Positions 1 through 64,000 of a DNA stretch of 64,000 bases are shown here, one piece after another. The stretch lies in NCBI GenBank assembly GCA_963514005.1, contig OY740794.1, positions 13,764,001 to 13,828,000 on the forward strand. Reading direction: 5' to 3'. Position numbers and translations under genes: made by a program. The DNA is from Raja brachyura. Lineage: Eukaryota. The notes under the pieces are model-generated. The model saw only the letters and a list, made by a program, of their open reading frames with translations. It had not been told where the DNA came from and searched no databases. How positions within the stretch are numbered: the stretch's first letter is position 1; each line of letters begins with the position of its first letter.

Positions 1-285
1 GCTGCCCATCCAACATCAATATGAACAAGCTACAATGTTTTGTAGATCAACACTGAGAGGGTGAGAGCAATATTTCCACCATTAAATTGGAACCCACCCC
101 TATTTCCATCTCTCTGCATGGATAGGTGTTTAAGTTTACATGGTAGTCCATAGGTTCAAGCCCTGCTTGACTCTCAGGTGAACTATGAGGTCCTTATCCA
201 GTCCATAAGTTATCGCTGCCTTTTTTCTTCTCAAAAACATCTGTCTCTGAAACACTCACACTAACTTTCATTGACGGCCTTGGGA

Positions 286-573
286 TGGCACAGTGGCACA
301 GCTATAGAGTTGCTGCCTTACAGCGCCAGAGATCTGACTATGGGTGCTGTGTGTATGGAGTTTTGTACGTTCTCCCCGTGACCGTGTGGGTTTTCCCCGG
401 GTGCTCCAGATTGCTCCCACACTCCAAAGATGTGCAGGTTTGAAGGCTAATTGCCTTTGATAAAGATTGTACATTTTCCCAAGTATGTAGGATAGTGTTA
501 GTGTACGGGGTAATTACAGGTCCACGTGGACTCAGTGGGCCGAAGGGCCTGTTTCTGCTCCGCATCTCTAAAT
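286..573 (+). mobile_element. tRNA-derived V-SINE (HE1-like)
   Basis: GGCACAGTGG...AGAGTTGCTGCCTTACAGCGCCAGAGA head, central GGGTGCTCCGGTTTCCTCCCAC-type domain, GGGCCGAAGGGCCTGTTTC tail shared with CR1 LINE ends. Confidence 0.85.
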
Positions 574-1026
574 ACTCCACAACCTGACTCATTCAGATTG
601 CTTCTGCCTGCATTGATTCATTTGTCTTGGCTGACTTCCCTATCCCCTGGTGCTCTGAATTCAACGCCATTCTCCAATTGTCTAGCTGTTTCTAAGACTT
701 TGTCCTTCTCCATCTTTCCAATCTCCTTGACCCCTACATCTCTGCCCAACTCTGGCTCTCTGCTCAATCTCCACCCAGTCATGTGGTCTGCTTCACAATT
801 TACTGCCCAATGTAAAAGATTGATGCACAATTAATCTATTCTATTTTGCCTCAAATCAAGTAATCAGTGAATTGTTGTGGAGCAGGAACAGACAGTTAAG
901 TATATCAGGTTAGTGTTAGAGTATAGGGTGATTACTGGTCCACATGGACACTGTGGGCCGAAGGGCCTGTTTCCGCTCAATATCTCGAAAGACTCCGTGT
1001 CTCTAAAGACTTCTATCAGTTTGACT

Positions 1027-1376
1027 TGCAGGAAGATTGTTCCCGATGTTGGGGAGGTCCTGGACAAGGGGGTCACAGCTTAAGGATAAGGGGGAAATCC
1101 TTTAGGACCGAGATGAGAAGGACTTTTTTCACACAGAGAGTGGTGGGTCTCTGGAACTCTCTGCCACAGAGGGTAGTTGAGGCTAGTTCATTGGCTATAT
1201 TTAAGAGGGAGTTAGATGTGGCCCTTTTGGCTAAGGGGATCAGGGGTTATGGAGAGAAGGCAGGTACGGGATACTGAGTTGGATGATCAGCCATGATCAT
1301 ATTGAATGGCGGTGCAGGCTCGAAGGGCCGAATGGCCTACTCCTGCACCTAATTTCTATGTTTCTATGTTTCTATG
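1027..1376 (+). mobile_element. CR1 (HER1-like) LINE 3' fragment
   Basis: RT C-terminus GHSLRIRGKSFRTEMRRTFFTQRVVGLWNSLP, 3' UTR and (TTTCTATG)n tail. Confidence 0.9.
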
Positions 1377-1825
1377 ACTCTTACCCAAAAACTCAGCAAG
1401 TCACGATGGAACATGATGCATCTTATAAACAGGTAGGCAACAAATGAAACTACAGGGCATCCCAGCTTGATCTGAGAGTAGTAGCACTCTCCCTAAGAAG
1501 TCTTGAGGATTTTCTACATCGAAGTCTCTAACTGCCCTTCATAGCTTCAATCAATGTAGCAGATAAATCTCAATCTCCAGCTCATTATTGAAGACACAAT
1601 TAGTATCCTATAATTCCTATGTTATTTTAGTAAGGACACACTGAGGTCTGACTCTGATTAACCGAAAGTCATTCTGTTTCTCAATTGAATTGTATTTTCC
1701 CTAAGAGTGACAAAATATGGATGCCATTTTCTTTATTACATAATGGATATTATCAGAAGAAAATGCATTGGAATTGTTAGTGTTGCTGCTGGCATCATTC
1801 TCTACGAGCGGGGAAATGTAATTAC

Positions 1826-1992
1826 CTGCAGGTATACCGCTCCTTGCCCTTTCGCAGCAGGCTCTCTGGAATGACAGACGGGGGAGCCCTAAAATCAAAC
1901 ATTGAGGGGACGGAGCGGAGGAGGTCGTTGGCTTCTGGCTTCAATGAACTGAAACCTTCCAGCTTCTCTGCCATGTTCTCAATCGCTGACAT
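1826..1992 (-). CDS. MECOM: MECOM coding exon (leading into zinc finger 8)
   Basis: catgtcag|ATG TCA GCG ATT ... ACC TGC AG|gtaat. [56 protein letters not shown]. 167 nt, phase 0 to 2. The gene continues beyond the window start. Confidence 0.96.
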
Positions 1993-2213
1993 CTGACATG
2001 CAGGGGAAAGAAGTGGAGGGGAAGGAGAAAATAAATTACATTTTTCCTTCAAGAGTTACACACCTTATTGGAAAACACATGCATTCATTCCAACATCTTA
2101 ACTAATTAAGTTATGGTTTGCAAAGCAAATCATTGACACCTTTTTTAAATATTTAAACATAAAAAAGTAAATAAGTTTATTATGTAAATCGCGACAGCTT
2201 TGTCCATTTTTGC

Positions 2214-2517
2214 AGCACAGTGGTGCAGCGGTAGAATTCTGCCTTACAGTGCCAGAGATCCAGGTTCGATCCTGACTGCCAGTGGCATCTGGATGGAGTT
2301 TGCACGTTCTTCCGTGACCTACGTGGGTTTTCTCCGGGTGCTCCGGTTTCCTCCCACTTTCCAAAGACGTTCAGATTTGTAGGTTAATTAGCTTTCTGTA
2401 AAATTGCACATTGTCCCTAAGGTGTGCAGGATAGTGTTATGTGCGGGGATCGCTGGTCGGTGCGGACTCAATGGGCCGAAGGGCCTGTTTGCGCAATGTA
2501 TCTCTAAATTAGACTGA
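2214..2517 (+). mobile_element. tRNA-derived V-SINE (HE1-like)
   Basis: A box TGGTGCAGCGG, B box GGTTCGATCC, central domain and CR1-like tail. Confidence 0.88.
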
Positions 2518-3741
2518 AGTGGGGAAGCAGTCTTGTTCAGTGGGAATTTATTGGTGATGTTTCTTTAGAATTTGTCTCCTTTTTCTGTCAGGAGGTCGCT
2601 GGTGTAGTTATTCTTCCACCAATTAATTGTTTACATTCACAGTAAACACCTTTAGTCCATAACTTGCCGACTGACCCAGCCGCCCACTCTCTTCTTTCAC
2701 ACTATAAGTCTCGGCACTAGTTACAAATTGCATTGTACAAGGCACCTCTGCCAATTTGCGAAATGTCTTTCATCAAACATTTGAAAATCTCTAAGGAAAG
2801 TCTAGATGCATTTACTTGTCACACGGCAAATGTGAAAGCACTGGAAGGCACTGGGGTCTGCCTGCTCTCAAGCTTGATTCATAATCATTCATAGCTGCTA
2901 AAACATTCCTTGCACAATGCAACTGGACAGCACATTTGTCAATATGAAGGATACTGACATCGCAGATCAAAGGGCAGACATAGGTAATAATGATGCTGCT
3001 ATGTTACAAGGGAATTCTTCCCACTACTAGCCAGTGTTTTCTCAATCTATAAAGATACATGTAAGGTTGCATTTATATTTTTGAGCTGTATAATTTTATA
3101 TTCAATATTGCATTCTAGTTTCTGTACAAAACATAATTTAATAAAGGTATTGTTTTATTAAAATTAAGGTAACTAATTAGAAATTAATGAATAGGTAAAT
3201 CTTTTAGTTGTGACACCTTCTTATTGGAAAGTGGTGGAAAGGTCACATACTAGTTAAGGGAAAGGATAATGAATACACAGGAAGTTATTTTATTAATAAT
3301 TCATACGCAGAAGCAGTTTCGGGAAAATGGTTTTGAAATAAATCATTCCACGAACAAGAGCAGTTTTTTTCTTAAATAAGATATGTCGTTATTATGCCGA
3401 CCCATTTTAACAGGGTAATATCCATCGACTCAGAGGGGGATTTCACGTTAATACAATTGCTCGGGTTCAGGGGAAGGTTGATGGGAGGCAGATATTTAGG
3501 CAGCAGCTATTACATCATGTAAGAAAGTGGGATAAATTCAATGATCCTTGCTTGAAATGTCTATGAAGTCTCTCAATTTACCCAATGTGCTGCATTCGTC
3601 ACTATCTTAAAAATGCTTCCAATTTGGTGCAATATTTCCTTCATGGTTCATTCCATAAATTAAAAATCACCCAATTGCTGTTGCAGTCAAATCCAATCAA
3701 AGTGATAGAACACATAATGTAGTGACTGCAGTAAGGTGTTC

Positions 3742-4026
3742 TAAGGATAAGGAGGAATTCCTTTAGGACCGAGATGAGGAAAACATTCTTTACACAGAGA
3801 GTGGTGAGTCTCTGGAATTCTCTGCCACAGAAGGTAGTTGAGGCCAGTTCATTGGCTATATTTAAGAGGGCGTTAGATGTGGCACTTGTGGCTAAAGGGA
3901 TCAGGGGGTATGGAGAGAAGGCAGGTACGGGATACTGAGTTGGATGATCAGCCATGATCGCATTGAATGGTGGTGCAGGCTCGAAGGGCCGAATGGCCTA
4001 CTTGTGCACCTATTTTTCTATGTTTC
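3742..4026 (+). mobile_element. CR1 LINE 3' fragment
   Basis: Near-identical to 1081-1365. TAAGGTGT repeated at 3732-3739 and 4027-4034 (likely TSD). Confidence 0.9.
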
Positions 4027-5436
4027 TAAGGTGTAAATAGAATAAGACTGTTACACTTGCAAAAGATAAATTACTTAGGGGCAAAATTGTATTTAATATT
4101 TACCATCTGTATATATCCATTTTCACATGATATTAATATTCAATACTTATTGTTTGAAAACATTGTGATAAGAGTTTCAAAGGCATGAATAACAAATGTT
4201 AATCGCAAAATAAAGTGAGGATTCTTTAATGTTCAGGTATTGTAAGGGGAAGGGTTACTCTGCCCATTCAGAATGGCGAGGCTGTAAATGCGTTATTTTT
4301 GTGTTGTATGTAAAATGAATGCAAAGCAACAACACTGCTATTCAATCTACTGTCCATGAGTAGAAAGAATGTTTTAGGCGTTAGCAGAGGATAGAACAGG
4401 TCGAGGAGTTCTTGAAAAGGGAATAACCTATTCCCAGTACCTGCAAAACACAAGACTGATCCTACTGATGTACTTCCACAATCATTGCAGGAAAACTGTG
4501 GGATTAATGTACCGGCCAGATTGAATTTGAAAACTAAAACATTTCTACAAGCCTTGTCATTCATCTGGATTAATGCAGGTGAAGAAAAAGCTAAGATCCA
4601 TCATATTTGTAATATAAAGTGATTGCTTATATTAATCAATACGATGTGATCAAACTTTGATTCCTTAACAAATGCCATTAAAAATATGCATTAGCATTAG
4701 AGAGAAATATTACCTTTTTTTAAAAGCATTGATTTGATAAAAAGCAGTAGTACAACAACAAAAAAACTTTAAAAAACATATTCATTCAAAGGGAACAAAC
4801 TCAAAGCAGTTATAGCCCAGTACAGATGTAAGACATGGCAGCATTTCTTAGCAGCTAAATAATTTGTGATTTACTTTCTCACAATCACTGATCTTATCTC
4901 CAGCCAGATGTCTGAATAAGGAAATAATGCCACTCCCTTCGAATCCCACAGAGGCTGTTAACCTTGCACTGATGCAATTCGGCATTAAACTCTATTCCCA
5001 GCACAAATCAAGTATGCAGACGTCGCCATTATTGGACAAAAGCAAATATTTATAAACTTTTTTTGTAAAATCATAGATATGATCAACAATGGACTGAGCA
5101 ATTATCACAGACTCTGCTATTCACAGGCCCTAATCTATAGGTGACAGAAATAAATACAAGTGGTTTTGAGAGGCTCTGATATAGTTTTGGTTACCAGATG
5201 GAGTGATTTATAACTCGGTCTACTGTGTGAAATACTTAAAGACTTCTTGTGATTATGGTAATGTAATCTGCTCCCAAAGTAACATGGCAAACATTTACAT
5301 TTTTATTTAGTGGAGGGTAGGGAAGAGGAGGGAGAGTGGGAGATTTTAAATCATCCTGAGTTATGCACCAATTTAATAAACTTTTCATTTTGATCCTTAT
5401 GAATTATGGTTTGGAATTATAAGCAGAGGAACTTAC

Positions 5437-5463
5437 CCAAATTCTCTGATCTGGCAAGCGGAA
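5437..5463 (-). CDS. MECOM: MECOM 27-nt microexon (Rp9 exon)
   Basis: ctactccctag|TTC CGC TTG CCA GAT CAG AGA ATT TGG|gtaagt = FRLPDQRIW, compared with mammalian FQLPDQRTW. Phase 0 to 0, in the expected position. Confidence 0.92.
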
Positions 5464-5917
5464 CTAGGGAGTAGGACCAAAATACAAAAATAAATTACAA
5501 TCCACAAACTGTGACTCTTTCAGCTGCCATAATTGTTTACAAATGACAAATGATATTGTTTGCATTATCCTCTGATGAGATTTTAATTTTCCGAAAATCT
5601 TAAAGATCAGTTATTAGATTGGTCTCAAGTAATTACTGCACAATGTGCTTTAGATGTTAGATTGATGATACCATGTATATTTCTTAACGCCAGCATAAAG
5701 GTAAGTGCAGCATCAAATAGGTAATGTCCAGGATAGCTAGATTCTGAAACATCATCATTTCTGTCTATTTACTGTCATCTTGTTACAATGAATTACTTAA
5801 CAGGGATTATTTTGGTTCCAGATATCATTCAAGAATCTGCATTACTCGTTTTAACTCATACCATTTAACCATTTACTGTTGGTTTAATCATTACTGAGTA
5901 AAACTGAGAAACATTTT

Positions 5918-6232
5918 GCACAGTGGCGCAGTTACCACAGCTATTGTTGCACAATTCCAGTTTCCTAGGGTTATGGCCAACTCTGGTGCTGGTTGTGCGG
6001 ATGGTCTACATGTGTGTGACCTTGTCGGCTTCTGCCCACATCCCAAAGCCATGCAGGTCGGGAGATTTTGGCCATTGTAAGTTGCCCCTAATATGTAGGT
6101 GAGTGGTGGAATCTGGAGGAGAGTTGATAAGAATGTGGAGAGAATAAAATGGGATTAATGCAAGATTAATGTAACTGATCAGCATGGTGGTCAGCGTGCT
6201 CTCGGTTGGCCCGTTTCCTTATTGTATGACTT
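5918..6232 (+). mobile_element. Older V-SINE copy
   Basis: Diverged head, central domain and tail. Confidence 0.7.
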
Positions 6233-9200
6233 TAGCTGTGAATGCAACTATGAACATGGGAACTTTTTCCAAATATCAAGTAGTGGATTTGTAACAGACA
6301 ATGATGGAAATGCCCACAAGATCAAGCAACATCAGTGGAAAGGAAAATAGCTCTAGATTCAGGTCCAAGGTCCTTCGGCTGACAAAGTGTCTCGGACATG
6401 AAACATTAACTGAGCTGCTGAGTATTTCCAGCATCTTCTGTTTTACCTCGGATCTGCAGCATCTGCAGTTTTATTTTATGCTCATTGAACCCCTGGATAC
6501 CCTCCCCTGACCATACTTCAGGTCAGTTGATCAATACTCAACTTACCAAAGACAGATCCCCTTTTATGGTATCCGATATCACTCAAGCTGCATGAATTAG
6601 GAACAGTGACTATACTAAACATAAACATTTTGATTTGGAAATTAAATCCAGTTAATATAATTCTGAGATGAAAGGAATTACCATTCTAATGACATAATTA
6701 AATCAACAATTGCAAGTAAATGTTTCATTATTTTACTGTGTTACTCTCTTTTTTATATGATCTGCTCGGCCAGATGACATTTAGTGAGCATTAAGTATGC
6801 AGCAACACACCAGAGTAGTTTTTAGTGTGTGAGGAATCAAACTAGGTTTCATAATTGTGGAGATGGATTCAAGATTTCAAATATATAAAAGGCACCAATT
6901 AGATATGCATTGTTTAGAATTGTTTTGCCTCGAGTAATAAAGTAAGAAGATTTACTTTTACAAAAAGTCATTTTAAAATGCATTCAATCAAATATAAATT
7001 CTTGAGTCCTGGAGCAAAAGTTGGAAATATGGACTCTCATGACATTAACAATAATTATGATGATTAAAAAAAAGAGTTTTACAACCAGTCTAGAAGGCTG
7101 TTAGATTAGTAGAGTAAATGACATTTTGGAAAGAGGTACAAGTGGTCATCAAAAATGCTGCAGAAAAATCGCTTTCTTTATTTGTGTTTAAAGAAGAAGA
7201 GAGATTGTCAACAATTCTGCAGAAGACGAGACCTCACTAAATCACCGCGCACATCTGTCCCAATTTCACTGATGTTGCTTCAGCACCTTGTCATAGAGGC
7301 TAGTCATGTGGTTTCCACCAGCCAAGAATATTGTGTGCAAGTGTCTTGCAGTCACTGCCTGATAAAGCTCGTGATTGTCATTGACTGACGGGATTTCCAG
7401 GAAGTGCATCTAACAATAGTCATTTGCCCAATTCCTATTAGTTGATGAGAATCCGAGAGATTTGATCCTTATAGATTAGTGTTTGTATTAAATATAACTG
7501 TGCATTGGGCTAATTCTCAACAATTAGTTGCAACAATTTTAAAATGGTCCACCGAGTAAATTAAGAACAATGTATGCTGCAGAAATGACCGGCTATCTGG
7601 ACATTTAGCTAAAATGGACATTATTAGCCTTCATCAAAGAATGACATAGCATTTGTCCATTTGGTTTATGGCAGCTTAAATCCTGTATCATTATAAAAAA
7701 GTACTCCATTGCTCTTATATTCATACTGTAATTATGGTTATCAATGTGATTTATAATCATTATATCCACGTTAAATATCACAATCTTTGCCAATGGACTG
7801 TTAATCTTAAACAGTGAAACATGTTAGTAAGAAAATGAAAGAGCTGTCACACCAGATGTTTTAGGAACCTATGTAACAATATTACTTTGGATCTAAATTA
7901 TTATACATAAATCAGAAAGAATTTCAATACCCATTCTTTCAATTCACAGAACTGTCCAAAGAATTGCAAGACTGCAATCTGGTGGTTATTTTCCAATCAA
8001 TAGAATGCACCACTTCATTTATTACCACTCCATTTATATATAGCAATGAAAGGAAATTAACATGAAATTCAACCAGTTCAAAATTCCACCATAACTCTGG
8101 CATTATTTTTTTTGCCAGCTGGTGATTAATCTGTTTGGACAAAAGTGCAGTAGTAACCTCATGAATATTTCAAATACAAGGGCTACAGTAACATTAACCA
8201 TTTCTTTCTCGGGATCCTGGCTACCACTGCCCAGAATGGGTGGCAGGTCTGATGGGTAGAAAGGTGAGTGGAGGGAAGAGGTGATTGAGTGGAGAGGACC
8301 AGAATGCTGTATTACTCCTAGGGGATAGGTAAAAATGACCAAGACCACTTTGCTATAAAATTTGCCAGTTGATTGGATTTCATATTGTTAGTTGAACGTT
8401 CGATGCACATGATGAAAGAGGTGACTGGTCTTTGCACTGATCAGCTGGAATAGGGTGTTATTTTTGATCTGCCAATAAAAGGGGATGCAGTGAATATTAA
8501 AGGATTAATCTTTATTTAGAGCATACAGTTATATGCATACTCATCATGATATCAATGCCAGACAACTGGTTGGGTTTCAAATCAACAGTGCTCCATATAC
8601 CATTTTACAATACATTCTACAATGGAAACTTGTGTTTATGTCACAACTTTGGAAGGAGGATAGTTGTTGGTAACAATGTCCGCTCATTCCAACTGCAGAG
8701 AGTGAAGGGGATACAAACATCCCCATGCTTTGTTCCTAAGTTTATCTAATGTCTTTGAGGGGAGAAACTGGAATGCAGCCTTGCCGGATATAGCTTAACT
8801 TTAATACTAAATGTTCATTTAAGTCCAGATGAATTAAACCATCTGAAGGATCATAGGTGATTTCATTTTTGCAAGAAAGTGAAGTTGTACGGTGAAGAAG
8901 GCTAGCATCAGTTTAGATCATAGAAGATCCAAAGAGTACATTCTGAGTCACAGATTTGGATAATTGGACATTGTGCAGAATGCTTGAACCACTCATGTCT
9001 ATGACCAGGATTGGAAGCACTCATTAGGCATCCAGAATGTTCTAAAAAGGATGTGAACAGAAAAGGTAAATGAGGGGGGAGGGGGATCAAATGAATACTT
9101 TTGAAATTTGGGAACATATTGAGATGGATATTATAAGATTGGGTGAATCATTCAAAAAACTGGAACAAACACAGACTCAACTGGACACAAAGTGCTAAAA

Positions 9201-11302
9201 ATACCTCAGCAGGTTAGGCAGCATCTTTGGAGAACATGGATTTGTGATGTTTCGGGTTGGGACCCTCAAAAACATCACCTATCCGTGTTCTCCAGAGATG
9301 CTGCCAGTCCCGCTGAGCTTTGTTTGTGTTAACCAGCATCTGCAGCTCCTTGTTTCTACTGTCTTAACTCCCATGGTTGTGTGCTGTAATCTCCTTGATT
9401 AGAAACAAGGGCTGTGTTTCTTAATTGTCATTGTTAAGAATGGCTGATGCACTCATTCCGAACTGCAATAGGACAAAATGGTTCCCTTGATCACTGGCTT
9501 GGACTGATCTTCCACACAGGTTGAGGTACGCAGCACCATCACTTAAATAGCTGCGAACAGTGCTTTCAAAACTGGATATGCACAGGCTTGTGTATACTGA
9601 TGTCTTAAAATTGACCCAGTTGTCATGGAACTTGTCTTGGGACATGAACGCACCAAGTTCTACTGCACTAGTGCAGGAAACTGACACTGAGGCAGCATGC
9701 AGGAAGCATTTCAGCAGTATTGCAGTACAACTGCACGGCATGAAACTATACAGCTGATCGGACATTACTTGGTCAAATATTTCCAAAAAGTATGAATGCA
9801 GAAACCTTTATTTCAGATTAGATTGACCACCAAAGATATAATCCTTTCTTATTATTTGTTTCTCTCTCGATTTGGTGATTGTGAACTACTATTTCTCATC
9901 TGTTTCTTATTCCTATAGTCAGAACACTCTGTGCTCTGATGTGAATGAATGCATTTGCCATGGTATATTTTGTTTCTAGTTAAGGTCTTTGAGTAAGTGA
10001 TATCACAGCAGGCTACCCTTATGAAATGGTTCCCATGTGACAGAAAAAAATAGTATCTTTATACTGTAGTCTTATACATGAGGGAGGGGAGTCATGAATC
10101 TGCACTCTGACATTTCTAACCCGCAAAACACTTTTAAAAATAGATATTGAAACCACTAATTTTTACTGCCACCATATCTTTTCCTACTGTTGGAAGGAGA
10201 AAACATGAAAATGCCTTCCCTGATTGCCTGCAGACACTCATTATGTGGTTAACTAATAAGTGATGAAGAATTGTCCAGCTAATGTTTCACTAGCAAAATG
10301 CCACCTCTGGTGCAAACAGACCAAATTATGCCTTAAGGGAACTAGGCTTGGCCTGACACAGCTTGAGGTTGGAACATAGGCGCGTGGGACAAAAGGAGTC
10401 AATATTTGACCATTACTTTGGACATTTTCCGGATAATCGGTGTTGCGATGCAGCCATTGATGACAAGACTGGCACCCTTAGTTCTAAGTCGCCCTGGAGA
10501 CTTGGTAGTTGTGGTGTGCAATCTTTCTGATCAGCAGCAGTTTGTGGTGGTAAAGCATTTCTGCAATGCTGGAGGCAGGTAGTGCTGGGATTGTGACCCG
10601 CCACTGACGAAGAAGGGTCTCATATATATTCAGTGGCATCTACCTTCAACGTAAAAGGGCCCACAACTTCAAGTTTTCCATTTCAATTTGCCTATTCCTT
10701 TTCTCCATAGATGCTGCCTCACCCGCAAAGTTTCTCCAGCATTTTTGTCTACCCTATATATTACATTACATTCAGTTTGGAAGTGATGGCATTTTGAAAT
10801 GTCTTGGGAAGTTTTCTCAAAATGCAACATACATGTAAATTGCTCTTCTTCCTTGATAATGCAGCAAAAGGCCACTTTGTTTGCAGTTTGTATGAAAAAA
10901 ATGAAAGAAACATTCATTGGTAAAGGACAGGTTCATGTCTGTTGGACCTCGATGGAGATACCTTGCAGCATAATGTTCTAAAAGAAATGAGCTCTAACAG
11001 CACTGGAGTGAACAAGAACTGTTCAATCATGCTGTAGATGTGTTTCAAACATTATACAAACCAGTATTTTGGTGAGAGAGTTTGGGCAGTACAGGACGCA
11101 AACAGTTGTGTCGCTATCTCAGAGCTTCAGGTTTAATCCTGACCTCTGGAGTTGTTGGTGGTGGAGCCTACTTGTTTCTCCTGTGACTATGTTGGGTTTT
11201 CTACTGGATGCTCCAGCTTCCTCCCAAATACCATGCATGTGCAGATTGGGCTGTTCTCAATGTGTTGATGAGTGGTACAATCTGAGTGGACTTGAAGAAT
11301 AT

Positions 11303-11615
11303 TGAGGGTAGGGAAGATTCAAACAAGAGGGCATGACATGAGAATTAAGGGACAGAAGTTTAGGGGTAACATGAGGGGGAACTTCTTTACTCAGAGAGTG
11401 GTGGCTGTGTGGAATGATCTTCCAGCAGAAGTGGTGGAGGCAGGATCGTTTTTAACATTTAAAAGTAAAGTGGATAGGTATATGGACGAGAAGGGAATGG
11501 AGGGGTATGGTCTGAGTGCAGGTAGTTGGGACTATGGGGAAAGTAAATGGTCGGCACGGACTGGAAGGGCCAAGAGGGCCTGTTTCCATGCTGTAATTGT
11601 TATATGTTATATGTT
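11303..11615 (+). mobile_element. CR1 LINE 3' fragment (second subfamily) nested in an old V-SINE (about 11095-11710)
   Basis: TRGHDMRIKGQKFRGNMRGNFFTQRVVAVWNDLP and (GTTATAT)n tail. Confidence 0.85.
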
Positions 11616-11759
11616 AATATGTGGGGAGAATATAGTGCGATCGATGTGGGTGTGTGCTAAATATCGCTGTGGACTCCATGGGCCTGTTTCCATATCCTAT
11701 GACTATAATAAAACTGTAACTGTGTAGAACAGGGTCTTTTTTACTAAGGATAGCAGAAG

Positions 11760-11978
11760 GCAGACACAAATGCTGAGGTAACACAGCAGGACAGGATGCA
11801 TCTCTGGATAGGAGGAATAGGTGACTTTTCGGGTCGAGACCCATCCCTGAAGAAGAGTCTTGACCCTAAAACGCCACTCATTCCTTCTATCCAGAGATGC
11901 TGCCTGTCCCACTGAGTTACTCCAGCATTTTGTGTCTGTCTTCAGTGTAAACCAGCATCAGCAGTTCCTTCCTACACA
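11760..11978. mobile_element. Fold-back Penelope-terminus mini-insertion
   Basis: GACACAAATGCTG...GGTGACTTTTCGGGTCGAGACCC followed by CTGAAGAAGAGTCTTGACCCTAAAAC...CAGCATTTTGTGTC. Confidence 0.78.
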
Positions 11979-12877
11979 AAGCTAAAGACAGTCAGTTCTG
12001 TCTAATTGGCAATAAAAAGCATGGTTGTCAGGTCACGAAGACCCAAGATTTGGAGCCCATTATGAAAAACTACGGGAAGAAGATGTACCCCAGGATGAGA
12101 CGAGGACGAGTTGTAAATTACACAACAGAAATGGAAAACTTGAAGTTGTTGGGCCCTTTTACGTTGAAGGAAGATGCCACTGAATATATATGATTTTGGA
12201 AGATCATCCTATTTTGCAGGACACCTATTCCCTGATCTTGAGGAAATAGATACCTAAATGAAATATAAAATCAGTTGAAACAATGGGTTGTATTCATTGT
12301 CAAGGCATCTTGATAACCATTCCAATGACACATTGTACAGCTCCGAGATATCTATATCCGGGCTAGTTTTATTCAGTTGACATTACAGCTGTGTGAATTC
12401 AAATTTTCCTCAGAGGAAAATGTTTTTTTTTACAATTCTATCAAAAGGGTATGGGTGCATAATGGACATGTCACTGGCTATGTAATATGAACCTACCAAA
12501 TTATCATGAAAATCAACATGGATTACTAATGTCCTTCAGGAAGAAAATCTGCTGTCCTTACATGGTCTGCCCTACATATAACTCCAGATTGAGACTCAAA
12601 TAAATGTCATTTGAAATGACCCATCAAATTGTTTCACTACATGGACAACAACTTTGTGATGGAAATTCAGGAAATCAATTCTGGCCTTTCCAGGTACACT
12701 CTCATCTACGCATGAATTTTAAAAATACTGTCTGGTGGTTTCTCGAACTGATCAAGAACATTGCTTTTACTCTGGGATGGCAAGGTGAAGTATATTCAAC
12801 ATCACTCCACTAACTTTAAAAATACTGTGGAACATCATGAACTAGCATCTCCTTCCTCCCCAACCCAATACCATCTA

Positions 12878-13507
12878 ACTTTCATAGCAAAAGGATTTGA
12901 GTATAGGAGCAGGGAGGTTCTACTTCAGTTGTATAGGATCTTGGTGAGACCACACCTGGAGTATTGCGTACAGTTCTGGTCTCCAAATCTGAGGAAGGAC
13001 ATTATTGCCATAGAGGGAGTGCAGAGAAGGTTCACCAGACTGATTCCTGGGATGTCAGGACTGTCTTATGAAGAAAGACTGGATAGACTCGGTTTATACT
13101 CTCCAGAATTTAGGAGATTCAGAGGGAATCTTATAGAAACGTACAAAATTCTTAAGGGGTTGGACAGGCTAGATGCAGGAAGATTGTTCCCGATGTTGGG
13201 GAGGTCCAGGACAAGGGGTCACAGCTTAAGGATAAGAGGGAAATCCTTTAGGACCGAGATGAGGACTTTTTTCACACAGAGTGGTGGGTCTCTGGAACTC
13301 TCTGCCACAGAGGGAAGTTGAGGCCAGTTCATTGGCTATATTTAAGAGGGAGTTCGATGTGGCCCTCGTGGCTAAGGGGATCAGAGGGTATGGAGAGAAG
13401 GCAGGTGTGGGATACTGAGTTGGATGATCAGCCATGATCATATTGAATGGTGGTGCAGGCTCGAAGGGCCGAATGGCCTACTCCTGCATCTAATTTCTAT
13501 GTTTCTA
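12878..13507 (+). mobile_element. CR1 LINE 3' fragment
   Basis: LYRILVRPHLEYCVQFWSP...IEGVQRRFTRLIPG...YEERL, CR1 ORF2 C-terminus plus 3' UTR. Confidence 0.93.
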
Positions 13508-13734
13508 AAGGTGCTCTAAAGTCTCAGGTGGATTAAATTGAGAGTCATGCTTGAATGTCTAGTGGATGATTTGCAAACAAACTCTAGCATCAAGGTGGGA
13601 GAAGGATGTCAAACTACATAATTTGTTTAATATGCAGAGTATCAGGTTCTTGACTGTTATTTGCTTCAAATAAAACAAAGGGAATGGACATAAACACAAA
13701 GTGCTGGAGGAACTCCAGGTTAACACAGGTTAAT

Positions 13735-13985
13735 AGGAATCTGAGAGGTAACCTTTCTCACACAAAGGGTGGTGAGTATATGGAACAAGCTGCCAGAGGA
13801 GGTAGTTGAGGCAGGAAGTATCTCAACCTTTAAGAAATAGTTAGACAGGTACATGGGTAGGACAGGTTTGGAGGGATATGGACCGAATGCTGGCAGGTGG
13901 GACTAGAGTAGCTGGGACATGTTGGCCTGTGTGGGCAAGTTGGGCCAAAGGGCCTGTTTCCGCACTGTATCACTCTATGACTATA
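13735..13985 (+). mobile_element. CR1 LINE 3' fragment (third subfamily)
   Basis: CACACAAAGGGTGGTG...TGGAACAAGCTGCCAGAGGAGGTAG, similar to 35375-35597. Inserted in a Penelope-terminus remnant. Confidence 0.8.
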
Positions 13986-14747
13986 ACTCAATGAGTCAGG
14001 CAGCATCTGCTGAAGGAATAGACAGGCGACTTGTTGGGCTGGGATTGATTGTAAGGTTAACCTGCTTTGTATTGTAAACTGCCATTGTCAATGGTGCAAT
14101 GTATTATACCTACATGTATGTATAATAACAGACTGTGCCATTGTATACAATACTTAAGTATGATAAATAATGGAGAACCACACTAATTAAAATAACATGC
14201 TGCTGGAAATATTATGCCTGCATTTAATAGACAAGGTGCTGTTCTGATGGTTTTAATAAAAACACAGTGGGCTAATGGGTATGAAACTCTTACATGAAAT
14301 AAACAGTAAAATGAGGTGTGGCTTGTTATAAACCATCTGTATATTATTAGTAGTACAATCATTCCAGGTTTCATATTTCTACAATTAAAATAAATTAATG
14401 TATGGAGTTTAAAATGTATATATAAAACACAATTATCCATTGACCTACCTGGATTTGTATCCCTACGTAATTGTACAAAAATACACTGTGTAACTGGACC
14501 ACAATAATTCTAGCACACAATAAATAATGACTTGGTTTACTAGCCCTACATATAACAAACATATTGTGCTGCTGAGGATTCAGCACTGTAACATGAATTA
14601 ATGACAAACTGTTCCTTGACGTTCTTATATGCTACAAACAAAAACACACTATGCAATTTGGGTACAATAATCCAACAGGTCAAATCTGATATAACACTGT
14701 ATTAACATTTCTCAAAATGGGGCCAATGAACAGGGAAATCCATTTAC

Positions 14748-14835
14748 CTGTGGATGGAATAGGAAGCTGGGAGCAGGCTTCATGTACTTCTCTTTTAGTC
14801 CTTCAACTGGGTCAGCTAGTTTCCTTTTTTCCACT
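14748..14835 (-). CDS. MECOM: MECOM coding exon
   Basis: tcaaagtag|A GTG GAA AAA AGG ... CAT CCA CAG|gtaaat. [30 protein letters not shown]. 88 nt, phase 2 to 0. Confidence 0.95.
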
Positions 14836-15148
14836 CTACTTTGACAAAATTGTTCACAAAATTGATAAAATTAATCTTGGTTGGAGAAAGCACTGCAAAA
14901 ACTAAAAAGACAACTTTTTTTTTTCAATTTACGGCCCAAACGAACCAGTTAGTATCAGACAAATTTAATGTTTAATTCCGCCCAATATTTATGAATATTT
15001 GTTGCTCTTGGGATCCTTTTTGCGTCTCCATTGTAGACAATTTGTAGCCAATCATTCAGGTACGGTTACCTCCTATAAGTGGGAAACCTATCACAAACAC
15101 ACACACAAGACGATAAGATAACGTTAATTGCAGATGCAATTTTGGTAA

Positions 15149-15435
15149 GACACAGTGGCACAACGGTAGAGTTGCTGTCTTACAACGCCAAAGACCCGGG
15201 ATCGATCCTGACTACGAGTGCTGTTTGTACGTTCTCCCCGTGACCTGTGTGGGTTTCCCCCAGGTGCTCTGGTTTCTTGCCACATTCCAAAAACATGCAG
15301 GTTTGTAGGTTAATGAGCTTCAGTAAAGATTGTAAATTGTCCCTGGGGTGTAGGATAGTGCCAGTGCACGGGGATCGCTGGTTGGGATGGACTTGGTGGG
15401 TCGAAGAGCCTGTTTCAATGCTGTATCTCTAAACT
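15149..15435 (+). mobile_element. V-SINE (HE1-like)
   Basis: Same tripartite structure as other copies. Confidence 0.85.
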
Positions 15436-16003
15436 ACATTAAAGGTCCTTTTGGTTTAAACATGCCTGCACCATCAGAAGCAGAGAATAGTTTGATTTGT
15501 TGCTTGCTGCTATAGTATATAAGCAATATATAAAAATATAAATGTGGGAACAACCTATGTTTTAAAATGAGAAATTAAAAAATGTTTACAGCCACTCAAT
15601 CATAAACCAGTAAATCCTTAGGTATGCATCTCTTAAAATGAAAGCAAGATTGCAGGATGGCTTAACACGTATCAGTTTATGGGTAACTGAAGATGTGCAA
15701 TTTCATTAAATGATGGTAATAATATAATTTATCAAGTGTGGCTAGCTCCTATTACAGTTTACAGCATTTATTGTGTAAACCAGACAAAGCATAACATTAG
15801 GCAAAGCAGAGAACAGTTTCACTATGATATTCTTGTCAATAAGTTACAAGATGCGAATGCTGACAATTAAGATGGTGCATAGTTTTGAAGGACATAGTCG
15901 CCTTATATTACTTTGAGGTATATCACAACAATCCTCAATAGTTTTGTGCGTGTGCTTTTAATTCTAGATAAAATGCCACAGCAAAAGCAACATATTGTCT
16001 TAC

Positions 16004-17351
16004 CTGTATATAGGATCCATGAAGAAAGGGGTTGGTTTGGCATGTTGCAGTGAATGGTCAGAGCTCTTGGCTTGCTCGATACTGGAGCCCCTCCTCTCCC
16101 CAAACACATGGTTCTTTCGGGGCGCCACCAGAGTGCTTGCATTGGCCCGGCTTCTGCTGCTCATACTCAGGTCCAGTGGCTGCTCTTCACTTGCATGGTG
16201 AGGAGTCAGTGGCTTTAAGGACACGGGTGGCACTGGCTTCTCCTCCTTGCGTTTGGTTGTGAGGTCAAATGGTGACTCGGAATTTGCCCCCCTCAGCTTC
16301 TTCAGCTCACTGGGTGACTGGGGCTCTATTTTTAAGGGTACAGCGCTTAAGTCTCTATCGGGGAATGGATACATTGGTTGAGAGAATGCGGGGAAAAATT
16401 GAAAAGGGAACATGGATGGGTATGGCAAAGGCCCTACTTTTTTGTCTTGTATGCCGACAAGTCCAGTAGAACCAAAGTACTTCTCAGCAATGGAAGCAAT
16501 AGCCTTGATGGAGTCATTAACAGCTCCTGTCACCGCAATCTGTTCATCCAGTGGTGGGGAAAAATGCGAGTGGCTGGAAAATTCTCTCTTGTTGTTGTTG
16601 TTCGGAGGGACTACTTTCTGGGGGCTATTTGCTTTCTCCTCCGCAGCTTTGCCATTTTCTTTATTCTTCTCCTTGTCACTTTCAACGTCGCTCTCCAGGT
16701 CGGATCCGGAGGTTGTCTCCAAGTCGCTGCCGCTGGGGGTACTGACGTCATCCAGGTCACTGCTTTCTGACTGGTCACTGGTTTTACTCCGGGGCTTCTC
16801 TCCAGAAGTGGCAACCTCCAGTGGTCGATCCCCGTCCGAAGACGACTGCCGGTTGGCGGCCTTCAATGCGTCTGGTGTGCACGGCAGTGCCTGGGATGAT
16901 GACAGCATCTGGCTTTGGTGTTTGGTGCTCTGTTCTGATAAACCTTTCAACGGCGAGCTAGCAGGTATCAACTGAGGCCTGTGGTAAAGGCCTGAGGGAA
17001 ACAGGCCTGGGAAACTAAACGGAAAGCCCGGGGCTGCCGGGAAGGTTAGTCCAGCCCCGTGCCTGTTGGCACCAAAATAGTCAGCAAGGCCAGGGTTGCT
17101 GTGATTTAAGTTAACCAGACTGGACTTCTCCAGAGTGGGAGCATTCGTTAGGGCAATGCCTTGGCCAAATAAACCTCCCGTGGTGAAATGGTTCTTCCCC
17201 TCACAGAATCGTCTGTGCTTGTTCAACGACGAGGTTGTGCTGAACATCTGACCGCAGTCCTTGCATTTGATTTGCGTTCGGCAGTCCGCATGCATCCTTT
17301 TATGGCGGCACAGGTTTGAAAACTGCGTGTATGATTTGTGACAAACTTCAC
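16004..17351 (-). CDS. MECOM: MECOM large central exon (zinc fingers 6-7, acidic/Ser-rich region, CtBP-binding PFDLT and PLDLS)
   Basis: ccgcag|GT GAA GTT TGT CAC ... ATA TAC AG|gtaaga. The 462-aa ORF 16000..17388 contains [80 protein letters not shown] and PFFMDPIY. These fit MECOM better than PRDM16. 1348 nt, phase 1 to 2. Confidence 0.97.
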
Positions 17352-19985
17352 CTGCGGTTCGAGAAAACGGAAACATGTCAACCACCACGTACCTCTATGC
17401 CTGGAGCAGTGATCTAGCTCGGGCGACCCCTACACAAAGACTACCTGCAGGAGGTACGAGCAATTCAATGAAACATGTGTCAAAGGCCCCTCATCACCAT
17501 GACAGATCCGCCAAAATCTACACAAAGCAAAGTTCATCCCAAAAAGCAACATCGGGCACATAATTGAAACACATTGTTTTACTGAAGGCCATTACTGTAA
17601 CATGGATTTGCTCCTTTTATCTGCAGTGTTGGCCTCTAGTAATATTGCTGCACGATTAAAATGTTGGATGTGGGGCTCATGTAGGTGGAATAACTAGGAT
17701 TTGGGGCAAAAATATTGATTGTAATGGGTGTTATTTATGTGGGTTATACGTGAAGTTGTAAATGGAGAATGAAGCGTTTTTACTTCAAATATGTTGTGTC
17801 CGTATCAAGTCTATGAATGTCAGGTGCTGAAGAGGCAGATGAAGGGTAATCTGCATTAGCAATATGTAAGAAGGAACTACAGATGCTGGTTTACACAAAG
17901 TGCTGCAGTAACAGGCAGCGTCTCCGGAAAGAGGGAATGGGTGACGTTTCACGCTGAGGCATCTCGACCCGAAACATCACCCATTCCTTGTCTCCAGAGA
18001 TGCTGCCTGTCCCGCTGAGTTTCTCCAGCGTTAGCGATCTGTTTGATGGATTTTGCAGTCTTCAAGACAGATAAGTAGTTTACTTTAAAGGAATTCAAAT
18101 TAAAGCCAGTTTTATCCTCTAAATCTATACCCACTGGGAGCTGAACCAAAATAACAAATTTATTTCTGATAGACCTAAGAGCAAGCAAAAGATGACCAGG
18201 GTAATTGGGTTTAAAAAAAAAGACACATGCATTTACACAGCCTTAGGTCAACACAAAATGTAATGTAGAAATATGGCAACTATTTAGCACCAAGCATGCT
18301 CCCATAAACATCCATGTGATATTGTGCTGGTAATGTACATTAGCAATAAAGAATGAGATGTATAACTAAGTCAAGAAACTAGAGACACACCCTCTTCCCT
18401 ACAACACTGCAGTACTTTTCATATCCATCTAAGATGACAGTCAGAAAATCTGTTCAATGCCTCACTTAAAAGGTAGTGAAAATGCTGCCATGTACCATCG
18501 GGCTTTTGGAACCCTGTCCTTAAGTAGCAAGATCGCATCCACTGCACCACCTTAATTCCCCGCACCCCTAACCGCCGGACTTTAACCCGTTTCCAGTGTG
18601 TATCTTCAAAGATCAAGTTTTCTGTTAGGAATTGACTAGGAACTCCCTTTTCACTCAGTATAAGCCGTATTCATATGCATCAGCAGTGACATAGCTGTAT
18701 CATTGCAGTAGCGAACTATATGCAGTCTGGTCTGTTGGAGTCACTTATTGGTATTCTTGTGCCGATCCCGTTTGGGTTGAATACATCAGCATGGAGGTTA
18801 TTAAATCTAACAGTACGATTGAGATTTCAATTAATGGTTAAGAGGGATATGGACCTAACCTGGGCAAATGAGACTAGCTTATGGCACCTTGGTCAGCATG
18901 GATGAGTTGGTCCGAAGGGCCTCTTTCCATGCTGTATGGCTCTATTGCTGAACCTAGGGATTGCAGATGCTGGAATATGGATCTAAAAACAAACTGCTGG
19001 AGGAACTCAGCAGGTCAGGTAGCATCTGTGGAGGGAATGTAGTCTTGAAGAAGAGTCCTGTCCCGAAGCTTAGTCTGTCCTTTCCCTTCACTGATGCTGT
19101 TTGACCCGCTGTGTTTCTCCAGCAGTTTGTTTTCACCTAATGCCGTTGCCCAAGAAAAGTTATATATAAGGCGATGACTGTGAATGCATGTGAAACTGAC
19201 AAATTGGAACAGTTACAGCAGAACTTTGCTCTGAATTCCCATTATGCAGCAAAGCACAGTTTTTGAATGGAACCAGATGTTATTCTTCTCAGAATCCTGG
19301 AGCCTGCGATGGTATCTGGGATCTGCACTTGTTAATAATGAATTGTTGCTGTAGTCATACTCATCCTTTGCACATCAAAGAAGGAAAACAATGGGCATTG
19401 AGTGCTCTGAATCATTTGTCAACAACTTTTTTTTAACATTTGTAAAAGACTGACAAATTATCACAATACAATGATCCAGTTGCTATTTTAAGCAGAAAAG
19501 AAGGAAGCTGAATTGAATGTATCCCATCCTGCACTCTTAGTTCCCATGGTCCTACAATCACGTCCTTGATTTCCCCTCGTACTGTTCCTGAGGGTAACCT
19601 TCCTGCATGTGAATGTTTCTCTAACCTCAGCCATTCACATTAAGCACCGAACGATAAATAGAAAACACTGAAGTGCTTTAATGATGCCAATGCTACACCA
19701 AAATATGTTGCAACATGTTATGTACCTTCAATTAAAGCTTTACTTCCTATCTGCTGATAGCTATTGCAGGGAAATCTATTAATAAACAATTCCGTTATGT
19801 AACCTTAATTTCCCTTTGGCTTGCTGTTTATTCAAGCTAAATACCCACACGATTTGCAAAGTTCATCAACAGGGAAAAGCTGATTTCAGCAAAGGTAAGC
19901 TGATAATTTAAAAGATTATACATAGCTTATAATGTGAGAAACCACACCATTAGGTGCGACTGAAACCAGGGTTGTCATAACTTGA

Positions 19986-20085
19986 AGAAGTCTGAAGAAG
20001 GGTCTCGACCCGAAACGTCACCTATCTCCTTTGCTCCTTAGATGCTGCTGCACCCGCTGAGTTTCTCCAGCTTTTTGTGTAACCC
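19986..20085 (+). mobile_element. 100-bp Penelope-terminus mini-insertion with hammerhead motif
   Basis: 14-bp TSD TTGTCATAACTTGA (19972-19985, 20086-20099). The body matches the 3' terminus of the Penelope-like element. Confidence 0.85.
19988..20023 (+). ncRNA. Putative minimal type I hammerhead ribozyme motif
   Basis: CTGAAGA-A-GGGT(CTCG)ACCC-GAAAC-GTC. It has the CUGANGA and GAAA boxes, stem II, a palindromic ACGT in place of stem III and a GUC site. Stem I is weak. Confidence 0.65.
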
Positions 20086-21954
20086 TTGTCATAACTTGAG
20101 TTTTTTTTAATGCACGCTTGATGCTTTAAATTCAAAATAAATCGTATGCATCCAGCACTAATATTTTCTTTTAGAAATTATTTTAAATAGAATATTAATG
20201 CTACTTGCATACAATATAATACTGCCTGCCCCACTGAGTTACTCCAGCATTTCGTGCCTTTCTTTGGTGTAAACCAGCATCTGCAGTTCCTTCCTACACA
20301 ATATATTGATTTGCTGTGAATGGGGAACATTCTGCCCCTTCCTCTCGTCCAACTTTCTCTCCCCCGACAGCAAACAGTCCGAAGAAGGATACTGACCCAA
20401 AACGTCACATATCAATGCTCTCCAGGAGATGCTGCCGGACCTGTTGAGTTACTCCAGCACTTTCTGACCTATTTGGGGAAAGCTCCCACCTTTGATGGAA
20501 AGTTAGATGTCTATTTTGTGCATTTATCTAGCATTTAAAGTGCAGCTGCAACTTTCAGTTCAAAATAATTTTATCTCACAGGTTTATTGTAAACATGAAG
20601 AGATTATACAAACTTTAATGTAACTTTGCAGGTTCCAATAGATATAATATTCTATTTTATGAGGTGCAACATTTTGATCCACAGATCAGCTGTGATGCTG
20701 TTGAAAGGCTGATCTAAGGATGTGTGTGTTGTGGCTCCAGGTACTGGATAGCCCCTGCCTGTTCCTAATACCCTTGTTTCTTCTACAGTCTTGACTAGCA
20801 ATGTATTTAACATCAAAAGACGGACACAGATCAATTGTTTAATACACTTTCATGGGTGATGCTTGTTTTTGGTCTGCCCATGAGACTTAATTACATCATA
20901 TAGCCATACAGCACAGAACAGGCCCTTCGGCCCAAATCGTCCATGCCGACCAAGATGCCCCATCTAAACAACTCCAATTTGCCCACTTTTGGTCCATATC
21001 CTTCAAGGTCGTGCAGTAGTTCAGCTATACCATCTGCCCTGATGTGGATACATCAATGCCAATCAGCAGAGTACAGAGGGCAGGTGTTGCCAGCAATGTT
21101 CAGGACAATCAATTGAGCTTCACCAGGCATAAGAATTAGATGATACAATCCATTTACAGTGAAGGTTCATGCTACATTGACCTAATACTTTTCACTCCAT
21201 CTTATGGTGGTTTGCTGAGCACACCCCACCATTTCTTCAAGGCTTCTGCACTCCGATGTATTTCTAACCATGATATGCTTGCATAGGTCAAGTTTTGATC
21301 TTGTTGACATCAATGGACTTAGAAGAGGTAATAATTTCCACTTTCAAAATACATCAAGACAGATCTCTGGCTAGGAAGGGTTTAGAGGGCTATGAATCAA
21401 AGGCAGGCAAATGGGACTCGTCCAGAATGCCGACTTGGTCAGCCTGGTCAATATGAGCTAAAGGGCTCTTTTGAAAAATTAAGTTAATTAACAATTAAAA
21501 GAAAGTTTGGCCAGAGGGCTTGTTTATTTCAAACTTGCTTACTTTCTCAGAGTATATAGTATAACAGAGGCAGGGATAAAGATGACCAAACTAATTATCT
21601 AACCTCCAACCACATTTGCTTAATGTCACTCACAGATATTTAGAAAAATAATTGTTCTAAATAAAAATACGTATATTAGTGTTAACGTGGTTTTAGCTCT
21701 TTAGAAAAAAAGGCCATTGACTATAAGCAATTGAAGAAGTTTGTTCCGGTCCTTATCCATATCTGGCATTAATTATGATTTTTACCTCAGCATTTTTCAC
21801 CTGACCCCATATTAATTGATATTCTAAAGTTTACAGATTGCAGCCTTGAATAAAATCTGCACTGAGCCTGCTAACGCCTCTTTGCTTACAATGGCTCTCT
21901 ACTCTCTGGGCAAAGAAATGTATTCTCATCTCAGTCACAGTATGTATAACTGAG

Positions 21955-22250
21955 GGCAGCACAGTGACACAGTAGTAGAGGAGCTGGCTTACAGCGCCAG
22001 AGACCTGGGCGAGATCCTGACTACCGGTGCACGGAGTTTAAACGTTCACCCTCTGACCATGCGGGGTGTTACCGGTTGCTCTGGTTTCTTCCCAAATTCC
22101 AAAGCCGTACAGGTTTGTGGGTTAATTTGGCTTCTATAATTGTAAACTGTCCGTAGTGTCCAGGATAGTGGTAGTGTATGGGGTGATCACTAGCCGGCAT
22201 GAACTCAGTGCACCGTACCCCCTGTTTCTGTACAGTATCCCTAAACTCTA
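21955..22250 (+). mobile_element. V-SINE (HE1-like)
   Basis: Same tripartite structure as other copies. Confidence 0.82.
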
Positions 22251-23354
22251 AGGACTGAACCCTAATTCTAGATGCCTACCAGGGGAATCATCGCCCCGAT
22301 ATTTATCCCGTCAAAACCCTATTTGGGAATACATTTTTAAAACATTGACTGGGGATGAAACTGGGCTTCATTCACCCGCTATAGAAACCTTGCCGATCTA
22401 ACTTCTGTCAAATTATTAAGGGAAATAATGATTACTCATCTTCCCCAGTTTGCAAATGCCATCTTGTCTTCGATTTTACACACAAAAGGGAATCAACACA
22501 CTGTGATGGCACTAATTCTTGTTGATGCCCTGTGCTGGCTCACACATGCAACGTTGGAATAAATGGAGACAACCATTTAACAGGTTTGTTGTGAGCAGTC
22601 AATGATAAATTACATTTAATACCGGTTTCCTCAGACTTCAGACTTCAGAGTAAAGTCTGGAATCTGAAGAAGTGTCCTGACGTGAAATGTCATCTGTCCA
22701 TTTCCCTCCACAGACGCTGCCTGCCACACTGAGTTTCTTATTTCCTAGAGGAAGCAGTTAGCTGACTGCTCTGATCTCCTTGTGTTTTGGAGGGAACATT
22801 AACCACTGAGCCTGCTCGAGATATCTCCATGAACTTCTGCGTCCGATGATTCTGTCAGTCTGTGGAGGATGGTTGGACTCATATACAGTCCAGATTGGGA
22901 GTGGGGGGTGGGGAGCGTGGGTGGGGAGTAGTTGATGAACCAGTTGTGATATCGCGAGTTTGCACTAACAGCCAATAACTAAGCATATCTATCGGATGCA
23001 GTTCCCCCACTTGTCGCCTCTCTATATTGTCAGCCCAGCATTACAGTAGACTTTATTTCACTAGTTTATCTTGGAATAAAGTGATAACTCTTCTGGTTGA
23101 ATGTTCAATAATATCTTCTCTTTGCACTGACTACCTTGCTTTTTGGATCAATAATGCCATGCTTTTGTAAAATGTAAGTGGGATATAGTAAAACGTGCCA
23201 AGGTGCCTGAATGCTGAAGGATTCAGAGGATGTGGTGAACAGACAGCATAGTGGACTGAGTACAGGGTCACCAGGATGCTACTGAATGATAGAGCAGAGG
23301 CAAATGTCATATGATCTGCTCCTACATTAACTTCTTGTGTTCATTTGCCCCTTC

Positions 23355-23700
23355 ACAGTAGGGTAGCTGTTAGGGCCGCTGCCTCACAGCGCCAGAGACC
23401 CAGGTTCAATCCTGACCTTGGGTCCTGTCCGCGTGGAGATCACACTTTCGCCCTGTGGCTCCATAGGTTTCCTCTGGGTGCTCCGGTTTCCTCTCACCTC
23501 CCAAAGGTGTGTGCGTTGGGGGGTGAATTGGCCACTGTAAGTTTCCCCTAGTGTGGATATGAGTGGCAGAATCCAAGGGGAGCTGATAAAAATCTGGGGA
23601 GAATAAAAAATGGGATTATTGTAGGATTCATGTAAATGGGTGGTTGATGGTCAGAGTGGACTCAATGGGCCAAAGGGCCGATTTCTCTGCTGTCTGTCTG
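23355..23700 (+). mobile_element. V-SINE (HE1-like)
   Basis: Same tripartite structure, longer-tail subfamily. Confidence 0.82.
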
Positions 23701-24365
23701 TCTGTCTAACTCTTCAAATCCTAGCACAATTAGAGAAAGTACATCATGATAACTCCTGATTATACAAACCATAAATGATTTGTCAAAATTAATTGAATTA
23801 AAATATAATAATATAGCCAGGAATGAGCATACTTGCACTCCAAATGGCTGACATTAAAATCCTCTACCAGTTTTGATAACTTTTTCAATATTAGCACGAC
23901 AAGTTAGGAATTCACTAAAAGCACAATGGGTGTTCATAGAATAACATAAATGTTATCTTCGTTCTCATCTCCAAATAGGCATTCTTGAATTAAAAGTACG
24001 ATGCTTAGAAAATGTTCCTATTTATCACATAATGCACCAGAAACCTTCTCCACGATCAATTGAAACAAACCATTGTGAAACCATTGTGCCGATCAACACA
24101 TTATAGAAAATATATCTGCAGAAATGATTTACCTCCCCTCTATTAACTCAGGAGTTCAAATGTCAGTTGATAATGCAGAACTGGAACCATGCTTTCAGAT
24201 GCAGTGCCCTTGATAGATGCATTTAATCAATTAAAGTTTGAAGCGCATTTAAAAACAAAATCTCTTTATAAAATGTATATGTCTCAAAAAACAATGGCAA
24301 ACAAAGAACTCTGCCGTTCTGATTAAGACCTACTAATATCTATACATATATTTTAATATATAGAG

Positions 24366-24995
24366 TGGCACAGTGGTGCAGCTGATAAAGTTGCTGCCTC
24401 ACAGTGCCAAAGACCTGGGTTCAATCCTGACCTAGGGTGGTGTTTGTGTGAATTTTGCACATGTTCTCCTTGTAACTGTATGGGATTTGTCCAGGTGCTC
24501 CAGTTTCCTCCCATATTCCAAAGACTTGCAGGTTTGTAAACATAGAAAATAGGTGCAAGAGTAGGCCATTCAGCCCTTCAAGCCAGCACTGCCTTTCAAT
24601 ATGATCATGGCTGAGCATTCAAAATTAGTACCCCGTTCCTGCTTTCTCTCCATATCCCTTGATTCTGTTAGCCCCAAGAATTATATCTAACTCGCTCTTG
24701 AAAACATCCAGTGAATTGGCCTTAACTCACATCTGTGGCAGAGAATTCCACAGATTCACAACTCTCTGGGTGAAAAGGTTTTTCCTCTACTCTCTGGGTG
24801 AAAACGTTTTTGCTCAACTCTCTGGGTGAAAACATTTTTGTTCAGTTAGGTGGTAGGTTAATTGGCCTCTGTAAAATTGCCCCTAGTGAGTAGGGAATTG
24901 ATGCGAAAGTGGGAAAACATAGAACTAGTGAGAATGGCTGATCGATAGTCAGAGTGGACTGCTGGGGCCGAAGGGCCTGTTTCTATGCTGTCTCA
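24366..24995 (+). mobile_element. V-SINE interrupted by an antisense CR1 3' fragment (about 24538-24850)
   Basis: The SINE breaks at GCAGGTTTGT and resumes at TAGGTTAATTGGCC. The insert is the reverse complement of the CR1 3' end. Confidence 0.8.
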
Positions 24996-25167
24996 TTCAC
25001 TCATTCCCTACTCACTAGGGGCAATTTTACAGAGGCCAATTAACCTACCACCTAACTGAACAAAAACGTTTCCACCCAGAGAGTTGAGCAAAAACGTTTT
25101 CACCCAGAGAGTAGAGGAAAAACCTTTTCACCCAGAGAGTTGTGAAACTGTGGAATTCTCTGCCACA
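24734..25167. repeat. 165-bp inverted duplication (24734-24898 / 25003-25167)
   Basis: The arms are reverse complements with about 3 mismatches and a 104-nt spacer. Confidence 0.92.
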
Positions 25168-25594
25168 ATCAAAAGTGATTTTTAAAATATTTTCGAAACA
25201 AAGGAAGAACAAAGTAGTTCTGAAGGTTGATTACTAACCTGGTACAGAATACAGCTATCTTTTTAAATTAGCACTGGGGCAGACTACAAGGTCAGATTCA
25301 AAGTGGGTACAATCTGCGCACAATTGTATAACTAGTCACCTATATGTACTTGGTACTAATATTGATATTGCTCACAACCAACACCCATTTTCTGCCTGCA
25401 CTCTCCCCAGAAAATACAATGGTCTGAGAGACATAAAAAAAGTAAAGATTCCAATTAAAAACACGATGACTGAAAGGATGGAATTCATACCTTCCCAACA
25501 TTGGAGAACTCGCTGTGCTAATTTACTGCTGTATTTCCTACTGTACAGCAATGGGCCCAATTCAAAAGAACTCCACGAGTTGTAAAGCGCTTTG

Positions 25595-25650
25595 GAGTCC
25601 ATGAATGGTGCTCGAGTCCATGAATGGTGCCCGAGTCCATGAATGGTGCT
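25595..25650 (+). repeat. 19-bp tandem repeat x3
   Basis: GAGTCCATGAATGGTGC(T/C)C units. Confidence 0.92.
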
Positions 25651-26049
25651 ATATAAAGCATCTATTTTTGTTCAATGAAAACTTCAATAAGCCAAAGGGA
25701 CCATGGTTGAAATAAATAATTTAATGCAAAGATCTTTCTGGGAGCAAGCTAAGCATGTCAATATATGTGTTTCATTTTATAACACACCTTGCTTCCTGTG
25801 ACCTAATGAAGGGTCTTCTACCTGAAACAGATTTCCACGCATGCTGCGCGACCCTATTTCTATTTCTAACACATTCTCCATTGGTGGCACAGACATGCAA
25901 CTGGTAGAGCTGAAGCTTGACAACTGTAGTGAACCAGGATCCAATTCTCATCATTATGTGGAGTTTGCACATTCTTCCCTGCATTGGTTTCTACACATCT
26001 TCCTGGTTTCCTAACACATCCCCAAGATACGAGGATCGGTAAGTTCATA

Positions 26050-26320
26050 ATAAGTCATAGGAGCAGACTCCTGACATATTCAGGAAAAGTCCCATTGGCC
26101 CATTGAGTCTATTCCGCGATTCAATCATGGCTGATCGATCTTTCTCTCTCAACTCCACTCTCCTGCCTTCTCCCCATTAACCTTGACACCCTGACTAATC
26201 AAGAATCTGTCAATTTCCGACTTAAAAACACCTAATGACTTGGCCTCCGCAGCAGTCTGTGGCAATGAATTCAACAGATTCACCACCCTCTGACTGAAGA
26301 AATTCCTCCTCATCTTTCTA
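26050..26320 (-). mobile_element. CR1 LINE 3' fragment
   Basis: RKMRRNFFSQRVVNLLNSLPQ on the minus strand plus 3' UTR. Confidence 0.85.
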
Positions 26321-29116
26321 AGGTGCGACCACTGTAAACCACCCCCTGGTTGTGTAGATATGTGGTAGAACCTGGCAGAGTGAGGGGAGGGTGGAAATAC
26401 GGGGAGAATGGGAATTGGACGACTGATACTGGGATTGCAAGCATCCACTTGCTTTAATCCATGGGGATGCTTTATGGCCTGCACAGACTTGGTGGTCTGG
26501 GGCTAGTTTCCATGCTTTATCTCTCCATTGTGGACCCAATAGTGGATTAATTGACACCAGGCAATCCCAATATCAGCCGTTCCATTCCTCACATTACGAG
26601 AGGGTCAACTGGTAAATGCCAACACATTGAAAAGACAGCTTCACTTTTATGATCAGGAAAGGTTAAGTTAATGAGGTCCCATTCATTATTGGAAGCTGAA
26701 TCGTAAACATTAAAAATAATCAGGAATTCAAAGCAATTCTAAAAATAATTTCCCTTTGCACTGCTGTGCATTTCGGCAACTCAGACATCTCAGTGTCTAT
26801 CAAACTCCCTAGAGTGCAGGCAATGCGTGGTTTGCCAGAGCCACATGTGGGGATAATATAGGAAAGCTAGCAAGCACTCAGCTCCGTGCAGTCTTTCAGT
26901 TTCACACTTCATTGTTTCAGCCCAGCTTCTCCCCTTTTACCTCCCTTCTCTAATTTCTAAATGTTCCAGGCATTACCACCTGACAAGCTTTTCATCACTT
27001 CAAATGCTGTGAGCACACCACAAACCACAAACCACTTTGTAGTATCAGGTCCATCTGATGCCAGCGTGCTTTGTGAAGTAATTTTCGGAGAACACAGTAA
27101 TTAGGCAGTACTCAGGGGCTGCATATTTGTTGCTTATTAAAACAAATTAAGTTCTATTTTGAATTTGTTTGGCCCATACATCCATGTGGTTTCTATTCAG
27201 TGGCTTCACCTTTTTTTTCAACAAGCTAATAATTACTTTTTTTTGTTTTATTATACTTAAGGATTTTTTTTCTCTTTAGCTAAGGCAGGATGCAGTAATA
27301 AGAGACAGTTGCTGAGAACAGGCCCAGCAGAGGGATATACTGAGTGTGCGTGTGTGGCCCTTTTAAATAAATGACTATGGATGAAGTTGAAGAGAGCAGG
27401 TAATACAACACAACTCTTGAACAATATAACTCCACTCTGTACAGCTGGATTGACAGACAATTTGTAAGATCATTACTTGCCAGTGAACAAATAAAAATCA
27501 ATTGAGATATCATTGGATAGCTTTACAGTGCAAACAAAAATGTGATTAACTCGGGTTTAATCTCTTGAAGGTGCAAAAACGGGATCAAATGTTCCAAAAG
27601 GTGCAATCATTTGTTGCCAGCATTCCTACTAAACTCAGAACCAAATAATTAATGGGCAATAAGATCTGAGAGTGAATGTTGCCCGAGCTGGTTTAATGCC
27701 CATTTCTTAGGCCTTAACCAGCACAGTGGATGGATGGATCACCCACGTTTTACTGCAGGGGCCACACTCATCGCAAACGACCTTGATTTCAATTCTGGTT
27801 TCTGTCAGGTTAGCTGATCTTAAGCGGGTAATAACAGGACCATTACATCTGGTTTCACTACTCCTTTGAAATTAAGGAAAGAAGAAAAGAAAATTCCTGA
27901 CTTGTATTGGGAGGCAGACGTGTGAATATCAGGTGAAGGTAGGATCGGATTATATTATTCTGGGCAATCAAAAAATTCGCAACAGATGCCCTTAAGTCTG
28001 AGTAGTTACTTAAATGGAAGTGGTACAGAATTGTACTGAAGTATGTGCCCATGGTTTTAGAGGATAAATGATGTGTATTGGGAAGTAAATTAATTTCCGA
28101 ATGGCAAACTGTTCAGTAAATGAAACTTGTGCGAGTTAAACAAAATTATACAATCCGACAAGCTGAACGATTGAAGACAAACTATTACATGACTGATATG
28201 GTTTACGAGCTGCCGGGCTGGTTTGTCCTGATCTCCATGTTGGGCCTTGATGTGACTCCACTAATCAGATTACAATTGGCTTCAAGCTATTATCCAAGTT
28301 CACACAGTCCTCTCAGCTAGTCAGAGCAGAACATAGCCAGAAATAGATGTGAAAAGGCTCCTTTTACCTCATGGGATGCTGTGCAGGGTCTGAGCATTCC
28401 AGTGTGCACACCAAGTGCAACAGGCAACCAACCATAATTCTGACTCATGTGGTTCTTGCAGTAACATGATCACAGAGCCTGTGCCCAGTAGGCAGTCAGT
28501 TAAGCTAATTATATTGCTGTAATAGCAAGAGATGGACAGATAAGAGAAGTGTAAGTTTGCACAGGTGCAATGACAATTCATAACTCACACTGAGGGGACA
28601 TATGACTGTTTGTTTTGCATAATCTCTTCGACAATGGCAGTACCAGGCACTGCTGGTGTGTTCCTCCAGTGCAAGAAAAACATCCTACACCTTTCGCAAG
28701 ACATATGGGAAAAAAATTGAGCTGAGGATGGAGATTAGAGGTGGGTGGGGGGAGAATGCTTGGTTATAGAGGGTACCTTTGATAAGAACATAAAGGAGAC
28801 AGATGGAAAACCAAATGGTTTGGAGAACTTCCAATGTAGGAACTCATAGACAGGGACAGGGCACCAGCAGTGAAAAGGATTGGGGGAGGGAGGAGATTTG
28901 TACAGGTGTCTGGGGGTTAATGGGGAGAAAGCAGGAGAATGGGGTTGAGAGGGAAAGATAGATCAGCCACAATTGAAGGGCAGAGTAGACTTTGTGGGTC
29001 AAATGGCCTAATTCCGCTCCAATAACTTAAGAACTTATGAGATGGGGTGCAAACACACATTTCTAGAGCCAGAGGAACAGTCAGAATTTGGAAGAAAGGT
29101 TCAATTGGATTGGGAA

Positions 29117-30959
29117 GACAAAAAAACTGGAGAAACTGGTAAGACAGCATCTATGGAGCGAAGGAATAGGCGACGTTTCGGGTCGAGACCCTTCTTTAAA
29201 CTGATGTTGGGGGGGGGGGGGGGGGATGAAAGAAAGGAAGAGGCGGAGACAGTGGGCTGTGGGAGAGCAGGGAAGAGGAAGGAGGGAGAAAGCAAGGACT
29301 ACCTGAAATTGGAGAAGTCAATGTTCATACCGCTGGGGTGTAAACTACCCAAGCAAAATATGAGGTGCGGTTGCTCCAATTTGCGGTGGGACTCACTCTG
29401 GGCATGGAGGAGGCCCAGGACAGAATGGTCGAATTTGGAATGGGAGGGGGAGTTGAAGTGTTGAGCCACCGGGAGATCAGGTTGGTTATTGCGAACTGAG
29501 CGGAGGTGTTGGGCGAAGGGATCGCCAAGCCTGCGCTTGGTCTCACCGATGTAGAGCAGTTGACACCTGGAACAGCGGATGCAATAGATGAGGTCGGAGG
29601 AGGTGCAGGTGAACCTCTGCCTCACCTGAAAAGACTGCTTGTGTCCTTGGATGGAGTCGAGGGGGGAGGTAAAGCGACAAGTGTAGCATTTTCTGCATTT
29701 GCAAGGGAAAGTACCAGAGGAGGGGGTGGTTTGGGTGGGAAGGGACGAATTGACCAGGGAGTTACGGAGGGAGGGATCTCTGCGGAAAGCAGAAAGGGGA
29801 GGAGATGGGAAGATGTGGCCAATGGTGGGATCCCGTTGGCAAAAATGTCGGAGGATTATATGTTGTATGCGATGGCTGGTAGGATGGAAGGTGAGGACAA
29901 GGGGGACTCTGTCCTTGTTACAAGTGAGGGGATGGGGAGTGAGACCGGTGCAGCAGGATATAGAGGAGACCCTGATGAGAGCCTCATCGATAGTAGAAGA
30001 GGGGAACCCCCGTTCCCCAATGAATGAAGACATCTCCGACGCATTGGTTTGGAACACCTCATCCTGGGTGCAGGTGCGGCGTAGACGGAGGAATTGGGAG
30101 TAGGGAATGGACTCCTTACAGGAAGCAGAGTAGGAAGAAGTGTAGTCCAGATAGCCATGGGAGTCAGTGGGTTTATAGTAGATGTCGGTCAGTAGTCTGT
30201 CACCTGCGATGGAGATGATGAGGTCTGGAAATGGTGTGGAGATGTCGGAAATGGTCCAGGTGAATTTGAGTGCCGGATGGAAGTTAGTGGTAAAATGGAT
30301 GAAGTCAGTGAGTTCTGCATGGGTGCAGGAGGTAGCACCAATGCAATCGTCAATGTAGTGGAGGTAGAGTTCGGGGATAGGGCCACGGTATGCCTCGAAC
30401 AAGGATTGTTCAATGTACCCTACAAAGAGGCAGGCATAGTTGGGGCCCATGCACGTGCCCATAGCTACGCCTTGGATTTGGAGGAAATTGGAGGAGTCAA
30501 AGGAAAAGTTGTAGAGGATAAGGACCAGCTCCGCTAGGCGGAGGAGAGTATTAGTAAATGGGGATTGGTTGGTTCTGCGGTCGAGGAAGAAGCGGAGGGC
30601 TTTAAGACCCTCCTGGTGGGGGATGAAGGTGTAGAGTGACTGGACATCCATAGCGAAGATGAGGGAGTGGGGGCCTGGAAAACGGAAGTCATGAAGGAGA
30701 CGAAGAGGGTGTGAGGTATCTTGGACATAGGTAGGGAGGGATTTGACCAGGGGGGATATGATGGACTCGAGGTATGTGGAAATAAGTTTGATGGGACAAG
30801 AGCAAGCAGAAACAATGGGTCTGCCAGGCCAGTCAGGTTTGTGGATTTTAGGGAGAAGATAAAATCAGGCCATGTGAGGCTGGGGGAGGATGAGGTTGGA
30901 AGCTTGGGAGGGCAGGGAGCCGGAAGCGATGAAGCCAGTGATGGTGCTTCATCGCTTCC
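29117..30959 (-). mobile_element. Penelope-like retroelement (probably Neptune clade), 5'-truncated
   Basis: Frame open 30864 to 29299 with RT motifs (LPKIHK, RPIVS, MDVQSLYT, GVAMG, YIDD), a Cys-rich linker (CKCRKCYTC) and a GIY-YIG endonuclease (IYCIRCSRCQLLYIGETKR). 3' terminus has a degenerate hammerhead motif near 29170-29203. TSD GGATTGGGAA at 29107-29116 and 30960-30969. Confidence 0.9.
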
Positions 30960-32670
30960 GGATTGGGAACATCGGATTTGGTAGGGAAGGATATGGGATG
31001 ACTTATACCGAAGGAAAAAGCACTGCTAGTGGCAGGTCAGCAAAGAATAGTATGTGGGAGGCTTGGCTTGGTCTGGGTTAGGATGCAGCACTTTTTCAAA
31101 ATGATGCTAATGGCTGGCGAAAGATGGAATGCCAGCCCTGATGTCTTGGATCATTCAGCGCACGACCAATTCTGGATAAGTTGTTGGGTTGGATGAGAAG
31201 GCGGTGGATGGTTTATGACCCAACATTTTAGATCTGCATTACTGAGGTCACGTTGGGATGAAAGGTGTAGTGCATAATAAACAAAAGCACATGTGGTTGA
31301 AATAGGCATGTTCAGCCCAAGATAATGGTTCAGCATTAGGATGGAATCGATGGTTAGGGAATTCTGTCAATGCCGCTTAGACAGTATCCAAGTATAGTTA
31401 TAGCAGCAAGTGGCAGAGCTCTTAAAACCTACTCTGCCGTTGGACAAAGGAAAGACACAAAATGCTGGAGTAACTCAGTGGGTCAGGCAGCATCTCTGGA
31501 GAAAAGGGATAGGTGACGTTTCGGGTCGAGGCCCTTCTTCGGACTGAGAGTCAGGGGGAAGGAAAACTGGAGGTGTGAAAAGGCACAGAACCTATCAGAG
31601 CCGCAACCGATGACCAGGGGAAGGTGTAGGCCATTCACCAAGATGCCAGCTGATCTTCTTTCTCAGCACCTTTTCCCAAACCCATGATCTCTCCATTGAT
31701 TCTAAAGATGTGTCTATCACAGCATTGAATATATTTCACCGAAGAGTATACACAGCCTACTTGAGGTTGGTGGGTTGGAAATTTTCAAAAATGCTCATTT
31801 GTAATAATATTCCACCTGACCTCAGTCCTGTATATTTGGCATCTTGTCCTGAGATTGCATCACCTACTCTGGACCCTCTGGACAAAGAAACAAAACTCTC
31901 AACACCCCCCCCCCCCCCCCGTCAAGTTTTTCCAGAAAGTTACATTTCAGTGAGATACCCCTCATTCTTTTCAACACGAGAAAATTTAGGCCCATCCTAC
32001 CTAATGTTTACCTCGAGGATAGTCATCTTATCCCTGCAATCTATTCAATAAACCTCAAATGCACAGCATCAATGGCAAATATATTATTCTGCAGATACAG
32101 AGACCAGAACAACACATATTATTCCAGGCATGGTCTTCCTAAGATCATCCACAGTTGTAATAACACATTAGTATGTATAAGCTTCTGGCTTGCCAATATC
32201 TAAAGTGAGGACCTCACCAGTTTACCCCAGAAGTTTAAGCAGAGAACAGGGCTATAAAGCTATGTGAGTAAAATACAGAGAGCATCTATAATCTTTTCAT
32301 GACAAGTTTCTGAGATCCTTATGCACAAAGAAATACATCTAAGCTTTTGTTTTAACCTAGGAACACGAGCACCATCAAAACACCTCCACTGCTGGTTAAG
32401 GGTGCAGTCAAACCCAGCTTCCAATGATGGAAGAGTCACTCGGTCATTTTGTGTCTATTTCCACCGATGGAAGCACTATCAAGCCCATTTGCAGATGACA
32501 CCGCATTGATGGCCCATTGAGCTGCTGGCCTGCCAGAGTATCAGCAACAACAATTCAAGGCAATGGATGAAGTGACCACGCACAAGTCCTCATGCACGCT
32601 CCTATTCTTACATTCTGCGGTGAAGTCACTGCGAACCTAGCTAAAGATGAAAACCAACGGGGAGACTCAC

Positions 32671-32824
32671 AGATGAATGGCTTGACGCTGCTGTGGATGT
32701 GCTTGTGCTGCTTGAGACCCGAGGAAGTGGCAAATGTCTTTCCACATTCCGGGCAGGCGTGGGCCCGAGCACCGACATGCTGTGAGCGAATGTGTCTCTG
32801 CAGATTGCTGGGGTCTGTAAAAAC
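32671..32824 (-). CDS. MECOM: MECOM coding exon (zinc fingers 4-5)
   Basis: ttcccagcag|GTT TTT ACA GAC ... TTC ATC T|gtgagt. [51 protein letters not shown]. 154 nt, phase 0 to 1. Confidence 0.97.
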
Positions 32825-33774
32825 CTGCTGGGAAATAGTAAAGAAATCTGATGCAGGGAGATGAAATATGGATATCAAGGTACAATCTTTCAACCAAATG
32901 CATAGGCCAGTTTCTATAAAGAGTACTTTATGCTACCTTTAACTTGACTTAAGCTTCAACCTGTATCTAGTTTTCCTGTCTATTGTTTGACATCTACGAT
33001 GGCTCCAAGAATGTTTTTCGCTGAAGCGCATATCATCTAATCTCAGGTTTTATCTAAGTAATCAATAAAGGAATCCAACTCCCTTCAATGCTCTCCAACC
33101 ATACATTTTCAGGTAAATCTATCACATAAGGCTAACTTTGAAAATACCTCGATTTTATACACTGTAATTCCCAGTCCATCTTTGCCAGTACCACACTTAA
33201 GGACGTTAAGCTACAAGCTATGTGTCTGTGATTTTGTCCCGTTGGTCACTGTCTCTTTCTGGGAGAACATAATGTTTAATCTTACAATGTCTTCTTTGAT
33301 CCAAAGCCCCCTGCAACTAATGAAGTTGGCAGGGTCCGGGAATCTCATACTTTGAGTCCCAATTTGCCCATGTTCAGTCCCTCCTCCTCAACAGCAGAAG
33401 TGTAAGGACCAAGTGGCCCAAACAGTGTCTAGCTCAGCTCATGGAAAAAAAATCCTGGTATTTAAAAGAAATAGTGTGTATTTCAAAAGAAAACCAACCA
33501 ATATAGGTAGCTGCATTATACACACTTGGACTGTCATTGTGGAATTGGTGATGGTTTAGTATAGTTTATTGTCGCGTGTACTAAGGTACAATGAAAAACT
33601 TTTGTTGCGTGCTAACCAGTCAAAGGAAAGACAATACATGATTACTGTTGAGTCATCCACAGTGTACAGATACATGATAAAGGGAATAATGTTTAGTGCA
33701 AGGTAAAGTCCGATTAAAGATCGTCTAAGGATCTCCAATGTGGTAGATGATAGTTCATGACTGCTCTTTAAAGT

Positions 33775-34066
33775 GGTGGCAAAGAGGTAGAGTTGCTGCC
33801 CTACAGCGCTTGCAGCGGCAAAGACCCTGGTTCGATCCCAACTACGGGGGCTATCTGTATGGAGTCTGTACGTTCTCCCTGTGACCGCATGGGTTTTCTC
33901 TGAGATCTTCGGGCCCCTCCCGCACTCCAAAGAAGTACAGGTTTGTTGATTAATGGGCTGGTATAAGTGTAAATCATCCCAAGTGCATGTAGGATAGTGT
34001 CAATGATCGCTGATCGGTGGGCCAAAGGGCCTGTTTCTGCACTGTATCTCCAAACTAAACTAAACT
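33775..34066 (+). mobile_element. V-SINE (HE1-like)
   Basis: Head, central domain and (CTAAA)n tail. Confidence 0.85.
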
Positions 34067-34522
34067 GATTGTTGGCAGGCAGTAGCCAGGCAATCTCTCA
34101 TTCTGTGGACCTCAAAGAAAATAAAAACCTGAAGAAAGATGTAATGTGCTGAGTTGATGTGCTTGTGATGCTGCTAAAGCAGGACTTTTCATTGTAGCTG
34201 GACCTCACTAGAATTGTCCGCATGACAATAAACTCGACTTGACTTGAATCCCTGATTTACACTCACTAAAGGTCAACTACTCTTTGGTTGGCTTGGTATT
34301 GAACGCTGTCTTTTAGCAAAAAACAAACTAATCTTCATTTTAGAATCTAGACAAAGTGTGCTGAATTCAGGGAAGAAAATATTTTATACTTCCATCATTT
34401 TACAAAAGAATTTTAACATTATAAATGGATTCTGAAAAGTCATACTTTTAATAATGTTAGAGTCCTCCTTGCCTTGCCTGGTTACAATTGAAAATAAAAG
34501 GAATTGGAACTCTTCACCATAC

Positions 34523-34670
34523 CTTGGAGCAGTTTTCACATTCATAGTGCTTGCCACTGTCGTGGGACATCTGGTGACGAATAAGGTTCGACTTCCAGTT
34601 GAAGGCTTTGGGGCATTGGTCACACTTGTATTCTCTCTCCTCTGTGTGTGTCAGCAGGTGTCTATCCAGG
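34523..34670 (-). CDS. MECOM: MECOM coding exon (zinc fingers 2-4)
   Basis: cccagcag|C CTG GAT AGA CAC ... TGC TCC AAG|gtatgg. [50 protein letters not shown]. 148 nt, phase 2 to 0. Confidence 0.96.
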
Positions 34671-36371
34671 CTGCTGGGTCAGTAAGAGAGTGCGCATTAT
34701 TCCCATTCTCTCCCATCACGACAGTCTCAGCCTTGCTTGGACACACGAAGCCTCATAAGGGACCCTACAAGACTTTGAGCTCATCATCATCCCCAGACTA
34801 AAGTGAGTGTGGTATCCCCGACAAAATGGCTGAGGCTCTATTGCTCTCTGAGTAATGTTTTCTTTTGCCCATTCTTCAACATTGTTGGTTCATATTAAGC
34901 CTTTCGCCCAAATCACCCTGGCTGCAAAACCATCCATTCCTAATGTACAAGGTTATGAGTGTAGGAAGGTATGATACTGTGGAGAGATTGATTGCCAAGC
35001 TGATCATATCCAACTTGATAATAGAACCAAAAACATCTTGGCGGCAGTTACTAATGAAAGTTCAGGGAAGATCCTGGCTAATCCAAAGTAAAGCCACTTG
35101 AAGCATGTCACTGAAGCAGCTTAGTACTTTTTATTTCTGATCTATATACTTATTTTGATAGAGCAACAGCAATCCACATCTTGGTGAATTAAGCACAAGA
35201 GTGACTCACGTCAGAGTGAAGGCAAAAGCCCCACCGGAAATTAATAAAATCTACTTTCTATTGTCTAAGACTAAAGAAAGAACATTCTACAATTGAATTG
35301 TGAAGCATCTGGCTTTTGGAAGCACCTTTGTTTCCAACAAACGCTACTAAACAGAAAATAAAGAAATGCAATTCACACAAAGGGTAGTGGTGTGTATGGA
35401 TCGAGCTGCCGGAGGAGGTAGTTAGGGCAGGGACCATCACAAAGTTTAAGAAGCAATTGGACAGGTACTGTACATGGATGGGACGGGTTTCAAGGGATGT
35501 GAGCCAAATGCAGGCAGATAGGACTAGTGTAGAAGGGGCATGTTGGTCAGAGGGGCAAGTTGGGCCGAAGGGCCAATTCCCAAACTGCATGACTCATTCT
35601 CACAATGTTAACTCTCCTAAAAATACTAGGAGGAGGTAGAATTGACCCCCTGACCAGGCCCCACCTGCCTCCAATCTCTCAGCAGGGACTGATCCTGCTC
35701 ATGCTCACACTTATTGACTGACAAGTTAAAACGTGAAACAACTAACTTCACATTCCTCCAGCTCAAGGTTTGCAAGCAGAATGGAAAACGGATTGTTTTG
35801 GCTCAGGGGCAGCAGTGAAAAGGCTCTAAAGGTAAATAGGGAAAGGCCAGGTCTGGATTTAATGTGGAGCAGTCAGCAACACTAAACTTGTTGTCAGAAT
35901 TAGTGGCAACATTGCAGAGCAGAAAACTTGCTCCAGACATTTTACCAGCAATCGATGATGTGGTTGACAAAAATCATACTTCAAAGTCATAAAATGATTA
36001 ATATTAATAATACCACAAATATTAATTAATAAAACACCAATTTCACTGGTGATGTTTAAAGTTGACAATTTATCTATTTTCATCGGACTATTGCCCTTTC
36101 ATCTTGTTTGTTTGACACATATGCCATCGGCATATGGGATTATCCCAAAGTACAGCATTTGTTTTAAGGATAAAAATTCCAGCGCTCTTTTCTTTCCTGC
36201 ACATTTTACTCGTAACACCTGCAACAAGATAGGTCTTTGCGGCTTTTCTTTTGTCAAACATTGTGGAGAGACAATCAGATTTGTTCAGGTCACCTGGGGG
36301 ACAGAGCTTAGTTACAGGACTGCGTTGAGGCAAGCAAAATTTTCCCATTGGCATCAGGAAATGCAGCACAT

Positions 36372-36606
36372 CGATCCAGGCTACGGAGTTTGTACGTTCT
36401 CCCCGTGACCTGCGTAGATTTTCTCTGAGATCTTCGTTTTCCTCCCACATTCCAACGACATACAGGATTGTAGGGAACTGGTGTGGGTATAAATGTAAAT
36501 TGTCCCTGGCGTGTGTAGGATAGTGTTAGTGTGTGAGAATCGCTGACCGCCGTGGACTTGAGCCAAAGAGCCTGTTTCCGTGCTGTGTCTCTGAACTAAA
36601 CTAAAC
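36372..36606 (+). mobile_element. V-SINE, 5'-truncated, ending about 30 nt from an exon donor
   Basis: Central domain and (CTAAA)n tail. Confidence 0.82.
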
Positions 36607-36634
36607 AGAACTTGCATTGAACTGCTACACTCAC

Positions 36635-36833
36635 CTCTGAGCATCCGGGTAGACTCCTTCACACTCCTTACACTCGTGAAGTTCATCTTCCCCATTCAGT
36701 TTTGGTTTGAAGTCTTCATCTACCATGGAGAATGCGGTGGGGGAACCGCTGCAGGTAAACTTCTGGTGGTCCAGCAGCTCTGCTTTGCACTCAAAGAGCT
36801 TATTGCACTCATCACAGCGATATTCGTGCTCCT
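36635..36833 (-). CDS. MECOM: MECOM coding exon (zinc finger 1 and start of zinc finger 2)
   Basis: gctacag|AG GAG CAC GAA TAT CGC TGT ... GCT CAG AG|gtgagt. [28 protein letters not shown]...[14 protein letters not shown]. 199 nt, phase 1 to 2. Confidence 0.95.
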
Positions 36834-37881
36834 CTGTAGCAATGAAACAGCCCTTCATAATCTTGTAACCAGATTCAACTGAACTTTAAGACTTAATAAT
36901 GCCAATTAATTATTATCAGTGCTAAATGTGTTAAAGTCCACTTTGCTGTCAGGAGAGCCAATTAATGACACCACATGACACCGATTTTATATGGTATTAG
37001 TCAATAATCAGTTACAGATGGCCTTTGAATAATAATGGATATCAGAATGCACAGTTCATGGTTTACCCAACCATCCCAGGTTTCCCAAGTTCAGTTCATT
37101 GTCAAAAGAAACCATTTGTCTTTTCACTTTCACACATCAAAGTTGTGAGCAGTAAACGATGAATGCTTTCAATTTCATAGATTCTTTATCGTGATTCTAA
37201 TGTTGAGCCCAGTATTAAATAAAGAAACAATTTTGGGATGGATTGATCTATAATCAAGGCAGTCCTTTAACATGCTTCAGTTAGTGCCTATATATAGTTT
37301 GAATGCACTTTTGTCAAAATGGCCAACAACACAAAAAACAGCCACAAGGTAGACCTGTTCAGTGTGGGAACATGCTCTATGGGACCCGTATTCATGTGCT
37401 TGTACCACAGGCAGCGGAAACACATCAAAGTGCCCCACTGGGCTGCTGAATGCATTAGCACACCCAAGAGAACCAGTGAAGGCTTACTGTGTCTCATCTA
37501 TACCCTTCAATGCTCTTCAACCATAAATGTTCAGGTAAATCTATCAAATATGGATTATCTTGGCAATGCCTTCATCTTCTCCCCAGATGTTAATCTCAAG
37601 TTAGCATTGGTACATTCAATAACCCAACTCAAGCCATTTCTTTAACATCTGCAAGCTCCTTCCTTAAATCTTGGAAGCTACGGAAGCACTGGATGGATTT
37701 GCCAGCCCAGCACCGCACTGTAAAGTAGAATTCTCCGCTGGAAATGACAGGCTTTCTTGACAATTTTAATTCCTTTTTCTTTGTCCCTCGCATTCCCATT
37801 GACAAGAGGACCAAAATTAAAAGAAGAAAAGGCCTTACAGCCCCTTGAACCTGCTCCATCATTCAGTAAGATGGCACGACG

Positions 37882-38158
37882 ACACAGTGGCGCAGCAGTA
37901 GAGTTGCTGCCTTACAGCGCCAGAGACCCGGGTTCCATCCTGACCACAGGGGCTTGTCCGTACGGAGTTTGCACGTTCTCCCCGCGACCTGTGTGGGTTT
38001 TCTCCAAGATCTCCCACACTCCAAAGATGTACAGGTTTGTAGGTGAATTGGCGTTGTATCATTGTAAAATGTCTCTAGTGTGTGTAGGATAGTGTTCGTG
38101 TGCGGAGCTTGCTGGTCGGCGTGGACTCGTGGGCCAGTTTCCGTGCTGTATCTCTAAA
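37882..38158 (+). mobile_element. V-SINE (HE1-like)
   Basis: Same tripartite structure, inserted in an old CR1 3' remnant. Confidence 0.85.
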
Positions 38159-39767
38159 TTGAAAGACCCTGGCTGATCATTCACCTTATCCATTTTTCCA
38201 CCTTTGAAACCACATTTCCTTCAATTCTGTTAGTGTTCATCAACTTCAATGTGGCATGTGCTCAATCACAGAACATCCTCAGCATTGGTGGTAGAGAATT
38301 CCTAGGACTTACCACCTTGCATAAAGAAAATTGTCCTTAACTCATTACTAAATGGTCAACTCCTCAATCTGAAATGTGCTTTATTTATATATGCCAGGTT
38401 TAGGCATCTCTTTAGGGAAGAGAGCCAATTATTCTGAGCAATGTCCCAGCAAACTGTGCCACCCATCCATTGCCTTTGTGTGATAAATCACCCACATTTT
38501 CTTTGTCAAGACATGATTTTAAACAGATTTGGGGGTGAGGTACTGTAAGTAGTTACAAATATGTGCATTTTATTACAGGGATTTTTTTTTTTGTCCTTTC
38601 ATGGTCAACCTGCTTTTTCTTTCAAAGTGAAGTTCCAAAGACATTTTCTTACACAATAAGAAATTAATTTGACCCACTTCAAGAAACAAGCACATCTAAT
38701 AAGAAAACGTAGACTTCATCAGGTAACAATGGGAAGGAAGTCAATTTATTACACACAGCTACTTACAAAACAGCCATTCACTGCCAGGATCAATGGCTCA
38801 TGGCCCTTAATATCTCCAAGAATGTTTCTTATGAAGAAGAGAATAGACCAACTGAGTGCATTGTTGTCAGCAATGTATTCAAACTGCCAAATGCTTGATA
38901 ATTAATCTTCTGTTCACATCCATGGTGTACAGGGTATTTAAAATGCAACTTCAGGCTCAAGAGTAATATTTTAATCCAACCGCATGCAACATCAAAAGGG
39001 ACAAGCATTCCTGGCTACTGGGAGAACAAAGAAGGAAAGTGGCTACAACTGGCAGCAACACCACAATTTTTCCACACAACCAGGATCACACTACTGAGGA
39101 CAACATGTTCTGCCATAGCTGTGTCAAGACCTCACACCCCTGCATCAATATGGATGAGTAAGTCTCAACTCCAAGACACAGCCTCCCCTCCCTTTCACCA
39201 ATTCAAACACCTCCATATCACTAGATCTTCTCTGTATCACATTGCAGCTGCATTAAACAGTATGATTCTGCTCACAAGGTATATATTACTAGTACTGATA
39301 CAAAGCGTACAGAATACGAAGTTAATGCTGGAAAAGTACCCAAAACTCATTAAAACATTAGACATCAACAAAGCAGCGTTTAACTTCAGTGTAGTTCAAC
39401 CTTCGCTGAACAAGAATTGAAGATAAAGCATTGTTAAATGCTTTATTTGAACTTGTAGATGTAGAAATCAGAGCCATATGGGAGCCATTTTCTCCAAATT
39501 CATGGTGGCCACAATGTTCCTGCAATCAGGGAAACTTGTCACCTTTACCTTGGTCTAAGGTCATGAAATTAGCATGTTTTGTAAACTACTTCCACATTTT
39601 TTTAACAGTAATATGAGAACTCTTCTCAATGGCCAACATCTCAAACCAAGACGGGGGGGGGGGGGGGGGGGGATAACATGAACAAGTTAGGAGACAGACT
39701 TCAGCCCCACAGGGTATAGCTGCACTGGCAGTGGAGTGAGGTGTACAATAATGCCACAGTTACTCAC

Positions 39768-39870
39768 CATGTATCTCTGGAGCCATTATTTCTTGAGGGT
39801 AGCCTCCACTCTTTATTAACACCAAGAGCTCCTCCCCTGGGTTAACGTCTCGGATAATTCTGTAAAAAAT
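39768..39870 (-). CDS. MECOM: MECOM coding exon (end of PR/SET domain; equivalent of the exon carrying the mammalian EVI1 start)
   Basis: Minus strand tcttattcag|ATT TTT TAC AGA ... ATA CAT G|gtgagt. Translates IFYRIIRDVNPGEELLVLIKSGGYPQEIMAPEIH, matching MECOM IFYRVVADIAPGEELLLFMKSEDYPHETMAPDIH. 103 nt, phase 0 to 1. Not in the ORF track. Confidence 0.93.
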
Positions 39871-41382
39871 CTGAATAAGAGAAAAAACTAAGTATAATAA
39901 GAAAATAATGATGTTACCGGCTGGAGGGGAGTGTACTCACCGCCTTTACCCAGCCTGGCTACGGGAGCCGGTCACTCAGAGGCAAAGTCCCCTCGAGGCC
40001 CCTACCCTGCACATCAAGCTTCTCCCTCCGAACCCCAATTCTGCAGATATCACGGTCATAGTTTTAATTTTATGGGAGGCAGATTCACAAGGTCAGAACT
40101 GCAACTGGGTAGCAAGTTGAAAATCCAGCCTACGATACTTCACGTCACAACCAAAAACAATTCAGAAGCAGAATAGCGCAATGTCAACTTGCTCTTGGTG
40201 TATGTGGACAGAGCGGGATTGCTGAGCTGGCAATGGGATCAGTGATGCATACGTTCAGAGAGATGTGTTCTGCAGTGTGGAATCAGCACCATCTCCTCAA
40301 CTAACACCTTTCAGCTGTTTTATGCAATGAGACCTTTTGTAAATTAAATATACACAGAAAGTAACACAATCTCATGCAATAGAAACAGTTACAATTATAA
40401 CTTTAATGAGACATTTGGACAGATATATGAATAGGAAGCATTTAGAAGTATATATGGGCCAAATGCAGCAACATAGCCTAGAATGCCAACTTAGTTGGCA
40501 TGGACCAGGTGGGCCGAAGGGCCTGTTTCTTTGCTGCATAATTCCATGACTCTATAAGTTAAGAGGGTAACAAAAGAGGACTAAATGTTCTGAAAGAACG
40601 GGATGGAAGATGGAAATAGATAGTTTTGTTCATCAGTGCAAGATTCCTGTGAGAAATGGATAAACGTTGTCACTTGGAAAGCTGTGAGGTTCTGGAATTC
40701 ATTTACAGGGTTAATGGTCAGGCCACAAACTGTATCAAGATCAGATAGGGTAGGTGGATGCAGAAAAATAATTTGAAGGACCTGGAACAAGGTGTGTAGG
40801 TGCGATTAGAACTGTTTGCTCACAATGACATGGTCTGGTTAATACAAGTGGCAAGTTTTCATGCTGTGTACTGCAATATGACTGAAATATCACTAAAAGT
40901 AAATGATTATTTGGCAGGCATCAGACTTTTGACATATTATAGATTACTACAGTGAAGGTTGGCTTTGTTCGTCAGTCGGTTTAAATACCGCACCTGGAAG
41001 CCAGTCCTTTGCCAGAGTCCTGATCGACCTGATCATACAGGGCCTGAGATATACTATCATTCCCAGACAGACCCAAGAGCCCATTGGAAAAGTAAAAGGA
41101 TTGGGTGTAGGCTACAGTGCCGCATTTCATATGTTGACTTGTGAGAGAGGGGCAGGGTTGGGACTTCCCAAGTCAGAGGTTGCTGTACACTGGAGTATGT
41201 TAATGACTGCAGTCGATACACATCCTGCATGGGATCTCCAGCCAGAAGCTTATATTTGTGAATGCTTCAAACAAGGATCAAGATATGAAGGTGTCATCTC
41301 CCTCTTCCGTGTAGCATGAAGGTGAGGTGTGAGCACAGGCTGTTTTATCCCAATGTCTTATCATTGGCTGTGTTTTGATTGA

Positions 41383-41855
41383 ATAATAGGACATGGAAAC
41401 AGGCCCTATGGCCCACGAACTCCATACTGACCATTTTTCAGTTTAGTTTATTATCACATGTACCGAGGTACAGTGAAAAGCTTTTCTTGTGTGCTAACCA
41501 GCCAGCAGAAAGGCAATACATGATTACAATCGATCCATGTACAGTGTATAGATACATGATAAGGGAATAACATTTAGATAAGGGAATAACGTTGATGTCA
41601 CTCACGGTTATGTATGCACTAGTTCTATGTTATCTCATGTTCACATCCACTTCCTACAGACAAGGGGCAATTTGCAGAGGCCAATTAACCTGCAAACCCA
41701 CATGTCTGTGGGAAGTGGGAGGAAACTGGAGCACCCAGAGGAAACCCACATGGTCCCAGGGAGAACATGCAAACTACACACAGAGGCCAGGATGGAACCC
41801 CAGTCTCTGGTGCTGTGAGGCAGGAGCTCTACCAGATGCACGCACCACAGTGCTG
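41383..41855 (-). mobile_element. V-SINE interrupted by a LINE-tail fragment (about 41441-41590)
   Basis: Reverse-complement SINE head at about 41760-41855 and tail at about 41383-41430. Confidence 0.75.
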
Positions 41856-43390
41856 CCCCTCCAGATATTCGTGACATGTTAACTGCTCTGGGCTATAAGG
41901 TAAACGGTCTCTGCCCCCTGCAACCCATTACTTCCCTACACCACTGATACAGTTCACACACCATAGTTCCCAATGCCTTCCCCCTAAACAATGGATTTCA
42001 TAAGCCGCTGTGTTGGGATCATTTGGTCCTGTGCCAGCTGTTCATTCCCAGTTAAGATAACGAAGGATTATAGCCCGAAATTTCCGCCCAACTTTATTTA
42101 AGTGACTGGGTCGGCTTTGTGAGTCTAATAAAACAAGTTTAATAAACCTTATTCTACTCATTTTGTTCTTAAGTGTGTAAAAATGAAGCTGCTTGTATCA
42201 AATGTGTTGTAATATCAATAATAAAAAAAGTAGAAAATATATTTCTGCAAGCAAAGCACAAATCTGAGGCAATCTAAGTATTTTACCAGCAAGGACATCA
42301 CTGCACTGCAAACCTGACACACTCTGGAACTGCTGACTGGTAGGAATTTGCATTCTTAAAGGATTATATTCAGTAGGGAGTTACCAGCCACACATCAATT
42401 TATTTACTGGGTTTAACAAATAAACACATGGTCAGAAATAGCAGCAGTGACATGATTATATCAGTGCTCTATGATGTGTTAATTCCGCATAGCATTGACC
42501 AACTCTCCCTCTCACCAAGTCCCAACCCTGGATTAAATTAGAAACCTTGAATTAAAATTGAGAATAGCGGTGACAAATTTAGTTTCCGGGAGTGACCAGG
42601 AGAGGGAAGAGCTTTGGACTGGCATTTGGAGAGAGACTGTTCAAAGAAGTGACCCAATCTGGCTGTTTTTCATTTAACAGGAACTTTATCAGTTGTTCCA
42701 TCTCAGGATTCTGTCATTATGGTAGCAGTGAAAGTTCGAAGTTTGTGCGTTTTACCACCAGGTGGCTCCTTACACCCAGGGATTTCTCCGCTGTGCCTGG
42801 AGACTTAAAAAAACAAGAGCCGCAGAACTTTTGAAACTGTTTACGTTTCAGTTGAGGTTTATGATTGCCACGCACACCGAGGTACAGTGTAAAGCTTAGT
42901 TTTGCCTCAGATCACATAATACCATTCATAAATACAGTCCAGCCAAACTCATGTACAATCGGTATAAAGATTTAAGAGAGTAGTGCAATTGTGGCTGATG
43001 AAAGTAAAAACTCCTCTGGGACCAGCACACTGGCACCATCTCACAAGTTCTGAGCTCCCATCCTTAAGTCAAAAAAGATACAATTGGGTTTATTTACAGT
43101 TTTGAGAAGAACTAAGAAGTCACCCTTTCTTTCCCCATCTACACCACTATGGAAAACCAGTTCCAACAAAACTGAGAGAACTGAGCTTCCATTTAATAAG
43201 AGCTCAATAGACTCCATTGTCCTGCTAGAACACTCTCTAAATCTGGTCTCTTTATCAGGGCATTTAAAGCTTTCCCCACCCAACGTTGTGCTAATGCTTA
43301 AACAGACCTTGACTATAAATTTTCAGCAGACCTGGAGACGAAACCAAGAATTATTTTTTGCTCACAAAAAAACAAATCACACCTCAGAAG

Positions 43391-43543
43391 TGTTAAAGAA
43401 GGAACTGCAGATGCTGGAGAATTGAGGGTTACACAAAAAGCTGGAGAAACTCAGGGTCTCGACCCGAAACGTCGCCTATCTCCTTCGCTCCTTAGATGCT
43501 GCTGCACCCGCTGAGTTTCTCCAGCTTTTTGTGTAACCCTCAA
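43391..43543. mobile_element. Fold-back Penelope-terminus mini-insertion
   Basis: Inverted plus forward arms. TSD ACCTCAGAAG (43381-43390, 43544-43553). Confidence 0.82.
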
Positions 43544-43634
43544 ACCTCAGAAGGTTCAGCTTATTCTGCGGATGCGTCAAAAGTCATTGTCTGTACAATT
43601 TTCCAAGCTTTCCAATAATATATTTTAAATGGAC

Positions 43635-44885
43635 ACATAAAACTGCGGATGCTGGAGTCTTGAGCAAAAAAAAACAAAGTGTTGCAGGTACTCTGCAGGT
43701 CAGGCAGCATCTGTAGAAGGAATTAGATAGACAATATTTTGGGTTGGGAATCTTCTTAAAACTGCTTGGAGTAGGTGGGAGATAGCTGGAAAAGACAGGT
43801 GATGTGGGGCAAAGCCTGGCAAGTGATGGGTGGATACAGGTGAGAGGGGTTTAATTGGCAGATGGGTGAAGTAAATGTCCAAGCCTAGATGTCAAAAGGA
43901 GACAAAGGTGTGTCAGATAAGGAGAGAAGAGGAAGAGTGAAGTCTGAATCCCGGGGGAGAAATATGGGGGGGGAAGGAACTGCAGATGCTGGTTTAAACC
44001 AAAGATACAATTGTGAGAATATGGCACTCAGGGATGGAAGATGATCGTGCAGAGGAGGGGAAAGGTGCAGGGTAATGGGGTGGTGGGAGATGGTGGTAAA
44101 AATATGTGTGCACTGCGAGGACGTGGGGTAGGGAAGAGGATGCTGTTCTTCCAGCTTGTGTGTGGCCTCACTCCAGCAATGGGGGAAGCCAAGGACAGAA
44201 AGACCGGCAAGATGGTCGTCCAGTCTATGCTTAGTGTCGCGGATGTAAAGGAGGCCACACACGGGGCACTCAATGCAATAGACGAGGTTGGAAGAAGCGC
44301 ATATGAACCTCTGACAAAGTGTCTGGGGAGGGGGTGGGAATGAATGAGTGAACCAAGGAGTTGCTGAGAGAGTGGTTTCTATGAAAAGTGGGAATGGGAA
44401 GATGTGACCAGTGCTGGGGTCACATTGTAGATGGCAGAAATGTTATAGAATGATGTGATGGATGCAGAGGCTGGTGGGGCGATGGGCAGGGACCAAAGGA
44501 ACTCTACATTCATTCTATTTGAGGGAAGGAGGAACAAGAGCAAAACTGCAAGACACGAGAAATGGGATAAGGATCCATCCACCACTCAGTAAGCATGTGG
44601 GGAAAACATGCTTACTGAAGGAAGAAGACTTGTCGGATGCCCTAGAATGGAAAGGCTCATCTTGGGATCAGATGAAGAAGGCAGAGAAATTGAGAGTGAG
44701 AGATAGCATCCTTGCAAGAAGCAATGTGGGAGGAGGTGCAGTCAAGGTAGCTGTGGGTGTCAGTGCATTTGTAATAGACGTCAGTTGATAGTCTGTCCCC
44801 CGTGATAAAGGCAGAGAGATCAAGAAAGGGAAGAGAGGTGTCAGATATAGTTCAAGTGAATTTGAGGACAGGGTGGAAAAGGACA
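43635..44885 (-). mobile_element. Degenerate Penelope-like element remnant
   Basis: Fragmented homology to the 29.1-31.0 kb element (CGLLYIRDTKHRL, FHPVLKFT, CWSEATHKLEEQH) with the same type of 3' terminus. Many deletions. Confidence 0.75.
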
Positions 44886-46054
44886 GCTTCCTCTACATTT
44901 ACTGTCTTTGTTTTGTGCCAAGGTAGGAGATGTTGGACTGCGCAATGTGAAGTTAAAATAGGAGGAAGCAAAGACAAAGCTCTCTGTAATGATGCTCCAT
45001 ATCCTGACAATGGAAGGGATCCTCCAGTCCTCTGGAAGTTTTGAAATGAATGGTACAGCAGAGTAATGACAATGTTACCAGACCTGTGTGTGTGAGAGGT
45101 CGGGAGTAATAGTGTAGGAAACAAGAGTTGATCTCCCACCTCGCCAGTTTGAGAATTCAAATATAATTGAATGCAACCTGAAAATTAAAAGCTGCTATCA
45201 GTAGAAGTGGTGATGAAGTTGGCAGATTATAATACCATGTAAATAGACACAAAGTGCTGGAGTAACTCAGTGGGTCAGGCGGCATCTCTGGAGAAACAGG
45301 ATGGTGACCTTTTGGGTCGGGACTCTTCTTCAGACCCAATTTTTTCCTACATATAATAAAATGTAATCATGTACAGTCTTTCTGCTGACTGGATAGCATG
45401 CAACAAAAAATGCTTTTCACTGTACCCTGTACCTATTGATACACGTGTCAATAAATTTAACTAAGCTAAAAAATACCATCCCAGGTAGAAACTCTCTGTC
45501 CTGACTTAGTCCAGTATTTATGCAATTCTAGTCAGACTATGGAAGTGACGTTTGCCTGTCCTTTGAGCAGCCTTGTAAACTACCCAACTGCATCAGGGAT
45601 GGGCAATAAATGCCAATGCTGGCAGTGATGTAGATATCTCAATAATGAGTTTTTAAAAATCTTCCCACACCCAAATTAATGAGATAAGTTCTAATTGGTT
45701 TGTAACCTACACAGTTACAGTCAGTGACCAACTCTATTAATAGTCGCAGTTTAACTCACATGTGCTGACAGAGGTAATGAATAATTACAGACCTTTCAAC
45801 TTTCCAGGAAGTTAACTGGGATAATACGAACGGAAGTTGAGGACTATTGCATCTAATGAGTACTAACGGGGTCAGTTCAGACGCAGACTGCAGAAGCGTT
45901 GCTCAGCTAATGCCATGTCGAGGTAACTACACATCTTCATTCACATGGATAGTAACTGTGATCCGAATGAGTTCACTCATTCCACTTCTAACACGCACAC
46001 CTCTCACAACTGCTCAGCACTGCTAACGAACACAGTAATACTGAACATTAAAGT

Positions 46055-46270
46055 ATGGGAAGGAACTGCAGATGCTGGTTTGAACCGAACATATTCACAA
46101 AATGCTGGAGTAACTCAGCGGGACTGGCAGCATCTCTGGATAGAAGGAATGGGTGATGATTCGGGTCGAGACCCATGACAGTCTGAATAAGGGTCTTGAA
46201 CTGAAACGTCACCCATTCCTTCTCTCTAGAGATGCTGCCTGTCCCGCTGAGTTACTCCAGCATTTTGAGC
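46055..46270. mobile_element. Fold-back Penelope-terminus mini-insertion
   Basis: Same two-arm structure, with CATTAAAGT on both flanks. Further family members at about 6295-6470, 9183-9358, 10605-10752, 17866-18030, 18958-19133, 20222-20465, 22660-22737, 31452-31625, 45243-45335, 55708-55797, 58905-58970 and 59354-59600. Confidence 0.75.
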
Positions 46271-46992
46271 ACTTCATTAAAGTGCCTGCTTCCTCATCTA
46301 AACATTGGCAGGAGCCTGAAAAGAAATCTCCAAATGAAATTCCTTTCATCTTTGTACCCTAAGCAAAGTAAAAGCTGGGATAGATGCAGTATTTGACTTT
46401 CTGTTAAATCAGAATCTGCCTCTTTAAGTCACACAATACTCTCGGTGGTACTGGCCTGTGGCTCTCACCAGTGGCATTTGCTGGGCTGGAGAATGTATCA
46501 TTTGCTGTGTTGGGTTTCGGGTGGTTACTTGATGCCTGAAGGCCAGTTCTGGGTTTGTTCTGTCAATAAACTCAAGTTTGACCTTGTGGTTTGCTCCCTT
46601 GCACACACTGAATAGCTTGTCTGGCTGTACAACAAAACACAGGCAAATGGGAGCGGGAGTAGATTTACCGTCCTTCAAATTTGTGCTTCCTTTCAGAAAG
46701 GAGCCAGCTGATTTTCTTCCTCAATACCACTTTGCTTCCCCGTTAGCCCATATTTTTGAGCTCTGATGACCAAGTCTAAACCGATCTCCATCATGAAATT
46801 GCCCAATGATGGAGCAGCAGGGATGAGGCATTTTAAAATATAAAACACGGATGATTATTATATGATTGCTCTTGTTGTAACCTGTATCACTTATGATGGC
46901 CAATTACATCCTCTACCCACTTCTACCTGTATACAACAGTCTACTTGGAATGTGTTGGATGTTCAGTAAAGCAAGGACAACTTTAATTCTAG

Positions 46993-47180
46993 GGTACACA
47001 AAGGGCTGGAGAAACTTAGCGGGTTCAGCAGCATCTAAGGAGCGAAGGAGATAGGCGACGTTTCGGATCGAGACCATTCTTCAGCCTATCTCCTTCGCTC
47101 CTTAGATGCTGCTGCTCCCGCTGAGTTTCTCCAGCCTTTTGTGTACCCTCGATTCTCCAGCATCTGCAGTTCCTTTTTTA
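46993..47180. mobile_element. Fold-back Penelope-terminus mini-insertion
   Basis: Inverted arm about 46993-47094, then forward arm. Flanked by ACAACTT(T/A)AATTCTAG (46977-46992, 47181-47196). Confidence 0.85.
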
Positions 47181-48514
47181 ACAACTTAAATTCTAGATCG
47201 GAGTGCTAGGCAGTAGCTATGCCACACCTGCTGATCCCTGTTCCCTCATCATTTTATCATTCGGTGTTTGAAATCACTGGCAGAAAGGCCAGATATTTTT
47301 CAGGGCCAGAAATAAAAGGATAAAAATGTGCAGGTTTGTCGATTAATTGGAGGTTTTGTCTGTAGATTGCCCCTCGTATATGTAGATTCCAAAGAGGAAT
47401 AACATAGAACTCGTGTGAATGGTCATTGTGGGCCGAAGGTCCCGTATCCAGGCTGTATCTTTCAATCAATCAAAATAGGTCTCCTGATCATAAATCATTA
47501 AAAATGTAGTCAGGGGATGTGAGAAGGCAAACATTGCACTGTGTAGCACATGGGCAAAATCTCTGTATACCAAAGGACCATGGGATACTATTCAACCAGC
47601 TTAGGGCAAAACAGAAATTCAAAGATGGAAACGTTTTCTTCTAAAACACGAAGGGCTGAAGTAAATCAATGGGTCAGACAACATCCCTGCAGAATGTGCC
47701 TGCATGGATGAATATCCCTGCATGGATAGGTGCCATTTTGTGTTGGGCCCCATTCTTTGGATTTGTGGGGCGGGGGCTGGGGGCTGGGAAGAGAAAGCCG
47801 GAAGAGAGGATGGAAGAGAGGTGGGACAGGACACAGCCTGTCAGGTGCAGTATTAGGTAAACAGAGGTGAACACTGTTAGCAATGGAAGTTACGAACAAA
47901 CATCAAAGTCATCGACAACTCACATTGAGGCAACTATCGCTTCAGTTTGTAATGCAAAATGCACAACACACATGAAGATGCAGAATGGACAGATATCTAG
48001 CTGTTCGTGTAGACACTCACAGGCTTAGAATGATGAAGAAAGTGCAAAAATCATTACTGTCTCCAATTTGAAGCCATAAGACCAGCCAGCACATGGGTGG
48101 CCTGACCGCTTAAATAATGAGCAACTTTGACACTTCCTGTGTTACGCGGCCAGTCCGCCGAATGTGAAACCATGGCAACAAGCCAGTGGCCAACTGTTGC
48201 ATTTGACTTAATGAGCACAAGCACCAGTCAAAACTAGGAAAACAAAATGTCTCGAGGGGGTTATGGTTAGCTGGTATTTGCACAAACCAATGACCAAGAC
48301 AATCACAGTGCCACATGGCAACAAGGCCATATTGGAAGTGGCAATACTCTGATTAGTGCCAGCAGTTATGAGTCCAAAACCAATTCCATCCGATCTGTGG
48401 ACAACTCTTTATTCCATTTAGCATGTAAAACCAAGAGACATTGGGCAGTTGATAGAATCATTCAGGGTTGTATGGTAATATCAATTGTTGAGGTAGCTCG
48501 CAGATTTCCACAAG

Positions 48515-49456
48515 ACCATAAGACATTGGAACAAAATTAGGTCCTTCAGCTCATTGAGTCCATTCCGCCATTCAATCGTGACTATTTATTTTTCTCTCTC
48601 AACCCCATTCTCCAGCCTTCTCCCGTAACTTTTGTCTCCCTTCCTAATCAAGAACCTATCAATCTTTGCCTTAAAAGTACCCAATGTCTTTGCCTCCACA
48701 ACCAGCAGTGACAATGAATTCCACAGATTCACCACTCTCTGTCTAAAGAAATTCCTCATTGTCTCCATTTTTAAGGTACGTCCTCTAATTCTGAATCTTT
48801 GCCCTCTAGTTCCAGATCTCTAGTTCAAATGTCCTTTCCACCTCCAGTTTAAATTCCATTTGGAATATTTTGGAGGACCAGGAAACCAAGAAACCAAATC
48901 CACGCTATCTAGGCTGTTCATTATATGAGAGGTTTCAATGAGATCCCCTCATTCTTCTAAACTCCAGGGAGCACACACCTAGTTTCCATAACATAAATAT
49001 TTAAAACATTCTGGGAACAAGGATATGGTGAACTGAACAAGGCATGGCTGAGTCTGACGCTTATGCAGAATTGTAGAATAGAAACATAGCAAATAACCAT
49101 ATAACCATATAACAATTACAGCGCAGAAACAGGCCTTCTCGGCCCTTCTAGTCCGTGCGGACCATTTATTTTCCCCTAGTCCCATCTACCTGCACTCAGA
49201 TAGGTGCAGAAGTAGGCCATTCGGCCCTTCGAACCAGCACCGCCATTCAATATGATCATGGCTGGTCATCCACAATCATTACCCCGTTCCTGCTTTCTCC
49301 CCATGTCGCTAGATTCCGTTAGCCCTAAGCGCTATGTCTAACTCTCTCTTGAAAACATCCAGATAATTGGCCTGCACCACCTTCTGTGGGAGAGAATTCC
49401 TCAGATTCACAACTCTCTGGGTGAAAAAGTTTGTCCTCAATCCTAAATGGCCTACC
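48515..49456 (-). mobile_element. Cluster of CR1 3' fragments; the last continues at 53142-53240 after the Gypsy insertion
   Basis: MRNFFRQRVVNLWNSL and NFFTQRVVNLRNSLPQ on the minus strand, collinear across the LTR element. Confidence 0.82.
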
Positions 49457-49761
49457 TGTGGCGCCATCTTATGGTTAAGCCACTGGTCTCTCGTACCTTC
49501 GATGGTTGGGCTCGAACTCTCACGTGGACTGGGGCGTGACCTGGGTCGACCAATCATGCGGTCAGGGGGGCTGGCCGTTAGGCAGTTGGAATTGGAAGGA
49601 TTGGCTGTTGGAATTCAAAGGATTGGCAGCTGGAGTTGGAGTGGAACTCGGGAGTGCTGACGAGCACAGTGTGTGACAGCACAGCAGTAAAATATTAACT
49701 TGACGGGGCTGTATCGGTTAATTATTAAACGGCGTGTGTACACAACATGTGGACCTCTACA
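49457..49761 (+). repeat. 5' LTR of Gypsy element
   Basis: TGTGG...GGACCTCTACA, direct repeat of 52855-53141. Confidence 0.88.
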
Positions 49762-49762
49762 G

Positions 49763-49774
49763 TGGTGACCCCGA
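49763..49774 (+). other. Primer binding site, tRNA-Trp type
   Basis: TGGTGACCCCGA one base after the 5' LTR, complementary to the 3' end of tRNA-Trp. Confidence 0.8.
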
Positions 49775-52700
49775 TGATCCAAAACGGCCTATTTTGGATT
49801 TGATCATGTTTGCAGCCGACAACCCAGACCAGCAGAACGCAGTTTGGATTAAACTGCCCACTTTCTGGACATCACAGCCCCGCGTGTGGTTTGAACAGGC
49901 TGAAGCCCAGTTCTACATTCGCCAGATCACCGCCGATGCAAATACTACTACGTGGTCAGTGCGCTGGACCAGGACACCGTCGGACTCCTAATCGATTACC
50001 TTCACCAGCCACCAGCTGACAGCATGTACAAGGGACTCAATACATTCCTCTTGCACACTTTCGGTCTCAGCCGTCGCGACAGGGCAGCTAGACTCCTTCA
50101 CATGAATGGCCTAGGCGAACGCAAGCCATCCGTGCTTATGGATTAAATGCTTGTCCTGATGGACGGACACAAGACTTTCCTCCTGTTCGAACAAGTGTTC
50201 CACGAACAGATGCCTGATGACATTCACCTGCTCCTCATGGAGAAGCTGGCTGCCTGTGTGGAGCAGGATGGCGCCACCATCAGTCGGGTGGTAGGGGTGC
50301 CTCGGCGGGTGAAGTGGCCAGTCCCAGCAGCCACCAAAGGCACGGCAGTGAAGCCGGCCACGAGCGATGCCAGCAGAGGTACCTGGTGCCAGTGGGCTCC
50401 TCTGCACCTAGGACCGTTATTCGGGGCAGAGTTTACTCGTGGACACGGGAGCAGAGGTCAGTGTTTTGCCCCCATCGGGGGCCGACCCTCATTCCGAAAA
50501 GAGGGGACCATCTCTGGGCCAATGGCAGCAACTCCGGGCCCACTCCCTGCTACTCGACGTGAAGGGACAACATCTCATCAATTCTGAGATGTTCGAGTCG
50601 ATCGCCTTGCGCCACGCCAAATTCACTGCGCCACATCTCGGCTCGGTGACCTTCCCGACAACGAGTACGCCCGGATCTTGTCCGATATCCCCAACAACAT
50701 AAACCCCCCCCCCCCCCCGTCCACAACGGCCAGCCCCAAGCATGGGGTAAATCACCATATCCCCACCACCAGACTGCCACTCCATGCACGCGCACCTAGG
50801 CTGCCACCCGACAAGCTCCAGCGGGCCAAAGACGGGTTCTGCAGGATGGAGGAAATGGGCAATGTGCACCGCTCAGACAGCCCGTGGGCAGCTCTGCCTC
50901 ACATGGTCCCCAAAGCATCTGGGGGCTGGAGAACCCTGTGGGGACTACCACCATCTCAACGACGTCACAATGGCTGACCGGTGCCCTGTCCCTCACATTC
51001 AGGAATTCATGGCCCATCTGGATGGTGCTAAGACTTTTTCCAAAATCGATCTGATACGTGGCTACCATCAGATTCCAGTCCGCCCAGTCGACATCCCCAA
51101 AACGGCTATCATCACTCCCTTTTGGCTCTTCAAGTTCCTGCGAATGCCTTTCGGCCTCAAGAATGCCGCTTAGGCTGTCCAACGGCTCATGGACATGGTG
51201 GGCCACGGGCTGGATTTCCTGTTCATTTACCTTGACGGCATCCTCGTCGCCCGCTGTTCTCGCCAGGAGCACCGTGCACACCTCTGGCTGCTCTGCCAGC
51301 GGCTCAACGAGCATGGCCTGGCCATCAACCTTGCTAAGTGTCAGTTTGGCCCCCCTTCCATCAGTTTCCTTGGCCACCACATCTATCAGTACGGTGCGGT
51401 CCTGCTCCCGTCCACGGTTGAGGCCATTCGCTAGTTTCCCAAACCTTCTACGGTGAAGGGACTCCAAGAGTTTGTTGGCAGGGTACATTTCTATCACCGT
51501 TTCATGCCAGCAGCCGCCAGGATCATGCAACCGCTGTTCAAGGCCATGGCCAGCAAACGGAGAAAGCTCATTTGGGACGACGCGGCCACGACTGCTTTCA
51601 ACAACGCCAAAGAGGCGCTGGCAAAGGCGACTATGTTGGTCCATCCAAGGACCAACACGCCAACCGCTCTCACGGTGGACACATCTGGCACAGCCATGGG
51701 CGGAGTGCTGGAGCAACTGATCGATGGAAGCTGACAGCCACTCACCGTTTTCAGTTGTCACCTGAGAACCCCCGAGCAGAAATACAGCGTTTTCGACCGG
51801 GAGCTCCTCGCGCTCTGCCTGGCCGTCCGGCATTTCCGCTACTTCCTCGAGGGCAGGTGTTTCACAGCTTTCACCGATCACAAATCACTTGTGTTTGCCT
51901 TTGCCAAAGTGTCTGATCCTTGGTCAGCCCGACAGCATTGTCACTTGGCATACATCTCTGAGTACATGACTTGGGCCCAGCACCTCGCGGGCAAGAACAA
52001 CGGGGCCGCAGATGCATTATCCCGCACTGTCATCAATGCCATCCACGCTTTGATCCCAGGTGTCGACTACATGCCCTGGTGGCCCCACAGCGTGAGGATG
52101 TGCGATTCGGGCCCGCTGACACCACGCTCCTTTGTGACGTGTCTACCGGACAGCCAAGACCCATCATCCCCGCAGCTTGGCGCCACCGGATATTCGACAC
52201 GGTTCATGGTTTGGCTCACCCTTCCAACAATGGCTCTGGTGGCAGCCACTTTCATGTGACACGGGGTTGCTCAGGCAAGTCGGCAACTGGGTCACGGGCC
52301 CGGACTGGATGGACGAATTGCCGTGGGTCCTGCTGGGCATACGCACTGCCCCGAAGGTGGACCTGGCAATTTCCTCGGCCGCCCTGGTGTGCGGTGCCCC
52401 GCGTACGGTCCCAGGGGATTTCATCCCGGCGGCACGTGGAAATCCGGAACTGCCCATGACCATGCTGACGCGCCTCCGGGAGAAGGTGGGCATGCTCCCT
52501 ACCGTCCCGAAGTCCCGCCACGGAATCACCCCAATGTACGCCCCACGCGCCCTCAGAGACTGCCAGTATTGTTTTCCTTCACCACAATTCTCACCGTACG
52601 CCACTGCAAAGGTGTTACTTTCGTCATCAACATGGGCGGTAGGCACGAGACCGTTTCCGTAGATCGTCTTAAACCGGCGCATTTGGACATTGATCAGCCA

Positions 52701-52854
52701 GTGCATACAGGGCGTCCACCGTTACAACCGCACCCGTCCTCAACTCTGCCAGTTGTGACCCCGAGTGCAGGAGATGTTTACACGAGCTGAGGCCACCTCA
52801 CTCGTAAACCTACTCGCCTCCATTAGTCCAGTTCTGAGGGGGGGGGGGGGGTCC

Positions 52855-53141
52855 AGTGGTACCATGTGGTCAAGCCACTGGTCTCTCGAACCTTCGACGG
52901 TCGGGCTCGAACTCTCACGTGGACCCGGCGTGGTCTGCGCGGACAAATCATGCGGTCGGGGGGGGGGGGGGGGGGGGGGGCGTTAGGCGGTTGGAATTAG
53001 AAGGATTGGCTATGGGAATTGGAGTGGAACTCGGGTGTGCTAACGAGCGATGGCACAGTAGTAGTAGTAAAATATGAACTTGACAGGGCTGTATCGGTTA
53101 ATTATTAAACAGAGCGTTTACACAACGCGCGGACCTCTACA
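52855..53141 (+). repeat. 3' LTR of Gypsy element
   Basis: Follows the polypurine tract and ends GGACCTCTACA. The first base is A instead of T. Confidence 0.88.
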
Positions 53142-53955
53142 TTATTCTTAAACTGTGACCCACGGCTCCGGGCTCCCACAACATCAGAAACATTTTTCCT
53201 GCATCTAGTCTGTCCAATGCCTTAAGAATTTTATGTACCTTGCATATGGCACAACTCTCCAATAGTTCAGTACAAGGCACATGGAAGTGCAGGGAATTGA
53301 GGGATAAGGATCAACTATGGGCAGATGAGGTCAGTTTAACTTGGCATCATGTTCAGCACAAACATAGTGGGCCGGGGGACCCGTCCCTGTGCTGTGCTGT
53401 TCTATCGATATCATTTGACTCGAGGCAAGTCGGCAATATAGAACAATGGTAGCAAAGGCATTAAAATGGGTGAGGCGGGCAGGAGTTAGGACCTAGGAAT
53501 CTACAAAGAAAAACACAGGCAGGTTTGAGGACTGGTCTTGATAATGGGATTTTATACACTAGAGATAAAAAGCTTACACTTCCTAATGAAGGTGATGCTG
53601 GAGGTTTCGACACTTAGTGATGAGCAACTTTGCATGAGCTTCATATCATTTAACTTATACAGATGTTGCTATTAGGATCGCTGGTATAAATAGAAACTTT
53701 AGAAACATAGAAACTTAGAAAAATAGGGGCGGGAGTCGGCTATTTGAGTCAGCATCACCATCCAATATGATCATGGCTGATCATCTGAAATCAGTATTTC
53801 GTTCCTGCTTTTTCCCCACATCCCTTGAATGCACGCCTGCTATTGCCCGCACGGACGGTATAAGAGAAAAGACTGGAGAGTAAGTTATATGTGCACGCAT
53901 TTGCAGAGGCAAGTATGTGCATGGAGATTAGAGGAATAGGCCATTGGAAATGGTG

Positions 53956-55067
53956 CAGTGTTTTCCCTTTGAAGGAAATTACCCGAAATTCAGGAAATTC
54001 TGGTTGTCTTCGGGTAATTTTAGGGAAATTGAATAATTTCGGGAAATTTCCACATCTGGCCCGCAAAGAAGTGTAAAGAGATAATACACACAGCACTGCC
54101 GGTTTGGTGATCAAAGGTTTAAACAGAGCACTGTCAGATTATCGCCAGGGAATTTAAACAAAGAGCTGTCGTCTGCAGCGCTATGGGCTTTAAACAGTGG
54201 GTCACAGACTGTTCTGGAAAATTCTCGTAAAACAATAAGTCTTTGGAATTCTCTTTCTCAATGGAAGTTGAGGCTTTGATTATTTTTCAGGCTGTCGTAG
54301 AATTCTGGATAAGCCTGGTGGTGAAAGGTTACCAGTGGGCGGTGGGATTACAGTTACATTGGGATTGGTCTTGATTTTACAGAACGGTGGATGGGGGAGA
54401 GAGGGAGGGGTGGGGTGAGGGAGTAGGAGAGAGGGAGGGGGAGAGAGAGGGAGGAGGGAGAGAGAGGGAGGAGGAGGGAGGCAGAGATGGAGAAGGAGAG
54501 AGAGGGAGCGAGGGAGAAGGAGGGAGAGGGAGGGAGGGAATAAGAGAGGGAGGGAGAGAAAAGGGGAAGGGGAGAGAGAGGGAGGAAGAGAGAGGGGGAG
54601 GGAGGGAGAAAAAGAGAGGGGGACGGAGAGGGAGGGAGAGAGGGAGGGAGAGAAGGGGGTATGGACGGAGTGGGAGAGAGAGGGAGGAGAGGAGGGAGAG
54701 AGAGAGGGAGAGATGAAGAGAGGGATGGAAAGGGGAGGGAGGGGGGAGAGAGGGAGGGGGGGCAGAGAGAGCAGAGACAGAGCATGAGACATGACACACG
54801 AGAGCAGGTTGAAAAAACAAAGACAATGAAAGCTGTTGGAGGCAATGAAAGCTGCCTTGCATGACACTGTACAAGTGCAGGCAGATACGGTGTAGTTACA
54901 TAGATCTATTTTGCCTTGTTTTTCTTTGTGTTGTTAACGTGTGCCCACAAAAAAAAAAACAAACAGCACGCAGGAAGCATTTTTGAAAATTACAGAAAAT
55001 ACCATCAAATTCCAGGTAATTTGGGTCTCTATTTCAGGAAATATTTTGTTGAGGTGTGGAAGCGCTG
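53956..55067. mobile_element. Non-autonomous hAT-like DNA transposon
   Basis: Perfect 8-bp TSD AAATGGTG (53948-53955 and 55068-55075). Imperfect TIRs CAGTGTTTTC and GGAAGCGCTG. Subterminal GAAATT/GGTAATTT repeats at both ends. No transposase ORF. Confidence 0.8.
54395..54782 (+). repeat. GA-rich polypurine low-complexity tract
   Basis: About 390 nt of nearly pure G/A (GGAG/GAGA units). It explains the spurious Pro/Ser/Leu and Glu/Arg/Gly ORFs here. Confidence 0.95.
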
Positions 55068-55319
55068 AAATGGTGGCCTCTTTAGAAATTCTAGAGTGAG
55101 AATTTCCAAGGAAAAAGTGTCAATGACTGTTTCACCTATTTATATTTGTCCTTTGGTGGGGGTTTTATGGCAACTGTGGGGTGTGGGGTAAGAAGCGATA
55201 ATTATAATGGGAGATAGTGTCCCTGCTGAATTTCAGAACCTTTATCTGAACTTGGTTCCATTGGTAGTCCCATCGAGATCAGACTGTGTGTGTGCAGTAC
55301 AATAATTAATTATCCATGT

Positions 55320-55447
55320 CTGAAGAAGGGTCTCGACCCGAAACGTCGCCTATCTCCTTCGCTCCTTGGATGCTGCTGCACCCGCTGAGTTTCTCCAGCT
55401 TTTTGTGTAACCCTCGATTCTCCAGCATCTGCAGTTCCTTCTTTAAC
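55320..55447 (+). mobile_element. Penelope-terminus mini-insertion with intact hammerhead motif (55320-55347)
   Basis: 21-bp duplication AATTAATTATCCATGTCTGAA (55304-55324, 55448-55468), whose end overlaps the element's own GTCTGAA. Confidence 0.85.
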
Positions 55448-55802
55448 AATTAATTATCCATGTCTGAATTGGCCACACAGGTGTAGCGAGACAACAAAGC
55501 TGGCATGTTACACATATATGATCAAAGATACAGAAATACTTTTTGAAGTCCTATATAAGGACTTCTTTATATTCCAATAAGAACGTCCTATATTGTGTGG
55601 ATGTCCTATAAAGTGTAGATATTAGTATACAACAAGAGTGAAATATGGATACACCAACATATAATACAAAATAAAATGAATGAAATAAGGTATATACAAA
55701 CAAAAGTAATAGAGTGCTGGAGTAGCCCAGCAGGTCAGACACCATCTCTTGAGAAAACAGATAGGTGACAATTCAGGTTGGGACCCTTCTTCAGACTATG
55801 CG

Positions 55803-56070
55803 TGGCAGAGTGGTGCTGCGGTAGAGTTGCTGCCTCACAGCACTAAAAACCCGGGTACTGTTTGTACGGAGGTTGCACGTTCTCCAGGTAACCGCATGGG
55901 CTTTCTCTGGGTGCTCCAATTTCCTCCCACACTTCAAAGACGTGCAGGTTTGTAGGTTAATTGGCTTCTGTTCATTGGCCCTAGTGTGTAGTGGCCCTCG
56001 TGGGTGACCGCTGGCTGGTGCGGTCTCGGTGGGCGTGCGATCAGCATGTGGTTTCCACGCTGTATCTCTG
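55803..56070 (+). mobile_element. V-SINE (HE1-like)
   Basis: Same tripartite structure as other copies. Confidence 0.82.
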
Positions 56071-57699
56071 TACATTATACTGATACACACAAAAAATTCA
56101 CACATCCAAAGTATGTGCGCCAACACTCAGACCTATTCACTCTGAGAATAATTTTAACTTTATCATTTTAACTTTATATACCTGGTCGGTAACCCTTTGG
56201 ATCATTTTATACTACATATCATATGATAACCTGTAATACAGCAAAAGGTCAGGTGGAATGCAAAACCAGTAATGCACCCAACTCTACTGATTTCTAGGTT
56301 AAAATTGACTCCAATGTTATTTTGCCCTCTTTACATGTTCTAACCCAAAAACACTGGGAACTGAAATATCTGGTTTGAAAGGGAAATGCTATTTAATATC
56401 TAAACCCAAAGGTCAAACTTAAAATGGGCAGTTGATAATACACTGAAAAGAGCAAGTGTTTGTACAGACTTAAAAGGTGCACATGCTATTATACTTCCAC
56501 TTTTCCTATATTGTTGAATTGTAAATGAATATTTACATATGTCTTAAGGATGTTCATCCCTTTAATAGTCGCACTTAGTGTAAGAATAATGCTCCTTCAC
56601 AGCAGGGTCTTCAGATTTCATTTTCAGTTTGCCTTATGTTGAATACAACTCAAATGAGGCACATTACCCCAAGCTAGGTTTTTCACCAGAAATCTAATCT
56701 CGATGCTTAACTGGGCCTTTGGCTTTATGCCTAGATTCCAATAATAGAAATCATGTGCAGCTCACTTACTCAGTATGATATAGCTGTGAATGATTATTGA
56801 GTGTATTACATGTTTAAATTGGCCTTTGCATAAATTTTGTTTATAAAGATGTATCCCGACAGAGTAGAAAAATTATCACGTGCACATCACGTGCTAATTA
56901 AACATCGGTGAATATTATTAACTGAAATTACAGAAGCAATTGGTTAAATCTGGTTTTACTGCCCTGTTAGCAATGGTGCACATTTTTAAGCAGCATTGGG
57001 TGTAGATAACCTGAACACGAGGACAGCGATCACAGACCTTCATGAGCTGTAAAACACGTATACTGTTTGCGATATGCTTGCATTGGAAATTTACCAGGTT
57101 TTCAGGATTACTCCCAGCCTTCTAAACTCAAGACTACTTCCATTGGTGAATCAATCGTCTACTCAGCCTCAAGGGCTCCAGGTTCAACCACCCAACTCGT
57201 TGCAAAAAACGCTGTTGCTGTTGGATTTATCTGTCAGCTGCTCTACCTGAACAACAGTGACACAAAACAGTGCAAAGAAACAGCTAGCTAGGGTTTCAAT
57301 GAATAGCCTAAAATGTGCTCCTCAATATAGCCGCCAGGGAGTTTAGCTTTTAGTTTACAGAAGCTATCCTAAGAAATCACATGCATAAATTCATCTGCAG
57401 GATAAATGACTCTAAAAATGTAATTATTGTGGCCTTGTCAAACATAAGGTTTTGCACTACACGCTACGAATCCCAGTTGTGGAGACACTGGTATCGTTGT
57501 CTCCTTGTCTCATTGTTCATTCTTTTTATTCTGGATTTTAATTCATGCATTGTGTTTTTTTTTAATATATAATTTATGATGCTTTTATGTGACATACTAA
57601 GATTTTATATGTACTTTATGATGTTTTTTAATATGCAATGCATTTTTATGCAATGTTATCCCTTGTCTGGACCTCGAGTCTGAAATAAAGTTTATCATT

Positions 57700-57968
57700 A
57701 TACAGCGCGGAAACAGGCCCCTTGTCCCACCGAATCAGTGCCATCGCTATCCCCACACATTAGCACTATCCTACACACACTAGGGACAATTTTTATATTA
57801 TGCTAATTATACCAAGCCAATTTGCCTACAACCCTACATCGTCAGAGTGTGGGAGGAAACTGGAGCACCCAGAGAAAACCCATGTGGTCACAGGGAGAAT
57901 GTACAATCTCTGTAGTTAGGATTGAGCCTGGGTCTCTGGCACTGTAAGGCAGTAACTCCACCACTGCC
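57700..57968 (-). mobile_element. V-SINE (HE1-like)
   Basis: Reverse complement of the family structure. Confidence 0.82.
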
Positions 57969-60900
57969 TTCCACCCTGGTGTTAATGGTGTTGTATTTGG
58001 TATTAATAAAATCCGAACATTTTGAGAACTGTGAAAAGGTTGTGCTCAGATTTTGCAATGAAATGTTTTGCTTGGATTCAGGAGTCCTTACAATGGGAGT
58101 GTATGGGATGTGGTTTGCTTCACTGGAATTTTATGCTTGGATACAATTATCCTTGGATCAGGTCTAGGTTTATCTTACGTCGGCTAGATCCTAAAAACAG
58201 GATAGCGCTGTTAGGCAATGTGAGGAGAAGTTCCCAACATTGTTCCTCTGAATAATCAGTGTTTAAAATGACCATATCATGGGATGGGGGGAAAGGGCTG
58301 TGGGATTATCACGCATTCATTATGATTTGATGAATTGCATATTGTTTGGTTGTGACATCTTTAATCGGAGTGCTTTTCCTAGGTGGAGAGACAATGGAAC
58401 AATTGTCATAAAACTGTCACCAAGCCAAACAATTGCTTCCCAAAGGAAGGAGACTGAAATGTGAAAGGTCTGATTCAGACCAGGTGGCAATGGAGACACC
58501 AAGACTAAAGGAGGCATTACGAAATCTATAGAAATTTTTCTTTCTTTTTTTAAAAAAATGACGGGTTATGCGAGTCTCCATTGAAGCCAGCGGTATGTCA
58601 CATTACAATAGCAAATTAATGCAAGTGGTCAGTGTGGTCACCGATAAGTGGGACATTTCAATGATTACAGTCTCCAGCCAGCAGAACAATGCAGCATCCA
58701 GTCTATAGAACTATTCAATGACCGCAAGTTCCGGGAAATGAAACAATTAGTGACAGGGAGGTTACCCCTTCCAGCCAGCATCTTAGAGTGGGATGTGGAA
58801 TGGGTCCCGATTATGCCACTGGCTCCAATACTCAATTAGGAGGACCCTGCGATGAGTAACCTTGCTGCCTGTTACTGGAACAACCCACCAGTCAGTCCTG
58901 ATCAGGAACATCACCCATCCATTGCCTCCACAGATGCTGCCTGACCCGCGGAGTTCTCCAGCACTTTGTTTTCCTCAAGCCATTAATCAGATTGGGAATG
59001 CTTTAGCTGAACCACCCTTCATCCCCCCTCCCCCCACCCCTCCAATCCATCTATGTGTTCTTCCGAGTTTGGAGGGGGCAGAGGTTCTAAAAAAAAGTTA
59101 ACCTATGGAGTTGGAGAAAGGATTAAATGACCATTTTATTCTGCCGAAGTTGTGAAATGGATAATATGGTATCAGCAAACTCTAATGCATTTCTCCTGGG
59201 ATACCTCTCCATTGACTTCATCCTTACCAACCAGGAACACGATATGCTGTCACAATCAGAATTAAATCAACATGGCAACCACAGTATTTCAGCAGGTGGC
59301 ACTGAGAGACATTTCAGTGCAATAAACGATACTAAAATTGACCATTAAACTTTGTCTGAAGAAGGGCCTCGACCCAAAACATCACCCATTCCTTCTCTCC
59401 AGAGTAGGAATCCTTCTATCCTTTTATCCATTTTATCCATGTCTATCCTTCTGTTAATTTATCGTGTTGCACAGGGAGCCAAATGCAACGTAATTTCGTT
59501 TGGAACTGCATATATCAATGTATTTCTAAATGACAATAAAGTTTGTTTGAGTTGACAGAGATGCTGCCTGTCTCGCTGCGTTACTCCGGCATTGTGTGTC
59601 CACTTTAATTAAACAAAAGCTGTGCTTATAGATGTGTAGGCAGCGAGATATCAATTAGTACAATCAGTGATCAACTGAATGTTGGATTCAAATCTTGTTT
59701 CCGTTCTCTCTCCGTAAATGCTGACTGACCGGCAGAGGATTTTTCCCCCCTATTTCACGTTTCCCATAGCTGTTACTCAGTTGCAAACAGTTCAGAAACA
59801 TAACAGAGAAAAGCCAAACAACAAAAACTTGATCTGAATTGAATTTAATTAAAAAGAATGCGATCGTGGAATGCAAACAGAACATATCAAGTGATTTACA
59901 TGGAAAAAAAAGACAGGATTTATCACTTTGTTTGCATTGAATGATGGTTGCTAGGCTTCCAGTCAGAACTAAAACTTTTCTTTGATTCTATTTTTCTTTA
60001 AAACTGGAGGTGTGAAAGGTAGGTAAGGAGACCAGTGTTTATTCTGGAGGACAAAAGGGTCCTATTCTGCCTTTGTCCCACATTCATAATAAAGCTTTCT
60101 CTGCTGTATCAGGGAGAGATTGCTCCTTTTCAAAAGCAAGACATAGGTGACTAAGATCAGATTGAAAGCTAACATCCAATCTGAGACTCACACAAAGTGC
60201 CATCGCTTGCTTTTATCACCTCACAGCTGCAGAGAAATAATACAGCTCCACATTACCCCAAGATAACTATCAAATAGTTCCAAGCCTTATCTGAAGACCT
60301 CCTACTTGCAGCTGTCTGTGTGTATAAGTGCATACAAGAGGCTTACTCCTGGCCTTATTCCAGCAGGACACTTGGTAACATAAATCTACTCGAGGCTCAA
60401 CCTTACCAAGCAAGAGTTCTCACTAGTTGCCGCACCCCGCTACTTTAATGCACGGCTGAGCGGTGTTGGATTTAGCAGGCAAGCTCATGTAATTATAATT
60501 AAAGGCTAACAATCACCACTGATCGAGTGTCTCTGTTTCACTCTTCATACTGAAAGACTGTCCTCGCACAAAGAAGTTGTTCAGTGGGTGACGAGTGGTG
60601 CTTATTCATTACTTTGCCATTTCTTTGCCCCAGATGGAAGAGGCAGAGAAACAGAAACTGCCAGGGGCACTTGAGTCAGTTCCTCAACAGCCAGGTACTT
60701 CAACAAACTCCCTCCAGTCAAAAATGACTGGTGTTCACTCTGTTATAGTCAACTATTAAATATTCCATTGCTAGCTTTCTTTCAGCATTCCTTCTGTATC
60801 TCTTGGCATCAGCCATTATAATTACTCTGCAACTCTTGCACATACTTCATTATTCTGCCTGAGTTCATGTTTCCCACAGTGTTTACAGCTGTGCTATCAC

Positions 60901-62094
60901 CTGTACATCTAAAATAAAGAGACACAATTCTTAGTCACTTTTCCTCACAGATTTACCATTCACTCACATCTGCGTTCTCCCACAGAAGAAATAAAACAAG
61001 GAAATAAGCTTTTAGTCCCAGTTGGCAGTTGATGAAGTGGAGGATGGGTATGAGGGAAACAGAGGGTTAACCATTAGAAAAATCAGTGCAATTTGCCCAC
61101 TCAGTCACATAAGCCCAGAATCAACAAGGGGCCATTCATATTTTAGCAACTCGCCCTTCAACCACCTATTTTGCGATTTGGAACAGCCCTGTGGACCTGT
61201 TGGGTAACGTGAATTAGATGAGATTTTCATCTGAACTGCTTTGACATTTTATATGATCATTGTACCGCAAAACTATTTTACAAATGAGCTGTCAAGATTC
61301 CTAATCCTCCCCACAAAGTTCACTGTTGGGGACACTTCATCTCAGCACTAGACCCTGAAATTAAAAAAAATGGGTTGCTGATCATAAAATGAGTGAACAC
61401 AGTAGTCTGGGTGTTTTCTTAACACTGTTGTACAAAAGTTGCAGTGGAGTTAAATTGACGATTATTTACCCTGGAATGCCCGTGTTAGTATTATTGATTA
61501 GCTTTCAATAACTAAAAATATTTGCTTCGATAAACATTTAAAACAAGTAATGACACCAAACAGAACCCTAACTAAATATAAAAGTAAAGTGTGCAAGAGG
61601 TCATGGATACAAATTCTACAACGTCTGTCACAAGGTATTTAACTGTCTGTCATTTTAAATAACCTTTCCCAAGAAGATATCGGCTCATTTTCTTCTCTGC
61701 TTTGGATTGTTCACTCTCCAAATATATTTGTCAAACTTTATAAAGGAATGAAAATATTGTTATAATAACAGCAACAAATACCTTCCTTTCAGCACCTTGC
61801 CCTGGGGTTGATTCTAAGCTCTGAGCCCATTCATAACATCATCATCAAACTGAGGCCAATCTGAGTTTGGGAATATCTAGCCAACCATCACAATTTTATA
61901 AACTGAGCATCATATCAGAAATTCACTTTAAAATTAACTAGTCAACAATTACTGTAAGGTGGACTTCACTGATGCAAATATCAATTGTAATGTTTTTGAA
62001 AGGAAGAATAAAAGGTTGTGAGTTCAAGTTGTTCAGTAAGACCAGCTTAATTTATTTACAGAATCATTGTTCTTCTTGCCACGTGTCCATCCAT

Positions 62095-62550
62095 CACACG
62101 GACCAGACTTCCCACCATTGACTCCATCTACCCTTCATGGTGTCTTGGAAGAAGAGCCAACATAATCAAAGACTTGTCCCATCCTGATCCCACTTCTTCT
62201 CTCTGCTGCCAGAAGGTACAGAAGCTTGAAAGTGTGTACCACCAGAATCAGGAACAGCTTCTTCCCTTCTGTCATCAGGCTTCTGAACAGTCCTTCCATT
62301 TGCTAGGGCACTGTCCAATTCACCTCTGCCCCAATGTGGACATTGGACTTTGTCTATGTAACTGATGCGCAACAATGCAGAGAACTATATACTGCACTCT
62401 ATACCTTCCACTTTGATCCATCTACTGTACGAGTTTGACTTGATTGCATTTACGTATGATATATCTGATCTGTTTGGACAGCACACAAAATAAAGCTTTT
62501 CACTGTACCTATACATATGACAATAATAATTCTGAAGCCAAAACCTAAAG
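62095..62550 (+). mobile_element. Rex1/Babar-like LINE 3' fragment
   Basis: NIIKDLSHP...RRYRSLK..TTRIRNSFFPSVIRLLN-like C-terminus and a GCTTTTCACTGTACC...TGACAATAA tail. Related tails at about 33555-33765(-), 41441-41590(-), 42845-42960(-) and 45350-45468(+). Confidence 0.7.
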
Positions 62551-62671
62551 CTAATGAGTTTTTAGGTACCCCTTCATCTCACAGACCATCCGGTCAAGCT
62601 AATGTATCTCCAGTCCTTTGCTGCTGTTGGGTCTAAGCCATGAATCTCCTGACAATCAGGTGGACAGTTAG

Positions 62672-62923
62672 TGTAGGAAGGAACTGCAGATGGTGGTTCA
62701 GACATCAAATGCTGTAGTAACTAGCGAGTCAGGCAGCTTCTCTAGAGTAAAGGAATAGATGATGTCTTCGGAGAAGAAGGGTCCGACCCGAAACGTCGCC
62801 TATTCCTTTTCTCCAGAGATGCTGCCTGACCCATGGAGTTACTACAGCATTTTGTATTTATCTTCGGTCTAAACCACCATCTGCAGTTCTTTCTGACACA
62901 CTCCAGCATGTTATGTCCATCTT
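62672..62923. mobile_element. Fold-back Penelope-terminus mini-insertion
   Basis: Arms of about 100 bp in inverted orientation. Flanked by AGGTGGACA(G/A)TTAG. Confidence 0.78.
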
Positions 62924-63448
62924 AGGTGGACAATTAGAACTGATACAGACAGGCTAGACTGAATGGTTTTCTTCTGTGTTTATGTTCAATGTAATTCTAT
63001 GAATATTGAACTCTACCGATTATCAACAAACTCAGCACTTGCTAACCATGTAATCATGTTTTTCTATGTAAAAACAGACTAACCATGAACTGAATTGTCA
63101 TTATTTCAAAACAAAGATTTAAATGTAAAAATTCTTAATCAAAACGTAATTGCTTTGTATATCTTGCATAAGCCTCAAAGGCTGCAATATGAATCTTACC
63201 TTATTGATTCTTCCAATGTTTGTTATTAATTACAGTGGATGGCCCGCTAATCAATAATGTACAAACCTGTGTACTTTAACAAAGAATTGAAATGGTCTTG
63301 CAACTGGTGATCAACATAATTAACAGGACTAGATTACCTTTATTTGCCTTCTCCTGTGCCCAATGTATACATTATTAATCATTAATAAGATAATGTTATT
63401 TATTAAGTTGAGCAATCTTTATATGGATTGCAACATTGATGAAAATTA

Positions 63449-63619
63449 AAGGGTGACATTTTGGCTCAAGACCTTTCTTCGGACTGAGTCTGAAGAAGCG
63501 TCTTGACCCGAAATATCACCCATTCCTTCTCTCCAGAGATGCTGCCTGTCCCATTGAGTTACTCCAGCATTTTGTGTCTATCCTCGGTTTAAACCAGCAT
63601 CTGCAGTTCCTTCCTACAC
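63449..63619. mobile_element. Fold-back Penelope-terminus mini-insertion
   Basis: Two divergent degenerate hammerhead motifs back to back around GACTGAGTC. TSD TGATGAAAATTA (63437-63448, 63620-63631). Confidence 0.82.
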
Positions 63620-63684
63620 TGATGAAAATTATACTGACTTGACTGAGTATTGGGAACAATGTCATACTGCCCAGTTAAGAATAA

Positions 63685-64000
63685 GAAGGCAGATTATTAT
63701 CTGAACAGGGTCAGATTAGGAAAAGGGGAGTTGAAACAAGACTTGGTTGTCCTTGTACATCGTCAATGAAAGTAAGCATGCAGGTACAGCAGGCAGTGAA
63801 GACAGCAAATGGCATGTTGGCCTTCCTAGCGAGAGGATTTGAGCAGCGGTGCAAGGAGGTCTTACTATAGTTGTACAGGACCCTGGTGAGACAACACCTG
63901 GAGTATTGTGTGCAGTTGTGGTCTCCTAATTTGTGGAAGAACATTCTTGCTATTTAGGGAGTGTAGCGTAGGTTCACCAGCTTAATACCCGGGATGGTGG
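63685..64000 (+). mobile_element. CR1 LINE ORF2 fragment, runs off the window
   Basis: DLG..VH.SMKVSMQVQQAVKTANGMLAF...LYRTLVRQHLEYCVQLWSP-like sequence. Confidence 0.85.

Follow-up and report, generated by a model that had tools for sequence, protein, structure and literature searches.

Introduction

Short insertions that share a hammerhead-like motif lie close together in this part of the genome of the skate Raja brachyura, which raises the questions of what they are copies of and how they were mobilized. In the stretch of 64,000 nucleotides analysed here (the window), a first-pass annotation had counted at least 15 of them and read them as a ribozyme-associated, non-autonomous family mobilized by a Penelope-like element (PLE), with parent and progeny in one gene. 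Minimal hammerhead ribozymes of PLEs number in the thousands per genome; most lie dispersed and singly and were called "probably related to truncated PLEs," and some form pairs on opposite strands (Cervera and De la Pena, 2014; PMC4209133). Published work leaves unsettled how PLEs synthesize the second strand, how head-to-head pseudo-LTRs (pLTRs) originate, and what the hammerhead does (PMC11167929; PMC3846280).

A Dense Family of Pseudo-LTRs

The insertions are made up of one repeat of about 130 nt, which is the pLTR of a Neptune-like PLE. Hand curation gave 38 arms at 28 loci, as 10 head-to-head pairs and 18 single arms (Table 1), with boundaries set by hand and copies that are not independent; the earlier count was correct but too low. 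Two profile searches of the window each returned 38 matches, and their controls gave 0, 0, 2, 0, and 0 matches in five runs of one search and none in 10 of 10 runs of the other. Four arms are weak (6293, 6412, 13717, and 59707). The arms occupy 3268 bp, or 5.1% of the window, with about one pLTR locus per 2.3 kb, which bears out the high abundance claimed at first. Plus and minus arms are equally frequent (19 each); host selection against sense-strand copies was rejected because there is no strand bias.

Only 2 loci carry ORF remnants, vs. 26 short ones. Both have the motif in a 3' pLTR of an element encoding a reverse transcriptase (RT) and an endonuclease (EN), and the proposed origin from a PLE terminus is thereby upheld. 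A pyrimidine-rich, PLE-type UTR continues beyond 5 of the 38 arms, and 2 of these reach the ORF remnants; a separate non-autonomous family is not evident. No full-length element with a 5' pLTR was found within the window, the 28 loci include no head-to-tail array, ARAGORN found no tRNA gene that could form a tRNA-derived head, and the exact motif had no match in bacterial or archaeal genome contigs. A translated pLTR search gave one match, to which no weight is given.

Table 1. pLTR loci and associated features of the window. Arm positions count C3 of the hammerhead as +1, with the cut expected after +28.
Positions	Strand	Feature	Remarks
6293-6476	.	Heavily decayed head-to-head pair	Weak scores
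9180-9354	.	Older head-to-head pair	
10690-10755	+	Single arm, 5' end exactly +29	
11757-11977	.	Head-to-head pair, tail on plus arm	
13685-14042	-	Two small decayed fragments, 13685-13719 and 13984-14042	
17865-18032	.	Head-to-head pair, tail on minus arm	
18956-19139	.	Older head-to-head pair	
19972-19985	+	Left target-site duplication, 14 bp	Exact repeat of 20086-20099
19986-20085	+	Young subfamily B single-arm pLTR, about -6 to +94, tail-less	96-97% identity to 55318 and 43453 copies
19992-20019	+	Minimal type I hammerhead motif: CUGANGA, extra A, 4-bp helix II with tetraloop, GAAA, CG palindrome, UC; helix I 2 bp	Putative ribozyme, architecture as PMC4209133 Fig S3; predicted cut after 20019
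20086-20099	+	Right target-site duplication	Repeat of 19972-19985
20211-20305	+	Short arm +50 to +130 without ribozyme	8-bp duplication, borderline
20330-20476	+	Arm extending into pyrimidine-rich UTR-like sequence	Approximate 5' limit
22661-22738	+	Older single arm	Palindrome decayed, core boxes intact
29117-30959	-	5'-truncated inactive Neptune-like PLE	RT-EN ORF remnant (open 30864-29299), pyrimidine-rich UTR, tail-less pLTR 29117-29203
31446-31575	-	Single arm with UTR-like upstream	
43381-43553	.	Subfamily B head-to-head pair: tailed minus arm (+66 to +130) with plus arm (+8 to +97)	10-bp duplication; arms identical across 36 shared nt
43641-44878	-	Older PLE remnant	ORF pieces 44209-44878, pLTR 43641-43763, longer UTR enclosing tail-only fragment 43972-44007
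45243-45338	-	Single arm, 5' end about -2	
46046-46283	.	Head-to-head pair, tail on minus arm	9-bp duplication
46977-47196	.	Subfamily B head-to-head pair: minus arm +1 to +95, tailed plus arm from exactly +29	16-bp duplication, 1 mismatch
47644-47800	-	Decayed arm, UTR-like upstream	Approximate 5' limit
55304-55468	+	Tailed single arm (55318-55447)	Intact motif; 21-bp duplication
55700-55798	-	Single arm, 5' end about -3	
58895-58976	+	Older single arm	
59354-59613	+	Single arm interrupted by unrelated 151-nt insert	
59707-59737	+	Weak fragment	E 0.007-0.03
62671-62899	.	Head-to-head pair, tail on both arms	Duplication sought, none found
63437-63631	.	Head-to-head pair, junction at palindromic 5' edge (-4/-3), tail on plus arm	12-bp duplication

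The Hammerhead Motif

As first reported, the motif is intact at 19992-20019 and 55320-55347. In the second copy, the last 7 nt of the 21-bp target duplication are also the 5' head of the ribozyme, and part of this "intact" motif is therefore indistinguishable from target DNA. The minimal-hammerhead pattern matches the window three times (0.01 expected), and at least three matches occurred in 0 of 100 shuffles. Among the 15 arms spanning the motif, the core boxes CUGANGA and GAAANNUH are unchanged in 5 and positions 15.2/16.2 are palindromic in 9. An unpaired A at +8 (20/21 arms) falls between positions 9 and 10.1 and is followed by a G at +9 (20/22), with a G10.1-C11.1 pair and a helix II within 3-7 bp. 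The motif thus shares with the published minimal hammerheads CUGANGA, an unpaired nucleotide, G10.1-C11.1, GAAA, the palindromic 15.2/16.2 and UH, and the Acropora Neptune row of their Fig S3 has the identical 4-bp/tetraloop/CGUC layout (PMC4209133), in agreement with the type I architecture assigned at first. The "extra A" earlier named as a caveat is none, since this nucleotide is conserved in the minimal hammerheads of PLEs (PMC4209133). The ACGT palindrome described in place of helix III, which permits a dimeric helix III, is present in the consensuses of subfamilies A and B and in all covering B copies.

Helix I has only 2 bp, in line with the first-pass annotation: there are three matches at 2 bp and none at 3 bp or more, so that no motif passes the published descriptor of at least 3 bp. 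Since that study admitted 2-bp variants manually, with rows for Drosophila virilis and Culex (PMC4209133), the pLTR motif counts as a variant and not as a match to the descriptor, and descriptor-based ribozyme surveys would miss the family entirely. The comparison with Rfam models suggested at first gave no hammerhead at E<=10; its 10 matches, all to other families, lie below the gathering score. Predicted folds do not favour the hammerhead, with pair probabilities of 0.12-0.15 for helix II and about 0.005 for helix I, and a dimer-compatible fold at -12.7 vs. an optimum of -21.5 kcal/mol. RNAalifold of 14 arms gave 4 pairs without covariation, and folding of single strands gave no gain in stability over shuffles (z between -1.05 and +0.79). 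Overall, with its extra A and CG palindrome, the motif agrees with the minimal hammerhead published for PLEs, and its self-cleavage is a prediction.

ORF-Bearing Copies

The RT plus GIY-YIG element recognized earlier at 29117-30959 is real, and its own 10-bp duplication at 29107/30960 sets its limits exactly; a 16-bp inverted duplication lies at its 5' end. The order of RT and C-terminal GIY-YIG with CCHH was confirmed by alignment with homologues (994 matches, some with PF01541), with Pfam RVT_1 matching below cut-off only. As in Neptune-clade EN+ PLEs, the GIY-YIG motifs enclose a CxxC and RT is joined to EN by a CX4CXXC linker that fits the CX2-5CxxC definition (PMC8557442); the pLTR, the inverted 5' copy, the tail, and variable duplications are shared as well. 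The assignment is made by motifs, and Nematis also has a linker Zn-finger motif. A blastx search for a pLTR-encoded ORF start against 120 homologues gave nothing better than E 0.099.

The shared sequence had been described as the 3' terminus of this element. A pLTR is indeed found there, but its ribozyme core is mutated (C3U and G5A). Moreover, the element is 5'-truncated, its reading frame is interrupted by a stop, two conserved endonuclease residues are missing, and its identity with the young copies is only 85-88%. It was therefore rejected as the parent, and "parent and progeny in one gene" is not retained: the element is a dead, 5'-truncated sibling of the short copies. The arm at 31446-31575 was also rejected as its 5' pLTR, because ORF homology stops at 30945 and the arm lies outside the duplication; it is therefore an independent insertion.

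Ends, Tails, and Target Duplications

The 3' ends of the 38 arms are bimodal, with 18 at +88 to +99, 15 at +119 to +130, and 5 elsewhere. In 9 of the 10 pairs the tail is on one arm only. Since each arm holds sequence absent from the other in 6 of these 9 pairs, simple fold-back of one cDNA does not explain them. Of the five target duplications first listed, all are present, four exact (14, 21, 10, and 12 bp) and the fifth (46977/47181, 16 bp) with one mismatch. A duplication score of at least 9 was reached at 7 of 20 loci tested vs. 1 of 200 random sites. The AT content of the eight duplications is 72%, compared with 57% for the window. Duplication length varies from 9 to 21 bp, as in PLEs. 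Bimodal 3' ends, one-sided tails, and variable duplications agree with the PLE machinery proposed at first as the mobilizer.

The 5' ends cluster at the 5' edge of the ribozyme (-4 to +3), where 15 of the 20 arms reaching the edge stop within 7 nt (0.75 expected); with hard-bounded ends alone, 9 of 14 do so (P about 1e-9). The pile-up adjoins a motif that, as judged from consensus motifs, is initiator-like and splice-acceptor-like. No spliced junction to the ORF end and no spliced exon upstream was found in the six single arms tested. A continuum of ordinary 5' truncations, which the first-pass annotation had set against its own reading, accounts for the spread of 5' ends but not for this sharp stop. 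The pile-up was not found in print and is the one unusual feature of the family.

Subfamilies and Decay

Subfamily B is young (6 arms, 97% identical to their consensus). In the tree, short copies of two age classes cluster with the ORF-bearing ones (support 92 and 95). Between the consensuses of A and B, no change falls in the 28 ribozyme positions vs. 20 in the 96 positions elsewhere (p=0.007), and the other four subfamily comparisons have no such core excess (p 0.08-1.0). Conservation of the core above its flanks, expected earlier among young copies, is absent within subfamilies (0/38 vs. 15/525; 6/90 vs. 76/815), and other pLTR blocks are conserved as well as the core (0.945 and 0.962 vs. 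0.922). CpG mismatches are transitions in 57 of 65 cases. As judged from these substitutions, the dispersed copies decay neutrally.

Probable Origin of the Short Copies

The insertions are probably terminal pLTRs of Neptune-like PLEs, inserted alone by the protein of an autonomous element in several waves. Our best reading is that the short copies are run-off or truncated cDNAs with a passenger ribozyme rather than a separate ribozyme-driven family. On published grounds, the GIY-YIG domain would nick both strands of AT-rich DNA. As the end statistics show, RT begins within the pLTR at about +95 or +130, the gap between the two being the known "tail." The RNA copied is usually uncut by the hammerhead, and RT very often halts at the 5' edge. 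This edge may mark where the RNA itself begins, at a transcription start or splice junction within the 5' pLTR; alternatively, RT may stop hard ahead of the C-rich UTR. Most products would then be "run-off" cDNAs of 60-135 nt. Both nicks could then prime, one per start site, and the cDNAs could join 5'-to-5' via microhomology to give one-tailed head-to-head pairs. In master elements the hammerhead would be under selection, probably as a dimer- and protein-dependent ribozyme; in dispersed copies it is a decaying passenger.

Two RT start sites and both-strand extension are supported because bimodal 3' ends and one-sided tails match a Poseidon PLE (PMC11167929). The tails and pairs also match the published 30-40-bp tail with an inverted 5'-truncated copy, which supports PLE-type insertion (PMC8557442; PMC3846280). 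Against the run-off reading, plain random truncation does not predict the 5' pile-up. Tentatively, the skate PLE transcript may start or be spliced about 3 nt upstream of the hammerhead; priming at the two start sites within the 5' pLTR could then yield "strong-stop"-like run-off cDNAs, integrated directly, singly or as twin-primed head-to-head pairs.

The pile-up fits equally well with short pLTR-only masters, transcribed from an internal promoter or by read-through, that PLE protein would copy in trans, much as SINEs or monomeric retrozymes are copied; these would form a true non-autonomous family. This is rather unlikely in our view, even if it agrees with the excess of short loci, with pLTRs sufficing for integration in trans in rotifer (PMC3846280), and with published PLE derivatives of this kind (PMC8557442; bioRxiv 10.64898/2026.07.22.740005). 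The short copies have no unique internal sequence, vary PLE-style at both ends, and do not have the template RNA beyond the RT start sites that one PLE needs in vitro (PMC11167929). Subfamily B has no ORF-bearing member within the 64-kb window, but one window is insufficient to exclude an autonomous one.

Recombination between two direct pLTRs of full-length insertions would predict duplication-flanked solo pLTRs and, with an inverted 5' copy, one-tailed pairs within the duplication, and rotifer solo pLTRs were ascribed to recombination or deletion (PMC3846280). However, it is very improbable, as it requires two-pLTR full-length precursors to be commoner than truncated copies, whereas PLEs are heavily 5'-truncated (PMC8557442), both ORF-bearing copies of the window are 5'-truncated without a 5' pLTR, and the available repeats are merely 60-130 bp.

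Least probable of all is mobility driven by self-cleavage, perhaps with circularization, defining the mobile RNA as in retrozymes. In its favour, two arms (10690 and 47084) start precisely on +29, the base that follows the predicted cut, and the A and B masters have an unchanged core in common. Against it, 30 of 38 arms run through the cut site, indicating mostly uncut templates, head-to-tail arrays are absent, helix I is too short for the published descriptor, the hammerhead fold is not favoured, ribozyme mutants left in vitro insertion unaffected (PMC11167929), and 8 of 9 predicted Xenopus dimers failed to cleave (bioRxiv 10.64898/2026.07.22.740005).

Relation to Known Systems

Element type, ribozyme, inverted/tail architecture, dispersed single motifs, head-to-head pairs, and the 30-40-nt one-sided tail are already published, so that no new system is revealed. 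One close likeness is to Poseidon PAc of Anolis, with two internal RT start sites bounding the tail, both-strand priming, AT-rich targets, and an uncut RNA template; PAc belongs to a different clade and its ORF begins inside its ribozyme, whereas no such ORF start was found in the window (PMC11167929). Animal non-LTR retrozymes also have a type I hammerhead, kinship with PLE pLTRs, and dispersed monomers, but they form head-to-tail tandem units averaging about 300 bp, with canonical ribozymes and circular RNA in tested cases, in contrast to the head-to-head pairs and PLE-type ends seen here (PMC7229834; bioRxiv 10.64898/2026.07.22.740005).

The papers searched on sharks and skates gave no description of this pLTR family, but sources beyond that search may cover it, namely Repbase/Dfam, the work of Lunse et al. 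on dimeric hammerheads of PLEs (RNA Biol), and the supplementary tables of the bioRxiv study, with one chondrichthyan genome. Cartilaginous fish are absent from the table and alignment of PMC4209133, and the density in the window, if typical, is far above that of the minimal-hammerhead genomes listed there. If the window is typical of a 2.2-Gb skate genome, pLTR loci would number about 1 million, and motifs with an intact core about 100,000. The family would then be among the largest vertebrate ribozyme-motif families, with a fossil record dense enough to read the steps of PLE integration. The value of the finding is quantitative: with pLTR loci this dense, 3' ends sharply bimodal, tails on one side, and 5' ends stopping at a set point, questions of PLE integration would become answerable by genome counting. 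As a side observation, the host exon compared with the PDB matched generic zinc fingers only.

Copy Number and Target Duplications

The dispersed insertions are real and well explained by known Penelope-like element (PLE) biology; their points of interest are the density of the terminal pseudo-LTR (pLTR) and its fixed 5' stop. The two 28-nt hammerhead motifs that the first-pass annotation had called intact, at 19992 and 55320, are so in the window sequence, and the minimal-hammerhead pattern is matched three times vs. 0.01 expected. Two profile searches, with profiles built from window copies, each gave 38 matches, and controls gave 2 matches over 5 runs (first profile) and 0 over 10 runs (second profile). 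Merging by hand (6293 added from the first profile, 43972 kept from the second, the split 59354/59556 copy joined) left 38 arms, that is, single pLTR copies, at 28 loci, where at least 15 insertions had been claimed. Ten of these loci are head-to-head pairs of arms, and pLTR copies occupy 5.1% of the window.

A duplication score of at least 9 was found at 7 of the 20 loci tested vs. 1 of 200 random sites; the 13 other loci tested have no duplication above background. The five target duplications named previously are all present, one with a mismatch, and the long RT plus GIY-YIG element has a 10-bp duplication of its own. With 28 loci and three core-intact motifs in 64 kb, a 2.2-Gb skate assembly would hold about 1 million loci and about 100,000 such motifs, figures extrapolated from one window with a size taken from the little-skate genome paper.

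5' Ends

Numbering is from hammerhead C3 (+1), with a predicted cut after +28. Twenty arms reach +3; 15 of them end at -4 to +3, vs. 0.75 expected under a constant truncation rate, and five run into a pyrimidine-rich UTR. When the count is restricted to ends that a duplication or an inverted junction defines, 9/14 stop there (P ~1e-9, and 5e-4 even at a five-fold truncation rate), in statistics that describe one window, with boundaries curated by hand and very short arms undetectable. The length continuum of ordinary 5'-truncated copies that would have spoken against a distinct family is seen in part: the 5' ends are spread, but with this sharp pile-up.

Immediately upstream of the stop, the UTR-bearing copies carry a pyrimidine tract followed by CAG, mostly TCAGT, which, going by consensus motifs, we take to resemble both a 3' splice site and an initiator. 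There are precedents for such a reading of the skate 5' edge: in D. virilis, an intron is reported to end at helix I (PMC4209133) and a start site to lie 46 bp before a 75-bp intron (PMC2377424), and an Inr-like motif is described in a rotifer pLTR (PMC3846280). Because of the pile-up, the motif, these precedents, and the four or five single arms that also end at the ribozyme 5' edge, we favour a model in which the cDNA would run off at the 5' boundary of the RNA, or the RT would meet a fixed stop. The main rival is that the pile-up reflects short non-autonomous masters. Local palindromy of the 5'-edge region helps the joining of two cDNA ends, but the single arms end there as well.

3' Ends and Head-to-Head Pairs

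The 3' ends of the arms fall into two clusters about 35 nt apart (18/38 and 15/38, with five others). The extension corresponds to the PLE “tail” described in PMC3846280, PMC8557442, and PMC8969392, and is confined to one arm in 9/10 pairs. For the PLE of PMC11167929, the tail is traced to two RT start sites, both target strands are extended, and insertion is unaffected by ribozyme mutants; the skate copies are alike in that 30/38 arms cross the cut site, and 2/38 begin at it. In 6/9 one-tailed pairs, the tail-less arm covers more 5' sequence than its tailed partner; neither arm can thus be a simple fold-back of the other. Two primings would be the simpler reading of the pairs, the alternative being self-priming on an antisense template, as PMC3846280 proposes. 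A CCAGC box occurs twice in the pLTR (+74 to +79 and +104 to +109), each about 17-22 nt upstream of a 3'-end cluster, and may position RT initiation.

The Hammerhead Motif and Its Conservation

The motif is laid out as the minimal PLE hammerhead of PMC4209133, in which the nucleotide between 9 and 10.1, the G10.1-C11.1 pair, and the palindromic 15.2/16.2 are conserved. It differs in helix I, which has only 2 bp, as the first-pass annotation had cautioned; hence no window copy matches the published descriptor (PMC4209133; helix I of at least 3 bp), and three do when it is relaxed to 2 bp. An Rfam scan gave no hammerhead match, and folding predictions do not favour the active hammerhead shape of the putative ribozyme. 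According to PMC4209133, such motifs mostly occur singly, probably as remnants of truncated PLEs, and some form pairs on opposite strands; coelacanth has about 4,000 and Xenopus about 9,000, and in vitro activity is low, dimers included. Dimeric hammerhead cleavage is summarised in a review (PMC6765202).

Excess conservation of core over flanks, which the first-pass annotation had asked for among young copies, is found in one of the subfamily consensus comparisons. The consensuses of subfamilies A and B, the latter young, are identical over +1 to +28 and differ at 20/96 downstream positions (p = 0.007), which suggests, from sequence comparison, selection acting in the masters. Pooling the 15 motif-spanning arms gives 140/150 for the core vs. 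825/972 for the rest, over copies that are non-independent. The excess is not significant in the other four subfamily consensus comparisons and is absent inside subfamilies; three downstream blocks are conserved to about the same degree as the core.

The Long Element and Other PLE Remnants

As first noted, the motif-bearing sequence forms the 3' terminus of the long element; it also ends a second, older PLE remnant having a different, longer UTR. Among the 120 matches listed for the long-element ORF, an Amblyraja radiata gene model ranks first by identity (82%, with 54% of the query covered), and named shark and ray gene models stand at 58-66%; the window thus probably comes from a skate. Three ray/skate models named as host genes (P0003, P0059, P0087) consist mostly of PLE ORF; they are annotation artefacts or else contain exonised PLE pieces.

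The claim that parent and progeny lie in one gene is not supported, and the long element was rejected as parent. In the alignment with homologues, its homology covers a relative of 803 residues only from about residue 255 onward, an in-frame stop lies near 30865, an Arg and a Glu that the aligned endonuclease domains conserve are replaced, and its ribozyme motif carries C3U and G5A. Its pLTR is 85-88% identical to subfamily B, whose members share 89-100% with one another.

The PLE protein has a CX4CXXC linker, which, under the clade definition of PMC8557442, points to Neptune, Nematis also being possible. Sharks probably have this terminus too, since a zebra-shark gene model continues past a low-complexity stretch into a peptide in which 7/10 residues, compared by eye, agree with the translated motif.

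Relation to Published Repeats

In animals, retrozymes form tandem arrays of head-to-tail units (PMC7229834), whereas 0/28 pLTR loci in the window are tandem. A preprint (bioRxiv 10.64898/2026.07.22.740005) ties retrozymes to PLE pLTRs and reports them in its one chondrichthyan genome. A literature search, mostly at listing level, found no published account of the pLTR family in cartilaginous fishes; the word Penelope is missing from the main text of the little-skate genome paper, as available, and has a single mention in the whale-shark paper. Existing repeat libraries very probably contain the repeat.

Other Features of the Window

Positions and remarks for individual features, PLE-related and other
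Feature	Position	Strand	Remark
C2H2 zinc-finger host exons	16000-17394, 32555-32932 (~32.7 kb), ~34600, ~36800	-	Domain/structure matches to C2H2 fingers only; presumably MECOM/EVI1-like
ORF of long element	29299-30864	-	RT + GIY-YIG protein
Inverted repeat	30920-30961		Perfect, 16 bp, at truncated 5' end of long PLE; small-scale inversion habit
pLTR of older PLE remnant	43641-43763		
Inverted junction	46993-47182		Complement of post-cut sequence directly upstream of minus-strand ribozyme, giving a long perfect helix I with one-base offset; G10.1 mutated
Direct repeat, 8 bp, AT-rich	10609-10762		Flanks 59 nt of unrelated DNA and a pLTR piece from exactly +29; ribozyme-head fragment just beyond the repeat; sequence may be captured or the copy rearranged
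Insert splitting a pLTR copy	59405-59555		151-nt unrelated insert with 5-bp duplication
Inverted duplication	24734-25167		165 nt, 98% identity, ~28-nt subrepeats inside; presumably a CR1-type LINE piece
ORF pieces sharing similar “FFTQRVV” stretches	927-1277, 11296-11727, 12752-13321, 26149-26502		Presumably CR1-type LINE 3' ends
Broken Gypsy-type retroelement	50588-52790		GC-rich; RVT_1 and RNase H matches in separate frames
Low-complexity tract	54280-54933		Long, purine/pyrimidine; source of spurious ORFs
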